A DNA stretch of 64,000 nt from a virus: the IMG/VR virus record IMGVR_UViG_3300042691_032761; one strand, written 5' to 3'. The translations under genes were made by a program, and so were the position numbers. The notes beneath the pieces were generated by a model. That model saw only the letters and a list, made by a program, of their open reading frames with translations, ran no database searches and had not been told where the DNA came from. Shown piece after piece: positions 1 to 64,000 of this stretch. How positions within the stretch are numbered: position 1 is the first letter of the stretch; each line of letters starts with the position of its first letter.

Positions 1-1
1 C

Positions 2-940
2 ACAATTACTGGATTAACAAGCGTCACATCAGATATCTTATCCACAACAAATATTACCACAAACAAAGTATTTAGTAGCGGATCAACTGTCACTATTGAT
101 GCTCCAAATGTTAGTGTAACAGGCAATCTTAGTGTCGGAGGAAACGTACTAATAAATGGAACTGGAGTATTGGTACAAAGTACTGTTGTTGTTGTTGATG
201 ATCCTATTTTTACTCTTGGTGGTTCGGGAATAGCTCTAAATGATAGTAAAGATCGAGGTATTGAATTTAAATATAATGACGGATCCTCAAGGGTTGGATT
301 TTTTGGATATCAAGATAGTAGCGATAAATTTATATTTTTAAGACAAGCAACAAATACTAATGAAGTTTTTAGTGGAACAAAAGGTGAAATTGATGCTTAT
401 CTCAATTGGTCAAATCTAACTGGAAATATTCCAGATCCAACAGTAACTGTAACTCTCAATGGAGCAGTGTCTGGTAGTGCAAACGGAACCATAACAAATC
501 TTTCTGGTAATCCAACCATTACTATTAATGCTAGTATGGGTAATGACCAAGTGACTCTTGGCACTCATACTGTGGGTAATTATGTAGCATCAATAACTAA
601 TGGTAATTATCTTACTGGAGGAAATGGAGGTAGTGAGGGCGCAGCATTAACATTGGCTGTGGACGCAACATCATCAAATACTGCTAGTAAAGTAGTTGCT
701 AGAGATTCTAATGGTAATTTTAGTGCTGGAACTATAACTGCAACTGGATTTATTGGTAGTGGATCAGGATTAACTGATTTAAATGCATCTAATTTAACTA
801 CTGGAATAGTTTCTTCTGCTAGACTCAGTGGAACATACAACATTTCAGTCACAGGAGTTGTTCCAGGAACAAGTGGAATGTTATTACAAAGTGATGGTGT
901 TGTATCGTATTGGGGATGGATTAATGGTGGAACTCCTTGA
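2..940 (+). CDS. Tail fibre / virion structural protein (5'-truncated by window edge)
   Basis: The frame is open from position 2 (ACA ATT ACT GGA...) into the ORF-track call at 170. G/S/T/N-rich beta-strand composition with fibre motifs VVARDSNGNFSAGTITA and GSGLTDLNASNL. Confidence 0.75.
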   Translation, partial: TITGLTSVTSDILSTTNITTNKVFSSGSTVTIDAPNVSVTGNLSVGGNVLINGTGVLVQSTVVVVDDPIFTLGGSGIALNDSKDRGIEFKYNDGSSRVGFFGYQDSSDKFIFLRQATNTNEVFSGTKGEIDAYLNWSNLTGNIPDPTVTVTLNGAVSGSANGTITNLSGNPTITINASMGNDQVTLGTHTVGNYVASITNGNYLTGGNGGSEGAALTLAVDATSSNTASKVVARDSNGNFSAGTITATGFIGSGSGLTDLNASNLTTGIVSSARLSGTYNISVTGVVPGTSGMLLQSDGVVSYWGWINGGTP

Positions 941-979
941 TAGTATATAATTAGACATTTTTAGTCTAATATTTACTAT
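940..979 (+). other. AT-rich imperfect inverted repeat in intergenic region
   Basis: ATAGTA..ATTAGAC / GTCTAAT..TACTAT arms lie between two fibre genes. Weak stem with no clear U-tract. Confidence 0.3.
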
Positions 980-1018
980 AAATTTATTAGGACTAACAAC
1001 TAATTTAAAAGTATTATT

Positions 1019-3568
1019 ATGCCAAGACACAATCTTATATCATTACGATCAGGAACAGAAAATCAATGGACTTCTACTAATCCTATTTTATCTAGTGGTG
1101 AACCAGGATTCGAAATAGATACCGGACGTGTCAAGATAGGCAATGGAACAACAGCATGGAGTGGATTGTATTATAATTCTATTATTCCAACAGGATTAAT
1201 TGCTGGAAATAATATCAATATAAATCTAGGAACAAATGGATCTACCGCAACAATAGGGGTTAGTGGATCCGTACAACAGTCAGAGTCTTTGGTAACTAGT
1301 GTTTTTAATGAAACTGGTGCTACTCTTTCCAAGATGACTGCTGTTTATATTAATGGTGGTCACGGAGATTTGCCAACTATCCAAAAGGCTATTGCTACTA
1401 GTGATATTACTAGCGCTGGCACCTATGGACTAGTATATCAAGATATTGATAATATGGAAATTGGTCAAGTTGTAGTTTTTGGATTAATGGGAGGAGTCAA
1501 TACTGATCCTGCTCATGGAGGCATTGCTGGTGCTACAGAGGGCTCTGTGCTATATCTTAGTCCCACAGTTTCAGGTGCTATTACAACTACGAAACCATAT
1601 GCCCCTGACCATATTGTTTCTATTGGTACCGTTGTTAGAGTTCATCAAAATGAGGGTGTTATAGAAGTTAGAGTTCAAAATGGATTTGAATTAGAAGAAC
1701 TACATAATGTTGCGGTTACTGGTGCTACAAATGGTCAGTTCTTGCAATATAATAGCGGTAGTGGATTATGGGTTCCTAGTAGTAGTGGAAACTTTACTTC
1801 ACTAAGCGTTAATAATACTGGAGTTGTAGTTGGTAGCGGTGGCTCTGCTGGGTATTTAAGTAAATTTACAAACTCAAACACTATAGAGAATAGTTCAATA
1901 TATCAAGAATTTTCTAATAAAATTAGAATAGGAGAAAATCAGCAAGGCTATATCGTTGTATCTGATGACTCTTATGGAGGAGAATTAGGAATATTAACTA
2001 ATCTTGATGAAGTTATAGCAATTAAATTCCAAGATGGATCTTTTAGATATGGCGGTGGATATGTTGGTGGAGAAAATATTGTTGTTGCTTCTAATGGGAA
2101 TGTTGGAATAGGAACCGACACGCCTACTGAAAAATTAACTGTTAATGGTAATGGTAATTTTATTGGAAATCTTACTGTTAGTGGCAATCTATCTCCAGGA
2201 TCCATTAGTGGAGTTGATCCTTTATACATACAGACACAAACGGCGAGTATGATCTTAAATGATTATACTATATTCTTACAAAATGATGCTAAGTCGCAAG
2301 GTAATTTTTATCTAGAAGGACCATCAATAGTACAAGATGCTTTGCTAGTAACAGATTCTGATAGAATCGTAACATCATTGTCTTCTCCCTCTTTAACAGA
2401 AATTGGTTATGTTGGCGGCGTTACTAGTAATATACAAACTCAATTAGATAGTAAACAAAATACACTAATAAATCCTATTACTGGTACTGGTGTAGCAAAT
2501 CATATTCCTTACTGGAGTAGCACTAGCGGATTGCTTGCTGATAGTAATCAGTTGGTTTGGGATAGTACTAATAATAGGTTGGGAATAGGAACAGCTAGTC
2601 CGACCAGCACATTACAAGTTAGCGGACTAATAACGGCTAATAGTGGAACATTTGAGTCTATTAATGTTACTGGCCCAGCCGTTTCTAGCGGTTCATTAGT
2701 ATCATTTACGCATCCAGATAATACCGGCTCTTCCGATTATGATGCAATTATTTCTGGACAATTACATCTTACTAGAAATGCAAATAATGGAATATATAAT
2801 TTAGCTACAGAGGCTAGCTGGGACCAAAGTTTAAGCCCATCTGGAACAATATGGAACAATGAAGGCTGGAGCAATCTAGAAAATTTTAAATCTAGAACAT
2901 ATTCTGCTTTATGGAGTGCTGTTGGTGGTCAGCTTGGATACAATCTTCCAGGTGCTGAATTGATAATGAAACACGTTGATACTAATAGATATTGGAAAGT
3001 TAAATTTACTAGCTGGACTCAAGGTGGCGGCGGCGGATTTGCTTATGAAAGACAAGAGATATTTATTGATAATGCTATGAATGTTAGTGGTAGTTCTAAT
3101 TTTAATGATTTATTAACTGCTAATAAGTTATCAGCAAGTGAATTAACTTGTGAAAAATTATCTGTTATTGGAGAAGATTTAACGGTTGGTGGTCAGACAC
3201 CAAGCATAAGCCTAAAAGGATATTCATGGTTTGGTAAAGTCGATGGATCTGTGGGCATAGCAGTTTCAGTTAATAATTCTGGAACATTTGGTAGTTCGTC
3301 AGCTTTTGCTACCTTTGGTGGATTTAATGAAAGCGTAACAGCATATACTCCTATGTGTTTTGCTTCTAATTTTTCGCCACAATTATATCTAAATACTAAT
3401 GGTAATGTTGGTATAAATAAAGCAACCCCATCACAAAAACTTGATGTCAATGGAAATATTAATATTAGTGAAAATTTAATCTTCAATAACAATACATCCT
3501 TGTCAGAATCTGAGTTAACAACTATAATAAATAGTAAAAATATATACATGTGGTCTAATTATATATAG
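1019..3568 (+). CDS. Tail fibre protein with Mtd_N/hyaluronidase-type N-terminal anchor
   Basis: N-terminus LRSGTENQWTSTNPILSSGEPGFEIDTGRVKIGNGTTAWSGL matches the common phage fibre N-terminal motif. Three (N/R)xGIxxxxPxxxLxVxG shaft repeats follow. Confidence 0.8.
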   Translation: MPRHNLISLRSGTENQWTSTNPILSSGEPGFEIDTGRVKIGNGTTAWSGLYYNSIIPTGLIAGNNININLGTNGSTATIGVSGSVQQSESLVTSVFNETGATLSKMTAVYINGGHGDLPTIQKAIATSDITSAGTYGLVYQDIDNMEIGQVVVFGLMGGVNTDPAHGGIAGATEGSVLYLSPTVSGAITTTKPYAPDHIVSIGTVVRVHQNEGVIEVRVQNGFELEELHNVAVTGATNGQFLQYNSGSGLWVPSSSGNFTSLSVNNTGVVVGSGGSAGYLSKFTNSNTIENSSIYQEFSNKIRIGENQQGYIVVSDDSYGGELGILTNLDEVIAIKFQDGSFRYGGGYVGGENIVVASNGNVGIGTDTPTEKLTVNGNGNFIGNLTVSGNLSPGSISGVDPLYIQTQTASMILNDYTIFLQNDAKSQGNFYLEGPSIVQDALLVTDSDRIVTSLSSPSLTEIGYVGGVTSNIQTQLDSKQNTLINPITGTGVANHIPYWSSTSGLLADSNQLVWDSTNNRLGIGTASPTSTLQVSGLITANSGTFESINVTGPAVSSGSLVSFTHPDNTGSSDYDAIISGQLHLTRNANNGIYNLATEASWDQSLSPSGTIWNNEGWSNLENFKSRTYSALWSAVGGQLGYNLPGAELIMKHVDTNRYWKVKFTSWTQGGGGGFAYERQEIFIDNAMNVSGSSNFNDLLTANKLSASELTCEKLSVIGEDLTVGGQTPSISLKGYSWFGKVDGSVGIAVSVNNSGTFGSSSAFATFGGFNESVTAYTPMCFASNFSPQLYLNTNGNVGINKATPSQKLDVNGNINISENLIFNNNTSLSESELTTIINSKNIYMWSNYI

Positions 3569-3576
3569 GAGAAGAT

Positions 3577-3960
3577 ATGGCTACAGCACCAGTTTTTTCA
3601 GTAATTCCAAGAGTTGGTTTAGGACAGGTAAGCACCGCGAATACTAATAGAGATGGTACAGGTACTATAGCTACTATTTTAACTGGTGGCTCATCTGGTA
3701 CAAAAATTACAGAGATTGTTGTTGAGGCAACTGGCACAACGACCGCCGGAATGGTTAGAATATATCTAAATGATGGAACTAATACTAGATTATTTGATGA
3801 ATTTCTTGTCATAGCAGTAACTGCCGGTGCCTCAACTGTTGTTTATAGAGGATCAAGAGTTTATGAAAACTTAACTCTTCCAAATAATTCATGGAGTATA
3901 AGAGCCTCAACTCATAACGCTGAAACATTTAATGTGTTTGTATTAGGTGCTGATTTATGA
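3577..3960 (+). CDS. Small virion structural protein (tail-fibre associated, beta-rich)
   Basis: AGGAG RBS upstream; 127 aa; ATGA overlap with the next gene; fibre-cluster context. Confidence 0.6.
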   Translation: MATAPVFSVIPRVGLGQVSTANTNRDGTGTIATILTGGSSGTKITEIVVEATGTTTAGMVRIYLNDGTNTRLFDEFLVIAVTAGASTVVYRGSRVYENLTLPNNSWSIRASTHNAETFNVFVLGADL

Positions 3961-4880
3961 ATGATGGAATTTATTCTATAAATAAATCTACTATTGAAAG
4001 TTTTCTGTTTACAAGAAACAGTAAGCCAGACGGAGCTATTGGTTCTAATGGCACTTATTATTGGTCTATTCCAGAAAAAGCTAAATATATAGAAATAGAA
4101 GCTGTTGCTTCTGGTGGGGGCGGAGGTGGCGGTAGAAGAGGAGCTGCCGGAACCATAAGAGGCGGCGGTGCTGGTGGGGCAACAGGAGGAAGAACAAGAT
4201 ATAATTTTCCAGTATCAGATATAGCAAATTTTGCTACATCAAAAATGTTAGTAATATCTGTTGGCGCTGGCGGAGGTGGTGGTGCGGCTGTTACAACAGA
4301 TGACACAAATGGAAATCCTGGATCAATAGGTAACCCATCTTCTGTTAGACTCTTACAAAATGCTAATTTTTTTCTAGCATACGCTTGGCAAACAACAGCA
4401 TCTACTGGTGGAACTTCTTCTGCTGGAGGAACTGGTGGAAGTCCCGCTTGGGTATCTATGTACCCTGGCGTGGTAGGAGGTGCTGGTTCTAACGGAACCT
4501 CTGCAGCAGGAAGTAACGGTGGCACAGTTGCTCAAAATCCAGGCGCGGGCGGAGGAGGAGTAAACGCATCTAATACAGCAACTGCTGGAGCAACAGCGTA
4601 TGGAACAGAAATTGCGAGAACCGCACCAACAGCCTTGAATCCCGCTGGAGGAAATAATACTGGAGGGAATGGAACAAATGGAACAACAGCAATACCGGGT
4701 GGATATGGTATGGGTGGTGGCGGCGGAGGAGGAAACCCTTCTGGCGCTGGCGGAAGCGGAGGAAACGGAGGTTTTCCGGGTGGAGGCGGAGGCGGCGGCG
4801 GCGGAGGCTTAAATGGTTTTACTGGTGGGGCCGGAGGCAACGGGGCCGATGGCATGGTTCGCATTTATGTGTGGTATTAA
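3957..4880 (+). CDS. Glycine-rich tail fibre tip / adhesin-like protein
   Basis: IEAVASGGGGGGG...GGAGGNGADGMVRIYVWY architecture is typical of phage glycine-rich domains. Confidence 0.75.
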   Translation: MNDGIYSINKSTIESFLFTRNSKPDGAIGSNGTYYWSIPEKAKYIEIEAVASGGGGGGGRRGAAGTIRGGGAGGATGGRTRYNFPVSDIANFATSKMLVISVGAGGGGGAAVTTDDTNGNPGSIGNPSSVRLLQNANFFLAYAWQTTASTGGTSSAGGTGGSPAWVSMYPGVVGGAGSNGTSAAGSNGGTVAQNPGAGGGGVNASNTATAGATAYGTEIARTAPTALNPAGGNNTGGNGTNGTTAIPGGYGMGGGGGGGNPSGAGGSGGNGGFPGGGGGGGGGGLNGFTGGAGGNGADGMVRIYVWY

Positions 4881-4882
4881 TT

Positions 4883-5293
4883 ATGGGAAATAATCAAAAT
4901 TCATGGGCATTAATTCGTCCAGACGGCTTAGTTGAAACTTTTTTAAGAATAGACTTACCAGAAAATTGGGAACCGCCAGAAGGATACAGCGTTCTTCCTG
5001 ACGATGAACTTCCCGAAAATTGGCAAAAATTTGTTGAACCAAACATTGTGCCACAGAGCATATCTGCTAGACAGATTAGATTATGGTTGATTAAAAATGG
5101 TTTTAGTTTATCAGATATTGAAATAGCTATTAATAGTATCCAAGATCAAGCTGTAAGAGATATGACTTTAGTGGAATGGGAATACGCCCCATATGTTGAA
5201 AGAAATCATCCTATGGTTTCAGCAATTGCTAATGCTCTTGGCTTAAACAATGAACAAATTGATACATCTTTTATAGAAGCCTCTCGGCTTTGA
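4883..5293 (+). CDS. Tail fibre assembly/chaperone-like protein
   Basis: ATG at 4883 preferred over GTG at 4871. Motifs VPQSISARQIRLWL, EWEYAPYVERNHPMV and LGL..EQID..FIEA are typical of small genes following fibre genes. Confidence 0.6.
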   Translation: MGNNQNSWALIRPDGLVETFLRIDLPENWEPPEGYSVLPDDELPENWQKFVEPNIVPQSISARQIRLWLIKNGFSLSDIEIAINSIQDQAVRDMTLVEWEYAPYVERNHPMVSAIANALGLNNEQIDTSFIEASRL

Positions 5294-5318
5294 TTAATAA
5301 ATAATTAAAAAAAATAGT

Positions 5319-5651
5319 ATAAGCATATTAAACTCTCAACCAGCACAAACTATTGCAAATGATTTAAAGAATTCTACAAAACAAATCTTTATGATGATAA
5401 AGAACGCTTTTAATGCTGGGTCCATAAATTTTTGGAATAATCCTAAAGCAACTCCAACCCAAATTGCGGACGCACTCGGAACAGATGCCAAAGAAGTATT
5501 TGAATTACACTATGCTCTTGGTCAATTAATTGGTTCAGTAAAACCACAAGTAATATCATCAGGATTAAGTTTAATTGGTCAATTTACAATGAACGAAGAT
5601 GGCACTGTTACTATTACTGAACAAATTCCAGGCCCTTCTGGACCACCATAA
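5319..5651 (+). CDS. Hypothetical protein (start uncertain: ATA 5319 or ATG 5391)
   Basis: The ORF track gives 5391-5651, but the frame is open upstream and reads (I/M)SILNSQPAQTIANDLKNSTKQIF from 5319. Confidence 0.55.
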   Translation: MSILNSQPAQTIANDLKNSTKQIFMMIKNAFNAGSINFWNNPKATPTQIADALGTDAKEVFELHYALGQLIGSVKPQVISSGLSLIGQFTMNEDGTVTITEQIPGPSGPP

Positions 5652-5660
5652 ACACTATTG

Positions 5661-5676
5661 GGTGTATTCAATAATA
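5661..5676 (+). promoter_or_regulatory. Candidate phage late-promoter motif GGTGTAT
   Basis: GGTGTATTCAATAATA is intergenic, 44 nt before the 5705 start. The same heptamer occurs at 9054, 12120 and 23177. Confidence 0.45.
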
Positions 5677-5704
5677 TTGAAATTTCTTTCAGAAAGGCCA
5701 TATT

Positions 5705-6229
5705 ATGTCATGGAATCTAGAACTACCAATTATAGTACGAACTTTAATTAATGATTGGTCAGACAATCCAACATACTCTGATGAAAGAATAGTACAAGTA
5801 TTAACTGTAGCAGCTAAATATGTTCAATTTGATGTAGTTTTAGATCATACATATGAAGTTGATGTGACTAATAATACCATTTCTCCTGATCCAACGGAAG
5901 ATGGTGATAAGGATGAAATTTTTGTTAGTTTACTTGCTCTTAAAGCAGCATGTATTATAGATCAAAGCACATTCAGAACAAAAGCCACTATGGAGGGGTT
6001 GAGAGCATCTCTTGGTCCAGCAGCATTTTCTGTTGGAGGAAGTTTGGCTGGATGGAAAGAAATTTTAGAAAAAGGACCATGCGCTTTGTATAATGACTTT
6101 GTTGAGCACTGGGATGTTGCAAATGCTTCTTCTGTTAAAGCTATACTCAGTCCATTTGCTGGAAATAAATTTGATCCAAGCATCCTTGGTATGTATTCGA
6201 GTCAAAGAGGTAGAACATTTTTCTCCTAA
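5705..6229 (+). CDS. Putative head-tail adaptor/neck protein
   Basis: 174 aa, helical N-terminus (IVRTLINDWSDNPTYSDERI) resembling adaptor proteins; first gene of the neck-tail block. Confidence 0.5.
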   Translation: MSWNLELPIIVRTLINDWSDNPTYSDERIVQVLTVAAKYVQFDVVLDHTYEVDVTNNTISPDPTEDGDKDEIFVSLLALKAACIIDQSTFRTKATMEGLRASLGPAAFSVGGSLAGWKEILEKGPCALYNDFVEHWDVANASSVKAILSPFAGNKFDPSILGMYSSQRGRTFFS

Positions 6230-6243
6230 TTAGGTAATAAATT

Positions 6244-6681
6244 ATGTCAGCAGCAGAATACAATTTTAACTTAGATAAAGGATCTATTTTTTATATATCT
6301 TTTTCTTATCTAGATGATTCAAGCCAAATCATTAACTTAACAAATTGGCTTGGAAGATTCAGCTTTACACCTGTTGATGGATCGTTTGTTAATACAACAA
6401 CAACATATTTTACAGGCAATACTAATGCTAATTATAGTTTCTTAATAGATGAAGATAATGGTAAGTTAATTTTAAGACTACCTTCGTCCACAACTTCTTC
6501 TTTTGATTTTTCTGCCGCTAGATATGATCTTGATCTCAAGGCGCCAAACGAATTATATAGTGGCGCTGGAGACAATATATTTAAACTTGTAAAAGGAACA
6601 ATAACAATTTTACCAGGAAATTCTACTAGTCCGCAAGACTTTCCTATTAGTGAGGAAGAAACCCCTTGTGAGGGCTGCTAA
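6244..6681 (+). CDS. Virion structural protein (BppU-like beta-sandwich)
   Basis: Pattern IINLTNW...GKLILRL...ARYDLDL...LVKGTITILP is common in phage structural Ig-like domains. Confidence 0.55.
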   Translation: MSAAEYNFNLDKGSIFYISFSYLDDSSQIINLTNWLGRFSFTPVDGSFVNTTTTYFTGNTNANYSFLIDEDNGKLILRLPSSTTSSFDFSAARYDLDLKAPNELYSGAGDNIFKLVKGTITILPGNSTSPQDFPISEEETPCEGC

Positions 6682-6959
6682 TGAGCAATGTAATAGTCAA
6701 CACATCTCAATCATATATAAATGTAACATCATCGGATGTGGATGGAAATTTAATAACTAATACTGTTGTGGCTGACAATATGCCACAAATCCAAATTGTT
6801 GATACCAACTCTCAGTCAATGTCTCGCTTAATAGGAGGATCTGCTCCTCAATCCTCAGTTGATGTTGGTCAACCAGGAGAAATTAGATGGGACAGTAATT
6901 ATTTGTATCTGTGCGTATCTGCAAACAGATGGAAAAAAATAACTTTATTGGAACTATAA
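6681..6959 (+). CDS. Small structural protein with fibre-type C-terminal motif
   Basis: GQPGEIRWDSNYLYLCVSANRWKK motif; TAATG overlap with the upstream gene. Confidence 0.55.
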   Translation: MSNVIVNTSQSYINVTSSDVDGNLITNTVVADNMPQIQIVDTNSQSMSRLIGGSAPQSSVDVGQPGEIRWDSNYLYLCVSANRWKKITLLEL

Positions 6960-6960
6960 T

Positions 6961-7482
6961 ATGAATATATTTAATGGATTAATAAATGCAGAATTTAAAA
7001 ATCTGTATAATCAAGCAATAGAGAGTCTGTTGGATTCTACAGCACTATCTGTTGCCTGTAAATTAAAATATAATACCACGGACAGATCATTTTGTACGAA
7101 TTGCGTATATAATCCTATCTTAGAAAAATCATTTAATAAATATAATGGCACTGGTCCAGTGTCTTTTGCTGAAGGTTCAATCTGTCCTGTTTGCGGAGGA
7201 TTTGGTAAGATTATATATGACGCAGAAGAAATAGTTTATCTTGGAGTTATATTTGATAGTAAATATTGGTTAAATTGGGGACCTAAAAATATACAGATTC
7301 CAAATCTCGCCGCTCAAACCCTATGCGCTATTTCTTTGATGCCAAAACTACAAAATGCTACTCAAATGATTGTTGCAGATAATGAATCGTATGATAACAA
7401 TTTATATTCTAAGGCCGGACCACCAATTCCCATGGGACTTGGAGAACACAAGTTTATTCTTACAAACTGGACAAGGCCATGA
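6961..7482 (+). CDS. Putative head-closure/neck protein with CxxC...CxxC
   Basis: CTNC and CPVCGG motifs; position in the neck block. Confidence 0.45.
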   Translation: MNIFNGLINAEFKNLYNQAIESLLDSTALSVACKLKYNTTDRSFCTNCVYNPILEKSFNKYNGTGPVSFAEGSICPVCGGFGKIIYDAEEIVYLGVIFDSKYWLNWGPKNIQIPNLAAQTLCAISLMPKLQNATQMIVADNESYDNNLYSKAGPPIPMGLGEHKFILTNWTRP

Positions 7483-8129
7483 CATTAAAATTTAGTTTGA
7501 AGCTTATAGAATCTGATACTCAGATTAAAAAAGTTATTTTATCTAGCATAAGAGATATTCTAGACACAGCCCTGTCAAAATCCTTACCGTCAATAAAACA
7601 GCAGTTACAACAAGTTATAATTGATGCAATTAAAAATGAATCAGAATATATGTCATTAAAAAGTGGTCAGCTCAGATATGAATTTGGTATTCCTGACGTG
7701 TCAATTATTGATAAAGTAATAGAAGATATGTGTCAAGGACAAGCAATCAAACTTCCAATAAATATAAATTCTAGAGGAATATCTGGAGGATTAAAATATA
7801 TTGTTATAGATGGTGAAAAAGTATCTCAAACAATAGAAGATCCAAGTAATTTTGTTAGAGATATTAAGGGATATGCTATGCCATGGTTAAAGTGGCTATT
7901 AACACATGGAACAAACACAATAGTTAAAAATTTTGAAGTTCGATTGGGCCCGAATCCCAGGTCAAGAAGTGGTATGGCAATCATGGTTGAGTCATCAGGA
8001 TCACAGTGGTACGTTCCTGCTCAATTTGCTGGAACAACATCAAATAATTGGATAACCAGAGCTATTAATAGGCTTAATGATGACAGTTTTTCTAAAATCA
8101 TTCAAAACAATATTGAGAAAAATATATGA
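7479..8129 (+). CDS. Putative neck/tail-completion protein
   Basis: 216 aa; WLKWLL.HGT and NWITRAI motifs reminiscent of HK97 gp10-like proteins; synteny. Confidence 0.45.
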   Translation: MTLKFSLKLIESDTQIKKVILSSIRDILDTALSKSLPSIKQQLQQVIIDAIKNESEYMSLKSGQLRYEFGIPDVSIIDKVIEDMCQGQAIKLPININSRGISGGLKYIVIDGEKVSQTIEDPSNFVRDIKGYAMPWLKWLLTHGTNTIVKNFEVRLGPNPRSRSGMAIMVESSGSQWYVPAQFAGTTSNNWITRAINRLNDDSFSKIIQNNIEKNI

Positions 8130-9091
8130 GCTGTAATGAAAATCCATATAAATTACATGGAATAAGTAGTCTTCAAGATAATACCTTAATTCCAACAGTA
8201 GAAGAAAATTTAAAAAGTTTTTTTGATTATGGATTACTCCATATAGGAGGATTCATTAATGTCAATATTCCAACGTCTGGACTTTATAAAACAACTTTTC
8301 ATACTTTAAAACCATCAAAAGATCCTTCGTATGTTGCTAATACCGTGTGGCAAACACCAAAAAAAGATTGGATATGGGAATCTGGAATTTCTTATAATAA
8401 TACTCAACCAATTAATATTAGTGGAATAAAAATAGCAAATACTTTTTATCCAGCACCTAGTGGATCTGGCACAATAGAATTTAGATTAGATTATGAAAAT
8501 GGTCAAGTAATTTTTAATAAAGCAATTAATTCATCGTCTAAAGTTGAAATGAATTATAGTTATAGATGGTGTCAGATTATTAAATCTAATCATAATATGT
8601 GGCAAACTCTTCAAACAATGACATATCAGCCAAATCCTCAAATAAGTCAGGCTGATAAAGGAGATTACTCAATATCAGCATCTCATAGATTACAATTACC
8701 AGCAATAGTTATTGAGACCATACCAAGGAATTCTAATACTCCATACGAATTAGGATCATTAGTTTCATATAGACAACAAGATATATTATGTCATATTTAT
8801 GCTGAAAATATTAATGATTGTAATATTCTAATGGATATACTAAGATTACAAAAAGACAAAACAATATTACTATATGATCTTAAAAAAGTTATAAATAATA
8901 ATTTTTATGGCTTAAATAATAATGGGTCAAAAAATAATAATGGATTAAATTATGGTCAAATTGTAAGCAATCCTAATCTTACATGGAATCGTTTATATAT
9001 AAAAGATGTCAATTTTTTGGATATACAAAAAAATACATCCTCAAGCATGGTTTGGTGTATCACTAGATTAACAGTCGAAGTTATCGTCTAA
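8126..9091 (+). CDS. Putative tail terminator / structural protein
   Basis: LQLPAIVIE...QDILCHIYAE...DILRLQ pattern; directly upstream of the major tail protein. Confidence 0.45.
   Translation: MSCNENPYKLHGISSLQDNTLIPTVEENLKSFFDYGLLHIGGFINVNIPTSGLYKTTFHTLKPSKDPSYVANTVWQTPKKDWIWESGISYNNTQPINISGIKIANTFYPAPSGSGTIEFRLDYENGQVIFNKAINSSSKVEMNYSYRWCQIIKSNHNMWQTLQTMTYQPNPQISQADKGDYSISASHRLQLPAIVIETIPRNSNTPYELGSLVSYRQQDILCHIYAENINDCNILMDILRLQKDKTILLYDLKKVINNNFYGLNNNGSKNNNGLNYGQIVSNPNLTWNRLYIKDVNFLDIQKNTSSSMVWCITRLTVEVIV
9054..9067 (+). promoter_or_regulatory. Candidate late-promoter motif GGTGTAT
   Basis: GGTGTATCACTAGA lies 56 nt upstream of the major tail protein start. Confidence 0.4.
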
Positions 9092-9109
9092 TACAAAAAC
9101 GAGGTTATC

Positions 9110-10171
9110 ATGGCAGCAAATAATCGTATTTTCTATGCCGTTCAAGCAGTAAAAGTTAAACCATGTCGCTCAGTCAATGGCTCATATACCTATGGAAGCG
9201 AATCAATATTAAAAGGTATTCAAAGCGTTGGTATGACCACCAACTTCAATCTAGAGCAAGTTTATCAATTAGGTCAATTAGAACTATATGATAATGTTGA
9301 AGAAGTTCCTGATATTGAAGTAACATTAAATAAAGTATTGGACGGAACAAGACTTGTATATAATCTAGCTTTAGACGGCAACGTAGCTAATAGCAGCGAT
9401 AATCTTACGCTCACAGAAATTTCTGATCGCAGATGTGATGTTGCTTTAGGCATTTGGGACGATACTGCTACTGGCGCTAGCGGAGCAGCAAAATATTATG
9501 TTGTTTGCACAGGTATGTATGTTAGTAGTGTAAGTTATAACTTTACTAGTGATGGTAATTTTACAGAAGATGTGACCTTGGTAGGTAATCATAAAAAGTG
9601 GGGATTAACTGGCGGCGGTGGTATAGGTGGCTTCTCAACAGGTCTTGTTGATAGTGGAGACCAAACCAAGAGAGTATCAAAGAGATGGTCATTTAGTAAA
9701 ACCGATAGTGTTCTACCTAGTGGTAGTGGCGGTATTCCAGGTAGCTTTGCTGCTGGCTCAGGCTTGCATGTAAATAGTGTTACTCTTTCTTGCAATCTAG
9801 GAAGAGAAGCTATTAATGAACTTGGTAAGAGAAGTCCATATTACAGATATATTCAATTCCCAGTAGAAATAACTTCTGAAATTGAAATTACTGCTACTGA
9901 AGGAGATCAGGTTGATGCTGATGACTTTGAGTCAGCAACCGGTTGCAGTGCTGCGTCAAAGAGTAATCTTACAAATAAGTCAATTAAAGTTGCTGTTTGT
10001 GATGCTAATAATGCAGACGGCAGTATCGATTATATGATTGATTTAGGTAGTAAAAATAAACTAACTTCAGTTAATTACACTGGTGGTGACACGGGTGGTG
10101 GAAATGCTACTATAACATATAGCTTCCAAACCTTTAATACCTTTAAGGTTAGTGGCGTAGCCGCCAGCTGA
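9110..10171 (+). CDS. Major tail (tube) protein
   Basis: GAGG RBS; beta-rich; GIQSVGMTTNFNLEQVYQLGQLELY and GREAINELGKRSPY look like two tube-domain halves; upstream of chaperones and the TMP. Confidence 0.65.
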   Translation: MAANNRIFYAVQAVKVKPCRSVNGSYTYGSESILKGIQSVGMTTNFNLEQVYQLGQLELYDNVEEVPDIEVTLNKVLDGTRLVYNLALDGNVANSSDNLTLTEISDRRCDVALGIWDDTATGASGAAKYYVVCTGMYVSSVSYNFTSDGNFTEDVTLVGNHKKWGLTGGGGIGGFSTGLVDSGDQTKRVSKRWSFSKTDSVLPSGSGGIPGSFAAGSGLHVNSVTLSCNLGREAINELGKRSPYYRYIQFPVEITSEIEITATEGDQVDADDFESATGCSAASKSNLTNKSIKVAVCDANNADGSIDYMIDLGSKNKLTSVNYTGGDTGGGNATITYSFQTFNTFKVSGVAAS

Positions 10172-10206
10172 TTGTAGTTAGTATTCGGAAATAATAGGAG
10201 GACACA

Positions 10207-10356
10207 ATGGACCAAGATCAGATGTTTAATTTAATAGGTAGATTATATACAGACGCTTTTGCGGCACAAAGAGTAATAGAAATGCTGCAAAAAAAATTAC
10301 AAGAAAAAGAAAAGGAACTGATAGAACTAGAAAAAATAGTTAAAAAAGATATTTAG
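10207..10356 (+). CDS. Small coiled-coil protein, 49 aa (not in ORF track)
   Basis: Strong AGGAGG RBS; MDQDQMFNLIGRLYTDAFAAQRVIEMLQKKLQEKEKELIELEKIVKKDI*; fills the gap between flanking genes. Confidence 0.7.
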   Translation: MDQDQMFNLIGRLYTDAFAAQRVIEMLQKKLQEKEKELIELEKIVKKDI

Positions 10357-10361
10357 GATGA

Positions 10362-11381
10362 ATGAATACGGACAATATACAGCTTCTTATTCATAGAATA
10401 AGTCTTGGAAAATTGTATTTTAAACATAAACACAAAGAGTATGTTTATACTAGTCCATCAACAGAGATAAAATATCAAGCAGAATTATTATATCAGCAAG
10501 TATTAGAAGACAACAAATTTGAATCTTGGATGACACAAAAGGATCTTGATAATTTTTTGGACAAAATTGAGATATGGGACGAACAAGATCAACAACTTTT
10601 AAAAACTACTGAAAAAAATCTAGAAAAGCTTAAACTTAGTCTTTATCTTAATAGATTACAAAAAGAAAAAATAACTAAAATTAAAAAAGATATAGAATGG
10701 TCTAAAGAATCTATTAATAAGTTGTTAAAAAGAAAACATAGTTTTGATTATCTAACTTTAGAGGAATATGCATCATTTCAAAAAAATGAATTTATTTTTA
10801 TAAACACTATTTATTACAAAAAAAATAATAAGAAAGTTTTTAAAGGTAATCCAGAATATGAACTATTTATGGCAATAACTTCTTATATCACTAATAATTT
10901 TATTAATATTGAACAATATAAAAAAATTGCCAGAAGTGAATATTGGAAAACATTATGGAATAGCAATAAAAATAATGTTTTTAATAAAGCAGCATATGAA
11001 TTGACAGATGAACAAAAAACTCTTATTAATATAAGTATAATGTATGATAGAATATATGAAAATGTTGAGTGTCCTCCAGACTTTGTTATAGAAGATGATG
11101 ATATGCTGGACGGATGGATGTTGGACCAGAAACAAAAAATGGAAAATTTGAAAAAAGAAAAAACGGGTGACGAACTATTATCTAAACACAAAAATGCAAA
11201 AGAAGTCTTTGTAGTATCAAATAAAGAAGATGCTGAAAATATTTTTAATTTAAATTCTACTGATTCTAGCAGGATTATAAAACAAAGAACAAAAGCAATA
11301 ATTAATTCTAAAGATGGAATAGATGAATGCCAATTGCCTGATGTACAAAGAGAACTTTTAATGAAAGTTAATACAAAATAG
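10362..11381 (+). CDS. Hypothetical protein, possible tail assembly factor
   Basis: 339-aa helical Lys/Glu-rich ORF between the tail tube and TMP genes. Confidence 0.55.
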   Translation: MNTDNIQLLIHRISLGKLYFKHKHKEYVYTSPSTEIKYQAELLYQQVLEDNKFESWMTQKDLDNFLDKIEIWDEQDQQLLKTTEKNLEKLKLSLYLNRLQKEKITKIKKDIEWSKESINKLLKRKHSFDYLTLEEYASFQKNEFIFINTIYYKKNNKKVFKGNPEYELFMAITSYITNNFINIEQYKKIARSEYWKTLWNSNKNNVFNKAAYELTDEQKTLINISIMYDRIYENVECPPDFVIEDDDMLDGWMLDQKQKMENLKKEKTGDELLSKHKNAKEVFVVSNKEDAENIFNLNSTDSSRIIKQRTKAIINSKDGIDECQLPDVQRELLMKVNTK

Positions 11382-11390
11382 GACTAAAAT

Positions 11391-11711
11391 ATGAATCAAG
11401 AACAAATAATATCACAATTAGCAGTTAAAAGATTAGAAACCACAATGATCGGAGCTTTAGCAAGATTCGAAAATGTTTTTGGATATTTATGGGGACATCA
11501 TAAAAATATAGATGAGCCACTATCAGAATCAGAAATACATTTTGATAATATGTGGCAAGATGTTAGGAATAATATTCTTAATCATGGAAATCAGCAAATA
11601 AGAGCAATAACAGATGATATATCCAGAAATCTAAGAAATGGACCGGATGTAAAATTTAATTACAAATTTAAAGTTAAACCGTTAAACAAGGAGAATGACA
11701 ATGCAAACTAG
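11391..11711 (+). CDS. Hypothetical protein
   Basis: 106 aa; AGGA RBS; operon context. Confidence 0.6.
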   Translation: MNQEQIISQLAVKRLETTMIGALARFENVFGYLWGHHKNIDEPLSESEIHFDNMWQDVRNNILNHGNQQIRAITDDISRNLRNGPDVKFNYKFKVKPLNKENDNAN

Positions 11712-12567
11712 ATCTTTTACTGCTAAAGCCAACGATAAGGACTCTGAATTCCTAGTAAAATCCCCTTCTTTAAATGATCAGAGAGAAGCACAAAAGGTTT
11801 ATAACCAAGCCTTTACTGACGCAATAAAGAGTAAGAGTGTTGTAAGAGCAAAGCTAGATGATCTTCTAAGAGATCAAGGATTATGGAATGATGAAAAACA
11901 GGCCGAATACTCCACTATGCAAAAACAACTATTAGATGGAGAAAGACGATTAGCTAAGGGCGGATTTGGTATTAATGAGGCCAAGCAGTTAGCATTTGAG
12001 ATGCAAGAAATTAGAGATAAAATAAAAGACCTTATTAGTGTTAGAACTAGTTTAGATAATCATAGCGCTGAAGGACAGGCAGATAATGCTAGATTTAACT
12101 ACTTAGTATCTGTGTGCGTGGTGTATAAAGATAGTGGAGAAAAATATTTTTCAAGCTTAGAGGATTATCTAAATAAGTCAACAGATCCTGTTGCTATTAG
12201 TGGTGCTCAAAATTTGGCTAATATGATATATGGCTTGGATAATAATTTTGAAAAAAATCTTCCAGAAAACAAATTTTTATGCAAGTATAAGTTTGTTGAT
12301 GAAAAACTAAGAAGAATAGATAAAAAGGGAAGGCTGATAGATGCTGATGGACGCTTAGTAGATGAAAATGGCAGAATAATAGATGAAAATGGTAATTTTA
12401 TAGATAGAGATGGCAACAGAGTAGACGAAACAGGAGAATATGTTGTTGAATCAAAACCATTTTTGGACGAGGAAGGCAACCCAATATTGCCACCAGACGA
12501 AATTAAGCAACCAGAAAAGCCAGTTGCTATTGCCTCTTCACAGCCAGAGACAAAGCAAGACTCTTGA
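11701..12567 (+). CDS. Putative tail assembly chaperone with DxxG heptad repeats
   Basis: AAGGAG RBS favours ATG 11701; last gene before the TMP; repeats IDKKGRL-IDADGRL-VDENGRI-IDENGNF-IDRDGNR-VDETGEY. Confidence 0.55.
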   Translation: MQTRSFTAKANDKDSEFLVKSPSLNDQREAQKVYNQAFTDAIKSKSVVRAKLDDLLRDQGLWNDEKQAEYSTMQKQLLDGERRLAKGGFGINEAKQLAFEMQEIRDKIKDLISVRTSLDNHSAEGQADNARFNYLVSVCVVYKDSGEKYFSSLEDYLNKSTDPVAISGAQNLANMIYGLDNNFEKNLPENKFLCKYKFVDEKLRRIDKKGRLIDADGRLVDENGRIIDENGNFIDRDGNRVDETGEYVVESKPFLDEEGNPILPPDEIKQPEKPVAIASSQPETKQDS

Positions 12568-12596
12568 TAGTTTTGTAAATTTTGCTTTTTCATTTG

Positions 12597-12638
12597 TAAC
12601 GCCGGTCATCAACAAAGATGATTCGGCGTTATATTTTT
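12597..12638 (+). terminator. Hairpin / probable intrinsic terminator before the TMP gene
   Basis: TAACGCCG-GTCATC-aacaaa-GATGAT-T-CGGCGTTA followed by TATTTTT. Confidence 0.6.
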
Positions 12639-12652
12639 AATAGGTAATAAAT

Positions 12653-15600
12653 ATGTCAAGATCTTTTAATTTAACAGCAGAATTAAATTTAAGAGGACCA
12701 TCTAATATTCGGCCGATCATTGCTGATATTAGAAGGCAGTTGACTGGTATAACAGCAAATGTTAATGTAACAGTTAATAATACGACTACTCGTAATGTCA
12801 ATAATCTACAACAGTCTGTTACTAGATTAAACACCGCCCTCACCGCAACAAGAGGAACAGCAACAAATGCTACCGCAGCACTAAATGCTTTTGCAAGAGC
12901 AGCGGCAAATGTTAATAATAATATTGGAAATATACCTCGTAATTTAACTAGAATTAATACAGGTGCTGGTGCAACAACTACTACTCTTAATCAAGTTACT
13001 AGAGCCACTCAGCAAGCAACAGTTGGTTTTGAAGACTTTGGTAGACAATCAGCATTGGCTGTTAGACGTTTTGCTGCTTTTGCAACCGTGACTAGCGTAA
13101 TATATAGATTCTCTAATGCGGTTACTTCTGCAACATCAGAATTCATAGATTTTAATAGAGAACTTGTTAGAGTTGCACAAGTTACTGATTCTAGTTTGTC
13201 AGAACTTAGACCACTAGTCTCTCAGATCACTAATTTGTCTACTAGCTTAGGCGTAGCATCTAAAGATTTGATTCAAGTTTCTAGTACATTAGCACAGGCT
13301 GGTTTAAGTGCAAGAGACACAGAAAAAGCTCTTAGGGCTCTTGCTCTTAGTGCGTTAGCCCCGTCGTTTGATAGCCTAAGCGATACAGTAGAAGGATCTA
13401 TTGCTTTAATGAGACAGTTCGGCATTAGTGCAGGAGATTTAGAGGATGCATTGGGTAGTGTAAATTCTGTTGCTGCAAAGTTCGCAGTTGAAGCAAGCGA
13501 CTTAATTACTGCTATTCAGCGTACCGGCGGTGTGTTTGCAACAGCAAGTAAAGGTGTTAGCGAGGGCAAGGATGCTCTTAATGAGTTTTTAGCTGTATTT
13601 ACAAGTATTCGTGCTACTACTCGTGAAAGCGCAGAAACTATTGCTACAGGCTTAAGAACTATTTTTACTCGTATTCAAAGAGCGGATACTATTGATGCAT
13701 TAAAAGCATTCGGAGTTACTCTTACTGATCTAGAAGGTAAATTCGTTGGTCCATATGAAGCTGTAAGGAGACTAAGCGAAGGATTAAGCAGACTCGATCC
13801 TAGAGATTTAAGATTTTCTCAAATTGTTGAAGAACTTGGCGGTTTTCGACAGATTGGTAAAGTGATTCCACTTATTCAGCAGTTTGCCACAGCACAAGCA
13901 GCGCTAAAGGTTGCTCAACAAGGACAAGGATCATTAGCAAAAGACGCATCAACTGCACAACAAAGTTTAGCAAATCAAATTGCTAAAGTACGAGAAGAAT
14001 TTACTGCTCTTATAAGATCATTAGGAGAAAGTTCCACATTTCAAACATTCGTTAGATTAAGTTTGGATCTTGCTAGCGCATTAATTAGATTGGCTGATAG
14101 TGCTAAAACTGTATTACCAGCATTAACTGCTATTGCTGCATTTAGGGGCGTCTCCGCTCTTACAAGGTTTGGTGCTGGATTTGCTGGTGGACTAAGAAGA
14201 CAAAATAATGGAGGTCCAGTAAGAGGATTTGCTAGGGGAGGAATAGTTCCAGGGGTAGGCAGCGGAGACACTGTTCCAGCTATGTTAGAAGCTGGAGAAT
14301 TTGTAATTAGAAAAAAAGCAGTAGAAAAAATTGGAGCTGGTAATTTACATAAAATAAATAAATATGCCACTGGAGGTAAGGTCAAAGATCTTTTATTAGA
14401 TAAGCCACTACTAAAAGCTAAATATGATACATCTAATATTGAGGATCTATATAGTTTTATAAGGATAGATAGGAGCAAACAAAATAAATTATCACAAAGT
14501 AGAGAAAAATATAGAGATAAAGCAGAACAAATATGGAGTCAAGCATCTTCTGCTTACTCTTCTAAGGGATCTCTTTCTGGTGCTAATACTTTAATAAGAA
14601 GAAAAACTGGAATAAATCTTCCATCTAAATTAAGTAGTAAAGATTTAAATCCAAATAATAAAGATAGTCAAAGACTAAATAAAATTCAAGGATCATTGGC
14701 AGAAAAAGAAGTCTATAATAAAATGGGTAATCTAAAACAATTACCAACAAAAGCTGGTGCTGACTTTACAATTGGTGGATCCGCAATCAACTTTGTTGAA
14801 GTTAAAAATAGACTAGAACCAACATCAGATAATGATTTAAGAGGAAAAGCATTACTAGGTCATCAATACCTTAGTGGAAAACAATATCTTAATAATAAGT
14901 TAGATAAAACTCCTAGACTAACTATTTCTTTATTTTCTAGCAATGAAGGAGATTATAAGAAAAAAAACTTTGGAGGATTAATTCAAAAATTTGCTCTCGG
15001 AGGAAAAGGAAGAGCATTAGGAGCACGAAGTAAATTTAAAGAATTAGACGCAAGCGAATTAGATAAACTTAGTACAGCTGATTTAATTAAGTATGCAAAA
15101 AGACAGGCTCGTGATATTTTTAGTACAGGCGGGGCTGGGATGGCGATGCGTAGCAGATTTATTGAAACCCCAGCAAATAAAATAATTCCAGAATTAGAGC
15201 CTCATTTAACATCATATATGGGGAAAAAAGGATTTTGGAGAGAAGAGATTGCCCCCTTTGGAAGACCATCAAAACAACAAGCAGCGAAAGCATCAAAAAC
15301 AGGAAGAGAAGCAGCTCTTAAAAAACAAGAAGCAAGACAAGCAGACGAAGTTGCGGCCAGAGCACAACAGTGGAAATTAATACGATCAGGATCTAAAATA
15401 GATTCTTATTTACTGTCTTCTTTAAAAGATCCTATTTTATCTGACTACAAGTCAGCCAAAGCTGGGCAGCCGCTAGCAAAAGCTTTTCATGATACTAGAT
15501 TAAGACAAGCTGTTAATCAAGCATTAGATAATTATGATGATTTTGATTATTCTCCAGCAAAGATCGATAAACTAGTTAGTGGAATGGCATCAAAAAGATT

Positions 15601-18600
15601 TGCAATAGGAGGATCTGTAGAAGATAAAGTTCCGGCACTATTAACTCCTGGTGAATTTGTAATTAATAAAAAAGCTGCTAGCAGAATAGGAGCTAGTAGA
15701 CTACATCAATTAAATAGAGCAGATAGAATTAAAGGATTTAATAAGGGCGGAGCTGTTGGAGGAATTCAGAAACTTGCTGCCGGCGGCTTTCCAACGGCTT
15801 TAACACCAGCTATGAGTGGACTATCCGCAAAAGAAACGGCTAGATTAAGTTCTGCTATAATGAATAATGTTGATGCTTTTAATACTTTGGAGGCTCAAGT
15901 TTCTGCTCTTCCAACAGATCAAATGTTGAAAGCTATGAGAATATTTGCCTCTAAACTTGAGGGAGGAGCAACAGATATAGACCGAGCGGCTACAGAAGCG
16001 GCAACATTGGCTCAATCTGGCGGTGGAGGAAGTAGACAGTCTAAAAAAGCAAGAGTAGCAAATTCTGGAGTTACGGTTGGGCCAGCGAATCCAACAACCG
16101 GAATAGTAGAAACAAGACCGACAACTAATCCTGCTGTTAGCGGTTTTGCTGCAAGTCAAGCTAGAATAAATCAAATATCTGCAAACGTTGGACAATATCA
16201 GGCTGGTCAAGATGTTGTTAGTCGTAGAGATACTGTATTAGGTGGTACTACTTCAGGAAATCTATCAAACGCTGGAATGCAACGACTTGCTCAACTAAAC
16301 CAAACAGGAGGAGGATTTGCTCAAAGAGGTCAAGATTATGCTCAAAGAGCACAGGTCTCATCTCAAAAAACTTATTCTGCAAGTTCTTTTGATCCAACAC
16401 AAATTTATCAAGGATTGGCTAAATTAAATCAGGGAATTGCAACAGCAGCTAATGGTTTAACTAGCTTAACTACAGCATCTAAAACTGCTGGTAGTGGTAT
16501 AATGTCTTTAGGCAAAGGAGCATTAGGAGCAGTTGGACGAGGAGCAGGAGGATTAGTTAGTAAAATTGGAGGAGGAGCTTTAAATATGGTGGGACTTGGA
16601 GGATTAGCTTCCAAAGGAGCAGGAGCAGCAATGGGTGGTGGTGGCGGTGGTGGAATGATGGGCATGGTGGCTATGATGGCAGCAGGGCCATTATTGGAAG
16701 CTGCAAGTCAGTCAATGGGAGGAGAAAAAACAGAAGCTGGAAGAAATACTACTGCTGTTGGTGGCGCTATGATGAATTATGCTGCTATTGGAGCAACACT
16801 AGGAAGTGTTATTCCTGGAGTTGGAACCGCTTTGGGAGGAGTTGTTGGAGCAGCGGCTGGTCTTGTTGTGGGTCTTCAGGATGCCACAAAAGCTAATGAA
16901 GAATATGCACAGAGTCAAAGAGAAGCAAAGGCCGCAACAGCATCAGATAAGAGTGGAAAAGCACTAGAAGCATACATGGCCAAACCTGGAGCTGCTCAAA
17001 AACAAGCTTTCATGAGTTCATTTGCTGCCACATCAGAAGCAGAAGCAGCCGTAAAAGCAGGAACAAAAAGACAAACAGCTAGTAGTTTTGGAAAAATGTT
17101 AGGATACCAAGATGAAAATATAAATGATTTTGCAGCAAGAACGGCTAAAACACAAACAGCAGGAGCCGATCAAGCCAAGCAATTTTTAACTGCTGAGATG
17201 ATGAGAACCGGTAAAAATTTTGGTGAAATTAGTAAAACTATGAGTCCAGAACAGTTTAAAACTCTAGCGACTAATATTGCAGAAGCAGATGAAACATATG
17301 CTTATTTCCAGATCCAAAGAGCTAATGAAATTAAAAAACTTAGAGATAGTGGTCGAGGAGCAGAGGCAGATGCTTTACAAGCACAGACCAATGCTGAACA
17401 AGAAAATTTAGCTAAAAATATTGCTGAACGTCAATTAGCAGAAGCATCAGCGGCCGCTCAGGCCAAAGCAGCATCAGAAGCTTCTAAAAAGCTAAATATG
17501 GTAATGATGCAAGCTGTTATGAGTCTTGAAAAATCATTTAATACAATGGAAGAGGTATTAAATAGATCAAGTTTTGAACTTGGACAAATATCTGGCAAAG
17601 CAGATGAAATTTTCAGTGGCAAAGCATCATTAACTAGCTCTACTTTTGCACAAACAAATAATGTTCTTCAAAATCCAAATGCTTACTCTGCGAAAGAAAG
17701 ACAAAATGCTATAAATAGTTCTGCCGCCAGAATGGGACCAGCCGGGGCATTAGTTGGTCGAGTAGCCACATTTGGTGCTCAAGCAACAGAAGAGGCTTCT
17801 AGAAGGGCTAATGCTGTGTTCAATGGTGGAGGAGATAACGAAGCTGTTGGTAATGAGGTTACTAGAAGTTTAACAAATAATATTCTTGCCACGTTTGGTC
17901 CAAATAGTTCCATGTCCCAAACCCTGATTGATGGTGTTAAACGAAGCGTAGACGAGGCAGTAAAAACAGCAAAAGAAAATGGAGAAACGCTCGATCCAAA
18001 TGAATTGGTAGAAAAAGCCACAGGACCACTAAATAGAGCTGCTCAACAAGCGGGTCAATTGTTAATTAAAAATAATGAGAATGTTGCTAAACACTTAGAA
18101 GAGTTGGGTAAGGTTGCTGAAAGAGTAGTAGAAATAGAAAATAGAAGAGTAGAAAGAACAGCAGCATTGGTAGAAATGCAAGCTCAGGGAGGAATATCAA
18201 CCAAAGAAGCACTAGGACAAAAAGTTTCTTTAGACGAAAGAATGAGCGCAAGATTTGCAGGAAGTAGAGCGAGATTAGGAATACAGGACCAAGCTAATTT
18301 TACTCCTCAAAATATTGCCAATATGAGATCTCAAGCTCAAAGAGAGCAAGCTGCATTACAATCACAAATAGATAGAAGATCAAAAGATGTTGGATCAGAC
18401 CCAACTGGCAGAGCAGCGAGAGAGGTTGCTAATTTACAACTAAAACTTGCTAAGGTAAATTCCACAATAGAACAAACTAATAAAGAATTAGAAGATTTAC
18501 CAGGAGCATTAGAAGGAGCTATTAGTGATGTAACATCAGAGATTCAAAATAGAGTAGCAAAATTAGATGCTCAAAAACAAGCATCAGGAGCTTTTGCTGA

Positions 18601-21600
18601 AAAATTAGTAGGAAGCACTCCACAGGAATTGGCTGAATTAGGTAGAACATTTAATTTATTAGATTCTACTCTTAGAGGACAAATAACAACAGTGCAGCAA
18701 TCACAAGTTGCTCAACAAGCATATATTCAATCTATACAAGAAGGAAAAACAGCACAAGAAGCAATGACTGATGCTCAAGCAGCATTTGCTAATGAAAATA
18801 AAAAAGCATTAAGCTTATTTGGAGAATTGACTCAGATCGCCGGAATAGAAGGCCCAGAACTTGACTTAATGAAAGCAGATTTATTAGAAAATTTTGCAAA
18901 AGCACAAGGAGCAGGACTAGAAAATAATCCATTCTTCCAAAGATTGTTAGGAATACTTAGACAAGATCCTGCTCAAAGAGCACAAAACGATCCAGTCTTA
19001 AAAGCTTTACAAGCAAGAATGACAGAACTAAGAGAGCAGCAAGTAGAAGCTGTAAGACTACAAAACGAAGCTGATAGAGGTATTCAAAAACAACTATTAG
19101 AACAAGTTGGTCAAAATATTATAACAAGTTTGGAAGCTACGCAAAGAGCATTTGTTGCAGCAATGAACGATATAGCAATGAGAATGGGAGCGGCTCCTCC
19201 TAGACCAATGCCAGCCAGACCTCGTTCTACCGGAGGATTAATATACGCATCAAATGGACAATATGTTAATTTTCAACCAAAAGGAACAGACACAGTTCCT
19301 GCTATGTTAACTCCGGGCGAATTTGTGGTTAATGCTAAATCCACAAAGGAAAATTTAGGTTTATTAATGTCTATAAATAATAGTCGCGGAGGCAGAATAA
19401 GTTATCTTGCTGATGGCGGAATGTCTGATATTTCCGGAGTCTCATCAAGAACTCAGTCTGCAAAACAAGAAGATATGGCCAGAAGTGGATTAATTAACCA
19501 AAGAGCACTAAGTAATAAAATTGATACCGTTAAAAGCTTATCTAATAATATTAATTCTACCACATCATTTACTAAAGATAATCAAATTCCATCATTAGAT
19601 GGATCAATAGATAACAATCAATCAATTAATAATAAACAATTTAAATCATTATTAATTGGAGTAGATAAAATTTCCAAAGTTATAGAGAATAAGAGTTCTA
19701 AGGGATTATCTAGAGGAGGAGTCGTTTATGCCAGCAGCGGAGGATACATAGGCAACGGCACTCCCGCTATGCTTTCGCCGGGAGAGTTTGTGGTCAACCA
19801 AGCTTCTGCTAAAAAATATGGTGGAGTTTTACAAGCTATAAATAGACAAGATGGTGGAGGCACACCATTTAGCGTTCCTGTATTAGATATGACTAAAGAT
19901 AATAAAGATGGTGTTTTTGTCAGAAGTCGTTACAGAGGACCGAGAGATAAGTTTATGTCCGCTAGAGAAGCAGCATCCGCTGGCATACCGTATAGCACTG
20001 GCACAGGATTTAATACAACTTATTTTGGAAAAAATACAGGAATTACTAAGGCAGACTTTGATGCTTTAACTAAACAAGACGAAAAAGATTTTTCTATATT
20101 CAATCATCCAACATTGGTTTCTCAAGGAAGACAAGCAGCTTTTACTGCTGGCTTGGCAGAAGGAGTGCCGGTCGGTGTCGCTTCATCAACAGCCGGAACC
20201 GCAGCAGCCGCTGGAACAGGAGTTGCGGCTACGGCACTAGGAGTAACAGCACCAGCATGGCTACCAGTGGCTTTAGCAATAACTGCTGCGATTGGAGCAG
20301 GATATGCTATGTCAAAATTGGCAAGAGCAACTTCTAATAAAGCTCTTGCAGCAGGAGGCAGTAATGTTACGATGGATATGATGCAGGAAGATTATCCGTT
20401 ATCTTTTATGGCTGGATCAACACTTGGAGACGCAATTGGTGGAGTAGGCGGGTCTAAATTAGGCTCACAAGCGTTCTCTGGAACATTATCTAAACAACAA
20501 GAGAAATTATTAAGACTAAAAACTATAAAAGAACGTAAAGAAGTTAACGCTGCGATATCTGAATTTAGAGAAAGAGTTGTAGCAAGATGGGAGGATATGT
20601 CTGAATTGGAAGCCTCAGCAATTTCTAGAATGTCAGGGCGTAAAACAGATTTAACTGGTCAAGAAATAATTGATTCAGCTACAGCAAGATTAAAATTATT
20701 AAATCCAAAAGCTAATCCAGATGACTATCTTCCAATAGATTTAGACACAAGGGTTATTAAGGATCCTTTTGGTGATGGTACTATTGGATGGCACAGAAGG
20801 AAAGGTAGAAAAGGAACACCAGAAATACGAACAACAGATCCTCAAGATTTAACTGTTTTACCTCATGAAGCTATTCATGCTATGATTGGAGAAAATCCTC
20901 AAATCCGTGATCTAACGATGGATTTCATCATCAAACATGAAGATTTAATTCAAGAATGGTTATCTAAAACAAAAATGACTGGATATAATTTAGATACTAT
21001 GAAATATGGGACTTCATACAGAATGAGGCAACTTGAGACGAAAATTAATTATACAGATATTCCATCGGTAATTGAAACAGAAAAACTTTTTGCTAGAGCT
21101 TTAAGCGGTAAAGAAACTGCTTCATTAGATTTTATACAAAACACAAAAGGTGGATTAGAATATATTGATAGATTATTAAAACAACAGTCTTCCAGAAGTT
21201 TTTTCACAGATGAGTCAGAAATAATAAAATGGGTTGATAAAAAATGGGATAGATCTAGTTTAGATTCCCTCAAAAAAACCATAGATGATTTTAGAAATAG
21301 AGATAAAAAACTTTATGAAGATATAATGACACATATGGGACCTGGAGGGTATCCCGGAGTTGGAACAAAAAGACTTCCAAAAGATTTGTTAGAATCTTTG
21401 AACGAAATATTTTCTCCACATGCCTCCAGAGCTGGGCCAGAAGAATTTTTAGCAACATTAGCTCAAGATGATTTAACAGGAAATGCTGCTGGTCAACAGT
21501 TGCAAAGACTCGTACAAAGAGAAATATTTGAAAAAGCCGATCAAATAAAATATAAATTTATGGGCTTTCCTGAACGACCCATTGTTGGAGTACCAGAAGG

Positions 21601-23434
21601 ATTAGAAGGATTTAATAATGGTGGTATGGTATATGCTTCAGAAGGCAAATACATAAATTTCAAACCAAAGGGCACGGACACTGTTCCCGCGATGCTAACT
21701 CCAGGAGAGTTTGTTGTTAATGCTAAAGCCACTAAAGATAATTTATCGACATTGCAAGCTATTAATACTGGATACTATGAAAGAGGTGGAATTGCTGGTG
21801 TTGATCCTAGTCCAAGTAATTTTGCAAGAAGTATTGTTGGCATGAGAGGAGCCAGAATTAACCAATTAGCACAACAGGGTAAATATTATGTTTATGAGGG
21901 TAATACAGCAATATTAGATGATGATAATGGTAGATTTCCTAATAGATATGCGTCTGTTAGCGGAGCCAGAAATATACAAGAAGCAATTGAGCTTGCTAAA
22001 CAGAAATATGAATGGTTCGAAGGAGGCGGATATTCCCTTAAAGAAGCCTCTGCGATTGAAAGAGGACGTATGGGTTCGACAACATTGGCAGATAAAATAA
22101 TAGACGAATTACAAGATCAGATAATTGAGGGTGGTCCAAGATTATTTACCTCAACAGGATTTAATCAAAAAAATAAACAAGATAAAATTAATGAAATTAT
22201 AAAAAAAATAGATGAACAAGGCGCAAATCCTCAAGAATTATATAGGAAAGCCACCAAAAGACAAAATTATTTAAGACAAGTTGAAAATAATACTAGACTT
22301 GGTCTTAATGTAATAGCAGGATCTGATAGAACAATAAATCTCGGAGGAAGAAGAGAACTATTAGCAACAAAGCTTCTAGAATTACAAAGAGATTATGCTC
22401 AAAAAGAATTAAGTCTTATACCTAGAGTTTGGGATGATATAGCCACAATGAAAGGATATCAAGGCTTACCAAGAGATTACACAACATCTTTTAATGCTCT
22501 TAATCCTAGTAGTCTTCCTGGTCCTGAATATTTTAGTTCTGGCGGCATGTCAATGCCTAAAAAATTTGATAAAACAACCGATCCGGCAGATCGTATTTTG
22601 CAAAGAGCTAATGAAGCAAGATTAAACAACTTTTCGAATATATACGAGTCCCTTTTAGTGAAAAAATATGGAAAATCTATCAAGCCATTTCGTAATACTG
22701 ATGTTTTAGAAAATCTAAGACAATATCAAGAATTTGATTCTCTTTCTGATGAAGAACTAAGAAGTCTAGAAACACAACATATACAATCAAAAATAAATAA
22801 ACAATCAAGATTAAATAAATTCAACTCAGGAGGAATAGTATACGCAAACAAAGGAACTTTAGTTCCTTATCAGCCCAAAGGCACAGATACTGTTCCAGCA
22901 ATGTTAACTCCAGGAGAGTTTGTAATAAATAGACAAGCATCTCAAAAACATCTTGGATTATTACAATCTATCAACAATGGTAACTATTCAAGAGGAGGTC
23001 CTGTTTACCTTGCCGAAGGAACACAAGGAACACAAGCGTTTGATGCTAACATGACCTATTTATCGGATATCTTGAAAAAAGGAGCAGATACTCTAAATAC
23101 AGCATTTATAGAAGCTGTTAGAAAATTAAATAATATTGCTGATAATTCTCCTCAAATAAGACAGGGTACATCAAACGGTGTATCTAATAATCAGAGCAAT
23201 CCTTTGGCTAATATAGAAGCATTGGGCAATAGATTAGACCAGTTTATAGAACAACTAAAAAATGCGGTGCCTTCAACAGTAACTCTAGAGGTTCCAACAG
23301 CTATTCCAGTTAATGTTAATATAAATGGAGCAAGCATTCTTAAAGATGTTCTTGGTGGACCAATAGGAAATATCGTACAAAAAGCTATCAAAGATGCATT
23401 TGATGCAAAAAGTAGACAAAATGAAGGGTATTAA
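12653..23434 (+). CDS. Tape measure protein (TP901-family core) with multiple inserted domains
   Basis: The N-terminal ~500 aa have a TP901-type TMP core (DFNRELVRVAQVT...LAQAG...VAAKFAVEASDL...IATGLRTIF), with long Ala/Gln-rich helical regions. Six PAMLxxGEFV repeats; canonical position after the tail tube and chaperone genes. Confidence 0.88.
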   Translation: MSRSFNLTAELNLRGPSNIRPIIADIRRQLTGITANVNVTVNNTTTRNVNNLQQSVTRLNTALTATRGTATNATAALNAFARAAANVNNNIGNIPRNLTRINTGAGATTTTLNQVTRATQQATVGFEDFGRQSALAVRRFAAFATVTSVIYRFSNAVTSATSEFIDFNRELVRVAQVTDSSLSELRPLVSQITNLSTSLGVASKDLIQVSSTLAQAGLSARDTEKALRALALSALAPSFDSLSDTVEGSIALMRQFGISAGDLEDALGSVNSVAAKFAVEASDLITAIQRTGGVFATASKGVSEGKDALNEFLAVFTSIRATTRESAETIATGLRTIFTRIQRADTIDALKAFGVTLTDLEGKFVGPYEAVRRLSEGLSRLDPRDLRFSQIVEELGGFRQIGKVIPLIQQFATAQAALKVAQQGQGSLAKDASTAQQSLANQIAKVREEFTALIRSLGESSTFQTFVRLSLDLASALIRLADSAKTVLPALTAIAAFRGVSALTRFGAGFAGGLRRQNNGGPVRGFARGGIVPGVGSGDTVPAMLEAGEFVIRKKAVEKIGAGNLHKINKYATGGKVKDLLLDKPLLKAKYDTSNIEDLYSFIRIDRSKQNKLSQSREKYRDKAEQIWSQASSAYSSKGSLSGANTLIRRKTGINLPSKLSSKDLNPNNKDSQRLNKIQGSLAEKEVYNKMGNLKQLPTKAGADFTIGGSAINFVEVKNRLEPTSDNDLRGKALLGHQYLSGKQYLNNKLDKTPRLTISLFSSNEGDYKKKNFGGLIQKFALGGKGRALGARSKFKELDASELDKLSTADLIKYAKRQARDIFSTGGAGMAMRSRFIETPANKIIPELEPHLTSYMGKKGFWREEIAPFGRPSKQQAAKASKTGREAALKKQEARQADEVAARAQQWKLIRSGSKIDSYLLSSLKDPILSDYKSAKAGQPLAKAFHDTRLRQAVNQALDNYDDFDYSPAKIDKLVSGMASKRFAIGGSVEDKVPALLTPGEFVINKKAASRIGASRLHQLNRADRIKGFNKGGAVGGIQKLAAGGFPTALTPAMSGLSAKETARLSSAIMNNVDAFNTLEAQVSALPTDQMLKAMRIFASKLEGGATDIDRAATEAATLAQSGGGGSRQSKKARVANSGVTVGPANPTTGIVETRPTTNPAVSGFAASQARINQISANVGQYQAGQDVVSRRDTVLGGTTSGNLSNAGMQRLAQLNQTGGGFAQRGQDYAQRAQVSSQKTYSASSFDPTQIYQGLAKLNQGIATAANGLTSLTTASKTAGSGIMSLGKGALGAVGRGAGGLVSKIGGGALNMVGLGGLASKGAGAAMGGGGGGGMMGMVAMMAAGPLLEAASQSMGGEKTEAGRNTTAVGGAMMNYAAIGATLGSVIPGVGTALGGVVGAAAGLVVGLQDATKANEEYAQSQREAKAATASDKSGKALEAYMAKPGAAQKQAFMSSFAATSEAEAAVKAGTKRQTASSFGKMLGYQDENINDFAARTAKTQTAGADQAKQFLTAEMMRTGKNFGEISKTMSPEQFKTLATNIAEADETYAYFQIQRANEIKKLRDSGRGAEADALQAQTNAEQENLAKNIAERQLAEASAAAQAKAASEASKKLNMVMMQAVMSLEKSFNTMEEVLNRSSFELGQISGKADEIFSGKASLTSSTFAQTNNVLQNPNAYSAKERQNAINSSAARMGPAGALVGRVATFGAQATEEASRRANAVFNGGGDNEAVGNEVTRSLTNNILATFGPNSSMSQTLIDGVKRSVDEAVKTAKENGETLDPNELVEKATGPLNRAAQQAGQLLIKNNENVAKHLEELGKVAERVVEIENRRVERTAALVEMQAQGGISTKEALGQKVSLDERMSARFAGSRARLGIQDQANFTPQNIANMRSQAQREQAALQSQIDRRSKDVGSDPTGRAAREVANLQLKLAKVNSTIEQTNKELEDLPGALEGAISDVTSEIQNRVAKLDAQKQASGAFAEKLVGSTPQELAELGRTFNLLDSTLRGQITTVQQSQVAQQAYIQSIQEGKTAQEAMTDAQAAFANENKKALSLFGELTQIAGIEGPELDLMKADLLENFAKAQGAGLENNPFFQRLLGILRQDPAQRAQNDPVLKALQARMTELREQQVEAVRLQNEADRGIQKQLLEQVGQNIITSLEATQRAFVAAMNDIAMRMGAAPPRPMPARPRSTGGLIYASNGQYVNFQPKGTDTVPAMLTPGEFVVNAKSTKENLGLLMSINNSRGGRISYLADGGMSDISGVSSRTQSAKQEDMARSGLINQRALSNKIDTVKSLSNNINSTTSFTKDNQIPSLDGSIDNNQSINNKQFKSLLIGVDKISKVIENKSSKGLSRGGVVYASSGGYIGNGTPAMLSPGEFVVNQASAKKYGGVLQAINRQDGGGTPFSVPVLDMTKDNKDGVFVRSRYRGPRDKFMSAREAASAGIPYSTGTGFNTTYFGKNTGITKADFDALTKQDEKDFSIFNHPTLVSQGRQAAFTAGLAEGVPVGVASSTAGTAAAAGTGVAATALGVTAPAWLPVALAITAAIGAGYAMSKLARATSNKALAAGGSNVTMDMMQEDYPLSFMAGSTLGDAIGGVGGSKLGSQAFSGTLSKQQEKLLRLKTIKERKEVNAAISEFRERVVARWEDMSELEASAISRMSGRKTDLTGQEIIDSATARLKLLNPKANPDDYLPIDLDTRVIKDPFGDGTIGWHRRKGRKGTPEIRTTDPQDLTVLPHEAIHAMIGENPQIRDLTMDFIIKHEDLIQEWLSKTKMTGYNLDTMKYGTSYRMRQLETKINYTDIPSVIETEKLFARALSGKETASLDFIQNTKGGLEYIDRLLKQQSSRSFFTDESEIIKWVDKKWDRSSLDSLKKTIDDFRNRDKKLYEDIMTHMGPGGYPGVGTKRLPKDLLESLNEIFSPHASRAGPEEFLATLAQDDLTGNAAGQQLQRLVQREIFEKADQIKYKFMGFPERPIVGVPEGLEGFNNGGMVYASEGKYINFKPKGTDTVPAMLTPGEFVVNAKATKDNLSTLQAINTGYYERGGIAGVDPSPSNFARSIVGMRGARINQLAQQGKYYVYEGNTAILDDDNGRFPNRYASVSGARNIQEAIELAKQKYEWFEGGGYSLKEASAIERGRMGSTTLADKIIDELQDQIIEGGPRLFTSTGFNQKNKQDKINEIIKKIDEQGANPQELYRKATKRQNYLRQVENNTRLGLNVIAGSDRTINLGGRRELLATKLLELQRDYAQKELSLIPRVWDDIATMKGYQGLPRDYTTSFNALNPSSLPGPEYFSSGGMSMPKKFDKTTDPADRILQRANEARLNNFSNIYESLLVKKYGKSIKPFRNTDVLENLRQYQEFDSLSDEELRSLETQHIQSKINKQSRLNKFNSGGIVYANKGTLVPYQPKGTDTVPAMLTPGEFVINRQASQKHLGLLQSINNGNYSRGGPVYLAEGTQGTQAFDANMTYLSDILKKGADTLNTAFIEAVRKLNNIADNSPQIRQGTSNGVSNNQSNPLANIEALGNRLDQFIEQLKNAVPSTVTLEVPTAIPVNVNINGASILKDVLGGPIGNIVQKAIKDAFDAKSRQNEGY
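14228..23010 (+). repeat. Six dispersed copies of the (D)TVPAMLTPGEFVVN module within the TMP
   Basis: Copies begin near 14267, 15623, 19289, 19757, 21677 and 22886. They are conserved at protein level with many synonymous differences. Confidence 0.9.
23177..23191 (+). promoter_or_regulatory. Candidate late-promoter motif GGTGTAT
   Basis: GGTGTATCTAATAAT lies in the TMP 3' end, 260 nt before the next gene, and closely resembles GGTGTATTCAATAAT at 5661. Confidence 0.4.
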
Positions 23435-23436
23435 TT

Positions 23437-26211
23437 ATGACAGTATACTATTACGATAATAATCTTGGCAACACAACAAGTAGCGATGGTCTAAATGATC
23501 TTTTGCTTGGAGCAGCTATATCTTATCATACTTCTTTGGAGGCATTATTAGATAAATATGTTCCATATTATTTAAAACATAACTCATTAGAAGAATGGGA
23601 ATATGGTTTAGGCAAAGTGATCAACAGCGAAGGACAAATAATATTAGCCAGAGGAGGCTATGATAGTTCCACAACAATCTACAAGTCTTCCAATTCTAAC
23701 GCTAAAGTATCACTAAGTGCTGGAACAAAAACTGTCACAGCCATTATAAATGCTGAAAGAATCAATCACGGCGGGAATAATTTTACTCTTAAGAATTCTA
23801 ATTTCACCGCGGATACTGTTCAAACAATATATGGTGTGACCGCTAGTGGATCCAATGTAACAGCCTCTCTCCCTTCTGCTTCTGGTAATAAAAATTTAGT
23901 ACTATCTTTTAGATCATTAAATTCATCAACGAATAATGTGATAATAACCCCATCTGGATCACAACTTATTGATGGATCATCATCATTAACTTTAACTCCA
24001 GATACCAAATTTACATCTATAATATCTGATGGATCAGGATGGTATGAACTAAATAATGAAATTCAAGTTGATAGTGCTGGCTTGCCAGCGGGATCTTCTG
24101 GAAATATACAGTTTAAACTTAATTCAGTAGATTTTGGAGCATCAAATAATCTTCATTGGAATGGATCTGGTTTATTAATTGGCGGATCAACCAGTGGTAC
24201 AGCAAACATAATGCTTCCATCTGTATCTGGCCAAAACACAATTATTAATAATCAAGCCTATGATGCGGACTTTCAAGTTAAAGGCACAGGAACTATAAAT
24301 CAATTATATTTTGATGCGTCAACAGGACGATTAGGCATCAACACTAATAATCCCTCTTCTATTTTACATCTTGTTGGTAAATGCGCTAATGAGACATTGA
24401 GATTAGAAACATCAACAGAATGCCCAAGTGGGACAGCTCTAACTCTATATCATAATTCTAGTATCGGCTCTCAAGTTGGAGACTACCCCGCGATTATTAA
24501 TCTTGCTGGAAGAAATAGTAATGGTCAACAAGTAAATTATGCTCAAATTAAGAGTAGAGTTTTAGGTACCTCCATCAATAATACTAGTGGAGAGTTACTA
24601 TTCTATGTTGATTTATCAGGAGTCTCCACAAATATATTATCTGTTCATCCCACAAGAACCAGTATCGGTTTGAATAATCAAAGTAATAATAATAATAACA
24701 TACTAATTGGTAATCAAGTAAATAATAGTGGATATAATAATTTTGTTGCTGGAAATAATGTTACCATAACAGGTTCTGGATCAAATACATCAACCGTAAT
24801 GGGTAATGGAAATATTATAAATGGTAGTAATAACATAGTCGCTGGACACTCTTCTGTTGCTTCTGGCAATAATCTGTATGTTATAGGATCAGATGTGGTT
24901 TATGGATCATCTGGCGTAGTAATAGGCAACAATTCTTCTGTATCAGGAACCTATATAACAGCCGCCGGATATGGTATTTATGCTACTGGAAATTATATTT
25001 CTAGCGTTGGACATAATAATACTGTTATTGGAAATTCTGGAAGCACAATAGGATTAAATAATACAGTTAATCAGCTCTCTACATCTGTTGGTATTGGTTC
25101 TAATGTTTCTGGAGCTTATTCAACATCTGTTGGTTATCTTAATTCAGTTAGTGGAGCAGATGTTAATAACTTAGGAAATATTAATACTATAAATGGAAAT
25201 AATAATATAGTTGTTGGAAATAATATCAGTCTGAGTGGAATTAGTGGCATTATTATAGGTCATAATATTACTTCTACAAATAATAACAATATTGTTATTG
25301 GCATTAATAATCCATCCATAAGCATACTTCCATCTAGTATAGTTGTAAATTCAGGACTAATAGACTCTGTGTCAATTTATGGGGCTTCATCGTCTTCTGG
25401 AATATTTATTACCAAAAGTGGAATTGGACTGAATAAAATTCCATCCTCATATTCATTAGATGTTAGTGGCACAATATCCACAGATTCAATATATACTCAA
25501 AATATAATTATTAATTCAGGATCTTCTCCGGCCCCCGTTTCTGGCGCTATTGCTACATACCAGCCGAATGGTTATGTGTCATTTGTTCCGCCATCTGCTG
25601 TAATTCCAAGTGATACTGCACAGTTATCTTCAGTTATGTCTAGTGGAGCCATGTTGATTTATAATGGATCGAGACTAGTTTCTACTACTGGAGTATATTG
25701 GAATTCTACAAGTGGAGTATATTTTGGTGATTTAAATACAGTATTTCCAACAGGACAAGGCACGGTATTGATAAATAATAATAAAGCATCATTGACAAAT
25801 GCTTTTAATATACTTGGATCTACTAATAATAATTTATTTGTCGTAAATAGCGAATATAATAGAGTTGGCATTAATGTTAGTCCAAGTTATAATTTACATG
25901 TATCAGGAACAACAAGACTTTTTAATAGCACATATTATTTTGTTGAATACAATAATGATCAATTTACAATATCTTACGACACCGGCCCATCGTCCCCTAA
26001 TAGATTTGCTGTAACATCTTCTGGCTTGTATATCAACCAAGGAGCCGGAGAAGGTATTTTACCACAACAAACATATGCTACATCATATCCAACAACCACA
26101 ACAGCAAATAATATTAAAATGACAGTATTTGATACTACTAACAATAAATTAGCTTATGCAGAAACAATTGTGGCCGGATATGGGGCATTTTCAGGAACAT
26201 CAGATACTTAA
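23437..26211 (+). CDS. Tail fibre/adhesin-like protein with YadA-head-like repeats
   Basis: About 14-aa periodic (I/V)GNxNxVxG repeats in the middle; GRLGINTNNPSSILHLVG and RVGINVSPSYNLHVSG shaft motifs. Confidence 0.7.
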   Translation: MTVYYYDNNLGNTTSSDGLNDLLLGAAISYHTSLEALLDKYVPYYLKHNSLEEWEYGLGKVINSEGQIILARGGYDSSTTIYKSSNSNAKVSLSAGTKTVTAIINAERINHGGNNFTLKNSNFTADTVQTIYGVTASGSNVTASLPSASGNKNLVLSFRSLNSSTNNVIITPSGSQLIDGSSSLTLTPDTKFTSIISDGSGWYELNNEIQVDSAGLPAGSSGNIQFKLNSVDFGASNNLHWNGSGLLIGGSTSGTANIMLPSVSGQNTIINNQAYDADFQVKGTGTINQLYFDASTGRLGINTNNPSSILHLVGKCANETLRLETSTECPSGTALTLYHNSSIGSQVGDYPAIINLAGRNSNGQQVNYAQIKSRVLGTSINNTSGELLFYVDLSGVSTNILSVHPTRTSIGLNNQSNNNNNILIGNQVNNSGYNNFVAGNNVTITGSGSNTSTVMGNGNIINGSNNIVAGHSSVASGNNLYVIGSDVVYGSSGVVIGNNSSVSGTYITAAGYGIYATGNYISSVGHNNTVIGNSGSTIGLNNTVNQLSTSVGIGSNVSGAYSTSVGYLNSVSGADVNNLGNINTINGNNNIVVGNNISLSGISGIIIGHNITSTNNNNIVIGINNPSISILPSSIVVNSGLIDSVSIYGASSSSGIFITKSGIGLNKIPSSYSLDVSGTISTDSIYTQNIIINSGSSPAPVSGAIATYQPNGYVSFVPPSAVIPSDTAQLSSVMSSGAMLIYNGSRLVSTTGVYWNSTSGVYFGDLNTVFPTGQGTVLINNNKASLTNAFNILGSTNNNLFVVNSEYNRVGINVSPSYNLHVSGTTRLFNSTYYFVEYNNDQFTISYDTGPSSPNRFAVTSSGLYINQGAGEGILPQQTYATSYPTTTTANNIKMTVFDTTNNKLAYAETIVAGYGAFSGTSDT

Positions 26212-26222
26212 AAGGTTAAAAC

Positions 26223-27515
26223 ATGAGTAAATATTTTCATAGAACAAATCTAAACACAAATACTACTCCATCTGCTGGAGAAATGACAGAAGGCGAAATT
26301 GCTATAAATGCTTCTACTCTGGGTTCTGCATCTAATGGATTTAATAATGGTAGACTATATATTAAACTTAGTAATGGTGAAATTAGAAGATTTATTGGTT
26401 TAGGTTTACCAGGAACATCAGAAGAAGCATTTAAAACCAAATATGGTGGAACCAATAATTCTTTTAGCGGAGCAACTGCCCCGTCTGTTGGCAACTCAAA
26501 GCCATTAATGTATTTTAACTATAATGCTAATGGTAACCATACTATTGATAAGGCCACCAATGACACATTAACATGGAATCCAAGTACAGGAAGATTGAAT
26601 GTTAATAGATCAACAGAAGCTCTGGCCACCCTAGATGTTGGCGGAGATGTAAGGATACAAACTGTGCCAGACTGGACAACAGGATTTGCCGAGTCATTCA
26701 AAATAATTGGCTGGAGTAGTTCAAATCAAAATGTTTATGGTCTGACCTCTACGTCTTTTATGAGCAATCTATCCGATAATTCATTACCTCCTGTAAAAAT
26801 ATCTGGCGCTGTTGGGGTAACAAAGGGAGGTACGGGCGCTGATTTGTCTGCTTTAACTACTCAGGAGGGCAATGTATTCTTTTACAATTCTTCCTCAAGT
26901 AGATTTGATGTGTCAAGCAGTTTAAGATGGGACAACTCATATAATATACTAAAAATATCTGGAACTATTGAGAATGAATGTCCAACAGATAGCACAACAT
27001 CCGCCATACCATTAGGTCTTAATAGTTCTAATAGAATCGTTAAGTTATCATCAGACAATATAAACAATACTTGCTTTAAAAATATACTAGTTAGTGGTGT
27101 TGTTGTAGAAACTTTAGTGGCTGATTCTAATCAAGATACACTAATAATAAAAGCCGGAGATGGTATATCAATAGATGGAAATGCTTCTACAGATACTGTT
27201 ACAATTTCTAATACTTTCGTTCCTGCTGCTATTAGAGTAACATCATTAACTATGACCACTGGCTTAAATTTAAATATTAGTTCTGACAAATATCAATTTT
27301 TGAATCCAGGAGGATCAAATAGAGATGTATTTTTACTGTTTACTGTTTCGGAAGGGTCTGAATTCTTGATTAGAAACACAGACACGACATATAATTTAGA
27401 TGTATACAATGGACCAACAACTTCAGAATTATTGATAACATTGGATTCAAGTTATCCAGCAGCATCTTTTGTTAACGATGGATCTAACTGGAGATTAACG
27501 TTGAAATCAACTTGA
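26223..27515 (+). CDS. Tail fibre-like structural protein
   Basis: TPSAGEMTEGEIAIN...GRLYIK anchor motif; VGVTKGGTGA; LVADSNQDTLIIKAGDGISI. Confidence 0.7.
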   Translation: MSKYFHRTNLNTNTTPSAGEMTEGEIAINASTLGSASNGFNNGRLYIKLSNGEIRRFIGLGLPGTSEEAFKTKYGGTNNSFSGATAPSVGNSKPLMYFNYNANGNHTIDKATNDTLTWNPSTGRLNVNRSTEALATLDVGGDVRIQTVPDWTTGFAESFKIIGWSSSNQNVYGLTSTSFMSNLSDNSLPPVKISGAVGVTKGGTGADLSALTTQEGNVFFYNSSSSRFDVSSSLRWDNSYNILKISGTIENECPTDSTTSAIPLGLNSSNRIVKLSSDNINNTCFKNILVSGVVVETLVADSNQDTLIIKAGDGISIDGNASTDTVTISNTFVPAAIRVTSLTMTTGLNLNISSDKYQFLNPGGSNRDVFLLFTVSEGSEFLIRNTDTTYNLDVYNGPTTSELLITLDSSYPAASFVNDGSNWRLTLKST

Positions 27516-27535
27516 TATAATAATAAGGACTTTAT

Positions 27536-29296
27536 ATGGCTAATTCTGTTAATATAAGATATGGAGGATCTCTTTTTAGCATTCCTCCTGCTTCTGGAAG
27601 AGCTATTCCTCTTGTAACAATAGATACAGTTGCGAATAGAGATATAGATAATAATATTTTATCTTATAAATCTACACTACAGTTAGAAGGTACTATTATT
27701 GGCACAGGACTAAGCCATTGCCTATCCCAATATAGTGGAATAGAAACATACTTTTCTGATCCAGCAAAACAAAATAAAACTTTTGAAATAATTTGTGATG
27801 GATTTCAATTAAGCAGCTACTCTGGAACATACTTTGTTTCTAGCAATGCAGCAAGAAGTGAAAACAATTGGGTTGTGACTCTTCCGTATTCTATTAGTTT
27901 AGAAAGTATATACGCGACAGGAAACAGTGTTATAGAATCATATGATGATAGTTGGACAATAGAGCCTTTGGAAGAGGTTTATTATTTTGATTATACTCCA
28001 AAAACAACATTGTATGAATATAAATCTTCTAGTACTATAGATGTTTCAAAAGCTCCTAGTCAAACAGATTTAGAAACAAAAATTGTAGATATTCCAATGC
28101 GTAACTTTTTACAGTATAGAATTACACACAGACTTAGTGCTGTTGGCAAAGCAATTGACAGATCAAATCCAAATAATCCAAATAATCCAGGGTTAAATAG
28201 TAAAGCATATCATGAGGCTGCTAAATGGGTTAAAGAGAGAGCAGATGTGGCATATGGTCCATTTGTGTCAAGTACTCCGCCAACAGGAATTCAGATATAT
28301 AATAAGCCTTATGGAACAACTGAGAATGGTTTAAGATTATATAATCATATGAGGACAGTAGAATCAAATGTTTCTGCTGGATCGTATGGTATTACAGATA
28401 CTTGGCTTGCTCTTGGAACCGGAGTTAAATATACTGAAGATTTTACATGGGAAATTTCTACAGACGATAAGTTCTTAAAAACAGTTGCTATTAATGGAAC
28501 AATAAAAGGATTAGAAGAAGCTCCAAATGGTTATGTAATTTTTCCTAGTTCTTTAATGACAGGGTATATTTCAGATGAATTTTTACCATCGTTTAAAGAT
28601 CAAACTAAAACAAACAATAAATTTATTAATGCTATTAATGGCTATATGTCTGGAGTCAAACCATATTTATATGAAAGGGCATCAGCCGCTTTATCTTCTG
28701 TGCCTAGTCCAAATGCTCCACAAGGAAGAACATTGCCTGTTAGATGGATTGGTGCTAAAAATATAGTTCCATTAAATATTACGCCATTAACTTATACTGA
28801 AACTTTAAATCCTATTGCTGGTTCCATAAGTTATAATGTGTCTTATAATAATAAGCCGGGGTCATGGTTATCTGGCGTATTGTCGTCAACATTAAATATA
28901 ACGGACAATAGGCAATCAGATGTTGTTGCAGAAACATTCGTTCTTGGTAGGCCATTGGGTCCAATTTTAGAAAAAGTGGGTAATTCAAAATCCGAAAGAA
29001 GAGTGAATCTTGAAGTTTTGTTCCCAGTACCAACAGGATTTAAGTCTAGTCATCCACAATCTCCAGAATGTGTAATCTATAGAGATAGGGCAGAATATAA
29101 ACAAATGAAAGAATTAATGGATGCCTTTAAGCCAATTGGAGCGGCAACTTTTGCGTCACTAGTTCCAACCTCTTCTTATTCATTAGCAGATGTTGGAATA
29201 GTATTTAAAACTAGTGATTCTCAAACCTGGACACCGTTTGAAGGGAGATTTAGTTGGGATATAACATGGGTTTATACCTCCGGATTCTGCTCATAA
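27536..29296 (+). CDS. Putative tail tip / distal tail protein
   Basis: 586-aa beta-rich protein with AAGGA RBS, downstream of the TMP. Confidence 0.5.
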   Translation: MANSVNIRYGGSLFSIPPASGRAIPLVTIDTVANRDIDNNILSYKSTLQLEGTIIGTGLSHCLSQYSGIETYFSDPAKQNKTFEIICDGFQLSSYSGTYFVSSNAARSENNWVVTLPYSISLESIYATGNSVIESYDDSWTIEPLEEVYYFDYTPKTTLYEYKSSSTIDVSKAPSQTDLETKIVDIPMRNFLQYRITHRLSAVGKAIDRSNPNNPNNPGLNSKAYHEAAKWVKERADVAYGPFVSSTPPTGIQIYNKPYGTTENGLRLYNHMRTVESNVSAGSYGITDTWLALGTGVKYTEDFTWEISTDDKFLKTVAINGTIKGLEEAPNGYVIFPSSLMTGYISDEFLPSFKDQTKTNNKFINAINGYMSGVKPYLYERASAALSSVPSPNAPQGRTLPVRWIGAKNIVPLNITPLTYTETLNPIAGSISYNVSYNNKPGSWLSGVLSSTLNITDNRQSDVVAETFVLGRPLGPILEKVGNSKSERRVNLEVLFPVPTGFKSSHPQSPECVIYRDRAEYKQMKELMDAFKPIGAATFASLVPTSSYSLADVGIVFKTSDSQTWTPFEGRFSWDITWVYTSGFCS

Positions 29297-29321
29297 TTCA
29301 TAAATTAATAGGATAAAACAA

Positions 29322-32300
29322 ATGGTTTGTTCGACAATTTTAAATATACCAGGAAAACAAGGAGGAGATACAAAAACATATAATATTTGTTGTACTAAAG
29401 TGTATAGTCAAACACTATTTTTAGGAGGTAGCGTAAAAGCATTCAATGCGTCTTTAGCATGGGGATCAGAAGCGAGTAAATTAACTGTTGAAATTAGTGT
29501 TGACAAATGCGACTACCCTGTTCAAAAAGATCTAAATGGAAATATTGTATTAGTAATGCCAGAAGCAAATAGCTATACTGTCAATAGATTAAATAATACA
29601 TTTCAAAAAGATGAAAACGGTAACTCTCTTATTCCAGCAAAAGTTTATTATAAACCCTACTATGATACAACTAAAAAAAGTGGATATTTAGCATCATACT
29701 ATTGGACTGGTTCTGATCCAGGATTTTATGGAGAAATATTTGATGCATATGGAAATGTAGATGTTGCAAAGAGTGTGGATATTGTTGGTTGCGCAGTATA
29801 TTTTAAATATGATGATTTTGAGTTTTATGGCATTGTTAAAGGATGGCAACGACAAGGAGGATCAAGTGGCACAATAACTTATTCCATAGATATAGAATCT
29901 CCATCATTTTTATTAACTCAAACTCAAATGATTTTGTCAGATTATAATGGAGCTATTTTTTCTAAAACCAATGGATCTGATGGTTCTCAATTTACAAAAT
30001 TTGGCTTTCCAAAAACAAATGCCGGAACCTACACCGGAGCCATATCTGAACAAAATATTCCAAACCTAATAAATGTATTTGGATATCTCGAAGATTCTGC
30101 AGCAATCACCTCTGCAACACCGGCTTATAGGTATGGTCGCTCTGAAAGAAATGATCAAGGAATATCAGCTTTATATATTATGCAAGGAATTTATGATCTA
30201 CTAAATAGTACTAAGCCAGTTACATCTAATAAACAAAAAATTCTCAGATACTCACCATATGGAAGAATTGTTGGGAAAGCTCCAAAATTTAAATCATCAT
30301 TAAATGATGTATTTGTATCATTGAATGACTTAGAGCAAAAACCATATTCTTTTGGTTTGCTAAAGCCTAGTTTTTATACCAAATATACTGATCAAAATTT
30401 AGATTTATATGTGATGCCATATTCTATTAATTTTAATGATATATTAAATAATGGAATTATTCCATCATATTATCGTATATCCGACCAAAAGATGGATTTG
30501 CTTCAATTTTTCACAACCGTTGCTGAAAATACTGGACAAAATATATTCATTTCAATGGAATTAGATATAACAGAAGAGGGAACTTTTCCAGTTATTAAAA
30601 TTAATAGTATTAGTAAACTCATAAATAGTCCAGATGGTATAGTTCAAGAATTTATTGATGATATAGTATCTAAAGGAGTATCTGTTACCTCCTACTCCAA
30701 AGGAGAAGAATTAAATAATAACGATCCAATTAGAACCATGGTTGTTGGAGGAAAACAGCAAAGACTTTACCAGGTGTCAAACTTAAAATATGCTTTAAAG
30801 CAAAGTACTTTGAGATATAGTGCTTATGTGAACAAATTTGTAAAGATAGATCATTTCAATGCTTTAGCAGGATCTGAGAGTCAACAAAGATATAGACTAT
30901 TTGACCCTGTTAATATAAGAAATCCAGATCTTTATAGATCACAGGATAAAACTCCAGCATTACCATTCGGCAGAGTAGAACTCTATTCTGCAGCATTTAA
31001 AGAGAAAAAAAGTTTACTAGGAGGATATGTTCAGAATAAAGGAAACTATTTACCAGAAATAAGTTTCGTTAAAAACGAATTAGATCCAACAAAAAGACAA
31101 TCTAAAAAAGGTGGATGGGTATATGATTCTTATATTTATGATGCAATATGTCCCTACTTCGGCAACGACGAATTAACAGGATATGTAAGGCCAGTCTTTC
31201 AGCACTACAATAATATGATAAATGATATATCCGCTTCTTCTATTAGCGCAGACGGAAATGGCGGAGGAGTAGGATTTTTAGTTGGATTTACATTGGCAGA
31301 AATAGGTGCGGCAATAGGAGTAAATTACTCCCAAGCAAATTTTAGAGTTAGAATAAGTGAAACAGAGATTAGAGCAGCGATGAGTGGTTATGATGCTTAT
31401 GTTGCTTTTTTGACCGGTATGCTTGAGGATGGAGTTGTTCTTAATTGTTTTAATTCTGTGGAAAAACCAAATTTTCCTGTAGATATATGGAAACATGTTC
31501 TTGGTCCAATAATCATGCCAGTAAAGGTTGCTGCTGGAGCAGCTTCTTATGATAGTTTTTCTTCTCCTTTTTTAAAGGGTCTGGTTAGCGGATTAACAAG
31601 AGACTTTAATGTCGCGGCAACAACCGGGGTATCAGGTAAAGATGGAAATGCTAGCGTAGCATTGGCTGCTCAATCATCTGTTGCTACCGATCCAAGACTA
31701 TATGATATCCTTGTAAAATTACATGGTTTTTTTAAAAATATTGGTGATACTTATTATGGTAAACAATATATGATAAATGTTCCGTCGCCACAAGTTTGGA
31801 CGGATGTACAATATTTTAAAGATACACAAGGAAATAATCTACAAATACCGATAGGGGTAGATTCTAATAACAAGCCAATATATCTATTGTCTGGTTCAAA
31901 AAAAACATATTATTCATTTGAACCAACAGATTTTGCATGGGAAGAGCCAGGAAATTATATAGATGATTGTTTGATGGTTGGAAATGCTATTCTGGATCCG
32001 TTGACCAAAGATGATGGATCAATAGAACCAATATTAGGATTTAATAATACCACACAATATAATTATGGAAGAGAACTAGCTGGTAAATTGTATGCTTTTA
32101 CATATAGTTTAAGTGCAAATGCTCAGGCTATTAATTTATGGAAATGGGATATGGCAAGAGCATACGGATTAACTTACAGTGGAACCGAGCAGATGTGGGA
32201 GCCAGCACTATCTCTTAAAGACTCTGGAGCGGTTGTTGTTCCTCACCCTCTTGGTTCAAATAATCCTTCTTTTGATCCTTATGGAACAAAAATTCTAGAC

Positions 32301-34919
32301 GAAAATATATCTAAAATTTATGTAAAAGCTAAAGTAGAAAAAGAATTTGCAAAATATATTGGGGCAGATGGAAATATTTATACTAAAATTATAATGTCGT
32401 TAAATAATCCTGTGTTCCTCAATGCCCTAACACCCGACACCTTATCTGTAACAAATGCTGTGGCTGAGTATTTTATTTCCGATTATACTGGAGCGTCATT
32501 AGTAACAGCAATACGAGCCTTGGGAAATTCTTTATTTATTAAACCAACGCCACTAGAAACCTCAGTAACTGCAAAAAATGCTGCTAGTCAAAATAAAGCA
32601 AATAAACAATTTAATAACTTATCTATACATCCAAAAGCAGCGATGCCGTTTTTCGCTGGCGTACCAATTGTGGACAATACCTCCGTTTACGGACCTTGGG
32701 TATCTGCTCCAGATTTATTGAAAGATGTTATCTTTCCAAGTGATGCTGGAACTCTTCAAATTAAAAAAATAGAAAATTTAATAGGTGGAGCAAAAGTAGA
32801 AATTGAATCTGATTTTGTTCCATGGAATTATGGCGGAATGAGAATATTAGACGAGGTGGCTTTATTAAAAGTTGGACAGGATAATGATTATTTACAAAAA
32901 TTAGAGTCCGGATCTTTAACTATTCATGGAGTCCCATTTATTAATTTGGGCAATGAATTAAAAACTGCTGGAAATTTGTTTAGAGGACCAACAGTCAGCA
33001 ATATACAGTGCCAAATTAGCGAAAGCGGACCTTCCACAACCTACACATTCAGAACATTCACAAAAAAATTCACATTGTTCAATAAAGAAAATTCTGACAG
33101 AATCAAACAGGCTGCTCAGGCTACACAAAAAATGTCTAGGGAGTTTAGAAAAGAATTTAATGCAGTTTCTGAGATACTAAGAACAATCGCCACCTCGCCA
33201 ACTGTTAATAGCTCTCCAAGTTTTGGTGCTGATTCTATCTTAAGATCATATAGTCCTGTTGATGTTTTGGTTGGATATTCTGCTCCTTTCTGGAGTAGAA
33301 AGGCCGAGCCAGCTAATCTTATGGGATTTTTTCCAAATCCATTAAAAACAACAAATCAATGGTCTGGCAATTCTATAAAACAGATGACCACTGTTAATAT
33401 ACAGGAAAGAAGAGAAGTAGTTCAAGAATTTGAACAACTATATAGTACCAAGTCTTTTATGAGTATGGATGGATTATTACACCCAGTTTCTTTTTATCCA
33501 ACGATGCTATCTTCTACTACTCCATATAAGCCATATTTGACCACATCTGATGGTAAAATTTCAGGATGTCCAATATGCAGAGGAACAAAAACTTATATAT
33601 GGGAAGATAAAACTTTCTATTGCGATTATTGCTCAAATGTCTCTGCTGGACAAGAACCAAATTCTTCAACATCAAACGGAAGATTACCTCCATATATATT
33701 ATCAAACCAAGCAGATGAAGATATAATTAAGGATCCACAAGCTTTAGAAAAACTATTACAATCGACGGTAATGTCAAAAAAAATTGATTATGTAAATTTA
33801 AATCCAATTATAATGCCCGTTGGCGAACTTAGAAATAAATTTGCTCAGTCTAATGATTATACCTCTCATCACATAGACATAGTCGGAAGAAGTGTTGTTC
33901 CTCCTGTAGGATCTCTATCTATAAATTCTAACTTGAATATTGATCAACAACCAATGGTAGATCCTCTTACTGGAGAACTAACAGGATTAGAATATTTTGA
34001 TCAAAATAGAATGGTTTCTGATGGAGATTGGAATTCTGTGGCTTTTGATATGGCTGACGGTAGAGTAGCTAAAAGTGCAAATTCAGTACAAGTTGGAGGA
34101 AAATCTTATGAATATTTTCAAAATAATCATAGATTCTTAGCCTTAAGGGGCCCTCTTGTTATGGCTGGTTGGGGATATGATGTTGATGGAATGCCAGTGC
34201 CAAATGCTTCTGGGGAACCAAAAGAATTAAATGCTGGAGGATACCCAAAACGCATAAGAGACAAAAAAGATCAGACAGGTGGTTTTCAAGATTATGCAGG
34301 AACGATATTAGGTAAAAATCAAACATGGGATAATGATAAAGAAGAATGGACTGATCCAATTAAAGAAAGTGAATTTTATAAAGGCTGGGGATTAAGACCA
34401 GATAGCTGGCCTGTTGGTCCAGTAGACTTAAGATGGGATGAAAATAGAAAAGTTTGGACAGCAGCCCAACCATACAAATTAGTAGATGTTCAATTAGAAG
34501 ATGATTTGGTACCGCCATTTCCTGCTAGAGCATTTTTTAATTCTATGGATAAAACCTCGCCATTACCAAATAATTTAAGACGCATGATATTTGTAAGAGA
34601 TTCTACAGAGAGCTATGGGGCTCCAAGAGGAGCAAAAATAACATGCTATTATGATGAGGCTTCTGGATTTTATGAGCCAATATCAAAACAAAATATAGTA
34701 GCGATGGGCACCATAAGTAGTAATGGAACCGCTAAGATTTTGAATGCTTATGCCAAAGGATTTGATCCTATTACTGGAGAACCAGAAACTCCGGAACAAA
34801 TTACGGTAGAATTTAATAACTATCTTAACTTTGATATCAGTCAAAGTAATCAAGCAGGAATATTTACGTTTATAAAAAATGAATGGATTTTAACAAGTAG
34901 CAATACTTGTGGAGGATAA
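29322..34919 (+). CDS. Large tail tip / baseplate hub-like protein
   Basis: 1865 aa. N-terminal FLGGSVKAFNASLAWG...FYGIVKGWQR resembles hub beta-barrels; internal CPIC...CDYC zinc finger; post-TMP position. Confidence 0.55.
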   Translation: MVCSTILNIPGKQGGDTKTYNICCTKVYSQTLFLGGSVKAFNASLAWGSEASKLTVEISVDKCDYPVQKDLNGNIVLVMPEANSYTVNRLNNTFQKDENGNSLIPAKVYYKPYYDTTKKSGYLASYYWTGSDPGFYGEIFDAYGNVDVAKSVDIVGCAVYFKYDDFEFYGIVKGWQRQGGSSGTITYSIDIESPSFLLTQTQMILSDYNGAIFSKTNGSDGSQFTKFGFPKTNAGTYTGAISEQNIPNLINVFGYLEDSAAITSATPAYRYGRSERNDQGISALYIMQGIYDLLNSTKPVTSNKQKILRYSPYGRIVGKAPKFKSSLNDVFVSLNDLEQKPYSFGLLKPSFYTKYTDQNLDLYVMPYSINFNDILNNGIIPSYYRISDQKMDLLQFFTTVAENTGQNIFISMELDITEEGTFPVIKINSISKLINSPDGIVQEFIDDIVSKGVSVTSYSKGEELNNNDPIRTMVVGGKQQRLYQVSNLKYALKQSTLRYSAYVNKFVKIDHFNALAGSESQQRYRLFDPVNIRNPDLYRSQDKTPALPFGRVELYSAAFKEKKSLLGGYVQNKGNYLPEISFVKNELDPTKRQSKKGGWVYDSYIYDAICPYFGNDELTGYVRPVFQHYNNMINDISASSISADGNGGGVGFLVGFTLAEIGAAIGVNYSQANFRVRISETEIRAAMSGYDAYVAFLTGMLEDGVVLNCFNSVEKPNFPVDIWKHVLGPIIMPVKVAAGAASYDSFSSPFLKGLVSGLTRDFNVAATTGVSGKDGNASVALAAQSSVATDPRLYDILVKLHGFFKNIGDTYYGKQYMINVPSPQVWTDVQYFKDTQGNNLQIPIGVDSNNKPIYLLSGSKKTYYSFEPTDFAWEEPGNYIDDCLMVGNAILDPLTKDDGSIEPILGFNNTTQYNYGRELAGKLYAFTYSLSANAQAINLWKWDMARAYGLTYSGTEQMWEPALSLKDSGAVVVPHPLGSNNPSFDPYGTKILDENISKIYVKAKVEKEFAKYIGADGNIYTKIIMSLNNPVFLNALTPDTLSVTNAVAEYFISDYTGASLVTAIRALGNSLFIKPTPLETSVTAKNAASQNKANKQFNNLSIHPKAAMPFFAGVPIVDNTSVYGPWVSAPDLLKDVIFPSDAGTLQIKKIENLIGGAKVEIESDFVPWNYGGMRILDEVALLKVGQDNDYLQKLESGSLTIHGVPFINLGNELKTAGNLFRGPTVSNIQCQISESGPSTTYTFRTFTKKFTLFNKENSDRIKQAAQATQKMSREFRKEFNAVSEILRTIATSPTVNSSPSFGADSILRSYSPVDVLVGYSAPFWSRKAEPANLMGFFPNPLKTTNQWSGNSIKQMTTVNIQERREVVQEFEQLYSTKSFMSMDGLLHPVSFYPTMLSSTTPYKPYLTTSDGKISGCPICRGTKTYIWEDKTFYCDYCSNVSAGQEPNSSTSNGRLPPYILSNQADEDIIKDPQALEKLLQSTVMSKKIDYVNLNPIIMPVGELRNKFAQSNDYTSHHIDIVGRSVVPPVGSLSINSNLNIDQQPMVDPLTGELTGLEYFDQNRMVSDGDWNSVAFDMADGRVAKSANSVQVGGKSYEYFQNNHRFLALRGPLVMAGWGYDVDGMPVPNASGEPKELNAGGYPKRIRDKKDQTGGFQDYAGTILGKNQTWDNDKEEWTDPIKESEFYKGWGLRPDSWPVGPVDLRWDENRKVWTAAQPYKLVDVQLEDDLVPPFPARAFFNSMDKTSPLPNNLRRMIFVRDSTESYGAPRGAKITCYYDEASGFYEPISKQNIVAMGTISSNGTAKILNAYAKGFDPITGEPETPEQITVEFNNYLNFDISQSNQAGIFTFIKNEWILTSSNTCGG

Positions 34920-34920
34920 A

Positions 34921-37900
34921 ATGTCGTGCGATTGTATAGTTAAAAATACAACTTTTATTAATGAATTGGTTAATGTTTTTGATAAAGAAACAGAACTAAA
35001 ATATGATTTAAAAAGTTTGATTCCTGCATTTAATCCTAAATATAGCGGTATTTGGCAGCCAGTATTTTTTGACAAATCTCCAATAACAGATGATAAAAAA
35101 TGGATTAAAATTAATACAGAAGAAGATGAGGAATGTGATTCAGAAACGCCAGAAGGACTAGGTATTAGACAATTAGTTAATATAAATAATCCAAAATTAA
35201 AAAATTGGACAATAACAGGAAATTTAGAACTTCAATTAGATTGGATAATTGATTTTTCAAAATATGGATACACATGCAAAACATATAGTAGTGGAGTATT
35301 ATTTTGGTATAGATATTATGATATGGGGAGATTAATAAATAAAGATCTTAGATTATTTCCTGGTATAGATTTATATATTTCTGATGGAGACATGGCCTTA
35401 ATAAATGGCAAGCCTGTTGTCACTCCAAATTTAAGTGGAACATTAAATCAAATAAATTCATCATTTATTTCAGCTGGTTTTAATGCTAATACAGCAAAAT
35501 ATAATGCTGCTATTCTGGCAACTGGTCCTCAAATAGATAGAATAACAGAAATATTATCTGGTCCTGATAATGGTATAGGTTATGAAAGAACCAGTCTTGG
35601 ACTATTATATCCACAATTGTCAGGAATGTCAAACAAAAGATATTCTGATATTGGACAAAATAATTATATTGTTACAAAAATAGATTTATTACAAAAACTA
35701 AGTACTAAATATGGCATTTCTTTAATAGTTCCTGAATCTTCCGAAGCCACTTTAAAATCGAACTTTTTATCTTCAACAGGACCTAATATTAGTATAGATC
35801 TTAATACAGAATTATACCTATCCGATAAAGAAAAACCTTGTGCATATGATATTTCTTATTACTTAAATAATGAAATTAAATTAAAAGCATACCAATCAGA
35901 AGAAATATTTACAGTAACAATACCTCCAGAAGATCCAGAAGACCCAGATTCTGAATCAACAGAAAAAAAATATAACATTAATTATGTTAAATTTGGAGAT
36001 AGAACAATAGGATACCACCTATCAGAAAAAGAAAGTGGAATTTTTAATCCAGATATAAGTAATGTAAAACTACATGGTCTTGGAGGAGTTGATTTTAGCA
36101 CATCTTTAACCAGAGATATTTCTTGTGTTAGCTCGATTAATTCAACAACATTCGACGGCCCCTATTTTCTGCAAAAGGATTCTTATCCATCCGGTTTGGA
36201 CGGAACACCAAGTAATATATTCATTAATGTAAAAACACACAATAACTCTCAATTTAAATTTATTAGTGGTATTAATATTGAATATTTAAGATCGGATTCA
36301 AAACCAGTATGCGAACCATTTGTTAAAAATAATGAAACCTGTAATTGTTTTTCTTTGATGGACCTACATCCAGAGGCTAGTGGAAAACAAGAATTATCAA
36401 ATGAAAAAGATCTTTTATTTGTACCATCAACATCAATGTATTATCTTCCTTCTGGAAAATATTATGCAGGATTGACTCAAAATGAAGTTAATGAATATGG
36501 CCTTATGTTGCCATATCATCCGGATCCAGGCACTCCTTTATACAAAGGTCACGATCCTATATTTCCAAAAGAAGAAAATTGCTCATATACTATCGATGGA
36601 TGTGGTAAAAAGACTGTCAGTTTTAATATAGATTACCCTGGTGAATTAATATTAACATATCAGTCTCCAAGCGGTCATTTTATATTAAAATGGGATGAAG
36701 AAACCAAAGAAAATGAAGATCCATATTTCACAAATACAGCAGGAACTTTGTGTCTAACAAAAACTACGCAATATCCATCTCTTGTATATGTAGAGGTAGA
36801 TATCCCAGAATCTAATCCAGATACTCAATGGGCCATAAGCTTATCTGGCATTCAAACAAATTATACTAATCAAGCGCTATCCTTTGGTGGTCTCAATGTC
36901 ACTGGTAAAAAAGGATTTTTTCATCCAAATTTTGGATGGAAATATGATCAAAAATATTGGAATAAAACTCCAATCATTCCAGATCATAAAGGCATATTCT
37001 CTACAACAAATGACAATCAAACTGATAGTATCAATATTTCATTTACTATTCTTGGAATTCCAAACAAAGGATGTAGGTCATCATCATATGGCAGAAAAAT
37101 TGTAAATATTCCATCAAAAGTAAAACTTCCAACCAAGGTGATCATCACCGGAGGAATTGACGATGAGCTATTAATTGATGGACTCAGAGTTGAATCTCAA
37201 ATAGGTGATTGTACTCCTGGTCATTCGGTATACTATGAGTTTATATCCAAAAAGAGAACATTCACTGTTGAAGCTGGAGATAATTATGGAACTAATTCTG
37301 GATATAATTTAAATATTTCATTTCAAAATATAAATTATGATATAAATTATTTTTACAATTCATATGCGATGTATAATGAAGAATATCTGCCAGGGTATAA
37401 TTTTATATATAGCCTTAGTGGACTACCAATACCTAAACAAGATAAAATATTAAATTCTAATTTTATAGGAGTAAAAACACAAGCTTCTTCATATTTTGTT
37501 ACAAATAAATTTAAAAATATTAGATATAATAATATTGAGTCTATGATTTTAGACAATATTCCTTTTGAATATATTAATATAGATTATACATATGGTTATG
37601 CCTATAATGATTTTACATTCGTTAGATCGCCTGGATCTAATATTCTTACGATTCACAGCGACAGTAATGATGAGAGAATACTTAATTATTTTGATGATAT
37701 ATCTATTAGACAGGAACCAATAACTATCATCTCGGCTAAAGATATTACTAAAAGTCTTCAAGTTGAAGTTATCGATGTGTCTGGATCTAATAAAATACAA
37801 ATTAATAAATCTCCAGACGATAATTTATTTTTATCTGGATATATCAATAAAACTAAAAAAGATGGACAATTTAATCAATCTGTTGTGATCTATAGACCAA

Positions 37901-40900
37901 ATAAAACTTATGATGATAGATTAACAATTGGAAAATGGGGAAATATGTCATATGGTTATGCTGAACGTATGGCAGCAAAATACAAAAATATTAACTTATA
38001 TAGATACGATAAGTTGTTAAATCAAGAATGGTATGGAGAAACACTTGATAATCAATGGTACAATAATTCTATTATCAGAAATGGGATAACAAAGAATACA
38101 TCTTATAGTTGGGGCTGTCCAATCAGTTTTGTAAATAATTATAACAAAAATACTCAAACAAATTTTTTTCCATTATCAAGAATATTTAATTCTTTTAGTG
38201 ATGATGGAGATAGAAGATATCAAATATTAAATTGCTCTGGCGATCTTGAGATCCAGGATGAAACATATTTGGATGGCGATAGAATTATTTCTAAAGGAAC
38301 TATAAATGATATTAATGAATATATTTATTTGGGATCGTTTACAGGACCTCTTAAAATTACTGTTAAATTAAATAGTAAAAAAAATAATGAAGGATTTTTA
38401 ATTTTCAAATATAAAGACACAGAGATATTTAGGGGTAAAGTAGAAGATGTAAACGAAGATGATGAAATAGTTATCGAGTTTGAAAAGAATGATGTTTTAC
38501 CAATATATGGACAATTAATAATAGAAAAAAATTCTAGATTTTGTTCCAAACAAACATCTGTTCAGGCTTTATTAATAGAAACATATAAAGTCGAAGTAAA
38601 TTTAACAAGTTTAGAAATTTTTAAGGAATCCAGAATATCTTATTACCAACACGAACCAAATCCATCATTATTAGGACAAATGTCTAGCAATGCTATTAAT
38701 AATAGTGCAGATATCTTAAAAAATAATAAAAATTATATTAGATCTTTAAATAAAGATTTTAATCCATTTTTAGATTTGCATATTTTTGAAGATGACGATA
38801 CACAAAAACCAATTATTAGTAATAGTGGTATAATTTATTTTGAAGATTTTTTCCAACCAAAATCACAAGACTATTTACTAAATAAAATAGAGGTACCTTA
38901 TAATGATGATCTATATTGGCTTGATTTACCACCCCCGGGCAACTGGAGTTTATTAACAGAAAAAGGAATATTATTAAATCAAAATGTAACATATAAAATA
39001 TTGAAAAAATTAGAGTATGAGTGCAAAGACGATGCCTCCGCTTGCTCTGAAAAATATCCAGAAAATATTTGCGACACAATTTATGAGATACAAAAATCAG
39101 ATATTTACGATGCTTTGGGTCTTATCGGATCAGATCAAAATTTGGTAGAAATTTCAGAAGTAAAGTTTCCAGCTCATTGCGACACAATAAACCATTGCTG
39201 CAAAACCGAAGAAGATTGTAATTCTAAAGATTGTGAGGAATATACTGATCAGGAAGATATTGATCAGTGCTATAAGGATCGCGATGCTTGTCTATCAGAA
39301 AGAGAAAGTTGTTTGGAAGCAGAACAAGAAGACAAAGACGATTGTAAAGATTTCTGGGAAAAAGATGTTAAGTATGACATATCATGCAAAGATATTTGTC
39401 CAACAGGATCTGTTAGTGGAGTTATAGAAGTAAAAACTTTAGAATATTATTTATTAAAAGTTAAAGATTATTTAGCTCCACCATTAGATAATGTTAAAGA
39501 AATAGAATTAACATTTTTCCCTCAGAGTGGAATTATAGATATCCCATGTTCAGAATTAAGTTTTTCAAACGTAGGCTCCACATTTTTATACAATTACAGC
39601 TGCTCAGAATCTGAAAAAGACTGTCAGACTATCATTGAAAATGATAAGTCTATTGGATCAGAATTTATTAATGGTTCATTATTAGATATATCTATATTAA
39701 AAAATAATAAAGGAGTAGTAAATATTGCTCCAAGTTCTATTATTATAGAAAATGAAATTAGATATAGAGAAAATGTGCCTCATGAAAATATTATTTCTTT
39801 ACCATTTGATGAGTATGATCCAAGTTCTACATCAAAATATATTATAACTCATGAATTTAATATCAAGAGCAAAGAGTGCGTAGGAGCTGGAAAATTATTT
39901 GATTTATCAATCGACACTATGTCTTGTGAATTTTCTTTAGTCAATAATGCTTCAGGATTAGTATTAGAAAGTTCTTGTTTTGATAGTATCGTAATAGATC
40001 CAAAGTTTGAGTCATCTATGATTGTTTATAAAACGATATGTGATGGCACATTTAAATGCGCACCAAACGGTATCGATGATGAGTGTTCATCTGACTGTCA
40101 ACCTTCAGAATTAGTGTGCGACGAATGGTCATGTGAAGATGCAACAGAATATTTAAAAAGCATAAATCCAAACTATTCATTAGTTAAGTGTGAAGAATTA
40201 ACATTACCAGAAGACTATTATCTAGCATGTAGACAGTGTGGAGACGTTGATTGTTCTGTGTCTATTAGCTATAGTGATCCTTTACCAAGAGACTGTTATT
40301 GTCCGCCAGGGTCAACATTAACAGGAAATCCCGGACAAGAATTGTGTGAATATGAATACAAAACGTTACAATTAAAAGGACAAGATATTGATTATACAGA
40401 TTATTCTTGGGTTCCAAATGTTTGCGAGACAGAAGAAAAAACCAACAAAGGTATAGTTGCTCCATCATGTTTTGGCGAGATAGTTGGCCCATCAAAAGAA
40501 AGTTTGGACCAGTATAACAATTCCTGTCCTGATGGCAAAGAATTTGTTAGTCAAACATCTTATAATCAAGTAATATCTATTAATGCTAATGGAATAGGCA
40601 AAGAACAAAATGAATTAAATTTTGCTGCCCAGAAAGAGGGTTATAGGATTTGTTGTGAATATGAAAAAGTCCAAAAGACATTTTATGATTGTATAGCTAA
40701 ATGCAATGAACAATCTCAAGAATGCGGAGGATCAATAGAGTGTTACTTGCAAGCAGTTGCTTGTAGCTGTGCGTGCAGTGCGACTTTTTATAATGCTATT
40801 GATACCATAGCAGCAAGTCAAACAATATATTATCTATGTAATGGAAATTGTAATAATTCTGACAGTATATCAATAGGGTATTCTTCTAAGTATTGTGGTA

Positions 40901-41610
40901 TTGGCTGGTCTACATACTGTAAAGATACAAATTATTGCTTTATTCCGAATACGTCTGTTGGTGTTGCATGTGGTCCAGAAGAATGCTGTCCTGATACAAG
41001 TTGTGAAGGATATAATGCCTGTGATTCGCTTGACAAAAGATTTAAACCAAAACATAGAGCTACAACTTATAAGTGCGTAAAAAATGAGGCATCGGGAGAT
41101 ACACAAGGAGTAATAGAGGATCAAGGATGTAAAGACCTGGCCACGTCATCTATAGGAACAGTAAGCTCATCTTACGAAATAAAAACTAGAAAAGTAACAT
41201 CATATAGTAAAACCAAGAAAAATGTTCTTTCTCAAGCTGAAAAAATTGAAAAGACTAGTACAGTAAAAGTATTTAATAAAGAATTCAAACTAACATATAA
41301 AGTTAATGAAGATTGTGATCCCGCTTGCGATGATAATGAGGTTTGTTGTGAACAGCAATGCATATCTGAAGATGAAATTTGTTGCGAAAATAAAACTGAT
41401 ATAAATATTAATTTAAAATTTGAAATATATGATAATTTAATTGTTGGAATTATTAATAATAATCAATATAATAAAATATATCATGTCAAATCATTAACAA
41501 GCTTTAAATGTCCAAAAATTATATTTAAATCTCATAATGATAAACTTTATATGTGTAATAATGTAGAGTCAGAGTGTTTGACTTGTTTTGCTGGAGCACA
41601 AGATGTCTAA
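34921..41610 (+). CDS. Very large virion-associated protein with Cys-rich C-terminal third
   Basis: GGAGG RBS favours ATG 34921; about 2230 aa; dense Cys from about 39020 onward. Confidence 0.65.
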   Translation: MSCDCIVKNTTFINELVNVFDKETELKYDLKSLIPAFNPKYSGIWQPVFFDKSPITDDKKWIKINTEEDEECDSETPEGLGIRQLVNINNPKLKNWTITGNLELQLDWIIDFSKYGYTCKTYSSGVLFWYRYYDMGRLINKDLRLFPGIDLYISDGDMALINGKPVVTPNLSGTLNQINSSFISAGFNANTAKYNAAILATGPQIDRITEILSGPDNGIGYERTSLGLLYPQLSGMSNKRYSDIGQNNYIVTKIDLLQKLSTKYGISLIVPESSEATLKSNFLSSTGPNISIDLNTELYLSDKEKPCAYDISYYLNNEIKLKAYQSEEIFTVTIPPEDPEDPDSESTEKKYNINYVKFGDRTIGYHLSEKESGIFNPDISNVKLHGLGGVDFSTSLTRDISCVSSINSTTFDGPYFLQKDSYPSGLDGTPSNIFINVKTHNNSQFKFISGINIEYLRSDSKPVCEPFVKNNETCNCFSLMDLHPEASGKQELSNEKDLLFVPSTSMYYLPSGKYYAGLTQNEVNEYGLMLPYHPDPGTPLYKGHDPIFPKEENCSYTIDGCGKKTVSFNIDYPGELILTYQSPSGHFILKWDEETKENEDPYFTNTAGTLCLTKTTQYPSLVYVEVDIPESNPDTQWAISLSGIQTNYTNQALSFGGLNVTGKKGFFHPNFGWKYDQKYWNKTPIIPDHKGIFSTTNDNQTDSINISFTILGIPNKGCRSSSYGRKIVNIPSKVKLPTKVIITGGIDDELLIDGLRVESQIGDCTPGHSVYYEFISKKRTFTVEAGDNYGTNSGYNLNISFQNINYDINYFYNSYAMYNEEYLPGYNFIYSLSGLPIPKQDKILNSNFIGVKTQASSYFVTNKFKNIRYNNIESMILDNIPFEYINIDYTYGYAYNDFTFVRSPGSNILTIHSDSNDERILNYFDDISIRQEPITIISAKDITKSLQVEVIDVSGSNKIQINKSPDDNLFLSGYINKTKKDGQFNQSVVIYRPNKTYDDRLTIGKWGNMSYGYAERMAAKYKNINLYRYDKLLNQEWYGETLDNQWYNNSIIRNGITKNTSYSWGCPISFVNNYNKNTQTNFFPLSRIFNSFSDDGDRRYQILNCSGDLEIQDETYLDGDRIISKGTINDINEYIYLGSFTGPLKITVKLNSKKNNEGFLIFKYKDTEIFRGKVEDVNEDDEIVIEFEKNDVLPIYGQLIIEKNSRFCSKQTSVQALLIETYKVEVNLTSLEIFKESRISYYQHEPNPSLLGQMSSNAINNSADILKNNKNYIRSLNKDFNPFLDLHIFEDDDTQKPIISNSGIIYFEDFFQPKSQDYLLNKIEVPYNDDLYWLDLPPPGNWSLLTEKGILLNQNVTYKILKKLEYECKDDASACSEKYPENICDTIYEIQKSDIYDALGLIGSDQNLVEISEVKFPAHCDTINHCCKTEEDCNSKDCEEYTDQEDIDQCYKDRDACLSERESCLEAEQEDKDDCKDFWEKDVKYDISCKDICPTGSVSGVIEVKTLEYYLLKVKDYLAPPLDNVKEIELTFFPQSGIIDIPCSELSFSNVGSTFLYNYSCSESEKDCQTIIENDKSIGSEFINGSLLDISILKNNKGVVNIAPSSIIIENEIRYRENVPHENIISLPFDEYDPSSTSKYIITHEFNIKSKECVGAGKLFDLSIDTMSCEFSLVNNASGLVLESSCFDSIVIDPKFESSMIVYKTICDGTFKCAPNGIDDECSSDCQPSELVCDEWSCEDATEYLKSINPNYSLVKCEELTLPEDYYLACRQCGDVDCSVSISYSDPLPRDCYCPPGSTLTGNPGQELCEYEYKTLQLKGQDIDYTDYSWVPNVCETEEKTNKGIVAPSCFGEIVGPSKESLDQYNNSCPDGKEFVSQTSYNQVISINANGIGKEQNELNFAAQKEGYRICCEYEKVQKTFYDCIAKCNEQSQECGGSIECYLQAVACSCACSATFYNAIDTIAASQTIYYLCNGNCNNSDSISIGYSSKYCGIGWSTYCKDTNYCFIPNTSVGVACGPEECCPDTSCEGYNACDSLDKRFKPKHRATTYKCVKNEASGDTQGVIEDQGCKDLATSSIGTVSSSYEIKTRKVTSYSKTKKNVLSQAEKIEKTSTVKVFNKEFKLTYKVNEDCDPACDDNEVCCEQQCISEDEICCENKTDININLKFEIYDNLIVGIINNNQYNKIYHVKSLTSFKCPKIIFKSHNDKLYMCNNVESECLTCFAGAQDV

Positions 41611-43249
41611 AACCTATTTTGACAAAGATGGAACATTAAGATATGTAGCAAAGGATGAAACACACAAGTGTTTTGATGCATCTCAAACATGTTCGTCCAA
41701 TAGCAATAATATGGCTTGTAGAACTAATTGGTGGTACAATGGATATTGGTTTGGTTGGTGGGGATGGCATGGTAATTGGGGAGTATATGGAGATAATTTA
41801 ACATATTTATATACAGAAATAGATGCTCCAGAAGCATATAGGTGTGGAGCAATTGATAATTGTCCTACGGGCGGGTCACAAAATTGTGATGATATAAGTA
41901 AAAATTCTTGTGGTAAGCCAAGAATAGCAAGATGCAAAACTTATGGATGTGTATCGGATTATAACGGTTATTATGGCAATTATAATTGTGATATAGTTAA
42001 TGGTAAAGACAGAGAAATAAGATGTTGCAAAGCTCCATCAAATTTTCAGTGCAAAGAGGGAGAATGTGATTATGATTATGAAATAGTAAAAAAAGAATAT
42101 ACTGTCGAGTATGAATTAGTAAGACCAGCTTATTCGTGCATAGAGGAATACGAATATCCAAAAGAAGCTTGTGCTCCTCACGATGCAATTCCATCGGACG
42201 GTACATTTTGTGAACAAAATATTACTGAATGTTCAACAGAGCCGGAAGCAAAATGTGAAACAGGATATAATTGGTGGCTCAATAATAAATGTCCAGAAAA
42301 TCCCGAAAAACCAAAAGAAGGATATAAGAAAGAAATATCTACATCAACATCTGTGGTTAATTTTTGGGAGTTAGACGATTGTAATTGTGGATATAATAAT
42401 GGCTACTATTCATGTCCATCTTGTTATAAATGCGAAGATTTTGAAGATTGTAATTATGATTTAAGAGGATATAATAATGGATGGTATTGGAATAATTATG
42501 GTTTTGGAGGCTACATAGGAGATGATTGCTGCAATAGTGGGCTTTGGGGATGGGGATGGTGGGGTTATTGGGGTTTTGGTCCGTGTCCGATTGATGCTGG
42601 GGACGGGTCTGATAATCCGTGGTGGTGTGATGGTTCAGAATGTGTTCAAAAAGCGAGCGGACAACAATCAGAAACGGACGATGGGCCGTATACTACATAT
42701 TTAAAATGTATGGAAAATTGTCTAAAAGATGAAACAGGAAGCACAAATAAATGCATACCGGATGCTAAAACCTATACAAGAGGTTATTGTTGTGATTCAA
42801 ATTTTATTGAACAAATGCAGAATAATATTAAAGATGGATGTTATGAAGAAGGCCCCAAATATACAAAAAAGACCAAAGAAAAGCTATGCTCAGCATCTAG
42901 CTGCTCAAATGATCTTATCGTTGAAAGAGATGATGATATGTGTACATATGGAACAAAATATTGTCCATCTCATAAAGTAATTCGGACAGATACTGGTGCG
43001 CTATACACATATGATCCTCCGATACAAGAAAAAGCATATAATAGAATATGTAATAGTTGTGAAAAAGCGACCAATGATGAATGTGAGAAAGATCCTCAAT
43101 CTAAATGTCCAGCTAATACAGAATTACCATTATTGAGAAATACAAAAAAATATTTTGAAGATGAAGTCCTAGGAACAGCATCCATTAAATTGACAATGGT
43201 ATTTTGTAAGATAACCACGAAAGAATGTGTTATTGACTATTCTGAATAA
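41603..43249 (+). CDS. Cys-rich protein with Trp/Gly/Tyr/Asn tracts
   Basis: GGAG RBS favours ATG 41603; about 47 Cys by manual count; tracts WWYNGYWFGWWGWHGNWG and GLWGWGWWGYWGFG. Confidence 0.7.
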   Translation: MSKTYFDKDGTLRYVAKDETHKCFDASQTCSSNSNNMACRTNWWYNGYWFGWWGWHGNWGVYGDNLTYLYTEIDAPEAYRCGAIDNCPTGGSQNCDDISKNSCGKPRIARCKTYGCVSDYNGYYGNYNCDIVNGKDREIRCCKAPSNFQCKEGECDYDYEIVKKEYTVEYELVRPAYSCIEEYEYPKEACAPHDAIPSDGTFCEQNITECSTEPEAKCETGYNWWLNNKCPENPEKPKEGYKKEISTSTSVVNFWELDDCNCGYNNGYYSCPSCYKCEDFEDCNYDLRGYNNGWYWNNYGFGGYIGDDCCNSGLWGWGWWGYWGFGPCPIDAGDGSDNPWWCDGSECVQKASGQQSETDDGPYTTYLKCMENCLKDETGSTNKCIPDAKTYTRGYCCDSNFIEQMQNNIKDGCYEEGPKYTKKTKEKLCSASSCSNDLIVERDDDMCTYGTKYCPSHKVIRTDTGALYTYDPPIQEKAYNRICNSCEKATNDECEKDPQSKCPANTELPLLRNTKKYFEDEVLGTASIKLTMVFCKITTKECVIDYSE

Positions 43250-43260
43250 TATACTATTAT
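43233..43260 (+). promoter_or_regulatory. Candidate sigma70-type promoter
   Basis: TTGACT-N16-TATTAT just upstream of the 43279 ORF, with an AAGGA RBS. Confidence 0.4.
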
Positions 43261-43278
43261 AAGTTAAAGGAAATAATT

Positions 43279-43806
43279 ATGGAGCCAACTATTTATTGTG
43301 TTTTTGAACAATCAAATCTAAAGAATAATTTCTTGGTTTGTAAATATTGTCAATCTGTGATAGTGAAACCACAGGATTCAATGATGGTCTCTAAAGTATG
43401 TCCAGTTTTATTAGACAGAGCATCTCAAAACCCGGAATATACACAAATTAATCTTAAAAAAATCACTGTTGAAAAACATGATGGAACATTGATTTCTGAA
43501 ATAATTCCACAGGATAAAAAAACCCATCCTCATATTTTAAATGATTGGTGGTATGGTCATACGTTCTCAGATTTAAAACCAAACAATCCTCCTCAAATAA
43601 ATCATGAACAAATGATGCAAAGAGATCTCACCAATAAAAAACAATGTACACAGGAAGAAATTGATGCCAGGATGGATATATGTAAAGGCTGTGAATTTTT
43701 TAAGAATAATACTTGTATGAAATGTGGTTGCGCATTATCTAGGGAAAAAAATTATATGAATAAATTACTATGGGCCGACCAGTCTTGTCCTATTAAAAAA
43801 TGGTAA
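43279..43806 (+). CDS. Cys-cluster protein (DUF6171-like C-terminus)
   Basis: RMDICKGCEFF...TCMKCGC...KL...CPIKKW motif, plus an N-terminal C...CKYC...CP cluster. Confidence 0.65.
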   Translation: MEPTIYCVFEQSNLKNNFLVCKYCQSVIVKPQDSMMVSKVCPVLLDRASQNPEYTQINLKKITVEKHDGTLISEIIPQDKKTHPHILNDWWYGHTFSDLKPNNPPQINHEQMMQRDLTNKKQCTQEEIDARMDICKGCEFFKNNTCMKCGCALSREKNYMNKLLWADQSCPIKKW

Positions 43807-44802
43807 TTAATAACCTGGCATTGCATCTCCCATTAATCTGTCCATGAGAGGACTAGAATTTGTAAGCGGCATCATCTTAGGAGGAGATCCAGAAGATTTT
43901 TTGGTAAAAGTAAATACCTTTATTGGCTCATCATGAGTAACAGTTATAGTTCTGTTTACAACCTTATCTCCAAAAAGCATTCTAACATCTACCTTCGTAT
44001 TATATTTATTTTCCCAGTTTTTAAATCTGTGGATAAATACAGTATAATTTCCTGCTGGACATGATCCCTTTGGCCAAAATATATTTTCTACAGCCTCTTT
44101 TGTTGTTGGATGAACATTGCAGTCCACATCTAACATACCTCCAAAAGCATCTGATCTATTTGTCCAAGATATATGATTAGAATATTGTCTACTTTCAACA
44201 TAAACCCAAACATCAATATCGTTAAAATCGTCCCAAGATATTGATACCTGAACATCTCCTGTTTTTGCTCCTCTCTTTTTTAATCTTTCTTCCATTTTTT
44301 CGAATCTGCCATTCCCTGCTGATCCGTTTCCTGTGCCTCCAGATCCTCTTCTGGATGGCTTTCCTTTCCCCGTTGTTTCAGGAGCCTCTGACCATGGATC
44401 AATAGCATTTTTTTGATTTTCAAAAGCAGCTAATAAATCTGATGGTGTAAATTCTTTAACTGGACTAACATCTATTGGCGTATCATAATCCAAATTTACT
44501 GACATTATTTCTTGGTCAGCAGGAGTATCTATCATATAGGCATCATCAGGAGGAGCGTCTAATACATCTCCCGCAATTTCTATTTTTATTTCTTCTTGTT
44601 CTGATAAATCAATATCTTCAATTTCTTCTGGGGGAGAAAATACCAAAGATATTGGCATTATTTTTGAATCCATAGAAACAAAACTTAATGCTAATACTAG
44701 CAATACACTAGTATTAATAATAAAGCTTTGCCACAAACCCTTTTTATATCCCCAAATTACTAAATCTTCTACTTTGTATCTGAATCCTTTGGACCTTGCC
44801 AT
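43807..44802 (-). CDS. Membrane-anchored protein with YfaP/DUF2135-like C-terminal domain
   Basis: N-terminal TM segment (FIINTSVLLVLALSFV), acidic linker, Gly-rich hinge, then DVQVSISWDDFNDIDVWV...GGMLDVDCN...VENIFWP...PAGNYTVFIH. Confidence 0.7.
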   Translation of the reverse strand: MARSKGFRYKVEDLVIWGYKKGLWQSFIINTSVLLVLALSFVSMDSKIMPISLVFSPPEEIEDIDLSEQEEIKIEIAGDVLDAPPDDAYMIDTPADQEIMSVNLDYDTPIDVSPVKEFTPSDLLAAFENQKNAIDPWSEAPETTGKGKPSRRGSGGTGNGSAGNGRFEKMEERLKKRGAKTGDVQVSISWDDFNDIDVWVYVESRQYSNHISWTNRSDAFGGMLDVDCNVHPTTKEAVENIFWPKGSCPAGNYTVFIHRFKNWENKYNTKVDVRMLFGDKVVNRTITVTHDEPIKVFTFTKKSSGSPPKMMPLTNSSPLMDRLMGDAMPGY

Positions 44803-45104
44803 TTATGCCAACCTTTATTTTGTAACCAATTATTTTGATCGTCTTTGCGTCTTGGGAAAAGCGTTCCACCCTTCTTGTGTTGACCAAAAGCAAGGATGGC
44901 GCCGCAGTCCATACATCTTAACTCATAGTAGTCGTTGCCGTCAACATTGCGAACAACAAATTTTAAATTCTGACTGCCACAGATTCCACACTTCTCTTCT
45001 CCAAATATCTCTTGCACAGCCGCAAGTTCCTTAAAGATTTCTTTTTGGCCATCGCCATCTAGCTCAAACTCTAACTTGTTGTTTACTTTGTATCTTAATT
45101 TCAT
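44769..45104 (-). CDS. Zinc-ribbon protein
   Basis: CGICGS...CMDCGA; GGAG RBS favours ATG 45104. Confidence 0.65.
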   Translation of the reverse strand: MKLRYKVNNKLEFELDGDGQKEIFKELAAVQEIFGEEKCGICGSQNLKFVVRNVDGNDYYELRCMDCGAILAFGQHKKGGTLFPRRKDDQNNWLQNKGWHKWQGPKDSDTK

Positions 45105-45106
45105 AA

Positions 45107-45808
45107 TTATCTCCAACTAGACTCATAACCTAATAGACTTTTTGGTATAGAATCCAGATTTTGTTGATGTGTGGATAAAGACCTAATTACATTGACAGCA
45201 TCATTATGTGTCATAGCATATATATTATCAGATGATATGTCCAATGAGGCAAGTAGTGATTTGACATTGATATTTAATCTTTGAGAAATACTATCTATAA
45301 AACTAATCTGATTGCTACTAATTTTATTGACCGATTCATGATCAGGATTATCGTCTATAGAATTGGCCAATTCTTCTGCGGCCACTACTTTCCTCAGTCT
45401 TAATGCTCTTCTAAGTGCTCTTCCTTCGGCTCTGGTTTCAGCAACGGCCACAGGATGGTTTCTATAAACCTTGTCGCAATTACCCCAATAAACGTCCGCA
45501 GCGCCTGTGACTGACCTGTGTTTAATTTCCTCGGGTGTTGACAGATCATTTAAAACATAATCAATCCTGTACACTACAGTTGCTCTTTTTTCGTTTTCTG
45601 GAGAAGGAGCCTGAACAACATCCGTACTAATATGAGTAACCGTGCAATTCATCGCTTTTTCAAAAATTCTTCTAAGTCCATCTGTTGTTGGATTTCCGTC
45701 TATTTTTTCATCATCGCTCAATAAACCAAGAACATAGTCATTCCATCCTAGATCATTAGGTGTAACTTTTTCTTCTTGAGTGATTTTTACTTCGTCCTTT
45801 TTAGCCAT
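45107..45808 (-). CDS. Putative single-strand annealing protein (Rad52/Sak/ERF-like)
   Basis: VTGAAD...VAVAETRAEGRALRRAL motif and C-terminal ISSNQISFI..I helical domain; AGGAG RBS favours ATG 45808. Confidence 0.5.
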   Translation of the reverse strand: MAKKDEVKITQEEKVTPNDLGWNDYVLGLLSDDEKIDGNPTTDGLRRIFEKAMNCTVTHISTDVVQAPSPENEKRATVVYRIDYVLNDLSTPEEIKHRSVTGAADVYWGNCDKVYRNHPVAVAETRAEGRALRRALRLRKVVAAEELANSIDDNPDHESVNKISSNQISFIDSISQRLNINVKSLLASLDISSDNIYAMTHNDAVNVIRSLSTHQQNLDSIPKSLLGYESSWR

Positions 45809-45810
45809 GA

Positions 45811-46605
45811 TCAATCTCCTATTTCTATTAATCTTTTTGATGGTTCTGGAAATTTTGCTGATATCAGTCCTAATTCTTCTACCAGTTTCTCACATATCAG
45901 AGATGCTCTGCTTTTGGAGAAATCTTTTGATTGCTTTATCCTAATCAACACAAGTCCTTTGCCCAAAATTAATCCATTCTTTTTATTATCATATTTTTGA
46001 TTTTTCTTAAGAGCATCTTCACCCCACACAGGATTAAAATGAGATGGTCCGTCTACCTCAATAGCCACAGACATAGTAGGTAAGAAAAGGTCAATCTGCA
46101 ACTTGGTATTTGATAAGGTCTGCTCTTTGTGAAAGTCAACCTTGTATCCTTTTTTTATCAATTGCTCTAAAAGAAACAATTCTAGCTTTGATCCTACATT
46201 ACTAGATTTCCTTACAGCAGCATTTGCGCTTCTCAAAATATTTTGTTTTTCATCATCAGATAACTTTTCCCAATTGTCTTTAGCTGTTTGCTTACGTTTT
46301 TCTAATTCAACGTCATCTAATTCCTCCCATGACTGTAAAACAGACATTCCTATTTTACTCTTAACATGATCTGGTCTTTCTGTGCCTTTTGTCGGATGAG
46401 TGTGTCTTCCGCTTGATAGGGCAACCTTTTGAGCTTTACTTTTGTCTCTTATGGATATGCTGAATTTGATAGCATCTCTTCTTACTCTATTAGAATATGT
46501 ATTGTATTTTTTGGCTATTTCACCAAAACTTAACAGATTATTTTCATATTCTTTTTTGAGCATTTCTTTTTTTTGACTATCGTTAAAATCTTCATATGAT
46601 TTCAT
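45811..46605 (-). CDS. Vsr/DUF559-like endonuclease with HTH and NUMOD3-like motifs (homing-endonuclease-like)
   Basis: LSFGEIAKKYNTY (HTH), KGTERPDHVKSKIG (NUMOD3-like), SKLE...IDLFLP...AIEVDGPSHF...DNKKN. Confidence 0.7.
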   Translation of the reverse strand: MKSYEDFNDSQKKEMLKKEYENNLLSFGEIAKKYNTYSNRVRRDAIKFSISIRDKSKAQKVALSSGRHTHPTKGTERPDHVKSKIGMSVLQSWEELDDVELEKRKQTAKDNWEKLSDDEKQNILRSANAAVRKSSNVGSKLELFLLEQLIKKGYKVDFHKEQTLSNTKLQIDLFLPTMSVAIEVDGPSHFNPVWGEDALKKNQKYDNKKNGLILGKGLVLIRIKQSKDFSKSRASLICEKLVEELGLISAKFPEPSKRLIEIGD

Positions 46606-47047
46606 ATAGAGCCTCTGGTGTTACATCTAGTAGCTTGATTGGTTTCCAAGACAAATTGAAAATCTCTTGTATAGTAGCATCGTGTGTTAATATTTCAACT
46701 TTTGGATTATCAAAAAGCTGTGACCAATCTTCATAATTAATGTTGTATATTTTTGTCCATGGAATATCTTTATTTTGAAAATAATATATTTTATTAATAT
46801 TTGGAAAATTAATTGCCAACTCTAATGATAATATATCCCAAACAAAAAAATTACCATATTCATATTTTGCTTCGTAAATAGGTAGTATTGGAAACTTTTT
46901 ATCAGCATTCACAATATCAAATGAAGAAGAAAAAAACTTTAAGTTAATACTTCTGTCAATATCATTTAAGCTATTAAACCAAGAGATCATAGAAGAATCA
47001 TATTCTGATTGTGGATGAATGGCTATTGCAGATAATTTTTTATTCAT
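46592..47047 (-). CDS. Hypothetical protein in glycosylation cluster
   Basis: ATG at 47047 overlaps the upstream stop; Rossmann-like alternating pattern. Confidence 0.55.
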   Translation of the reverse strand: MNKKLSAIAIHPQSEYDSSMISWFNSLNDIDRSINLKFFSSSFDIVNADKKFPILPIYEAKYEYGNFFVWDILSLELAINFPNINKIYYFQNKDIPWTKIYNINYEDWSQLFDNPKVEILTHDATIQEIFNLSWKPIKLLDVTPEALYEII

Positions 47048-47774
47048 ATTTTGACTTAATGTATTTAACAAGATTTGAAATTTTATTTTTATTTATTTGA
47101 CTGGCTTCGTAATTTACAGATGGATTTTTTATATCATCTAATGATGGCGTTTCCACAGTATCTAGCAATGTATTTTTTGTTAAATTTAATATGGGTTTAT
47201 TCATATTCATAGCATCATAAACATATGTATTATCCATATTAATATATAATGAACATCCACTAAGAAGTTTCATCATGGTTTGTTCGTCAACAAGACCCAA
47301 ATTTTGAACGTGACCAACCTTGTAACAATTTACTAATTTAACAGGAATTTCTTTGTTTTGTGGATATATAATTGGCTGTAATATTGTGTTTTTTTGTTCA
47401 TCTTTACAGGTAAGGTCACATAGTATATAATTTTTATCTTTTAATTCTGTTTGAAAATATTCATTATATGGTAGATAGCTATCTTTACTGATATAATTTG
47501 TTCTTTTGCTAGAAAATGAATACTTTTTTTCACTAAAAGTTAAAACCATAAAAATAGTTTTGATAGAATCATCTATATTTTTCATAAATTTTTTGATATG
47601 ATAATTAGACAGATCTCCTTCGTGAAGGATGACAAAATCTGGTTTTGATGCTAGAATAATTTCATAGATATTATCTGGCTCAAAAATTAATGTGTTCGAT
47701 CCATATTCTTTGCTTAAAGCGTTAGCGAAAAGTTGTTCTGGTCTACTACTTATATTTGTTATGTATGTTAGCAT
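47040..47774 (-). CDS. Hypothetical protein, degenerate GT-B-like
   Basis: KPDFVILH, NLGLVDEQTMMKLLSGCSLYI and YDAMNMNKPIL resemble GT-B N- and C-terminal motifs. Confidence 0.45.
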   Translation of the reverse strand: MLTYITNISSRPEQLFANALSKEYGSNTLIFEPDNIYEIILASKPDFVILHEGDLSNYHIKKFMKNIDDSIKTIFMVLTFSEKKYSFSSKRTNYISKDSYLPYNEYFQTELKDKNYILCDLTCKDEQKNTILQPIIYPQNKEIPVKLVNCYKVGHVQNLGLVDEQTMMKLLSGCSLYINMDNTYVYDAMNMNKPILNLTKNTLLDTVETPSLDDIKNPSVNYEASQINKNKISNLVKYIKSKYE

Positions 47775-48444
47775 ATGTCTTATTTTTATAGTGTAAATAT
47801 TTGTGTACTGTATTTTTTTTAACTATCTCAAGATCAAAAACAATATCATTCTCAATAAGTCCGTTGATAGTTTCAAATAAAAATAGACTTTTAGCTTTGG
47901 ATTCAAAAGTCTCAGATCCTATCAGAGACATTACTCTATCATAATCTTCCGACCCAATATAGGCTATCTCAGACCATGTATTCTCAAGATCATAAAACAT
48001 ATAAATTGCTTTGTTCTTTTGCGATCTAATTCCTATATTAAAATTAATATCGTTTGTCTTTATGACTCCTAGACTTGATACTTTAATATTCTTTGGCTTG
48101 TAGCAACCAACAACGCCGCTTTGTACAATTAAAAAATTATTGCCACTTATATTTTTTAGAGCTTTAATTAATCCGTATGTATTATTTACAGAATCAAAAT
48201 GATTATCGTAAATAAAATTGATATTTTTATACTTGTATCTGTGTATAACTTTTTCTACTTTTTCGCACTCAAATCCATTTACTACATGTATAGCGTGTTT
48301 TGTAGAACCGTAGGTTAGTTTAATTTTTTTTATCTGTTTGATAACTAATGGTTCTTCTGGTTTTCCTATTGGAATAATAGCTCTTGGGCCATAAGATTTC
48401 ATTCCTTTTGGAACCTCAGAAGATAATAATATGATATTGATCAT
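47746..48444 (-). CDS. Sugar/choline-phosphate nucleotidyltransferase-like protein (degenerate signature)
   Basis: IILL...GMKSYGPRAIIPIG...VVNGFECEKV...NNTYGLIKAL matches the NTP_transferase/LicC fold, but the AAGxGxR loop is replaced by SSEVPKG. Confidence 0.6.
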   Translation of the reverse strand: MINIILLSSEVPKGMKSYGPRAIIPIGKPEEPLVIKQIKKIKLTYGSTKHAIHVVNGFECEKVEKVIHRYKYKNINFIYDNHFDSVNNTYGLIKALKNISGNNFLIVQSGVVGCYKPKNIKVSSLGVIKTNDINFNIGIRSQKNKAIYMFYDLENTWSEIAYIGSEDYDRVMSLIGSETFESKAKSLFLFETINGLIENDIVFDLEIVKKNTVHKYLHYKNKTYANIHNKYK

Positions 48445-49163
48445 TGTAATGTTAATCTTATTGTTTCGTTGTCTTCTTCGAGACTCGACAAGGCCAAACC
48501 AAATCTTTCGTGAGTATTACTCCATAGATTCATAGGAATAACAATATTATGAAATGAAAAAATATCATTAGGCAAAAATACAACCTTATGATATCTTAAT
48601 AGATTAAAAGTATTTAGAACAGTATCAATTGAATCTAATAATATTTTATATTTATTATTTATAGTATAAATCAGATCTGTTTTAATAGAAGTACTAGATA
48701 AAATCATATCTATAATTTCGCTCTCTGTCATCTCATCTTCTAGAATAGCATGTAATTTCCAGTTTTGAAATTCATTATTTTCTATGAATTCTATATATTG
48801 AGATTTATTAATATCAAAAGAGTTTTTTATAACAAAATAAATATAATCATATTTTATATTCTTTAATATACTAAGATTAGTTGTAAAATTATCCCAATTA
48901 TTATCAATAAAATAGATAAAAGAAATCGTTGGACGAGACTCTAAAATTTCTTTCACAATGCCTGACTCGTCAACAATCTCCTTTTTTTGGGCCACCCATT
49001 CACTAGTTCTTGCATATGGACAGTAAAAATTATAAATCACATTATTTTGAATATTTTTTGAAGAAAATACCATAGGAAAATTATGTAGCAATGTTTGAGG
49101 TATATCAAATCCACAAACATTATCTTTATAAAAATAGCAATTTTCACATTTTGTTACTATCAT
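48441..49163 (-). CDS. Hypothetical protein with N-terminal Cys cluster
   Basis: CENC-x7-C...CPY followed by a possible degenerate GT-A-like region (RPTISFIYFI). Confidence 0.5.
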   Translation of the reverse strand: MIVTKCENCYFYKDNVCGFDIPQTLLHNFPMVFSSKNIQNNVIYNFYCPYARTSEWVAQKKEIVDESGIVKEILESRPTISFIYFIDNNWDNFTTNLSILKNIKYDYIYFVIKNSFDINKSQYIEFIENNEFQNWKLHAILEDEMTESEIIDMILSSTSIKTDLIYTINNKYKILLDSIDTVLNTFNLLRYHKVVFLPNDIFSFHNIVIPMNLWSNTHERFGLALSSLEEDNETIRLTLQ

Positions 49164-49573
49164 GCTCTTCTCTCTATAATCACATTCTCTGATAATCCAT
49201 CGTACACTAAACTTTTTATTGCAAAATTTGTACTATTGTTTAAAATTTGTTCTAAATGAGAATCATCTACTAAAGATTTAACATTAGCAATAATATTATT
49301 AAGCTGTTTTTCTTCTATTCTATCAAGATAACAGTTTTTACTAAATAATTTGAGATTAATAAATTTTAGATGTAGAGTTCCTCCTACCCGCAATTTTTTT
49401 AATAGTTCATTTGTTAAAACCGTTCTTTCAGAAATAGTAAATAAATCCAAACAGTCACACAAAATATTTTCCGATGACCCGTTGGATATCATATTAACAT
49501 TAGAAATGTTTATTTTTTCTGCGTCAGGAACGGGATTGTTGTCGCCAGCATGAACATAGATATATTTTGACAT
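49160..49573 (-). CDS. Truncated/degenerate class I methyltransferase-like protein
   Basis: SENILCDCLDLF...LTNELLKKLRVGGTLHL resembles the LkpGG motif; no GxGxG SAM loop. Confidence 0.45.
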   Translation of the reverse strand: MSKYIYVHAGDNNPVPDAEKINISNVNMISNGSSENILCDCLDLFTISERTVLTNELLKKLRVGGTLHLKFINLKLFSKNCYLDRIEEKQLNNIIANVKSLVDDSHLEQILNNSTNFAIKSLVYDGLSENVIIERRA

Positions 49574-50418
49574 TATATTACATATCTCCTATATTTTAAT
49601 AGATCATATATTGAGGCCAAGTCCAACCAACTGTTATTATTAACCTGATCATTTATTGTTTTTATATCATTATTGAATTGATTACTATTGTAAAGCTCTA
49701 TTAGTTTATTATAACTTTCATGATCTATATTATCTACGACATATAAATTATCATATTGATTTTCAATAAAATTACTTTTTTGGTAAAATTGTAAACAAAC
49801 ACATTTATTCTTTAATGCCAGAAGAGTGTCATGAATATTGATTGGATTAAAATCTATGCAAATTTTATATTCAGCAAATATATCTTCTAAATCGTTTATG
49901 CTGGATGGCAGGGTTTCTATAATGGTAGCATCTGGAATACCATCAGTTATATTTTTTTTAAGATTGTCATTTAATTTATTCAAATGATAATTGATAACCA
50001 AACAATCTTTAGTTTTTTCTTTTTCTGATATTTTAGAATTAATATTTATTGTATTTATACATATTAAATTTTCTTTATTGATTGGATTTAATGTATCATA
50101 TAAAAATATGGTATTTTTTGGAACAGAATCATTGATCTTTTCTTTGTTATTAACATAATACAATATTGGTAGATGAAAAGCATTAGAAAGATTAATGATA
50201 GTATTATCTATGAAATGAGTAAAAATAAAATCATAGTTAAACCATGTTAAATCTGAAACATTGGTTAGATTTTGATGTTTAATATTGGTGTTGCTAAAGT
50301 AGTTGACTGGAATGTCTAATATTGGCATATCTATAGCAGACATAGAGGGAAAATATAAGACATTGATCTCTTTATTGCTAAATTTTGATAGCAAATTTTT
50401 TATTGTATATACTGACAT
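49573..50418 (-). CDS. Degenerate glycosyltransferase-like protein
   Basis: YDFIFTH, DLEDIFAEYKICID and LLALKNKCVCL echo the GT-B C-terminal motif without the catalytic Glu residues. Confidence 0.4.
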   Translation of the reverse strand: MSVYTIKNLLSKFSNKEINVLYFPSMSAIDMPILDIPVNYFSNTNIKHQNLTNVSDLTWFNYDFIFTHFIDNTIINLSNAFHLPILYYVNNKEKINDSVPKNTIFLYDTLNPINKENLICINTININSKISEKEKTKDCLVINYHLNKLNDNLKKNITDGIPDATIIETLPSSINDLEDIFAEYKICIDFNPINIHDTLLALKNKCVCLQFYQKSNFIENQYDNLYVVDNIDHESYNKLIELYNSNQFNNDIKTINDQVNNNSWLDLASIYDLLKYRRYVI

Positions 50419-51527
50419 ATATTCTGTCCTATATTTTCATATGAAAATCTTGATAAATATTTTGAACTGTCAACCTGTGGCCTGTTTTCAAAAGCCAATC
50501 TCATTTGTCTTTTTAATTCTAAAACGCTTGGAATAGACCATGTTTCTTCTCCGTTGTACATATCAATTCCTCCAAGATAAGAATAGTCTTGCATTATAAC
50601 TGGTTGTTCTTGGCATGAGACCAATCCAAAATCATTTGAATCGATCATTTCTTTTATTCCAACTCCTTCTGATAATATCACATAATTTCCAAAACATAGT
50701 GCTTCAGCGGCCGGTCTACAAAATGCTTCTCCATACGAACACACAACAAAACAATCGCAAGAATTATGTATTGCTAATAATTGTTCGTCTTGTAGTCTTT
50801 CTGTGATAGTCAAAATTGGAGCAAACTTTTTTCTTGTTCTAAGAGATTTTTGTATATTGTGGATCTCTTCTTGTGTTTTTTGTGAGGCTTGTGTTGCAGA
50901 TAGTCCGGGTATATTTGTTTTTAGGACAAAGCAAACATCATCTGTTTCGTCAAATTCTAAACAAAATGCAGCAATTAAATCTTTAATATTTTTTCTTTGT
51001 ATATTTTCTCCAATATAATAAAATTTGTATGAATTTTTCACACGCTCTGCAAATTGAAGTTTATTATCATATTCTGAGAATTTTGATATGTTTTTTGTGC
51101 CGATTGGTTGCATAATTGAATTAGCCTTTGTATTTACTCCGCTTCTTTTCAAGCACTCAACCTCTTTTTGAGTAGACACTAAAATCTGATTCATAGAATT
51201 TAATGGAAACACTCCATCCGAAAATAGCTTGTTGTTTTCCAGAAATATTATAGCAATGTTTTGTGCGTAGTTACCATTGTAGGACAGGGCAGATGGCAAT
51301 GCTTTTTGTATTACAATATCATAACTATTGGATATATTTTTTTCTGCCTCTAATATATTTTTGTCAAGGATATCATATTTTGCGTTATAGTTTAGATAAA
51401 CTGGAACAGCTGAAATATTGTGTCCAGTCGTTAGTAAAGATAGCAGACAGTCTCTTGCTGCTAATCCCCATCCGTCGTTTTGTCTATATGGACCAACATA
51501 TAAAATATTTTTAGGCGATGTTAGCAT
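50400..51527 (-). CDS. Glycosyltransferase family 4 (GT-B)
   Basis: GWGLAAR, YKFYYIG...RKNIKDLIAAF, CDCFVVCSYGEAFCRPAAEALCFG (E-x7-E motif). Confidence 0.9.
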   Translation of the reverse strand: MLTSPKNILYVGPYRQNDGWGLAARDCLLSLLTTGHNISAVPVYLNYNAKYDILDKNILEAEKNISNSYDIVIQKALPSALSYNGNYAQNIAIIFLENNKLFSDGVFPLNSMNQILVSTQKEVECLKRSGVNTKANSIMQPIGTKNISKFSEYDNKLQFAERVKNSYKFYYIGENIQRKNIKDLIAAFCLEFDETDDVCFVLKTNIPGLSATQASQKTQEEIHNIQKSLRTRKKFAPILTITERLQDEQLLAIHNSCDCFVVCSYGEAFCRPAAEALCFGNYVILSEGVGIKEMIDSNDFGLVSCQEQPVIMQDYSYLGGIDMYNGEETWSIPSVLELKRQMRLAFENRPQVDSSKYLSRFSYENIGQNICQYIQ

Positions 51528-53166
51528 ATTGTATATAATCTTCCTGTGTGAGCAAATGAGAATCTATTCTGCCAATTTCTGCTTGATTGTGATTATGAAT
51601 CATACTATTGATGTTGTCTATCATATCATTAATTGAAAATGGTTTGAGTTCCGCTCCATTTGCAACAAAACCATTTTGTACGCATTGAATTTGCTTTAAA
51701 ATCCAATAGTCACTAATTTTTAGTCCTATATTATCTAGTACTGATTTTTTGATAGTATAAATTATTTCATAAGCATCATTTACTTTAGGTAAATTATTCT
51801 TATCTATTTTTGATACAAAAACTGGGGTTGAATTCCATGACTTTTCATATTTATTAATGTTTATAGTGTCTATATATTTTATCCATTTTTCTACAGAATG
51901 TTTCCAACTATAATGGTTTTCTGTTAATTGTCTAGTCTTAAATCCTTTTTGTTTTCTTATTGCTTCGGGCTGGTTCACAAGCTGCAATAACTGAGAGACT
52001 AAAGAATTTTGATTTGGATAAACTCTCATAGCAGATGTTTCTAGTTCTTTAAAATAACATCCAACTTCTATTGGATAAGCATTGACTTTATTAATTACGT
52101 CTTCCATAGCGCTATATTTCACTGTTACAACTGGTACTCCACATGCTGATGCTTCTATTTGAGGCATACCAAATCCTTCGCATATAGAATATTGTACATA
52201 TATATCAAACATCCCAATAATTTTTGCTAAAATTGATTCGTCCACAGCATTAGAAACATTTGGAACAACAGCAGACTTCTGCTTACACTTATAGCATATT
52301 TGTGAGTGTCCAGATAAATTTGAGGCAAAAATGGCTGAACAATTTTTACATAAATATGTGAAAAAGATTTTATTACTAAATTCACTATCTTTTATAAGAT
52401 TGGCCATGTCCCATCCCATATCAGGATAACTGGTATGCAGATATAGAATAGTATTGTGATATTTTTCAGATCCTGAATTTTTTAGCTCTCTTAATAAGAG
52501 CTCAAAACCTTTAATTAATTCTGGGAATAGCTTTCTCTTCTGATTTCTCATAACTGTGCCAATAACAGTACAGTTTGGATCTAATTTTAGCATATTTTTA
52601 ATTTCGGCAGTATTTGTTAGAGGAGAAAAAATATTTAGATCAGCACCAGGAGATACTGTGTCTATATATTTAATTGTGTTCGAAGTTTGTTTCATTAAAA
52701 CTTCTTTTCCCCAATCCGAATATGTAAAGATTGCATCGGCATCAATATAAGTATCGAGCCACTCTTCTTGCTGTGGATAAGAATCAATAGTTGGCATCAA
52801 TATCCAATGGAAATTTTTTCGCAATGGGGATCTTTTCTGATAGGAACTCATCCAATAATCTCTAACATCAATAACAATATGAGGCTTAAAATCTAATAAA
52901 ACTCTGTCAAAACGCCACCGTCCAAAATGGTTTTCTGGAGTAGAATTATATTCATTAATTCTTGGATCATTAGAATGAACAGCATTTGGATAATATTTCC
53001 ATGGTATTTTATGAGCCTCTTTATCTCCTATTAATCCATAAGAAGCAAATTCTGCTATATCATATTTATTAGTCTTATAAAGACCATCTAAAAGATATCT
53101 ATTGTAAACACCGAATCCGGAAGAAACTTTTGAAGATTCAGAACAAACTAGAATTTTTGGTTTCAT
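51511..53166 (-). CDS. Glycosyltransferase family 4 (GT-B) with inserted zinc ribbon
   Basis: SGFGVY, RNQKRKLFPELI, FDIYVQYSICEGFGMPQIEASACGVPV (E-x7-E); CKNC...CYKC insertion. Confidence 0.9.
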   Translation of the reverse strand: MKPKILVCSESSKVSSGFGVYNRYLLDGLYKTNKYDIAEFASYGLIGDKEAHKIPWKYYPNAVHSNDPRINEYNSTPENHFGRWRFDRVLLDFKPHIVIDVRDYWMSSYQKRSPLRKNFHWILMPTIDSYPQQEEWLDTYIDADAIFTYSDWGKEVLMKQTSNTIKYIDTVSPGADLNIFSPLTNTAEIKNMLKLDPNCTVIGTVMRNQKRKLFPELIKGFELLLRELKNSGSEKYHNTILYLHTSYPDMGWDMANLIKDSEFSNKIFFTYLCKNCSAIFASNLSGHSQICYKCKQKSAVVPNVSNAVDESILAKIIGMFDIYVQYSICEGFGMPQIEASACGVPVVTVKYSAMEDVINKVNAYPIEVGCYFKELETSAMRVYPNQNSLVSQLLQLVNQPEAIRKQKGFKTRQLTENHYSWKHSVEKWIKYIDTININKYEKSWNSTPVFVSKIDKNNLPKVNDAYEIIYTIKKSVLDNIGLKISDYWILKQIQCVQNGFVANGAELKPFSINDMIDNINSMIHNHNQAEIGRIDSHLLTQEDYIQYANIA

Positions 53167-53173
53167 AAAATTG

Positions 53174-53214
53174 AAAAAAGATAAGGGGCTTATTCAGCCC
53201 CATTATCTCTTTTT
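53174..53214 (-). terminator. Rho-independent terminator after ssb (potentially bidirectional)
   Basis: Minus strand reads AGATAATGGGGCT-gaata-AGCCCCTTATCTTTTTT; T-tracts on both sides. Confidence 0.8.
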
Positions 53215-53230
53215 ATAGTCCTTATTATTA

Positions 53231-53602
53231 TCAGAAAGCGACCGCTTCTGGTTCCGATTGTCTATTCTTGGAAAGCTTAGTGATCTTAGAAAAATTATTA
53301 ACCCTTACTCTTAGTGTGCTATGCTTCACACCGTCTTTTTCCCAACTGTCGTTTCGCAGAGAGCCTTCTACCATAACTAGGTCGCCCTTCTTGAAAGAGT
53401 CGGCAATAATCTCTGCTCCGCTATCCCATGCCTCACAATTGATAAAAGTGGTAACCTTATCCTTGTCTCCTGATGCCTTAGTATATTCTCTAGAAACAGC
53501 AACAGTAAAATTTACTACTGATACTGATTTTCCATTATTGCTCTCAATCTTTCGTAGTTCAGGATCTCTTGTTAAGTTACCGCGTAATAAAGTTATATTC
53601 AT
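53231..53602 (-). CDS. ssb: Single-stranded DNA-binding protein
   Basis: MNITLLRGNLTRDPELR...FTVAVSR...FINCEAW...KKGDLVMVEGSLRNDSWEKDG; short tail ending EAVAF. Confidence 0.95.
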   Translation of the reverse strand: MNITLLRGNLTRDPELRKIESNNGKSVSVVNFTVAVSREYTKASGDKDKVTTFINCEAWDSGAEIIADSFKKGDLVMVEGSLRNDSWEKDGVKHSTLRVRVNNFSKITKLSKNRQSEPEAVAF

Positions 53603-53646
53603 ATAAATTCCCCTTAATAGTTTTTAAATTCCAATACCAACACCAT

Positions 53647-53674
53647 ATTATACCTTGAGCCCAACGCAAGTCAA
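53647..53674 (-). promoter_or_regulatory. Near-consensus sigma70 promoter for ssb
   Basis: Minus strand TTGACT-N16-TATAAT, 45 nt upstream of the ssb ATG, with an AAGGGG RBS. Confidence 0.75.
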
Positions 53675-55236
53675 GCCTTCGGTATAAAAGTTTTTTCTAT
53701 AGACAACGAGTCTTTGTCTTTTGATCTGTTTCCTTTAACAATGATAATATTGCCTAAAAATAATTGATTTCTATATTTCCTATACGCTTCTGGAAAGTAT
53801 ACTATACTGTCCAATGATGCTGTACCATCGTTCAAAGTTATGAATGCCATTTCTGAACCAACACTTTTGCCCTTCTTGGTTTTGACTACTCTGATATTTT
53901 CTATTTCACCAGCTAAAATAATATTATTATTAGATGAGCATTTATTGTTCTTAAAATCTTTACAGGATGAAGAAACCATACTAATATCATACATATCAAC
54001 CTTTGAGCAGGATATGGAGCATCCTATCAGCATATTTTCTGTGTCAGCCAGCCACTCTATAGTATCTTCCAGAGAATAGGGTGGTTTTTTTAATGATTCT
54101 ATAAGATTCATTATGGTCAATTGTCTTTTTGAGGATATTTTAGACGATGATACTAGCATCTCCAAATTTTTTTGAAGGCTTTTATCTGTCTGCAAAACTT
54201 TCTGTAAATTTTCTGTTTCTTTCGCAGTTAATTCATTAAAGATATTATATTCAAACAACATTCTATTTCTATGAATCTTCAAAAAATCCAACGCCCCTGA
54301 TTGTATCAGAGCTTTTGATGCTGTGCTATTGATATGACTGAATAAAAATAGATATTCCATCCATGTCATTGTTTTAAGATTGAGTTTTAAGCTTTCTATA
54401 GTATTTTTTAACTTATCAAAAGCTGATTTTCCAACACCTTTAATGTCTGTCAATCCGAAATAGATACATTTTTTATCTAGTTCAACAAACTCATTTACCA
54501 TTCTTATATCTGGATTGCAAACCACAATATTCATTTCCGTAGCATTTTGAACAAGTTCCTTTATCTCCATTTGTGGATCAATTTTATCTTTTGCAAATCT
54601 CAGATAAGAAGCAAAAAATACTCTAGCATAATGTGCTTTGGCATATGCTGAAAGATACGAATTCATAGCATAACTAATGGCGTGGCTCTTGTTAAAAGAA
54701 TATCTTTGGCTTTTTTCGATCCAATTGAAAATTTCCTCCGCTTGAGACTTGTTGATTGAGCCAACTTTTTCGCATCCATCAATGAATGTAATTTTTAATT
54801 TAGCCATTTCTTCTGGCTTCTTTTTGCCAATAGCTTTTCTTAACATATCTGCTTCTTGCAAATTGAATCCCGCAATTACTCTGGCTATTTCCATTGCCTG
54901 TTCTTGATATACCATTTCTCCATATGTTGTTTTTAAAATGGGTTCAAGAGATTCGTGGAAATAATCAACTGTTTCTAAACCATTTTTTTTATCTATATAA
55001 TGATTGGTAACACTTTTGCCATCTCTAATTGCTTCCAAACATCCAGGACGCATAATACTAATTAATGCTGCAAGCTCCTCGATATTTGATGGCTTCAATT
55101 TTTTTGCTATACTTCGTCCTAATCTGGACTCTAACTGAAAACATCCTTTGGTGTTTCCAGCAGATATAAGATCCCAAGTCAAAGGACACTCCAAATCCAT
55201 AAGCGCAATATCTGCATTAAATATTATTGAAGGCAT
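53671..55236 (-). CDS. dnaE: DNA polymerase III alpha, C-terminal part (fingers, HhH, OB)
   Basis: KGCFQLES, LISIMRPG, TYGEMVYQEQAM, ADMLRKAIGKKK, YSFNKSHAISY, FGLTDIKGVG, MAFITLNDG. Confidence 0.93.
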   Translation of the reverse strand: MPSIIFNADIALMDLECPLTWDLISAGNTKGCFQLESRLGRSIAKKLKPSNIEELAALISIMRPGCLEAIRDGKSVTNHYIDKKNGLETVDYFHESLEPILKTTYGEMVYQEQAMEIARVIAGFNLQEADMLRKAIGKKKPEEMAKLKITFIDGCEKVGSINKSQAEEIFNWIEKSQRYSFNKSHAISYAMNSYLSAYAKAHYARVFFASYLRFAKDKIDPQMEIKELVQNATEMNIVVCNPDIRMVNEFVELDKKCIYFGLTDIKGVGKSAFDKLKNTIESLKLNLKTMTWMEYLFLFSHINSTASKALIQSGALDFLKIHRNRMLFEYNIFNELTAKETENLQKVLQTDKSLQKNLEMLVSSSKISSKRQLTIMNLIESLKKPPYSLEDTIEWLADTENMLIGCSISCSKVDMYDISMVSSSCKDFKNNKCSSNNNIILAGEIENIRVVKTKKGKSVGSEMAFITLNDGTASLDSIVYFPEAYRKYRNQLFLGNIIIVKGNRSKDKDSLSIEKTFIPKA

Positions 55237-55909
55237 TCTTAAACTTTATCTTTGAGGAAAGATTTTTGTGTAACTTTAGAAATCTTAATAGAATATTTGC
55301 ACAGTCTTTGACATCTTTTAGAGCGTCGTGAGCATTTTCAGAAGATATGCTCATATATTCTCTAACATTATCTAACGAAAGACTTTTAACGTCATCAACA
55401 TAAGCAAACCAATAATATAATAAATTCATTATATCTAGAACATCTCTTGGATAAAAGATATTTGATTCTTCTTCTTTATTAGTATTTCCATATTTTTTTG
55501 CTAGTCTATGAACAATTTTAAGATCAAATCTATTTATATTATATCCAGCCGCTATTGGTGCAGAGAATTGACTCTTTTTTGTTGTCCTACAGTGGTGTTT
55601 TTCCAGATAGTCGATAAACATTGACCATCCTTGTTTTTGAGATATTGAATCTTTCCAAGACTTTAAAATTTCTGATTGCTCACATCCTCTAACTTTAGCA
55701 TGAAATCCCAGTATATCTGAATCATACGGATGGGATGGATCTTCTTCTAATTTATCTGGCTTGAGCATCAAATTAAATTCCGAATTTGGCACTACTTCTA
55801 ATTTAATTGGATCAATAATTAGTGCTGCTATCTGTACTGGACTACACACATTCGGATTCGCCCCGTCTGTTTCAAAATCGAACACACAAATTTTATTATA
55901 TTGTTTCAT
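55217..55909 (-). CDS. DEDDh 3'-5' exonuclease (DnaQ/epsilon-like)
   Basis: ExoI VFDFETDG, ExoII GYNINRFD, ExoIII HDALKD. Confidence 0.9.
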   Translation of the reverse strand: MKQYNKICVFDFETDGANPNVCSPVQIAALIIDPIKLEVVPNSEFNLMLKPDKLEEDPSHPYDSDILGFHAKVRGCEQSEILKSWKDSISQKQGWSMFIDYLEKHHCRTTKKSQFSAPIAAGYNINRFDLKIVHRLAKKYGNTNKEEESNIFYPRDVLDIMNLLYYWFAYVDDVKSLSLDNVREYMSISSENAHDALKDVKDCANILLRFLKLHKNLSSKIKFKNAFNNI

Positions 55910-56085
55910 GCTGTTTCTACTGTTACGTTCTCCAGTGGCAAAATCATAGTTTTTTCTTGAGTTTGGTTATTTATGGCATTATTTACATGACAGCAGCTAA
56001 CTCTATCATCATCTATTCTTGTATAGGAAATAGAATTGTGTATGAATTTTTCTCCAACCACAAGGTCTTTAAATTGCTTGTCCAT
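55906..56085 (-). CDS. Small 59-aa protein (not in ORF track)
   Basis: MDKQFKDLVVGEKFIHNSISYTRIDDDRVSCCHVNNAINNQTQEKTMILPLENVTVETA*; AGGAG RBS; TAATG overlap upstream and ATGA overlap downstream. Confidence 0.75.
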   Translation of the reverse strand: MDKQFKDLVVGEKFIHNSISYTRIDDDRVSCCHVNNAINNQTQEKTMILPLENVTVETA

Positions 56086-57962
56086 TAGTTTTCTCCTTTT
56101 TGTAAGAGTTCTTGAATAGTCATTATTTTATCTAACATTGCAATACCTAGAATATCAAATTTAATAATACCTATGCTCTCTAAGTCTTGCATTTCCATAC
56201 CCGCTATGGTTTGATCGTTCCTATTATCATAGACCATTGGACACATTTCGCCAAGAGGTTTGGAACTAATAGCAACACCAGCAGCGTGTTTTGATTGGTT
56301 AGTTTTTGTGCCCTCTAGTCTAATTGCCTGTTCAAATCTTTTTGACAATGGACCTATTAATTCTCCTTTATCATCTATTGAGCACCATGGCGATAAATCG
56401 TCTTGATTATTCTCTAATGCCCATCGTATAATAGATGCTTCTCCGGTTTCCTCTTTCATTTCTTGTAGTTCATCTGCAATTTTAGCTTCATCCGGAATGA
56501 ACTTAGTTATATTGTTCATTTCATCAAATGTTATATTTCCATATACTCTTAACACATCTTTTAGTGCTCCCCTTCCTTTCATTGTATTAAAAGTAATCAT
56601 TTGAGAAACCTTGTCTTCCCCATATTTTTGTTTTATATATGAGATAATATCTTCTCTTTTATTGATAGGCACATCTATATCTATATCTGGCATACTAATA
56701 CGATCCTTAGTATTTCTTCCAGCATTATAGAATCTGTCAAAGATCAAATTATATCTAATTGGATCTATTGCTGTTATTCCAACCAAATACGAAACCAGAC
56801 ATCCAGCAGCACTGCCTCGTCCCGGTCCGGGTAGCCACTTATTATTCCTTACATAATTAACAATATCTTGTACTATTAGAAAGTAACTGCTAAGACCAGC
56901 CCCCTGTAAAACATCAAGTTCGTATTTGATCCTATCAACATACTGTGTTTGTTGCTCTATAGGAACTATGTCTTTGATTTTATCTCTCCAGCCATTACGG
57001 CAAAGTTGTCTCAAATATTCTGCTTGATCAAAAGAATCTGGACAATCGAATTCTGGAAGATTCGGCTTCTGATTAATCTCAAAATTCTCACATAAACTAT
57101 CAACAAATTGAGTATTTTCAATTTCTTCCTCTGTGTGCAAATTATTTATTTCTTCATTACTAAGTATATGGTAATTATCAGAGATAAAAAATGTGTCCAT
57201 TCCAAAATTTTCTTTATTCAATATTTTAGAATTGACATCAATAAATGTGGTCTTTAAATTATTACACAGTAATACTCTTTGATCTATAGCATCTTCTCTT
57301 TCACAATAATGAGCATCTGGAGTTGCTATGACCTTTATCTTTTTTTGTTTGGCAATTTTTCTAATACAATCAGTTACATCTTTTTGAATAGGATTATGTT
57401 CCTGATCCATTAATTGGGCTTCTAAGAAAAAATTATCTTTACCAAAAATATTTTGGAGTTTATCAATAATTGGTATAGCATTATTTTCCCAATCGTTATT
57501 TATAGTATCGTTGGTCATAATTTTATTGGCCACAACCGATCCTAAGTGGCCAGCAAATCCTATTATATTTCCATCTAGTAGTTTGCCAAGCCTATCCAAA
57601 TCCAATCTTGGCTTATAATAAAATAAGTCAGATCTATTTGATTCCGATATTATCTTAATCATCGTCTGCCATCCGGTATAATTTTTGGCTAAAATTACCA
57701 AATGACTTAGATCTCTATTAGACGAGTCTTTTATTGATGCATCATTATTAGAGATATATAATTCGCAACCTAAAATGGGTTTAATGCCAGCAGACTTCAT
57801 TGTCGAATGAAACTTAACCGTGCCAGAGATATTACCATGGTCTGTTAAAGCGCACGAAGATACTCCTATTTTATTGCATCTCTCTGCTATTTGTTGAGGT
57901 TTGCTTAATCCATCTAGCAAAGAATAATGACTGTGAACATGCAATGGAATATATTTTTTCAT
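56085..57962 (-). CDS. dnaE: DNA polymerase III alpha, N-terminal part (PHP + palm/thumb)
   Basis: LHVHSHYSLLDG, LTDHGN, KPILGCE, DAHY, GPGRGSAAGCLVSY, MPDIDID, SKHAAGV, IIKFDILG. Confidence 0.95.
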   Translation of the reverse strand: MKKYIPLHVHSHYSLLDGLSKPQQIAERCNKIGVSSCALTDHGNISGTVKFHSTMKSAGIKPILGCELYISNNDASIKDSSNRDLSHLVILAKNYTGWQTMIKIISESNRSDLFYYKPRLDLDRLGKLLDGNIIGFAGHLGSVVANKIMTNDTINNDWENNAIPIIDKLQNIFGKDNFFLEAQLMDQEHNPIQKDVTDCIRKIAKQKKIKVIATPDAHYCEREDAIDQRVLLCNNLKTTFIDVNSKILNKENFGMDTFFISDNYHILSNEEINNLHTEEEIENTQFVDSLCENFEINQKPNLPEFDCPDSFDQAEYLRQLCRNGWRDKIKDIVPIEQQTQYVDRIKYELDVLQGAGLSSYFLIVQDIVNYVRNNKWLPGPGRGSAAGCLVSYLVGITAIDPIRYNLIFDRFYNAGRNTKDRISMPDIDIDVPINKREDIISYIKQKYGEDKVSQMITFNTMKGRGALKDVLRVYGNITFDEMNNITKFIPDEAKIADELQEMKEETGEASIIRWALENNQDDLSPWCSIDDKGELIGPLSKRFEQAIRLEGTKTNQSKHAAGVAISSKPLGEMCPMVYDNRNDQTIAGMEMQDLESIGIIKFDILGIAMLDKIMTIQELLQKGEN

Positions 57963-58996
57963 TGACCAGGAGCCTCATAATGACCAAAAGTATGGTTCTT
58001 GTGCTTGTAATTCTTTGTTACTTCGTCTATCCCTAACAGTTCTATATCATGTTTAATTTGTTCGCATTTAGTCATTGTTGATCCTTTGGAACAAACTTGA
58101 TTATTTCGATATTCTATCGTGGGCAAAATATTAGTGTCTTCAAAAGTGGTTTTACCAAAATGACATAATTTGCTACACATCCATGTTTTTTTAAGTCTTG
58201 GCTTCTTGGTTTTCTTAATAATTTCAAATTTTTGCATTAACATTTGTTCTGTTTCTATAAGATCTTTGTCATCGAAAGACATAGAAAAGACACCCCCATC
58301 ATTTATGAAATTTATAGATACCATAAAATGTGCAATCTCAGGATACAAATGCCTTATTGCATAATGGTATATTCTTAATTGAGGATCTTTTTCCAATTTT
58401 TCTTGAGTTTTTTCTTGTCCAGTAGCCCAATCTAATCTTTTTCCAGTTTTCCAGTCTACAATCTCATAGAGATCATCGTTTACTTTTGTGATTAAATCTA
58501 TTGTTCCTTTTAGTCCAAGATATCCTTCTAGTAAACCGTCTTCTGTTTTATAAGAATATTTGGCCCAAGGTTTTTCGATAATAAAATCAAAATGTTGCTC
58601 TGGTTGAACTATGAATCTATTTCTAGGATCAAACATTCCTTTGTTGTAGTTCAAAGTTTTGTAGACCCAATTGTAACACTCCGAAAAGTCTTTGTCAACC
58701 CATTGGTGATGAGAATTGGCATTGGAATAGTGAGTATAAACCACTTTAATGATTTCGTCTAAATTATAATTAGATACATTTATTTTACCAACTATATCAT
58801 CATCAATAAATAATAATTTATCTTGTTCGGCTTTTTTAATAACCGCCAATACTTCTAATACTTTGTGGACTATGGTTCCTTTGTCTGCTTTTTTGTTAGA
58901 CGGTCCTCTCCATCCTAAAACGTATTCTAAAAAATATTGTTGCTCACACATGCTGTGTGCATTATACGAGGAACTACGGAAATATGTTATAATCAT
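57959..58996 (-). CDS. PD-(D/E)xK exonuclease, Cas4/AddB-like
   Basis: SSY...C, GTIVHKVLE, GTIDLI...IVDWKTG, QLRIY, and C-terminal CSKLC...C cysteines. Confidence 0.85.
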   Translation of the reverse strand: MIITYFRSSSYNAHSMCEQQYFLEYVLGWRGPSNKKADKGTIVHKVLEVLAVIKKAEQDKLLFIDDDIVGKINVSNYNLDEIIKVVYTHYSNANSHHQWVDKDFSECYNWVYKTLNYNKGMFDPRNRFIVQPEQHFDFIIEKPWAKYSYKTEDGLLEGYLGLKGTIDLITKVNDDLYEIVDWKTGKRLDWATGQEKTQEKLEKDPQLRIYHYAIRHLYPEIAHFMVSINFINDGGVFSMSFDDKDLIETEQMLMQKFEIIKKTKKPRLKKTWMCSKLCHFGKTTFEDTNILPTIEYRNNQVCSKGSTMTKCEQIKHDIELLGIDEVTKNYKHKNHTFGHYEAPGQ

Positions 58997-59739
58997 TATT
59001 TTGCTGTTTCTTTTATTAGGATATCATATACCATGCCACATTGTTCTTCTATGTCTATATTTTGATTATCAATGACATAATTAAAATTTGACCAGTCGTA
59101 TACATTAGGGTCCAGAGCCGTCTCTGATTTATGTTCTTCTATATTATTTTCATTGGATAATTTTCTTGTTAATCTAATAACAACTCCATTATTATTTTTT
59201 ATGGCATCAACCTCATTAGGAAAACGACAATCTGTAACAAGAGCTATATTTGGTTTGTCTTTCATTATTTTTCTGATTAAAGACTCTGGCCATATATTTG
59301 GTTTTATTGTCCTAAAAAAGTCTGTTCCAATCAATTGCATCATGTCTCTTCCAGACAATGGTTTATTATCATAACTCATATCTGTTAATTGATTTTTTTG
59401 ATCATCTGTTCCATAGCATTGCTCATAACTTAAACCAAACATATCTATACAAATATCTTGTTTGAGAGGATCAGCAAAACTATAAATCTTAATATGAGAA
59501 CTCAATTGCTGAATAACATCAAATATTTCTTGATCAATATATCCAATGTTATTATAGTATTTTACAATATCTACATCTATATATTCTTGATTTGTTTTTT
59601 TTATTCTTATGGTGCCATTATCCGTTAGCATAACTTCTGGAAAGATTTCTTTTCCTGCTAAGCCTATACAATATAAAAAATTTGCACATGTTGTTTTACC
59701 AGACTGTTTTTTCCCAGAAAAGCCTAAAATCAAAGTCAT
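58996..59739 (-). CDS. Deoxynucleoside monophosphate kinase (T4 gp1-like)
   Basis: GKKQSGKTT P-loop, SFADPLK, RDMMQLIGTD, TDCRFPNE, HKSETALD. Confidence 0.88.
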   Translation of the reverse strand: MTLILGFSGKKQSGKTTCANFLYCIGLAGKEIFPEVMLTDNGTIRIKKTNQEYIDVDIVKYYNNIGYIDQEIFDVIQQLSSHIKIYSFADPLKQDICIDMFGLSYEQCYGTDDQKNQLTDMSYDNKPLSGRDMMQLIGTDFFRTIKPNIWPESLIRKIMKDKPNIALVTDCRFPNEVDAIKNNNGVVIRLTRKLSNENNIEEHKSETALDPNVYDWSNFNYVIDNQNIDIEEQCGMVYDILIKETAK

Positions 59740-60848
59740 AATATAATCCTTGGTGATATAATTTTTTTAATCTCTTCGACGGTCATCTCCGCAACGTCGT
59801 TTGTTTGAATCTGTATGTGATCTATGTTATATATTTTAGCACATTTTTTTTGAATTTGTTCTCTGGCTTTTATCCCAGCATCATCATTGTCCATAATTGT
59901 GATTATCTTCATTGCTCCTGAAATGTCCAAAAGCATCTTTTGTTTATCATTAAGGTTTGCACCAAAAATAGCAACTCCATTATGTATTCCGGCCTCTTCT
60001 AATCTCCAGACATTGCCCGGACTTTCTACGACAACAACCACTTTTGATTGCTTTATATGATCTTTGGCGTACCAAAAATTATACAAACACTCTTCTGCTC
60101 TAAATCCTTCGCTATGTTTCCATTTTGGTTTTATATTGTCAACAATTGATCTTCCTGTGCATCCAACCATATACTCGTGGTTGGCGTCATAAATAGGAGC
60201 CACAGCACGGTTATACATCTCCTTGCCGTCTGTGATGCAGTCTCCAACGTCATATTTAATCAGTACCTCTGCCGAGAAGCCGCGATTTAAAAAATAAGGA
60301 CTTGGTATCTTTAAGGCTCTTTGAATATGTTCCCTTTTGACCGTATTAGATACTTTATTTTGTTTTTGGGTTAATATATTAGTATTAGAAACAAATGATT
60401 GTTTGTCTTTTTCAACTCTAGAAACAGATATTTTAGTTGGATCTATTTTGGAAAATTCTTTAATGAAATCTAATGTTTGACCAAAAGATACAGTATCGTC
60501 TCCACTCTCTAGCCAATTCATCTCTTTATGAGATAATAAACCACGAATAAAGCCAATAATAGAACCCTTAAATATTTTTTCGCACTGATGAGTTCTACAT
60601 TTCCAATTTCCTCTATATGAATCACCAATATGATATATATTTAATGCGGATGGATTGTCTCCTCCGTGTATGGGACAACACATACTATAAAATTTGCCAT
60701 TATTTTTGTAGTCTAAATTAAAATAATCAAATAGATCTTCTATGTTATCACAAAGTTGATCACAGACTATCTTTAGTTTATTTTGATCAATCGAATGGTA
60801 TGCTGTCTTGTTCTTCGACTGTAAATCCATTGTCTGTGTCTGTTCCAT
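59736..60848 (-). CDS. dnaG: DNA primase (zinc-binding + TOPRIM)
   Basis: CPIHGGDN...WKCRTHQC zinc domain; YFLNRG; VGCTGR; VVVESPGN and MDNDDAG TOPRIM motifs. The true start may be a few codons downstream. Confidence 0.88.
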   Translation of the reverse strand: MEQTQTMDLQSKNKTAYHSIDQNKLKIVCDQLCDNIEDLFDYFNLDYKNNGKFYSMCCPIHGGDNPSALNIYHIGDSYRGNWKCRTHQCEKIFKGSIIGFIRGLLSHKEMNWLESGDDTVSFGQTLDFIKEFSKIDPTKISVSRVEKDKQSFVSNTNILTQKQNKVSNTVKREHIQRALKIPSPYFLNRGFSAEVLIKYDVGDCITDGKEMYNRAVAPIYDANHEYMVGCTGRSIVDNIKPKWKHSEGFRAEECLYNFWYAKDHIKQSKVVVVVESPGNVWRLEEAGIHNGVAIFGANLNDKQKMLLDISGAMKIITIMDNDDAGIKAREQIQKKCAKIYNIDHIQIQTNDVAEMTVEEIKKIISPRIIL

Positions 60849-62232
60849 TTAAAATTTCCAATCTTGTTTTACCTTCTGTTATTTTTGCACACCAACCCTT
60901 CATATGGCAGTTTATGTAGTCATTATCATCTAACCCTGAGCCATGTCGGCTTATTAGGGGTAAAAGTTTTCGGTTTCCATTAGTGGGACCGTCTTCTGCC
61001 ATTTCTTCATCGCTTTTTCTTTTGAATATACTAAAATTGCTGCATAGCCAAATAATTCTATCGGATCCAGATGCTGTGTCCGTACTTTCTTTGGTTATAC
61101 CATCTCTGTTCAATTGTACAAAAGCCATAATAGGAATCTGATATTTGACAGCAAAGTTATGGAGTGTTGTCATCATAAATCCTAAGACCTGATACTCTTT
61201 CATATCCTGAGATATTCCAGCACTATCCATGAGTTTTAGATAGTCATAAAATATAACACACTGTTTTGCTGTTCCATCACTATTTAATCCAACATGTTTC
61301 ATAATCCATCTTCTCATGATAGATAATTGTTCTTCAAAAGATTTGCCAGCAATACTTTTATGATAAAGTGGTATCTTCTCTAATTCTTTTGCTGCTAATT
61401 CTATTTTATTTGATAAAGATGGTACTTCGGCAAATTTTCCTGTTTCAATCTTATTGATCTCGATTTCTGTTATCATTGCCAGAATACGATGAATGTGATC
61501 ATTTTTTGTCATTTCGGTATCCATGTTTAATACTGGAATACCCATTTTTGCTATATTATATCCCATATTATCAGACAATAGCGTTTTTCCGGTCTTTGGT
61601 CTTGCGGCGATCACATTAATTGTGCTTTTCCTTAAGCCTCCACCTATAGCAAAATCATAAGCAGGAAATCCCGTGGATATGCCAACTTGATCTATGGGAT
61701 TATTTTTAAGATGATCTAAATAATCACTTAGTCCTTGTGATATCTGCACAGGGTTATTATCTGCATCGTCTAGAGTTGAACTAAAATTCAGAATAGGATC
61801 TTCTGCTATGCTGAGAATATGTGTTATAGATTCTGAACCATTTATTTGGTTAACTTTTTGTTGAATATCTTTTAATTGACTTTGCAATTTTCTTGCAATT
61901 TGTAGCTTTTTTAATTTGACACAAAATTGCATCAAATTCGAATAATCGGCAGGAAATTCTAGTATAGCTTTTAGATGCTGAGTCTCCTCTTTCTTTTGCA
62001 AAATAGAGTCGAAGCCCAGGTCTTTTGCTGTAGAATATATTGAAGCTATATCTATAGCTTTTTGTCCATTGTCTGTAAAAATTTTCTTAATACACTTAAA
62101 TATCAGAATATTACTATCTATTGTGAAAGAATGCTCGTCCACAATATCTGCAACTTCGATATATGATTGTTCTCCTGTTTTGCACAATATTGCCAAAACA
62201 GCTCTTTCAATAGCAGGGTCTGATAATGTCAT
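60787..62232 (-). CDS. dnaB: Replicative DNA helicase
   Basis: IERAVLA, GISTGF, AARPKTGKT (Walker A), DTEM, FYDYLKLM, VQLNR, SGSDRI. Confidence 0.93.
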   Translation of the reverse strand: MTLSDPAIERAVLAILCKTGEQSYIEVADIVDEHSFTIDSNILIFKCIKKIFTDNGQKAIDIASIYSTAKDLGFDSILQKKEETQHLKAILEFPADYSNLMQFCVKLKKLQIARKLQSQLKDIQQKVNQINGSESITHILSIAEDPILNFSSTLDDADNNPVQISQGLSDYLDHLKNNPIDQVGISTGFPAYDFAIGGGLRKSTINVIAARPKTGKTLLSDNMGYNIAKMGIPVLNMDTEMTKNDHIHRILAMITEIEINKIETGKFAEVPSLSNKIELAAKELEKIPLYHKSIAGKSFEEQLSIMRRWIMKHVGLNSDGTAKQCVIFYDYLKLMDSAGISQDMKEYQVLGFMMTTLHNFAVKYQIPIMAFVQLNRDGITKESTDTASGSDRIIWLCSNFSIFKRKSDEEMAEDGPTNGNRKLLPLISRHGSGLDDNDYINCHMKGWCAKITEGKTRLEILNGTDTDNGFTVEEQDSIPFD

Positions 62233-62235
62233 AAT

Positions 62236-62625
62236 TTATCCAGCGGATATGGAGCACTTGTTACATTTATATCGGTCTTGTTCTATGAGAAGTCCAGGAT
62301 TTATTTTCTCTTTTCTTCCACAACATCTGCATTGTACCGTGATACTTTCAAAATGTCTATTCCTCTCTGTGGGGGGATACCTATTTAATTTTTGATCAAT
62401 AATGGTATCCTCTTTATGAGAATCTTTTTCTCTCATAGTATCAAAAAAATTGATGCCATCAGACTTTGCTTTGCTTTTGTTGGTCTTGATAGCGCTCGAT
62501 TGTTTGGGTTTGCTTTTTCTTTTTTGAGTAACCTTATTTGAAGTTGCTTCTTCGTTTGGTAAAAGTTTAGATAGTATATTGATGATATCTTTTATTTGAT
62601 CTGGTTTTAAGTCATTGAGATCCAT
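62236..62625 (-). CDS. Hypothetical protein with C-terminal zinc ribbon
   Basis: CRCCG...CNKC motifs. Confidence 0.65.
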   Translation of the reverse strand: MDLNDLKPDQIKDIINILSKLLPNEEATSNKVTQKRKSKPKQSSAIKTNKSKAKSDGINFFDTMREKDSHKEDTIIDQKLNRYPPTERNRHFESITVQCRCCGRKEKINPGLLIEQDRYKCNKCSISAG

Positions 62626-63106
62626 TTTTCACCTTATTCCTTTGAATGGCTAAGATAATATCTGATAAATTTTTGATACTATTTGCTATATATGATAGTC
62701 TGTCTGATCTTTGTTTGGCATATTTTTTTATATTATTCAATGAGGATGCTTTATCATTATGTTTTATAGCTTGTAATGATTTTTCAACAAAACCATAGCC
62801 TTTGTAATTATTAATTTCATCCGCAATTGTTTCTTTTATCGCTTCATCTGCCCAGTTGTATCTTGCTATTTCTCTATTAATTGTTCTTTGAATATGAAAA
62901 GTAAATTGTCCCAAACGATAAGCAATCTGACCACAATCTTCCGGGGTCAAAGTCTCTAGAACTTTTCTATCCATAGTCAAATAAGAATTCAATTCTGTTT
63001 CTGGCAATTGTTCAACATTTGAAGCATATCTACTTAGTCCTATGCCCTGTTCATATTCATCAAGAATATTATCCCAGTGTTGTAGTTCTTCTTTAGCAGT
63101 TTTCAT
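62612..63106 (-). CDS. Hypothetical helical protein (possible recombination mediator)
   Basis: GGGAG RBS favours ATG 63106; coiled-coil character; lies between recA and dnaB. Confidence 0.55.
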   Translation of the reverse strand: MKTAKEELQHWDNILDEYEQGIGLSRYASNVEQLPETELNSYLTMDRKVLETLTPEDCGQIAYRLGQFTFHIQRTINREIARYNWADEAIKETIADEINNYKGYGFVEKSLQAIKHNDKASSLNNIKKYAKQRSDRLSYIANSIKNLSDIILAIQRNKVKNGSQ

Positions 63107-63503
63107 GATTAATAATCGACTCCCATTCATGTACTTTATTATATGGTAATTCGCAATATTCGATATTGTTAAGATAACACCATTCTTTTTTATCTCTATC
63201 TCTTTTTTGAGCTTTTACGAAAGATAATACATTGTTATGATAAAATGGAATAAACTTATAATGCTGTTCACCATGGACCTCTATGCATTTTTTAAGCAAA
63301 GGGATATAAAAATCCATATACATAACTTCATTTTTACGAGCATATATAGTAATTTCTTCAAGAATTTGCATAGTTGGGTAAAGCCTTTTAATCAAATTTC
63401 TTGCTTCTAAATGTAATGCGGATTTATTTACCGCAGAACCCTTAGATATTCCACCTTTTAAATTTAATGTTGAAACCGATCCGTCTAATCCTTTGACTAG
63501 CAT
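63093..63503 (-). CDS. Vsr/DUF559-like endonuclease
   Basis: SALH...LEE...MDFYIP...CIEVHGEQHY...QKRDRDKKEWC. Confidence 0.75.
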   Translation of the reverse strand: MLVKGLDGSVSTLNLKGGISKGSAVNKSALHLEARNLIKRLYPTMQILEEITIYARKNEVMYMDFYIPLLKKCIEVHGEQHYKFIPFYHNNVLSFVKAQKRDRDKKEWCYLNNIEYCELPYNKVHEWESIINHENC

Positions 63504-63504
63504 A

Positions 63505-63999
63505 TTAAAACTTTGTTCCTAGCATTTGTTTAACTTGCTTATAAAGCTCAGTATATGCTTCGTCATTTTCTAATAGAAAGTTTCTAATCTTTTCTGTTCC
63601 TTGAAACTTATTTTTTTCATCTTTTAAAAATGATAGAGTGTACCATGCCCCAGCCTTATTAATGAGACCAATATCTGTAGCCAAAGTAATAAGTTCCATA
63701 TATCTATCAATACCTTGGCCATATCTAAGATAAGAAGTTATGATTCCTCCGGGCGGACTTAAAGCAGAGCATATAACTTGCCACTCAACTTCTTGACCAA
63801 TTTGAGTATTGTCTGTTCCTAACAACCATGGTTTAAAAGTTTTTGCTCTTAGTTTTATATCTGTTTGATAAGCAATAGCCTGACCACTCTTCTCTTTAAA
63901 TTCTGCACCATATCCTGTGGGATTACCCATTAAGTGAGTAATTCCTATAACAACATTTTTATTTACTGGAATTACATTAGCAACCTTTCGACAAAATTT
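63505..63999 (-). CDS. recA: RecA-like recombinase, C-terminal part (runs off window)
   Basis: Frame open to the window edge (KFCRKVANVIPVNKNVVIGITHLMGN...); SGQAIAYQTDIKL, YGQGID, GLINKAGAWY, KFQGTEKIRNFL. Confidence 0.88.
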   Translation of the reverse strand, partial: KFCRKVANVIPVNKNVVIGITHLMGNPTGYGAEFKEKSGQAIAYQTDIKLRAKTFKPWLLGTDNTQIGQEVEWQVICSALSPPGGIITSYLRYGQGIDRYMELITLATDIGLINKAGAWYTLSFLKDEKNKFQGTEKIRNFLLENDEAYTELYKQVKQMLGTKF

Positions 64000-64000
64000 T

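Follow-up and report, generated by a model that had tools for sequence, protein, structure and literature searches.

A phage tape measure protein in which six conserved modules fence exchangeable inserts

Why should a phage tape measure protein (TMP) alternate between copies of one short module and blocks of unrelated sequence? The question is raised by a single open reading frame in a 64,000-nucleotide stretch of viral DNA (IMG/VR record IMGVR_UViG_3300042691_032761; hereafter the window), which runs from 12653 to 23434 on the plus strand and encodes 3,593 aa with no Cys. An initial annotation of the window saw in it a TP901-type core followed by blocks set between copies of the module, and proposed that an amplified linker had turned the protein into a carrier of swappable effectors that act before phage gene expression. 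The features are as follows, in window coordinates:

12653..23434, plus strand: the whole TMP gene, 3,593 aa, Cys-free
12653..14212, plus strand: N-terminal TP901-type core, aa 1-520, with PF10145 at aa 191-394; found in 120 of the 120 relatives listed
14213..14398, plus strand: module M1, aa 521-582, from the pattern and the six-copy alignment
14399..15019, plus strand: block A, aa 583-789, a predicted PD-(D/E)xK-like domain with a vestigial joint, NFGGLIQKFALGG, at its end
15020..15577, plus strand: block B, aa 790-975, from comparison with relatives
15578..15787, plus strand: module M2, aa 976-1045, from the pattern and the six-copy alignment
15788..19222, plus strand: conserved middle region, aa 1046-2190, made up of a Gly/Ala-rich part and the region aa 1501-2190 after it
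19223..19417, plus strand: module M3, aa 2191-2255, from the pattern and the six-copy alignment
19418..19687, plus strand: block C, aa 2256-2345, low-complexity, common only to the closest relatives among the 120 listed
19688..19867, plus strand: module M4, aa 2346-2405, the copy that diverges most
19868..21607, plus strand: block D, aa 2406-2985, an orphan insertion that contains HExxH and a hydrophobic segment
21608..21802, plus strand: module M5, aa 2986-3050, counterpart of the fourth module of relative P0002
21803..22537, plus strand: block E, aa 3051-3295, a predicted folded domain, alpha/beta with a helical hairpin
22538..22822, plus strand: block F, aa 3296-3390, with the half-joint YFSSGG at its start; low-confidence helices
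22823..23017, plus strand: module M6, aa 3391-3455, from the pattern and the six-copy alignment
23018..23431, plus strand: conserved C-terminal region, aa 3456-3593, from comparison with relatives

The product is identified by its sequence as a TP901-family tape measure protein. The Pfam family PhageMin_Tail (PF10145) matches aa 191-394 with an E-value of 1.9e-22 and 80.5 bits, above the gathering cut-off of 33.2 bits, and the N-terminal third of the protein matches PHROG tape-measure families; the TP901-type core is thus borne out. A search of NCBIfam gave nothing relevant, with no tape-measure model matched. Upstream of the gene are overlapping chaperone-sized ORFs (11391-11711 and 11695-12567), and downstream are large tail-tip-type genes with products of 924, 430, 586 and 1,865 aa. 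The same gene order surrounds the TMP gene of a relative, L007, with which 14 flanking genes are collinear over their full length at 60-93% identity. Family searches of the genes neighbouring the TMP gene produced no family matches, a megablast comparison of the TMP gene with cultured phages found no match, and the best cultured relatives of the core are only 22-26% identical (SPbeta-like). The carrier is a large uncultured tailed phage, probably of the siphophage type.

One plan is common to this protein and more than 1,600 metagenomic TMPs (2,000-6,300 aa, on contigs of up to 230 kb): an N-terminal core, a module, a variable slot, a second module, a middle of ~1,100 aa, further modules and slots, and a C-terminus. 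The comparisons below cover 120 listed members of this set, and family counts refer to 121 proteins, namely these 120 and the TMP studied here. Four to eight modules are found in 102 of the 121, and 101 have two modules set 915-1256 aa apart (median 1101); the core is 73-92% identical in the best twelve of the 120 relatives listed. The chassis of the present protein consists of the TP901-type N-terminal core, a middle of ~1,150 aa with a hydrophobic segment (aa 1383-1409, nt 16799-16879, within the Gly/Ala-rich part) and a C-terminus of ~140 aa. Within the middle, the Ala/Gln/Glu-rich region at aa 1501-2190 reads as helical. The six modules fence two insert regions, slot 1 (A and B) and a C-proximal series (C, D, and E with F). 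Related phages keep the chassis and the modules, and their inserts are replaced, added or missing.

With the four closest of the 120 relatives listed (P0002-P0005), the collinearity of the TMP extends over aa 1-583, 984-2409 and 2986-3593. Between M1 and M2, where the present protein has A and B, each of the four has 375-709 aa of unrelated sequence, and block D together with one module is an insertion missing from 120 of the 120 relatives listed. Identical, collinear blocks are therefore not what relatives share. Block A was found in 7 and block B in 10 of the 120, A alone in P0072, B alone and directly after M1 in P0006, and both in P0022; block F is common only to P0002 among them. The alignment of related TMPs suggested in the initial annotation gave the expected outcome, a kept core and kept modules with varying blocks between them. 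Homology breaks at module edges while the flanking genes stay collinear, and the module can be said to mark the sites where blocks are gained, lost and replaced. Internal homology endpoints fall within module spans in 54% of cases against 14% expected, though the test contains some circularity, since alignments end by construction where a conserved element meets variable sequence.

Six copies of the module had been placed at aa ~539-3412, and the pattern P[AG][ML]L..GE[F]V does occur exactly six times in the TMP, with its Pro at aa 542, 994, 2216, 2371, 3012 and 3415. Alignment of the six gives a unit of ~65 aa, in which 13 columns are invariant (GG ... PA.L..GEFV ... L...N ... GG). Among 543 module copies, the 17-mer GTDTVPAMLTPGEFVVN has ~90% or more conservation at 14 of 17 positions, GG stands no more than 32 aa upstream in 98%, and GG is found on both sides of nearly every copy. 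Nothing else in the TMP family is as highly conserved as the module. No Pfam or NCBIfam model matches it, and the modules were modelled poorly, as were block F and the C-terminus (pLDDT 25-45). At the DNA level the copies carry synonymous differences, with a mean column identity of 58%; they are therefore ancient copies maintained by selection at the protein level, and neither a recent duplication nor an assembly artefact of repeat collapse.

The module is also present in the TMPs of 33 cultured-phage records. Residues 733-785 of lambda gpH match it with an E-value of 0.15 for a six-copy profile and 0.0018 for a 44-module profile, and the TMP of mycobacteriophage Douge, gp16 (PDB 8zdo), is matched twice (E 1e-4), at two internal copies (964-1027 and 1410-1458). 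These matches are weak but consistent, and make the module a weak homologue of both the gpH segment and the gp16 repeats. During maturation gpH is cut in a Gly-rich C-proximal region to yield gpH* and gpHC (PMC12617516). The module aligns just downstream of this region, and M6 and the C-terminus follow one another here in the same order as in gpHC. In lambda the module is single and inserts are missing, whereas six copies here fence ~1,400 aa of variable sequence; gpH 733-785 is absent from all structures and has no assigned function. Douge gp16 differs in its length of 1,699 aa, and PMC13033339 does not describe its module copies; no cassette exchange has been reported for it. Since the module is homologous to the motif of single-module TMPs as well, it has a function of its own, and the wording "amplified linker" does not suit the most conserved element of the family. 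A motif in single copy is hard to interpret, but its presence at every domain boundary, in 543 copies, indicates that the function concerns the boundary.

Blocks A, B, D2, E and F have 27-32% KRDE and 7-8.6% FWY, both above the values for the core and middle (15-24% and 3.6-5.6%), while block C, with 22% KRDE and 2.2% FWY, reads as low-complexity. The six blocks had been called charged and globular-looking; their positions stand and the composition agrees for A, B, D2, E and F, but block C does not fit the description. The further expectation that the blocks are folded domains rather than extended helices is in keeping with the models of A and E and finds no support in F, which was poorly modelled. 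At least two blocks were said to carry enzyme motifs, and these were found again: E684 ... D704 ... E716-x-K718 in block A, and a single HExxH at aa 2738 in block D.

The four motif residues of block A (E684, D704, E716 and K718; nt 14702-14806) are invariant in six sequences that are 42-77% identical. One of five AF2 models, built from this 6-sequence alignment, was confident (pLDDT 75.9, pTM 0.72), and it has the order alpha-beta-beta-beta-alpha-beta (H90-109, E112-114, E123-126, E131-136, H144-159, E175-180), in which a helix carries E684, D704 precedes strand 2 and strand 3 contains ExK. On this evidence block A models as a PD-(D/E)xK-like fold. Foldseek searches of two libraries gave weak matches only (best E 0.2-5), repeatedly to proteins of the restriction-endonuclease fold; the rows included Hjc, VRR-NUC, the PA and hantavirus endonucleases, a Cas4-like protein, a restriction endonuclease, DUF559 and RecU. 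A VIA comparison reached a Z of 4.6 to SEN15, which is not significant. Block A had no Pfam match and no PDB profile match, and a protein atlas search with it returned nothing. Compared with P0072, it is under purifying selection (dN/dS 0.28), and by its dS of 0.56 against 1.49 for the cores it was exchanged more recently than the core.

Block D is an orphan: an exhaustive phmmer search found 0 matches among 1.84 billion representatives. It contains a hydrophobic segment (aa 2523-2553, nt 20219-20311) and the sequence HEAIH (aa 2738-2742, nt 20864-20878), the sole HExxH in a TMP with 15 His. When D2 was searched with a protein language model, the polyvalent-protein domain LPD23 came up as a weak lead. 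Block D was considered as an intein or homing element and rejected, as it lacks Cys/Ser-His-Asn junctions and the TMP has no Cys. Across the family HExxH was observed 30 times against 0.4 expected, an enrichment of about 75-fold, mostly at relative position 0.7-0.94 and in typical zincin sequence context; this suggests a recurrent enzymatic theme. With the motif in only 25 of 121 proteins, an embedded HExxH protease was rejected as a universal processing enzyme. Block E was modelled with pLDDT 70-88 as alpha/beta plus a helical hairpin and is 33-41% identical to its counterparts in five of the 120 relatives listed; its dN/dS against P0003 is ~0.6, with dS near saturation. For block C against P0002, dN/dS is 0.13.

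Fold searches with A and E produced no significant match to a known fold, no block matched an enzyme family in Pfam, NCBIfam or PHROG, and Pfam searches of single blocks at E up to 10 gave chance-level rows only. Pfam domains of toxins, anti-defence proteins or host-modifying proteins were found in none of the blocks and in neither of two relatives scanned whole, and 113 of the 120 relatives have no Pfam family beyond PF10145 in precomputed lists. Comparisons of A and B with viral contigs, and of A with metagenome contigs, gave pattern matches only and no relatives. Neither stand-alone homologues of block A nor shorter homologues of a relative's HExxH block were found, so that capture from free-living enzyme genes is unsupported. 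Paralogy with other genes of the window was rejected too, as the best match was no better than E 0.1.

The explanation we favour, with a little more than even confidence, is that a fixed chassis bears exchangeable, selected inserts that are carried in the tail and ejected with the TMP. The inserts would be protein domains under selection rather than spacer, and would make a tail payload that is probably changeable and partly enzyme-like, to judge from sequences and models. When the TMP is ejected ahead of the DNA, they would leave the tail with it. The first to come out would be the C-proximal inserts, whose most likely target is the cell envelope; among these, block D, which has HExxH and a hydrophobic segment of its own, is a putative zincin-like peptidase. 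The slot-1 inserts would come out last, beside the DNA end, and among them block A is a predicted PD-(D/E)xK nuclease-like domain. The module would be an active element needed at every domain boundary, a docking or processing signal, at which a lambda-type maturation cut may fall.

Tail length is set by TMP length, and the inserts could instead serve as ruler material alone. Module-bounded blocks would then lengthen or shorten the tail, for example to match the thickness of an envelope or sheath, and the modules would be register or assembly elements of each ruler segment, such as contacts with chaperone or tube. The spread of family lengths (2,211 to 6,200 aa) agrees with such tuning, as do the lack of database domains in the inserts, the orphan status of block D, the low-complexity or helical appearance of blocks C and F, and the simple tandem repeats of P0002 at the position of block F. 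The cultured Nodularia phage vB_NpeS-2AV2 likewise combines a TMP of 3,404 aa and two modules with a tail of 795 nm (PMC6293099, Table 1). A ruler alone does not call for the dN/dS of 0.28, invariant E..D..ExK and compact alpha/beta model of block A, nor for the predicted fold of block E, the roughly 75-fold excess of HExxH in typical zincin context or a composition unlike that of the ruler parts. We consider length tuning alone possible but unlikely.

A different role for the module would be as a cleavage signal, used in self-processing or by one protease. In its fullest form, which we think rather unlikely, six cuts would yield a pore-forming ruler and a cargo (a nuclease-like domain, a membrane-anchored zincin and other folds) that is released in fixed order, to envelope and cytoplasm, ahead of the DNA and reshuffled by recombination at the joints. 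The related proposal of a true polyprotein, cut into ~7 polypeptides during tail maturation or on ejection, with the freed inserts serving as cytoplasmic anti-defence or takeover effectors ahead of phage gene expression, seems to us quite doubtful; cleavage and such early action are purely conjectural parts of the initial annotation. The sole functional landmark near the lambda homologue is, to be sure, the Gly-rich site at which gpH becomes gpH* and gpHC, just upstream of 733-785 (PMC12617516). The GG before and after nearly every module offers candidate sites, M6 with the C-terminus resembles gpHC, and the nuclease-like model of block A and the weak LPD23 lead for D2 would suit effectors. 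Against this, the inserts have no anti-defence, toxin or takeover domain known to Pfam, no protease was identified, and most HExxH inserts are C-proximal, where the expected first exit is to the envelope and not the cytoplasm. The virion RNA polymerase of Thermus phage P23-45, moreover, is proposed to be active while associated with the TMP pore, and PMC10770324 reports no cleavage. An artefact of chimeric assembly or mis-joined repeats, with block D as foreign DNA joined at modules, would account for a repeat-flanked block unique to this record (among the 120 relatives listed and 1.84 billion representatives), but is scarcely credible given that the modules have only short exact DNA words in common, too little for assembly collapse, that the frame stays open over 3,593 codons in DNA of ~36% G+C, that block D is Cys-free like the family, and that more than 1,600 independent metagenomic proteins have the same plan.

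Several known systems come close to the favoured reading, an ejected chassis with exchangeable inserts. The TMPs of T5 (pb2), mycobacteriophage TM4 and SPbeta (YomI) have embedded or terminal cell-wall hydrolases that act on the envelope at ejection. They resemble the present protein in having an enzymatic domain inside a TMP, and YomI is a distant match to its core (22-26% identity); their domains are of known families (M23, transglycosylase, Rpf), whereas the inserts here match none. The giant TMP of P23-45, gp96 (5,002 aa), takes a working virion RNA polymerase into the host before phage gene expression (PMC10770324) and is a direct precedent for the effector-carrier idea of the initial annotation. 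Compared by description only, gp96 differs in that the enzyme is fused once, at the N-terminus, and neither repeated joint modules nor cassette swapping has been reported for it. Sle1-type effectors of actinobacterial contractile injection systems also combine a TMP-derived carrier with exchangeable, diverse domains (PMC13277306, PMC11126660), but they form part of a bacterial nanomachine and not of a phage tail, each protein has a single functional domain, and a repeated module of the gpH type has not been reported in them. Polyvalent proteins (Iyer et al. 2017, cited in PMC7824862), as far as the citing account describes them, are likewise very large multidomain proteins delivered with DNA; they are arrays of recognisable enzyme domains and usually head-packaged, whereas no such domains were detected here and the carrier is a TMP. 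A matter of dimensions may be noted separately: the tail-tube lumen would offer little room for three or six copies of folded domains 200-600 aa in size, which would speak against the insert reading.

Enzymes fused to TMPs and modular effectors derived from TMPs have already been published, and the six-module cassette TMP is a variant of these. Should the inserts prove to be delivered and active, long phage tails would be a route of protein delivery with an exchangeable payload, and an uncultured lineage of more than 1,600 such proteins would hold hundreds of new domain families evolved inside TMPs. The repeated module provides a comparative handle on the old question of the place and mechanism of the gpH cut in lambda, and bears as well on the role of the conserved C-proximal motif of TMPs; if it is a cleavage signal, the same signal would explain the cut of gpH to gpH*. 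The near-absence of Cys extends beyond the present protein, with 37 in 482,866 residues across the family and 102 of the 121 proteins without any, and suggests a shared physical constraint, such as unfolded passage or an oxidising compartment.

The tape measure protein (TMP) of the window, which has a G+C content of 29-41% and the character of a large, strongly divergent phage genome, is encoded by one open reading frame (ORF) behind two smaller ones:

12653..23434, + strand: TMP gene, single ORF of 3,593 amino acids (aa)
11391-11711 (106 aa) and 11695-12567 (290 aa): chaperone-sized ORF pair directly upstream of the TMP gene

PF10145 (PhageMin_Tail) matches TMP aa 191-394 (E 1.9e-22), and the N-terminal third of the protein is covered by PHROG tape-measure families. 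The two upstream ORFs overlap by 17 nt in the place of the G/GT tail assembly chaperone pair, a layout kept in the contig of the relative P0003 (L007). Proteins of 924, 430, 586, 1,865 and 2,233 aa are encoded 3' of the TMP gene, and Pfam matched none of ten neighbors of that gene.

The TMP is a chassis (N-core, middle region and C-terminus) that carries cassettes, with a conserved gpH-type module, named for the tape measure of phage lambda, at every exchange boundary. The initial annotation had reported six module copies and proposed that the blocks between them vary among relatives while core and repeats are kept, and both were borne out. A scan for P[AG][ML]L..GEFV found exactly six occurrences (M1-M6, proline at aa 542, 994, 2216, 2371, 3012 and 3415), which align across some 65 residues and share 13 invariant columns (GG ... 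PA.L..GEFV ... L...N ... GG). A whole-length search returned 1,657 proteins of 1,976-6,288 aa, on contigs of up to 230 kb; in the cultured-phage collection there was no relative. Family statistics were drawn from the best 120 of these plus the query (121 proteins); 102 of the 121 have four to eight modules, and in 101 a single inter-module interval measures 915-1,256 aa (median 1,101), which is the conserved middle region. Every one of the 120 listed relatives has the N-core, which is 73-92% identical in the best twelve; 112 have the second half of the middle region and 39 the C-terminus. Blocks A, B, C, D, E and F, the segments between modules, are found in 7, 10, 5, 0, 5 and 1, with block E matching at only 33-41% identity.

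The four closest listed relatives (core 85-92% identical) are collinear with the TMP at aa 1-583, 984-2409 and 2986-3593. In these proteins aa 584-983 (A and B, between M1 and M2) is swapped for 375-709 aa of unrelated sequence, and aa 2410-2985 (D) is an insertion relative to them, with both ends inside modules: P0002 has one fourth module, and it can be aligned to M4 and also to M5. Block A lies by itself between two modules in P0072 and block B by itself behind M1 in P0006, and P0022 has the two together. Fourteen genes flanking the TMP gene match the P0003 contig collinearly over their full lengths (60-93% identity), with little difference in size. Across 40 queries, 54% of the internal ends of long alignments fell in module spans versus 14% expected, in a test that is partly circular.

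Among 543 module copies from the 121 proteins the consensus is GG.vYAs.G......P.GTDTVPAMLTPGEFVVN..AT..NL.LL..IN., with 14 of 17 core positions conserved at about 90% or more and a GG at most 32 aa upstream in 98%. The copies have diverged at synonymous sites in the DNA; they are therefore old and maintained through protein-level selection, and their DNA identity is too low to bring about assembly collapse. The proposal of an amplified linker is not supported insofar as it implies a passive one, since the conservation is too high for that, and the module is most likely a docking or processing signal. A six-copy profile matched mycobacteriophage Douge gp16 at two internal repeats (E 1e-4) and reached lambda gpH 733-785 at E 0.15; with a 44-copy profile from eight relatives, gpH was the sole PDB match (E 0.0018). 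This weakly matching stretch belongs to the structurally unresolved N-terminal part of gpHC, immediately downstream of the Gly-rich region in which cleavage converts gpH to gpH* (PMC12617516). By analogy with lambda, cleavage at the module is plausible. With tblastn the module was detected in genes annotated as tape measure in 33 records of cultured phages with many different hosts, a single time in each record at the threshold used.

Two other features resemble joints. Between A and B (window 14960-15010, aa 770-786), NFGGLIQKFALGG looks like a decayed joint and also ends block A in three of five aligned relatives (L002, L005, L003). At the place of YFSSGG and block F in the window, the closest relative, P0002 (L006), shows internal tandem repeats (FVPFRS..ADKEA..KRAAYDAE) together with a half-joint, GGVVYAxxG, that lacks the GEFV part.

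The inserts had been described as charged and globular-looking. This fits A, B, D2 (part of D), E and F, in which charged and aromatic residues are more frequent than in the chassis, with block C as the exception (22% KRDE, 2.2% FWY). Block A compared with P0072 has dN/dS 0.28 and dS 0.56, far under the dS of 1.49 between the two cores, so the cassette was passed between lineages after their split. For block F and for the C-terminus against P0002, dS is about half that of the core; dN/dS is 0.13 for block C and about 0.6 for block E against P0003, where dS is near saturation.

Folding as domains was predicted for at least blocks A and E. One of five block A models was confident (pLDDT 75.9, pTM 0.72, six-sequence alignment), with helices followed by beta-beta-beta-alpha-beta; in this predicted model the invariant E684, D704 and E716-x-K718 occupy the places of the catalytic residues of a PD-(D/E)xK nuclease. 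Fold searches of PDB and BFVD with block A gave no significant match, but nuclease-fold proteins came up repeatedly among the weak matches in both. In a model of aa 2986-3593 block E was folded (pLDDT 70-88), with no match in a fold search, and the modules, F and the C-terminus were of low confidence. Block D has a hydrophobic segment (aa 2523-2553), the sole HExxH of the TMP and no homologs among 1.84 billion representatives. The initial annotation's statement that at least two blocks carry enzyme motifs agrees with the candidate motifs in A and D. In the 121 proteins HExxH occurs 30 times versus 0.4 expected from composition. Its contexts are typical of zincins (e.g. vaHEAGHhlq, vdHELGHvlq), the occurrences fall into at least six sequence clusters, and most lie in C-proximal variable slots, at relative position 0.7-0.94 (relatives P0026-P0118).

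Pfam matched no insert in the TMP or in two relatives scanned whole, and no shorter homologs were found of block A or of a relative's HExxH block; from these searches, the inserts look like private sequence space evolved inside TMPs rather than recent captures of cellular enzymes. The few recognizable domains among family inserts, from source annotations or precomputed Pfam, are a 'glutaredoxin 2' in one giant TMP and EF-hand domains in three (P0031, P0052, P0078, P0084).

TMP-borne enzymes, such as cell-wall hydrolases, and TMP-derived modular effectors are already known. The TMP of Thermus phage P23-45 bears a virion RNA polymerase (PMC10770324), and contractile injection systems have modular effectors derived from TMP (PMC13277306). 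A literature search found no description of a repeated gpH-type module or of cassette exchange at such a module. We lean toward reading the inserts as selected domains that the tail carries and that are ejected along with the TMP. Those near the C-terminus, D for example, would be first out and would act on the envelope, and slot-1 inserts such as A would be last out, adjoining DNA. The main rival, that the inserts tune length, seems rather unlikely to us; in its favor, the cultured Nodularia phage vB_NpeS-2AV2 (KU230356.1) has a 3,404-aa TMP (L012:8983-19197) whose two modules, at aa ~1011 and ~1086, are in tandem, and its tail is reported to measure 795 nm (PMC6293099), about 2.3 Angstrom per TMP residue. 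Extending the selected-domain reading to a full polyprotein of effectors is improbable.

Cysteine is almost missing from the family: the 482,866 residues include 37 Cys, and 102 of the 121 proteins lack it altogether, variable inserts included; proteins encoded near the TMP gene in the window contain 0-8.5% Cys. The TMP itself has none, and two downstream products are Cys-rich (34909-41610, 2,233 aa, 3.8%; 41588-43249, 553 aa, 8.5%) and may be fiber or receptor-binding proteins stabilized by disulfides or metal.

Follow-up and report, generated by a model that had tools for sequence, protein, structure and literature searches.

The tape measure protein (TMP) whose gene lies in a 64,000-nucleotide stretch of viral DNA (IMG/VR virus record IMGVR_UViG_3300042691_032761; the whole stretch is hereafter called the window) contains a large number of short motifs ending in Gly-Gly, and the question raised by this locus is what such motifs do in a giant structural protein. 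An earlier sequence-only reading of the same DNA counted about 17 of these xxxGG motifs, often paired, and proposed that they mark domain boundaries. Moreover, it suggested that their consensus, [FYL]-[ANS]-x-G-G, could be a protease recognition site that frees cargo domains, or alternatively an export or packaging signal. All 14 of the motif strings quoted in that reading are present and correctly placed, and all of them lie in the open reading frame (ORF) at 12653-23434 on the plus strand, within which the GGs extend from nt 14210 (first) to nt 22994 (last). The protein carries 15 matches to [FYL][ANS]xGG, as compared to an expectation of 1.1 +/- 1.1 and a maximum of 5 in 1000 shuffles. Closely spaced pairs of the form GG-x(5-10)-GG are similarly abundant, with 12 observed versus 1.4 in the shuffled sequences. 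No other ORF of the window has more than one [FYL][ANS]xGG match; together with the enrichment, this establishes the motif as real, strongly non-random and specific to the TMP.

The protein itself (P0001 in the following) belongs to the tape measure proteins. In a Pfam scan, PF10145 (PhageMin_Tail) matches residues 191-394 with a score of 80.5 bits against a gathering cut-off of 33.2 (E 1.9e-22), and PHROG tape-measure families (4211, 28, 167 and 1533) match as well, several of them over the N-terminal ~800 residues. Among cultured phages none is close, as the best identity of the N-terminal core in tblastn searches is 22-26%. Additionally, the tail genes adjoining the TMP gene have almost no family matches.

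The frequent pairing of the motifs is accounted for by six copies of one module, in which a GG element stands on either side of a PAML/GEFV core (Table 1). The plan of this joint module, which spans ~60-80 residues, can be written as [FY]-[ANS]-x-GG-x-[VI] ... DTVPAMLTPGEFV ... helix ... [FY]-[ANS]-x-GG-x-V. The upstream part is made of one or two [FY/KR]-[ANS]-x-G-G-x-[VI] elements and is followed by the core, D-T-V-P-A-M-L-T-P-G-E-F-V. Behind the core comes a short helix ending in L-x-x-[IM]-N, and the downstream part is an [FY]-[ANS]-x-G-G-x-V element which is sometimes doubled. When the six copies are aligned, the P, A, L, G, E, F, V, L, N and GG positions are invariant. A basic residue is often present at the third position ahead of the first GG. 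The last copy, module 6, ends 131 residues before the C-terminus.

Table 1. Features of the tape measure protein gene in the window; nucleotide positions refer to the window and residues to P0001.
Feature	Position (nt)	Strand	Residues	Composition	Remarks
Tape measure protein gene, P0001	12653..23434	+		3,593 aa	Single ORF
Joint module 1	14165..14407	+	505-585	QNNGG / FARGG, PAML-GEFV core, helix, YATGG	HMM domain score 89-98 bits
Lone GG element	14963..15004	+	771-784	KNFGG...FALGG, without PAML core	Upstream-part profile match not significant
Joint module 2	15575..15802	+	975-1050	FAIGG, core, FNKGG / AVGG / LAAGG	Alignment, HMM
Joint module 3	19205..19438	+	2185-2262	RSTGG...YASNG, core, NSRGG...LADGG	HMM 110 bits
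Joint module 4	19688..19882	+	2346-2410	LSRGG...ASSGG, core, RQDGGG	Alignment, HMM
Variable cassette between modules 4 and 5	19883..21592	+		Hydrophobic Ala/Gly stretch; HExxH at aa 2738 (nt 20864)	Shared by almost no relative
Joint module 5	21593..21817	+	2981-3055	FNNGG...YASEG, core, YYERGG	HMM 111 bits
Lone GG element	22529..22546	+	3293-3298	YFSSGG	Core-less
Joint module 6	22802..23038	+	3384-3462	FNSGG...YANKG, core, YSRGG...YLAEG	HMM 115 bits
C-terminal tail after the last module	23039..23431	+	3463-3593		Kept in 46-120 of 150 relatives

This architecture is a regular property of the family. Among 151 family proteins, the first module starts at a median position of residue 511, right after the tape-measure core, and the end of the last module lies at a median distance of 139 residues from the C-terminus. 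In 758 copies collected from 150 relatives, the downstream GG is conserved in 95-96% and the next V in 76%, which is on par with the core, and the upstream GG is seen in ~68%. As the GG is conserved like the core, the glycines have to be regarded as integral positions of a larger unit. The proposal of a cleavage site at [FYL][ANS]xGG therefore holds only in part: a connection with processing is reasonable in the light of phage lambda gpH, as described below, and the motif is part of a module rather than a free-standing site.

The modules are also the junctions between the blocks of the protein, in agreement with the earlier reading. They occupy 12.6% of the length of P0001 but hold 47% of the alignment end points, based on 764 ends of alignments of at least 130 residues in a BLAST comparison with the 150 relatives. 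More than 100 of these relatives cover the N-terminal core and each of the modules, and the coverage drops to 0-15 relatives in the regions between modules (residues 580-975, 1050-1400, 2410-2975 and 3056-3380). About 122 of the 150 share the sequence up to module 1, after which coverage falls; at module 2 it climbs from about 30 to more than 100 relatives, and directly after module 4 it is down to 0-10. As judged from these alignments, giant relatives keep the modules and exchange what lies between them. P0022, the relative nearest to P0001 (73-76% identical), lacks the entire cassette between modules 4 and 5 (residues ~2400-2985) and has kept the modules.

The two elements without a core, FALGG and YFSSGG, had likewise been considered as junctions, and here the outcome is mixed. 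Local breaks are found in the few relatives that reach these positions: four alignments end at residue 784 and one starts at 774 in the case of FALGG, and for YFSSGG there are three ends at 3298/3299 and three starts at 3294-3300. Overall, their share of the end points is not above chance, since the lone elements hold 1.7% of the end points versus 1.4% of the length.

The module is distributed far beyond the close relatives. A profile built from the six copies was run against 1.84 billion proteins and, at E <= 1e-3, matches 16,374 cluster representatives; its best matches are proteins of 3,000-7,900 residues with up to 11 copies each. With tblastn, the module is found in annotated tape measures of unrelated cultured phages whose hosts include Gordonia, Mycobacterium, Nodularia, Burkholderia, Ralstonia and Rhizobium; several copies per protein are seen in Nodularia phages and in Gordonia phages, the latter with 2-3. 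In T4-like cyanophages the module is present in a hub-region virion protein as well. Furthermore, module 1 matches 20 PHROG families, which are mostly tape-measure families and are often matched in the C-terminal part of the profile. Among curated families, Pfam gave no match for the module in P0001, and the NCBIfam model TIGR01541 (tape_meas_lam_C) reaches 11 bits with module 1 (E 0.17), below its cut-off of 104.75, with the alignment confined to positions 272-304 of the 332 in the model. Our literature search found no described module of this kind and no mapped tape-measure cleavage beyond those of lambda and T5.

A set of motifs at which cassettes are exchanged might act mainly at the level of DNA, as recombination anchors left behind by the shuffling, or might serve in export or packaging, and the mature protein would then make no use of them. 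The cassettes do swap exactly at the modules, and the stretch that P0022 lacks is bounded in this way. However, phages whose hosts range from Actinobacteria to cyanobacteria and E. coli have a module that can still be recognised at 30-60% amino-acid identity, which is far beyond DNA similarity, and the single-copy proteins of lambda and JBD30 keep it with nothing to shuffle. Nothing was found in favour of the export or packaging signal, and no other virion protein of the window carries the motif, contrary to what is expected of a general signal. We consider this reading very improbable.

Junctions of comparable logic are known from polymorphic toxins, in which VENN (in CdiA) and DPxGL (in Rhs) separate a constant scaffold from exchangeable cassettes. 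These junction motifs serve as recombination joints, and the Rhs motif is an autoproteolysis site at the same time. They differ from P0001 in their unrelated sequences and in having one junction per protein instead of a series. Moreover, the module has no evident catalytic residues.

The most informative comparison is with tape measures of known structure. A narrow profile from the six window copies alone gave nothing credible against the sequences of solved structures. A broader profile (A2), built from 121 copies taken from the window and 80 viral contigs, was needed for such matches and yielded three of them, namely Douge gp16, lambda gpH and JBD30 gp46. In lambda gpH (8iyk_H) the module is homologous to residues 725-793 (E 1.1e-6), and this stretch, when read directly, runs FATGG ... 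GEFVFTKEATSRIG ... YATGG, with FATGG at residues 733-737. Lambda gpH and P0001 are alike in having the FATGG-type element, the GEFV core, the helix and the YATGG-type element in a row, in lambda just before the hub-binding C-terminus. On the other hand, lambda gpH has one copy, no cassettes, and neither the D-T-V-P nor the L-x-x-I-N positions, whereas P0001, at four times the length, has six copies and, in addition, two GG elements without a core. In ordinary tape measures, of which lambda gpH is one, the module is present once, 40-150 residues before the hub-binding C-terminus; the distance in lambda is 60 residues, and module 6 of P0001 falls within the same range. The invariant Asn, Asp and Glu residues were also weighed as an autocleavage or isopeptide triad; this was given up, as the Asn and Asp positions are missing in lambda.

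The other two matches show the same type of protein with intermediate or single copy number. Gp16 of the mycobacteriophage Douge (PDB 8ZDO) has two internal modules at residues 960-1029 and 1411-1460 (E 4.7e-13), and gp46 of the Pseudomonas phage JBD30 (PDB 8RK3) has one near its C-terminus (E 0.018). Both have fewer copies than P0001, and exchangeable cassettes have not been reported for them. In the structures of Douge and JBD30 the tape measure is resolved over no more than its last 33-42 residues, which are bound to the hub; with lambda included, the resolved part on the hub is the last 30-42 residues. By analogy with these three phages, the C-terminal tail of P0001 is probably placed like the hub-bound C-terminus of lambda gpHC. 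For residues 3384-3593 of P0001, the related loci covering the region were too few for a usable folding alignment.

Lambda is of special importance for the question of processing, as its gpH is cut into gpH* and gpHC, with the cut lying in a glycine-rich region and gpHC being a ~14-kDa piece (PMC12617516). The position of this cut, about residues 690-720, at or shortly upstream of the module, comes from gel fragment masses only (PMC12617516). According to our mass calculation, a 14-kDa C-terminal piece starts near residue 715-720, i.e., 5-25 residues upstream of the first FATGG and within gel error of the module. Since the module is homologous in lambda gpH and the cleavage adjoins it, a link between module and processing is reasonable. 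By the same analogy, proteolytic cleavage beside the module is plausible in P0001, and maturation near the last module is more likely than cutting at every GG. The GG dipeptide as a simple cleavage site is unlikely.

The far-reaching version of the processing idea holds that [FYL]-[ANS]-x-G-G is the protease site as such, and that a phage or host protease, or the HExxH domain of the TMP, cuts all or most of the ~17 motifs of a polyprotein and thereby frees its cargo. It draws on the strong enrichment and the TMP specificity of the motif, on its position at cassette junctions (two of them core-less), and on the lambda cut in a Gly-rich zone adjoining the homologous module. Gly-rich processing is known in other tail proteins as well: in Tal of TP901-1 and Tuc2009, a Gly-rich motif between the structural and enzymatic parts is processed, the TP901-1 site being NGGGNSGGGD (PMC11409707). 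However, Tal is not a tape measure, and its site is a plain Gly/Ser/Asn run with neither an aromatic-x-x-GG element nor a GEFV core. Within P0001, two to four GG motifs are found per module, which makes cutting at each of them unlikely; they are closely spaced, only a few residues from one another, and vary jointly with the core as a unit.

A suitable protease is also not apparent in the window. No protease, JAB, C39 or ABC family was found by Pfam among 41 window proteins; the sole hint of a protease is an S49 match at 45107-45814 that stays below the threshold. On either side of the TMP gene, the ORFs have no JAB or NlpC-P60 match in Pfam; they encode nearly family-less proteins, among which a divergent peptidase could escape such a search. 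A double-glycine leader cut by a C39 transporter was tried as a candidate and rejected, as the motifs are internal and repeated and the scan of the 41 proteins gave no C39 or ABC family. The HExxH motif of the TMP (HEAIH) belongs to no Pfam family and has a weak Atlas match to LPD23, which is carried by 18% of one cluster. The suggestion that this domain is the general protease of the motifs does not hold, since its cassette is absent from P0022, which keeps the modules, and lambda gpH has no such domain.

Among enzymes known to act at glycines, JAB peptidases cut after the C-terminal glycines of ubiquitin-like domains, and for the JAB domain of lambda gpK a cut in gpI has been predicted, at the glycine with which the ubiquitin-like domain of gpI ends (PMC1779556). 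This glycine-directed activity would suit cleavage at the motifs, and it is speculation that the gpK domain acts on gpH as well, beside FATGG.

The only tape measure with an exactly mapped cleavage is T5 pb2, which is cut after R1127 (PMC10038345). Its C-terminal piece is removed during tail assembly and stays in the tip, so that it works in a similar way. The new N-terminus, AEGGMMYPG...GEHGTEVV, resembles GG-x-V-Y...GEFVV by eye. Nevertheless, membership of T5 pb2 in the module family had to be rejected, as there was no HMM match even at E 1000 and hhalign gave a probability of 0.2%; likewise, similarity around R1127 to a cleaved C-terminal piece of the T5 pb2 type, with its Zn-carboxypeptidase-like motif, was not found. 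On sequence comparison, T5 pb2 is thus an analogue and not a relative of the module family. The T5 cut (R1127|AEGG) precedes the GG and does not follow it, and T5 stands outside the family; both points speak against a site at the glycines. A cut of JBD30 gp46 at residue 1066 has been proposed by its authors by analogy with T5. Tape-measure processing in general is said to be common (PMC1796659). On balance, we regard cutting at most of the motifs as quite unlikely.

The opposite possibility is that the modules are purely structural joints in a protein that stays intact. They could anchor the ruler or set its register at the tube wall, the hub or a chaperone, or re-nucleate the oligomer beside the cassettes. 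That thousands of unrelated tape measures conserve the module at the protein level is well explained in this way, and so is its constant distance to the hub-binding C-terminus. The gene organisation points in the same direction: in 80 related loci no ORF starts at a module, and the nearest upstream stop is 279 residues away from a module (counted over the 95 modules that have such a stop within their locus). As no ORF starts at a module, gene fission gives no support to pieces that work separately. A further parallel is gp96 of the Thermus phage P23-45, a 5,002-residue tape measure fused to the virion RNA polymerase, whose passenger enters the host and is proposed to act while still fused (PMC10770324). 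It resembles P0001 as a giant tape measure with a passenger, and it was examined as a module carrier and no copy was found. Since the polymerase is proposed to be active and the protein to work uncut, cargo does not require cleavage.

The structural data on the module bear on this possibility from the other side. An AlphaFold2 model of module 1, computed with an alignment of 121 rows, has a mean pLDDT of 62.6 and contains only one helix, at residues 50-65. The GG elements are placed in low-confidence coil, which weakly indicates that the motifs do not lie inside folded domains. In addition, the module is not seen in the cryo-EM maps of lambda, Douge and JBD30. The predicted coil and the absence from the maps fit a flexible or partner-dependent module; low AlphaFold confidence is no proof of disorder, and the module may fold in a trimer or hexamer or on a partner. 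Invisibility in three maps is a poor fit to a fixed anchor, and lambda, the one member with biochemical data, is cut next to the module. We hold joints in a permanently intact protein to be possible and rather unlikely, though the best of the alternatives in terms of our own estimate.

The explanation that we prefer, with a probability of about 0.6, sees in the xxxGG motifs the conserved flanks of a joint module repeated along the tape measure, i.e., a flexible joint which brackets the cassettes and marks a lambda-like processing zone. The module would act as a flexible joint and would not be an autonomously folded domain. With such a joint, globular or hydrophobic cassettes could be inserted into the helical ruler. 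The joint would also mark, by analogy with lambda, the zone of proteolytic maturation of the ruler. The cut would most probably take place near the last module and free a gpHC-like piece, and it may possibly occur at internal modules too. As for the glycines, a role in a turn or hinge, or as part of a recognition surface, is more likely than one as the scissile bond. A bolder extension is that the module is a portable processing signal in thousands of tape measures, cut by a JAB-type or host protease or by itself, and that multiplied copies free effectors into the host before the DNA; this is a doubtful idea, to which we give little weight.

That the Gly-rich zone where lambda gpH is cut is part of a sharply defined and very widespread module is of relevance beyond this locus. 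The cutting of lambda gpH has been a question since the 1970s (PMC12617516), and FATGG, GEFV and YATGG offer concrete residues to mutate. Among the families matched, none in Pfam is specific to the module, and it is not resolved in any tail structure checked. It can serve as a practical marker for the annotation of tape measures and of cassette borders. Especially, as the module brackets the cassettes, its function decides whether such a phage injects one huge protein or separate effectors.

The joint module, a unit of ~60-80 aa with GG flanks and a PAML/GEFV core, recurs along the tape measure protein, and the HEAIH cassette occupies the interval between its copies 4 and 5. In P0022, the closest relative, the cassette is missing and module 4 is directly joined to module 5, which looks like an indel that would have arisen by recombination between modules. 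The sole lead for the cassette in the ESM Atlas was a weak one, LPD23 (large polyvalent protein domain), found in 18% of one cluster. Between modules 2 and 3, the hydrophobic stretch contains a run of seven glycines and resembles the membrane-inserting hydrophobic stretches that have been described in other tape measures.

Features discussed in the text (window positions unless a locus is named; aa positions refer to the tape measure protein)
Feature	Position	Strand	Remarks
849-aa Mtd_N protein	1019-3568	+	PF18454, E 3.4e-12; tail-fibre PHROG matches
307-aa protein with Gly_rich_2 domain	3957-4880	+	PF21722, E 9.7e-9
Gly/Ala/Met-rich hydrophobic stretch	~16520-16910		aa ~1290-1420
HExxH cassette	19883-21592		aa ~2410-2980; Ala/Gly hydrophobic stretch; HEAIH at aa 2738
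Pair of very large ORFs, of 1,865 and 2,233 aa	29322-41610	+	3' of tape measure gene
ORF with sub-threshold Peptidase_S49 match	45107-45814	-	E 0.0083
Two group-1 glycosyltransferase genes and adjoining 521-aa protein	50400-53166 and 53671-55236	-
Virion protein with joint module, Synechococcus phage S-SCSM1	L083:4171-7023		T4-like cyanophage
Virion protein with joint module, SynMITS9220M01	L084:5044-7023		T4-like cyanophage

Apart from the Peptidase_S49 match, which is sub-threshold (16.5 bits against a cut-off of 24.9), the window shows no protease-like signal. The ORF with this match lies outside the structural block on the strand opposite to the tape measure. Also on the minus strand, one of the two glycosyltransferase genes has a weak GT4-conflict match, and what the adjoining protein has of DNA polymerase III alpha is limited to the finger, HhH, and OB parts, pointing to a DnaE that has been split or truncated. 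Upstream of the tape measure, the Gly_rich_2 gene sits among structural genes, and the Mtd_N protein, with its PHROG matches at the N-terminus, probably serves as a receptor-binding fibre; in Bordetella phage BPP-1, the diversity-generating retroelement has Mtd as its target. Neither very large downstream ORF has any Pfam match.

In the T4-like cyanophages, the gene of the module-bearing virion protein is located directly 3' of a gp51-like hub assembly gene and 5' of the annotated tape measure. The occurrence of the joint module thus extends further, and it is not confined to siphophage tape measures.

What the first reader, a model, noticed from the sequence alone, without database searches (positions are those of the whole stretch)
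19860..21600. Hydrophobic hairpin followed by an HExxH metallopeptidase-like domain inside the TMP
Seen: between repeats 4 and 5 there is an Ala/Gly-rich hydrophobic stretch (AAAGTGVAATALGVTAPAWLPVALAITAAIGAGYAM). It is followed by IGWH...EIR...TVLPHEAIHAMI (His at aa 2738) and a later PEEFLATLAQ. Known: G-x-aromatic...HExxH...EE(F/L)xA is the pattern of zincin-like peptidases in phage and plasmid polyvalent proteins. Inference: this is a membrane-inserting segment plus a peptidase that may self-process the TMP or cleave a host target. The EEF motif is about 190 aa downstream, farther than usual.
Basis: partly seen in the sequence, partly recalled or inferred. Interest (0 to 1): 0.72.

Follow-up and report, generated by a model that had tools for sequence, protein, structure and literature searches.

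The report
Zinc-protease-like cassette in tape measure
A 577-residue insert in this uncultured phage's giant tail "ruler" protein holds a short membrane-type hairpin and a divergent copy of an unannotated module. That module always keeps the metal-binding signature of zinc proteases, so the tail probably carries a protease into the host, but neither the fold nor any activity has been shown.

Summary
The hairpin is at aa 2518-2553, HEAIH at 2738-2742 and PEEFLATLAQ at 2929-2938 of a 3593-aa tape measure protein (TMP), between joint repeats 4 and 5. It is not chance: the TMP has only 15 His, and HExxH is expected 0.003 times.

The segment has no Pfam, PHROG, PDB or sequence-database match. However, 80 related TMPs from uncultured phages showed that about a quarter carry HExxH modules, each followed 126-202 aa later by an EEFL-type helix. 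Across 37 modules of five subfamilies, the only invariant residues are H, E and H of HExxH and the second Glu of EEF (E2931 here).

The window's copy is a divergent member. Alignment scores are weak, but three collinear motifs match (0 of 200,000 shuffles).

A confident AlphaFold model of a relative (pLDDT 87.5) puts HExxH and the Glu each inside a helix. The domain is almost all-alpha. No fold search returned a zincin, so that test is inconclusive.

The block aa 2410-2986 is absent from the closest relatives, which makes it a cassette between joints. The hairpin lies next to the module only in this phage.

This scan has noted the same module family in other phage genomes. Verdict: a probable gluzincin-like peptidase cargo, a new variant of a known kind.

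The parts
12653..23434 (+). Tape measure protein gene, 3593 aa
   Evidence: Single ORF. PF10145 PhageMin_Tail at aa 191-394, E 1.9e-22. PHROG tape-measure families 4211, 28, 167 and 1533.
19762..19797 (+). Core of joint repeat 4 (PAMLSPGEFVVN, aa 2371 onward), the upstream boundary of the cassette
   Evidence: Protein repeat. DNA repeat family D2, four copies at 72-81% identity.
19880..21610 (+). Cassette, aa 2410-2986, absent from the closest related TMPs
   Evidence: blastp: window aa 981-2409 aligns to L001 1169-2554, and window aa 2987-3593 aligns to L001 2488-3141. L080 gives the same result. Nothing in the relatives aligns to 2410-2986.
20204..20311 (+). Ala/Gly-rich hydrophobic hairpin, aa 2518-2553: two segments of about 18 aa joined by an APAWLP turn
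   Evidence: String match. Hydropathy 1.77. No Pfam family. T5 Pb2 has a comparable hairpin with a Pro-aromatic-Pro turn.
20312..20728 (+). Gly-rich stretch and predicted long helices, aa 2554-2692, between the hairpin and the HExxH module
   Evidence: Helices appear only in a very low-confidence single-sequence model. The relative's module starts with a confident long helical hairpin. No homologue was found.
20729..21577 (+). HExxH...E module, aa 2693-2975, a divergent member of a family confined to giant TMPs
   Evidence: Alignment A2 has invariant G2707, H2738, E2739, H2742, Y2778, Y2785, G2786, Y2789, E2931 and F2932. hhalign against the family gives E 0.034 with 30% identity over 84 columns. 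Collinear motifs appear in 0 of 200,000 shuffles.
20765..20794 (+). GDGTIGWH (aa 2705-2714), which aligns to the GRG-x-(I/V) strand of the family
   Evidence: G2707 is invariant in A2. The aligned segment is strand 118-121 in the model of L068.
20864..20878 (+). HEAIH, aa 2738-2742: candidate metal ligands H2738 and H2742, candidate general base E2739
   Evidence: Invariant in 37 of 37 modules. The counterpart HELTH 139-143 lies inside helix 135-152 of a model with pLDDT 87.5.
20981..21022 (+). GY-x6-YGTSYR block, aa 2777-2790
   Evidence: Y2778, Y2785, G2786 and Y2789 are invariant in A2. This is the best local match of the family HMM in the window.
21437..21466 (+). PEEFLATLAQ, aa 2929-2938; E2931 is the candidate third metal ligand
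   Evidence: The second Glu is invariant in 37 of 37 modules, whereas the first is Gln or another residue in some. The counterpart lies inside helix 264-284, pLDDT 94-98.
21685..21720 (+). Core of joint repeat 5 (PAMLTPGEFVVN, aa 3012 onward), the downstream boundary of the cassette
   Evidence: The 116-nt repeat D1 at 21630-21745 is 78% identical to 19242-19357.

Best explanation
Window aa 2410-2986 is an accessory cassette recombined into the tape measure protein at its conserved PAML joints. Its second half (aa ~2693-2975) is a divergent member of an unannotated, nearly all-alpha module family found only inside giant TMPs of a clade of uncultured phages.

The module most likely binds one metal ion (Zn2+) through H2738, H2742 and E2931. 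E2739 would be the general base and the invariant Tyr residues (2778/2785/2789) would line the site. That makes it a gluzincin-type metallopeptidase.

The first half of the cassette contains a two-helix Ala/Gly hairpin that would insert into a host membrane when the TMP is expelled ahead of the DNA, holding the module at the membrane.

Shown: the cassette nature, family membership by collinear motifs, invariance of H-E-H...E, and the helical setting of both motifs in a relative. Inferred: metal binding, proteolysis, membrane insertion and delivery.

The substrate is unknown. Because the closest relatives lack the cassette, I favour a host-directed or infection-specific role (envelope or defence proteins) slightly over cutting of the TMP itself at the joints.
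For: 1. The motif is not chance: HExxH is expected 0.003 times in this His-poor protein, and 6 of its 15 His lie in the module.

2. Among 80 TMPs fetched by N-terminus alone, 20 carry HExxH, and every EEF-type motif lies 126-202 aa after one.

3. In 37 modules of five subfamilies, only H, E, H and the distal E are invariant. In the unbiased set, all 13 family copies found by HMM keep them.

4. The window copy shares G, HExxH, Y..YG..Y and EF with the family. hhalign gives E 0.034. All three motifs collinear: 0 of 200,000 shuffles, joint probability about 9e-9.

5. The AlphaFold2 model of L068 has pLDDT 87.5 and pTM 0.73. HELTH lies in helix 135-152, the Glu in helix 264-284, and a strand at 118-121 precedes the HExxH helix.

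6. Sub-threshold Pfam hits among members fall on four zincin families: Peptidase_M91, SprT-like, eCIS_core and Peptidase_M57.

7. Iyer et al. 2017 (PMC5512222) define the MPTases of virion-delivered polyvalent proteins by HExxH on one helix and Glu on a second, with variable inserts between them.

8. Precedent: T5 Pb2 has a hydrophobic two-helix stretch followed by a metallopeptidase motif and is cut between them (PMC10038345).

9. Cassette status.
Against: - No fold search returned a zincin. The rows were filled by the long helical hairpin of the model, so the catalytic part was barely tested.
- The model has only short strands, not the three-stranded sheet of canonical zincins.
- The tools give no coordinates, so the proximity of H, H and E is unverified.
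- No Pfam, PHROG or PDB-sequence match for the window copy or for the family.
- The family HMM does not score the window copy significantly (E 0.89).
- The window copy has Pro directly before HEAIH where 90% of members have Tyr, and a longer strand-to-helix loop.
- The direct model of the window segment failed (pLDDT 35).
- The four zincin Pfam hits are motif-level only and are individually expected by chance over about 900,000 tests.
Confidence: 0.6

Rival explanations
1. The module is a muralytic metallopeptidase, like the C-terminal piece of T5 Pb2. After ejection the hairpin inserts into the outer membrane, and the module digests peptidoglycan peptides locally to open the way for the tail or the DNA.
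For: The T5 Pb2 layout is a hydrophobic stretch followed by a metallopeptidase motif with muralytic activity and cleavage between the two (PMC10038345). Its hairpin has a similar composition and a Pro-aromatic-Pro turn. [quoted passage not shown] No other wall-degrading domain is detectable in this TMP.
Against: T5 Pb2 has no HExxH, so the chemistry class differs. To my knowledge, phage wall peptidases are typically LAS/M23/M15-type, not HExxH. The closest relatives (L001, L080) lack the cassette, so it is not needed for basic penetration. The hairpin-module pairing is unique to this phage.
Confidence: 0.15
2. The module is a conserved metal-binding domain that is not a protease. It could be a structural metal site that locks a helical cargo or ruler segment, or a different hydrolase that uses a His-His-Glu site.
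For: The predicted fold is almost all-alpha, with no match to solved zincins. No family-level match to any peptidase. Invariance of H, E, H and E shows a constrained site, not its chemistry.
Against: The invariant Glu next to the first His (HExxH rather than HxxxH) is the catalytic base of zincins and is not needed for a purely structural site. Mostly helical HExxH peptidases exist, for example the FtsH protease domain (from my own knowledge). Invariant Tyr residues are typical of catalytic pockets.
Confidence: 0.2
3. The HEAIH and EEF strings are chance matches in a helical spacer that only adds length to the tape measure.
For: No database homologue of the window segment. The family HMM score is not significant. 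The single-sequence model has no confidence.
Against: HExxH is expected 0.003 times. Three collinear family motifs appear in 0 of 200,000 shuffles. Ten residues are invariant with the family. His is enriched about tenfold in the module.
Confidence: 0.04

Closest known systems
Zincin-like MPTase domains of phage and plasmid polyvalent proteins (Iyer, Burroughs, Anand, de Souza, Aravind 2017, PMC5512222; Pfam PF18818 MPTase-PolyVal; e.g. ArdC, P1 DdrB, N4 vRNAP)
   Same: HExxH on one helix and a Glu on a later helix, with a variable insert between them. Embedded in a very large protein that leaves the virion with the DNA. Modular, and sometimes present in more than one copy per protein (L057 and L070 each have two HExxH modules). 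The proposed roles are the same: self-processing or attack on host proteins.
   Different: No sequence match to PF18818 or to any other peptidase model. The insert is 126-202 aa. The predicted fold is nearly all-alpha without a clear three-stranded sheet. The carrier is a tape measure protein, which that paper does not mention (0 occurrences of 'tape measure').
Phage T5 tape measure protein Pb2 (Boulanger et al. 2008, as cited in Linares et al. 2023, PMC10038345)
   Same: A TMP with an Ala-rich hydrophobic stretch compatible with two membrane helices, followed by a metallopeptidase motif. The hydrophobic part is proposed to insert into the host membrane after expulsion, and the peptidase part to act in the periplasm.
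   Different: Pb2 has no HExxH; its record cites InterPro IPR000834. In T5 the pair sits at the C-terminal end and is part of the core design. Here it lies at 67-83% of the length, inside an accessory cassette that the nearest relatives lack.
Thermus phage P23-45 gp96, a 5002-aa TMP with a fused virion RNA polymerase (PMC10770324)
   Same: A giant TMP carrying an enzyme that passes through the tail. It is described as also holding membrane and metallopeptidase domains.
   Different: The cargo there is an experimentally shown RNA polymerase at the N-terminus. Here the cargo is an untested HExxH module in an internal, exchangeable cassette.

Membership tests
Tape measure protein (PF10145 PhageMin_Tail) | Match to the family model above its curated threshold, in a very long helical protein of a tail gene block | tested here: met
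   PF10145 E 1.9e-22, 80.5 bits against a cut-off of 33.2. PHROG TMP families also match.
Gluzincin-type zincin metallopeptidase (general) | HExxH motif lying within an alpha-helix | tested here: met
   HEAIH at 2738-2742. The aligned HELTH 139-143 lies in helix 135-152 of a model with pLDDT 87.5. For the window copy this rests on alignment. Pro2737 implies a helix that starts at the motif.
Gluzincin-type zincin metallopeptidase (general) | Glu on a downstream helix serving as third metal ligand | tested here: inconclusive
   The distal Glu (E2931) is invariant in 37 of 37 modules and lies inside helix 264-284 of the model. Its distance to the two His could not be measured, because the tools give no coordinates.
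Gluzincin-type zincin metallopeptidase (general) | Mixed beta-sheet (three or more strands) packed on the active-site helix | tested here: inconclusive
   The model shows only short strands at 6-9, 61-62, 68-69 and 118-121. The window copy has a longer strand-to-helix segment that could add strands, but its own model failed.
Gluzincin-type zincin metallopeptidase (general) | Structural similarity to solved zincins | tested here: inconclusive
   Foldseek against PDB and BFVD gave no match at E <= 0.001. VIA-align rows cover model residues 7-116 only, which is the helical hairpin.
MPTase-PolyVal (Pfam PF18818) | Sequence match to the family model | tested here: not met
   No PF18818 hit for the window segment at E up to 10. 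PF18818 is not among the 25 most-matched of 40 families listed for the 37 modules at E up to 10.
T5 Pb2-type hydrophobic stretch plus metallopeptidase in a TMP | Hydrophobic stretch of about 40 aa compatible with two membrane helices, upstream of the peptidase motif | tested here: met
   aa 2518-2553, hydropathy 1.77, turn APAWLP. The T5 counterpart was inspected.
T5 Pb2-type hydrophobic stretch plus metallopeptidase in a TMP | Same peptidase motif class as Pb2 | tested here: not met
   T5 Pb2 contains no HExxH, HxxEH, HxxxH or HxH string.
Any metallopeptidase | Metal-dependent peptide-bond hydrolysis | not testable with these tools
   Requires a purified protein.

The most novel reading that the evidence does not exclude
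Giant tape measure proteins of a large clade of uncultured freshwater phages carry a previously undescribed, almost all-alpha family of HExxH...E metalloproteases as exchangeable cassettes. In this phage one such protease is coupled to its own membrane hairpin. The result would be a membrane-anchored protease injected ahead of the DNA that cuts host envelope or defence proteins rather than the wall or the TMP itself.
Probability: 0.3. Interest if true: 0.7.

Novelty: new variant of a known kind. Interest (0 to 1): 0.55.

Why it matters
Tape measure proteins are the first phage proteins to enter the host envelope. Enzymes riding on them act before any phage gene is expressed.

A conserved, unannotated HExxH...E module that is swapped in and out at fixed joints would extend the 'polyvalent protein' idea from head-packaged proteins to the tail ruler. 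It would also add a new, mostly helical branch to the zinc-protease-like enzymes.

The work yields concrete residues to mutate: H2738, E2739, H2742 and E2931. It also yields a well-folding relative (the L068 module) that can be expressed even though the phages are uncultured.

The idea itself is not new. TMP-borne peptidases and MPTases in injected giant proteins are both known, and this scan has already flagged the same module family in other phage genomes.

Tried and rejected
Searches that found nothing:
- The window segment aa 2560-2995 found nothing in 1.84 billion representative proteins, GenBank phages, IMG/VR by peptide patterns or the word-indexed 5.8-billion set.
- Pfam, PHROGs and PDB-sequence searches were negative even at E up to 10.
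- A scan with the L061 module returned only itself.
- The family profile found no PDB sequence, no GenBank phage and no standalone homologue, only two fragments of 165 and 684 aa.
- The first half of the cassette (aa 2410-2700) has no relative among the 80 TMPs or elsewhere in this TMP, and the hairpin has no Pfam family.
- Literature searches for TMP plus HExxH, zincin or metalloprotease found no description of such modules.

Models and fold searches:
- The single-sequence AlphaFold model of the window segment is unusable (pLDDT 35).
- Fold searches with the good L068 model listed no zincin among the shown rows. The rows were helical hairpins and bundles, so nothing can be said about the catalytic part.

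Weak or rejected leads:
- ESM Atlas look-alikes scored 0.85 or less (LPD23, LPD1, Peptidase_M26_C, ATLF). These are leads only.
- The family HMM does not detect the window copy significantly, so homology rests on collinear motifs and hhalign.
- A diiron (double ExxH) reading was rejected because only one ExxH is conserved.
- Pfam on whole TMPs of L057 and L068 found nothing beyond PhageMin_Tail. The HAD-like and P-loop strings seen there by eye are therefore unconfirmed.

Full report
**Observation.** The window holds one 3593-aa ORF at 12653-23434 (+). It is a tape measure protein (TMP): PF10145 matches at E 1.9e-22 and several PHROG TMP families match.
- hydrophobic stretch, aa 2518-2553
- IGWH, aa 2711
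- TPEIR, aa 2722
- HEAIH, aa 2738-2742
- PEEFLATLAQ, aa 2929-2938

Six PAML-type joints lie at aa 542, 994, 2216, 2371, 3012 and 3415, so the features sit between repeats 4 and 5. The protein has only 15 His, six of them between 2714 and 2923. HExxH is expected 0.003 times, and it is the only HExxH in about 21,000 aa of long ORFs in the window. The hairpin is one of two strongly hydrophobic regions, with hydropathy 1.77.

**The segment alone is an orphan.** Residues 2560-2995 matched nothing in:
- Pfam, PHROGs or PDB sequences, even at E up to 10
- 1.84 billion representative proteins read exhaustively
- GenBank phages
- IMG/VR by peptide patterns
- the word-indexed protein set

A single-sequence AlphaFold model was useless, with pLDDT 35.

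**Relatives give the answer.** The first 560 residues of the TMP retrieved 160 relatives in IMG/VR, and 80 were kept (53-86% identity). Most encode TMPs of 2000 to more than 4000 aa.
- Twenty of the 80 contain HExxH.
- Most belong to one family with the pattern tGRG-x-(I/V), then about 17-20 aa, then LYHE(M/L)THQLF, then GY-x6-YGRSYK, then GKEEFLTTL. Four smaller subfamilies exist (L061 HEGAH; L039 HESTH; L057/L070 HETFH; L008 HEMRH).
- The EEF-type motif occurs only in TMPs that have HExxH, and always 126-202 aa downstream.
- Further scans of IMG/VR and of JGI metagenomes brought the main family to 35 distinct sequences with a median pairwise identity of 45%.

**Conservation.**
- With the window copy first (A2, 28 sequences), the invariant residues are G2707, H2738, E2739, H2742, Y2778, Y2785, G2786, Y2789, E2931 and F2932.
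- With 37 sequences from all five subfamilies (A3), the only invariant columns are H, E and H of HExxH and the second Glu of EEF. The first Glu is Gln or another residue in some members, so E2931 is the candidate ligand, not E2930.
- To avoid circularity, a family HMM was run on the 80 TMPs that had been fetched by N-terminus only. It found 13 copies (E below 1e-90), and all keep H, E, H, E and F.

**Is the window copy really a member?** By score alone the case is weak. hhalign gives E 0.034 with 30% identity over 84 columns, and the family HMM gives E 0.89. The HMM's two local matches nevertheless fall exactly on GY..YGTSYR and PEEFLATL. The three family motifs are present in the right order and spacing. 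No such combination arose in 200,000 shuffles of the module, and the product of the single-motif frequencies is about 9e-9. I accept it as a divergent member. It deviates in two ways: Pro instead of Tyr directly before the first His, and a 31-aa rather than about 18-aa segment between the Gly strand and the motif.

**Structure.** AlphaFold2 on A3, with the L068 module as query, gave pLDDT 87.5 and pTM 0.73.
- The module begins with a long helical hairpin (helices 32-57 and 72-114).
- A short strand at 118-121 follows; this is the GRG-x-V segment.
- A loop leads to helix 135-152, which contains HELTH at 139-143.
- Seven short helices follow, including the Tyr-rich block.
- Helix 264-284 contains EEF at 276-278, with pLDDT 94-98.

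Both motifs are therefore mid-helix, as in zincins, with a strand just upstream. The domain is otherwise nearly all-alpha and lacks an obvious three-stranded sheet.

Foldseek against PDB and BFVD gave nothing at E <= 0.001. Both VIA-align runs were filled by matches to the helical hairpin (model residues 7-116), so the catalytic part was barely tested. The tools give no coordinates, so I could not check whether the two His and the Glu meet. The zincin fold is therefore neither confirmed nor refuted.

Weak, motif-level Pfam hits among the 37 members fall on four zincin families: Peptidase_M91, SprT-like, eCIS_core and Peptidase_M57. Given the number of tests, these hits are not significant on their own.

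**Cassette.**
- In the closest TMPs (L001 and L080, 78-86% identical at the N-terminus), window aa 981-2409 and 2987-3593 align contiguously, and nothing matches aa 2410-2986.
- The block is bounded by joint repeats that are also repeated at the DNA level: a 36-nt core at 72-81% identity, and a 116-nt unit at 78%.
- In relatives, the HExxH modules sit at very different positions (aa 1023 to 3698), and each ends in a ...GG joint.
- All 54 module copies in the loci fetched by module lie in ORFs that run off the fetched DNA on at least one side.
- No standalone homologue was found.
- The first half of the cassette, including the hairpin, has no relative anywhere. A hairpin next to the module is seen only in this phage. 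The other TMPs have only their main hydrophobic region, which corresponds to window aa 1383-1409.

**Mechanism.** The best reading is a gluzincin-like metallopeptidase cargo. H2738, H2742 and E2931 would hold the metal, and E2739 would activate water. The module travels inside the tail as a mostly helical segment and folds or acts after the TMP is expelled.

[quoted passage not shown] Their proposed roles are self-processing or attack on host proteins (PMC5512222).

The hairpin-plus-peptidase layout has a functional precedent in T5 Pb2. There, a 46-residue hydrophobic stretch is followed by a metallopeptidase motif with muralytic activity, and the protein is cut between them (PMC10038345). I checked the T5 sequence. 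It has a similar Ala-rich hairpin with a Pro-aromatic-Pro turn but no HExxH. P23-45 gp96 shows that a giant TMP can carry a working enzyme through the tail (PMC10770324).

Because the nearest relatives lack the cassette, it is accessory. That argues against an essential role in tail assembly and mildly favours an infection-specific target.

**Comparison and novelty.** The module works like an MPTase, but a defining test of PF18818 membership (a sequence match) fails and the fold test is inconclusive. I therefore do not file it under PF18818. I found no paper describing HExxH modules in TMPs.

Earlier notes of this scan report the same HE(M/L)TH...EEFL modules, and the 'giant TMP with swappable enzymes' theme, in other uncultured phage genomes. 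This is therefore a recurring, already noticed feature of the clade, and this window adds a divergent, hairpin-linked copy.

Verdict: real and non-random; a probable metalloprotease cargo; a new variant of a known kind.

Noticed in passing
window 12653-23434 (joints at aa 542, 994, 2216, 2371, 3012, 3415): Six PAML(T/S)PGEFV joints. Three of them share a 116-nt DNA repeat at 66-78% identity. Cassette gain or loss relative to L001 and L080 maps exactly to a joint, so the joints look like recombination points.
   Followed up: partly
L057:14843-16408 and L070:11276-13336: Two HExxH motifs in a single TMP. L057 has HEAIH at aa 1736 and HETFH at 1877. L070 has HELTH at 1788 and HETFH at 2094. The HETFH type has GR-x-E-(V/A)-x-PVL in place of GKEEFLTTL.
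   Followed up: partly
L068:14549-15826 and the other main-family loci: The main HE(M/L)TH family is conserved for about 230 aa upstream of HExxH (blocks such as PFDR..F..SF.KISR and DGSFSYD). The unit is therefore larger than the catalytic part and may hold a further domain.
   Followed up: no
L057 (about aa 1620-1640 of its TMP) and L034 (just after its module): By eye, there is a DxDxT string (FDFDDTLV, HAD-phosphatase-like) in L057 and a Walker-A-like GAAGSGKSS in L034. Pfam on the whole L057 TMP found nothing beyond PhageMin_Tail, so both are unconfirmed.
   Followed up: partly
window 11391-11711 and 11695-12567: Two overlapping ORFs (106 and 290 aa) lie directly upstream of the TMP. This is the usual place of the tail assembly chaperone pair made by a programmed frameshift. 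It was not examined.
   Followed up: no
window 16790-16880 (aa 1383-1409) and the Gly/Met-rich run before it: The main hydrophobic region of the TMP, conserved with L001 and L080, includes a run of seven Gly followed by Met-rich residues. It is the likely canonical channel-forming segment, distinct from the cassette hairpin.
   Followed up: no
L136:17122-20781:- (phage T5 Pb2): The T5 hairpin has a PYPFSIP turn between two Ala-rich segments, and the window hairpin has APAWLP. A Pro-aromatic-Pro turn may be a common feature of TMP membrane hairpins.
   Followed up: no
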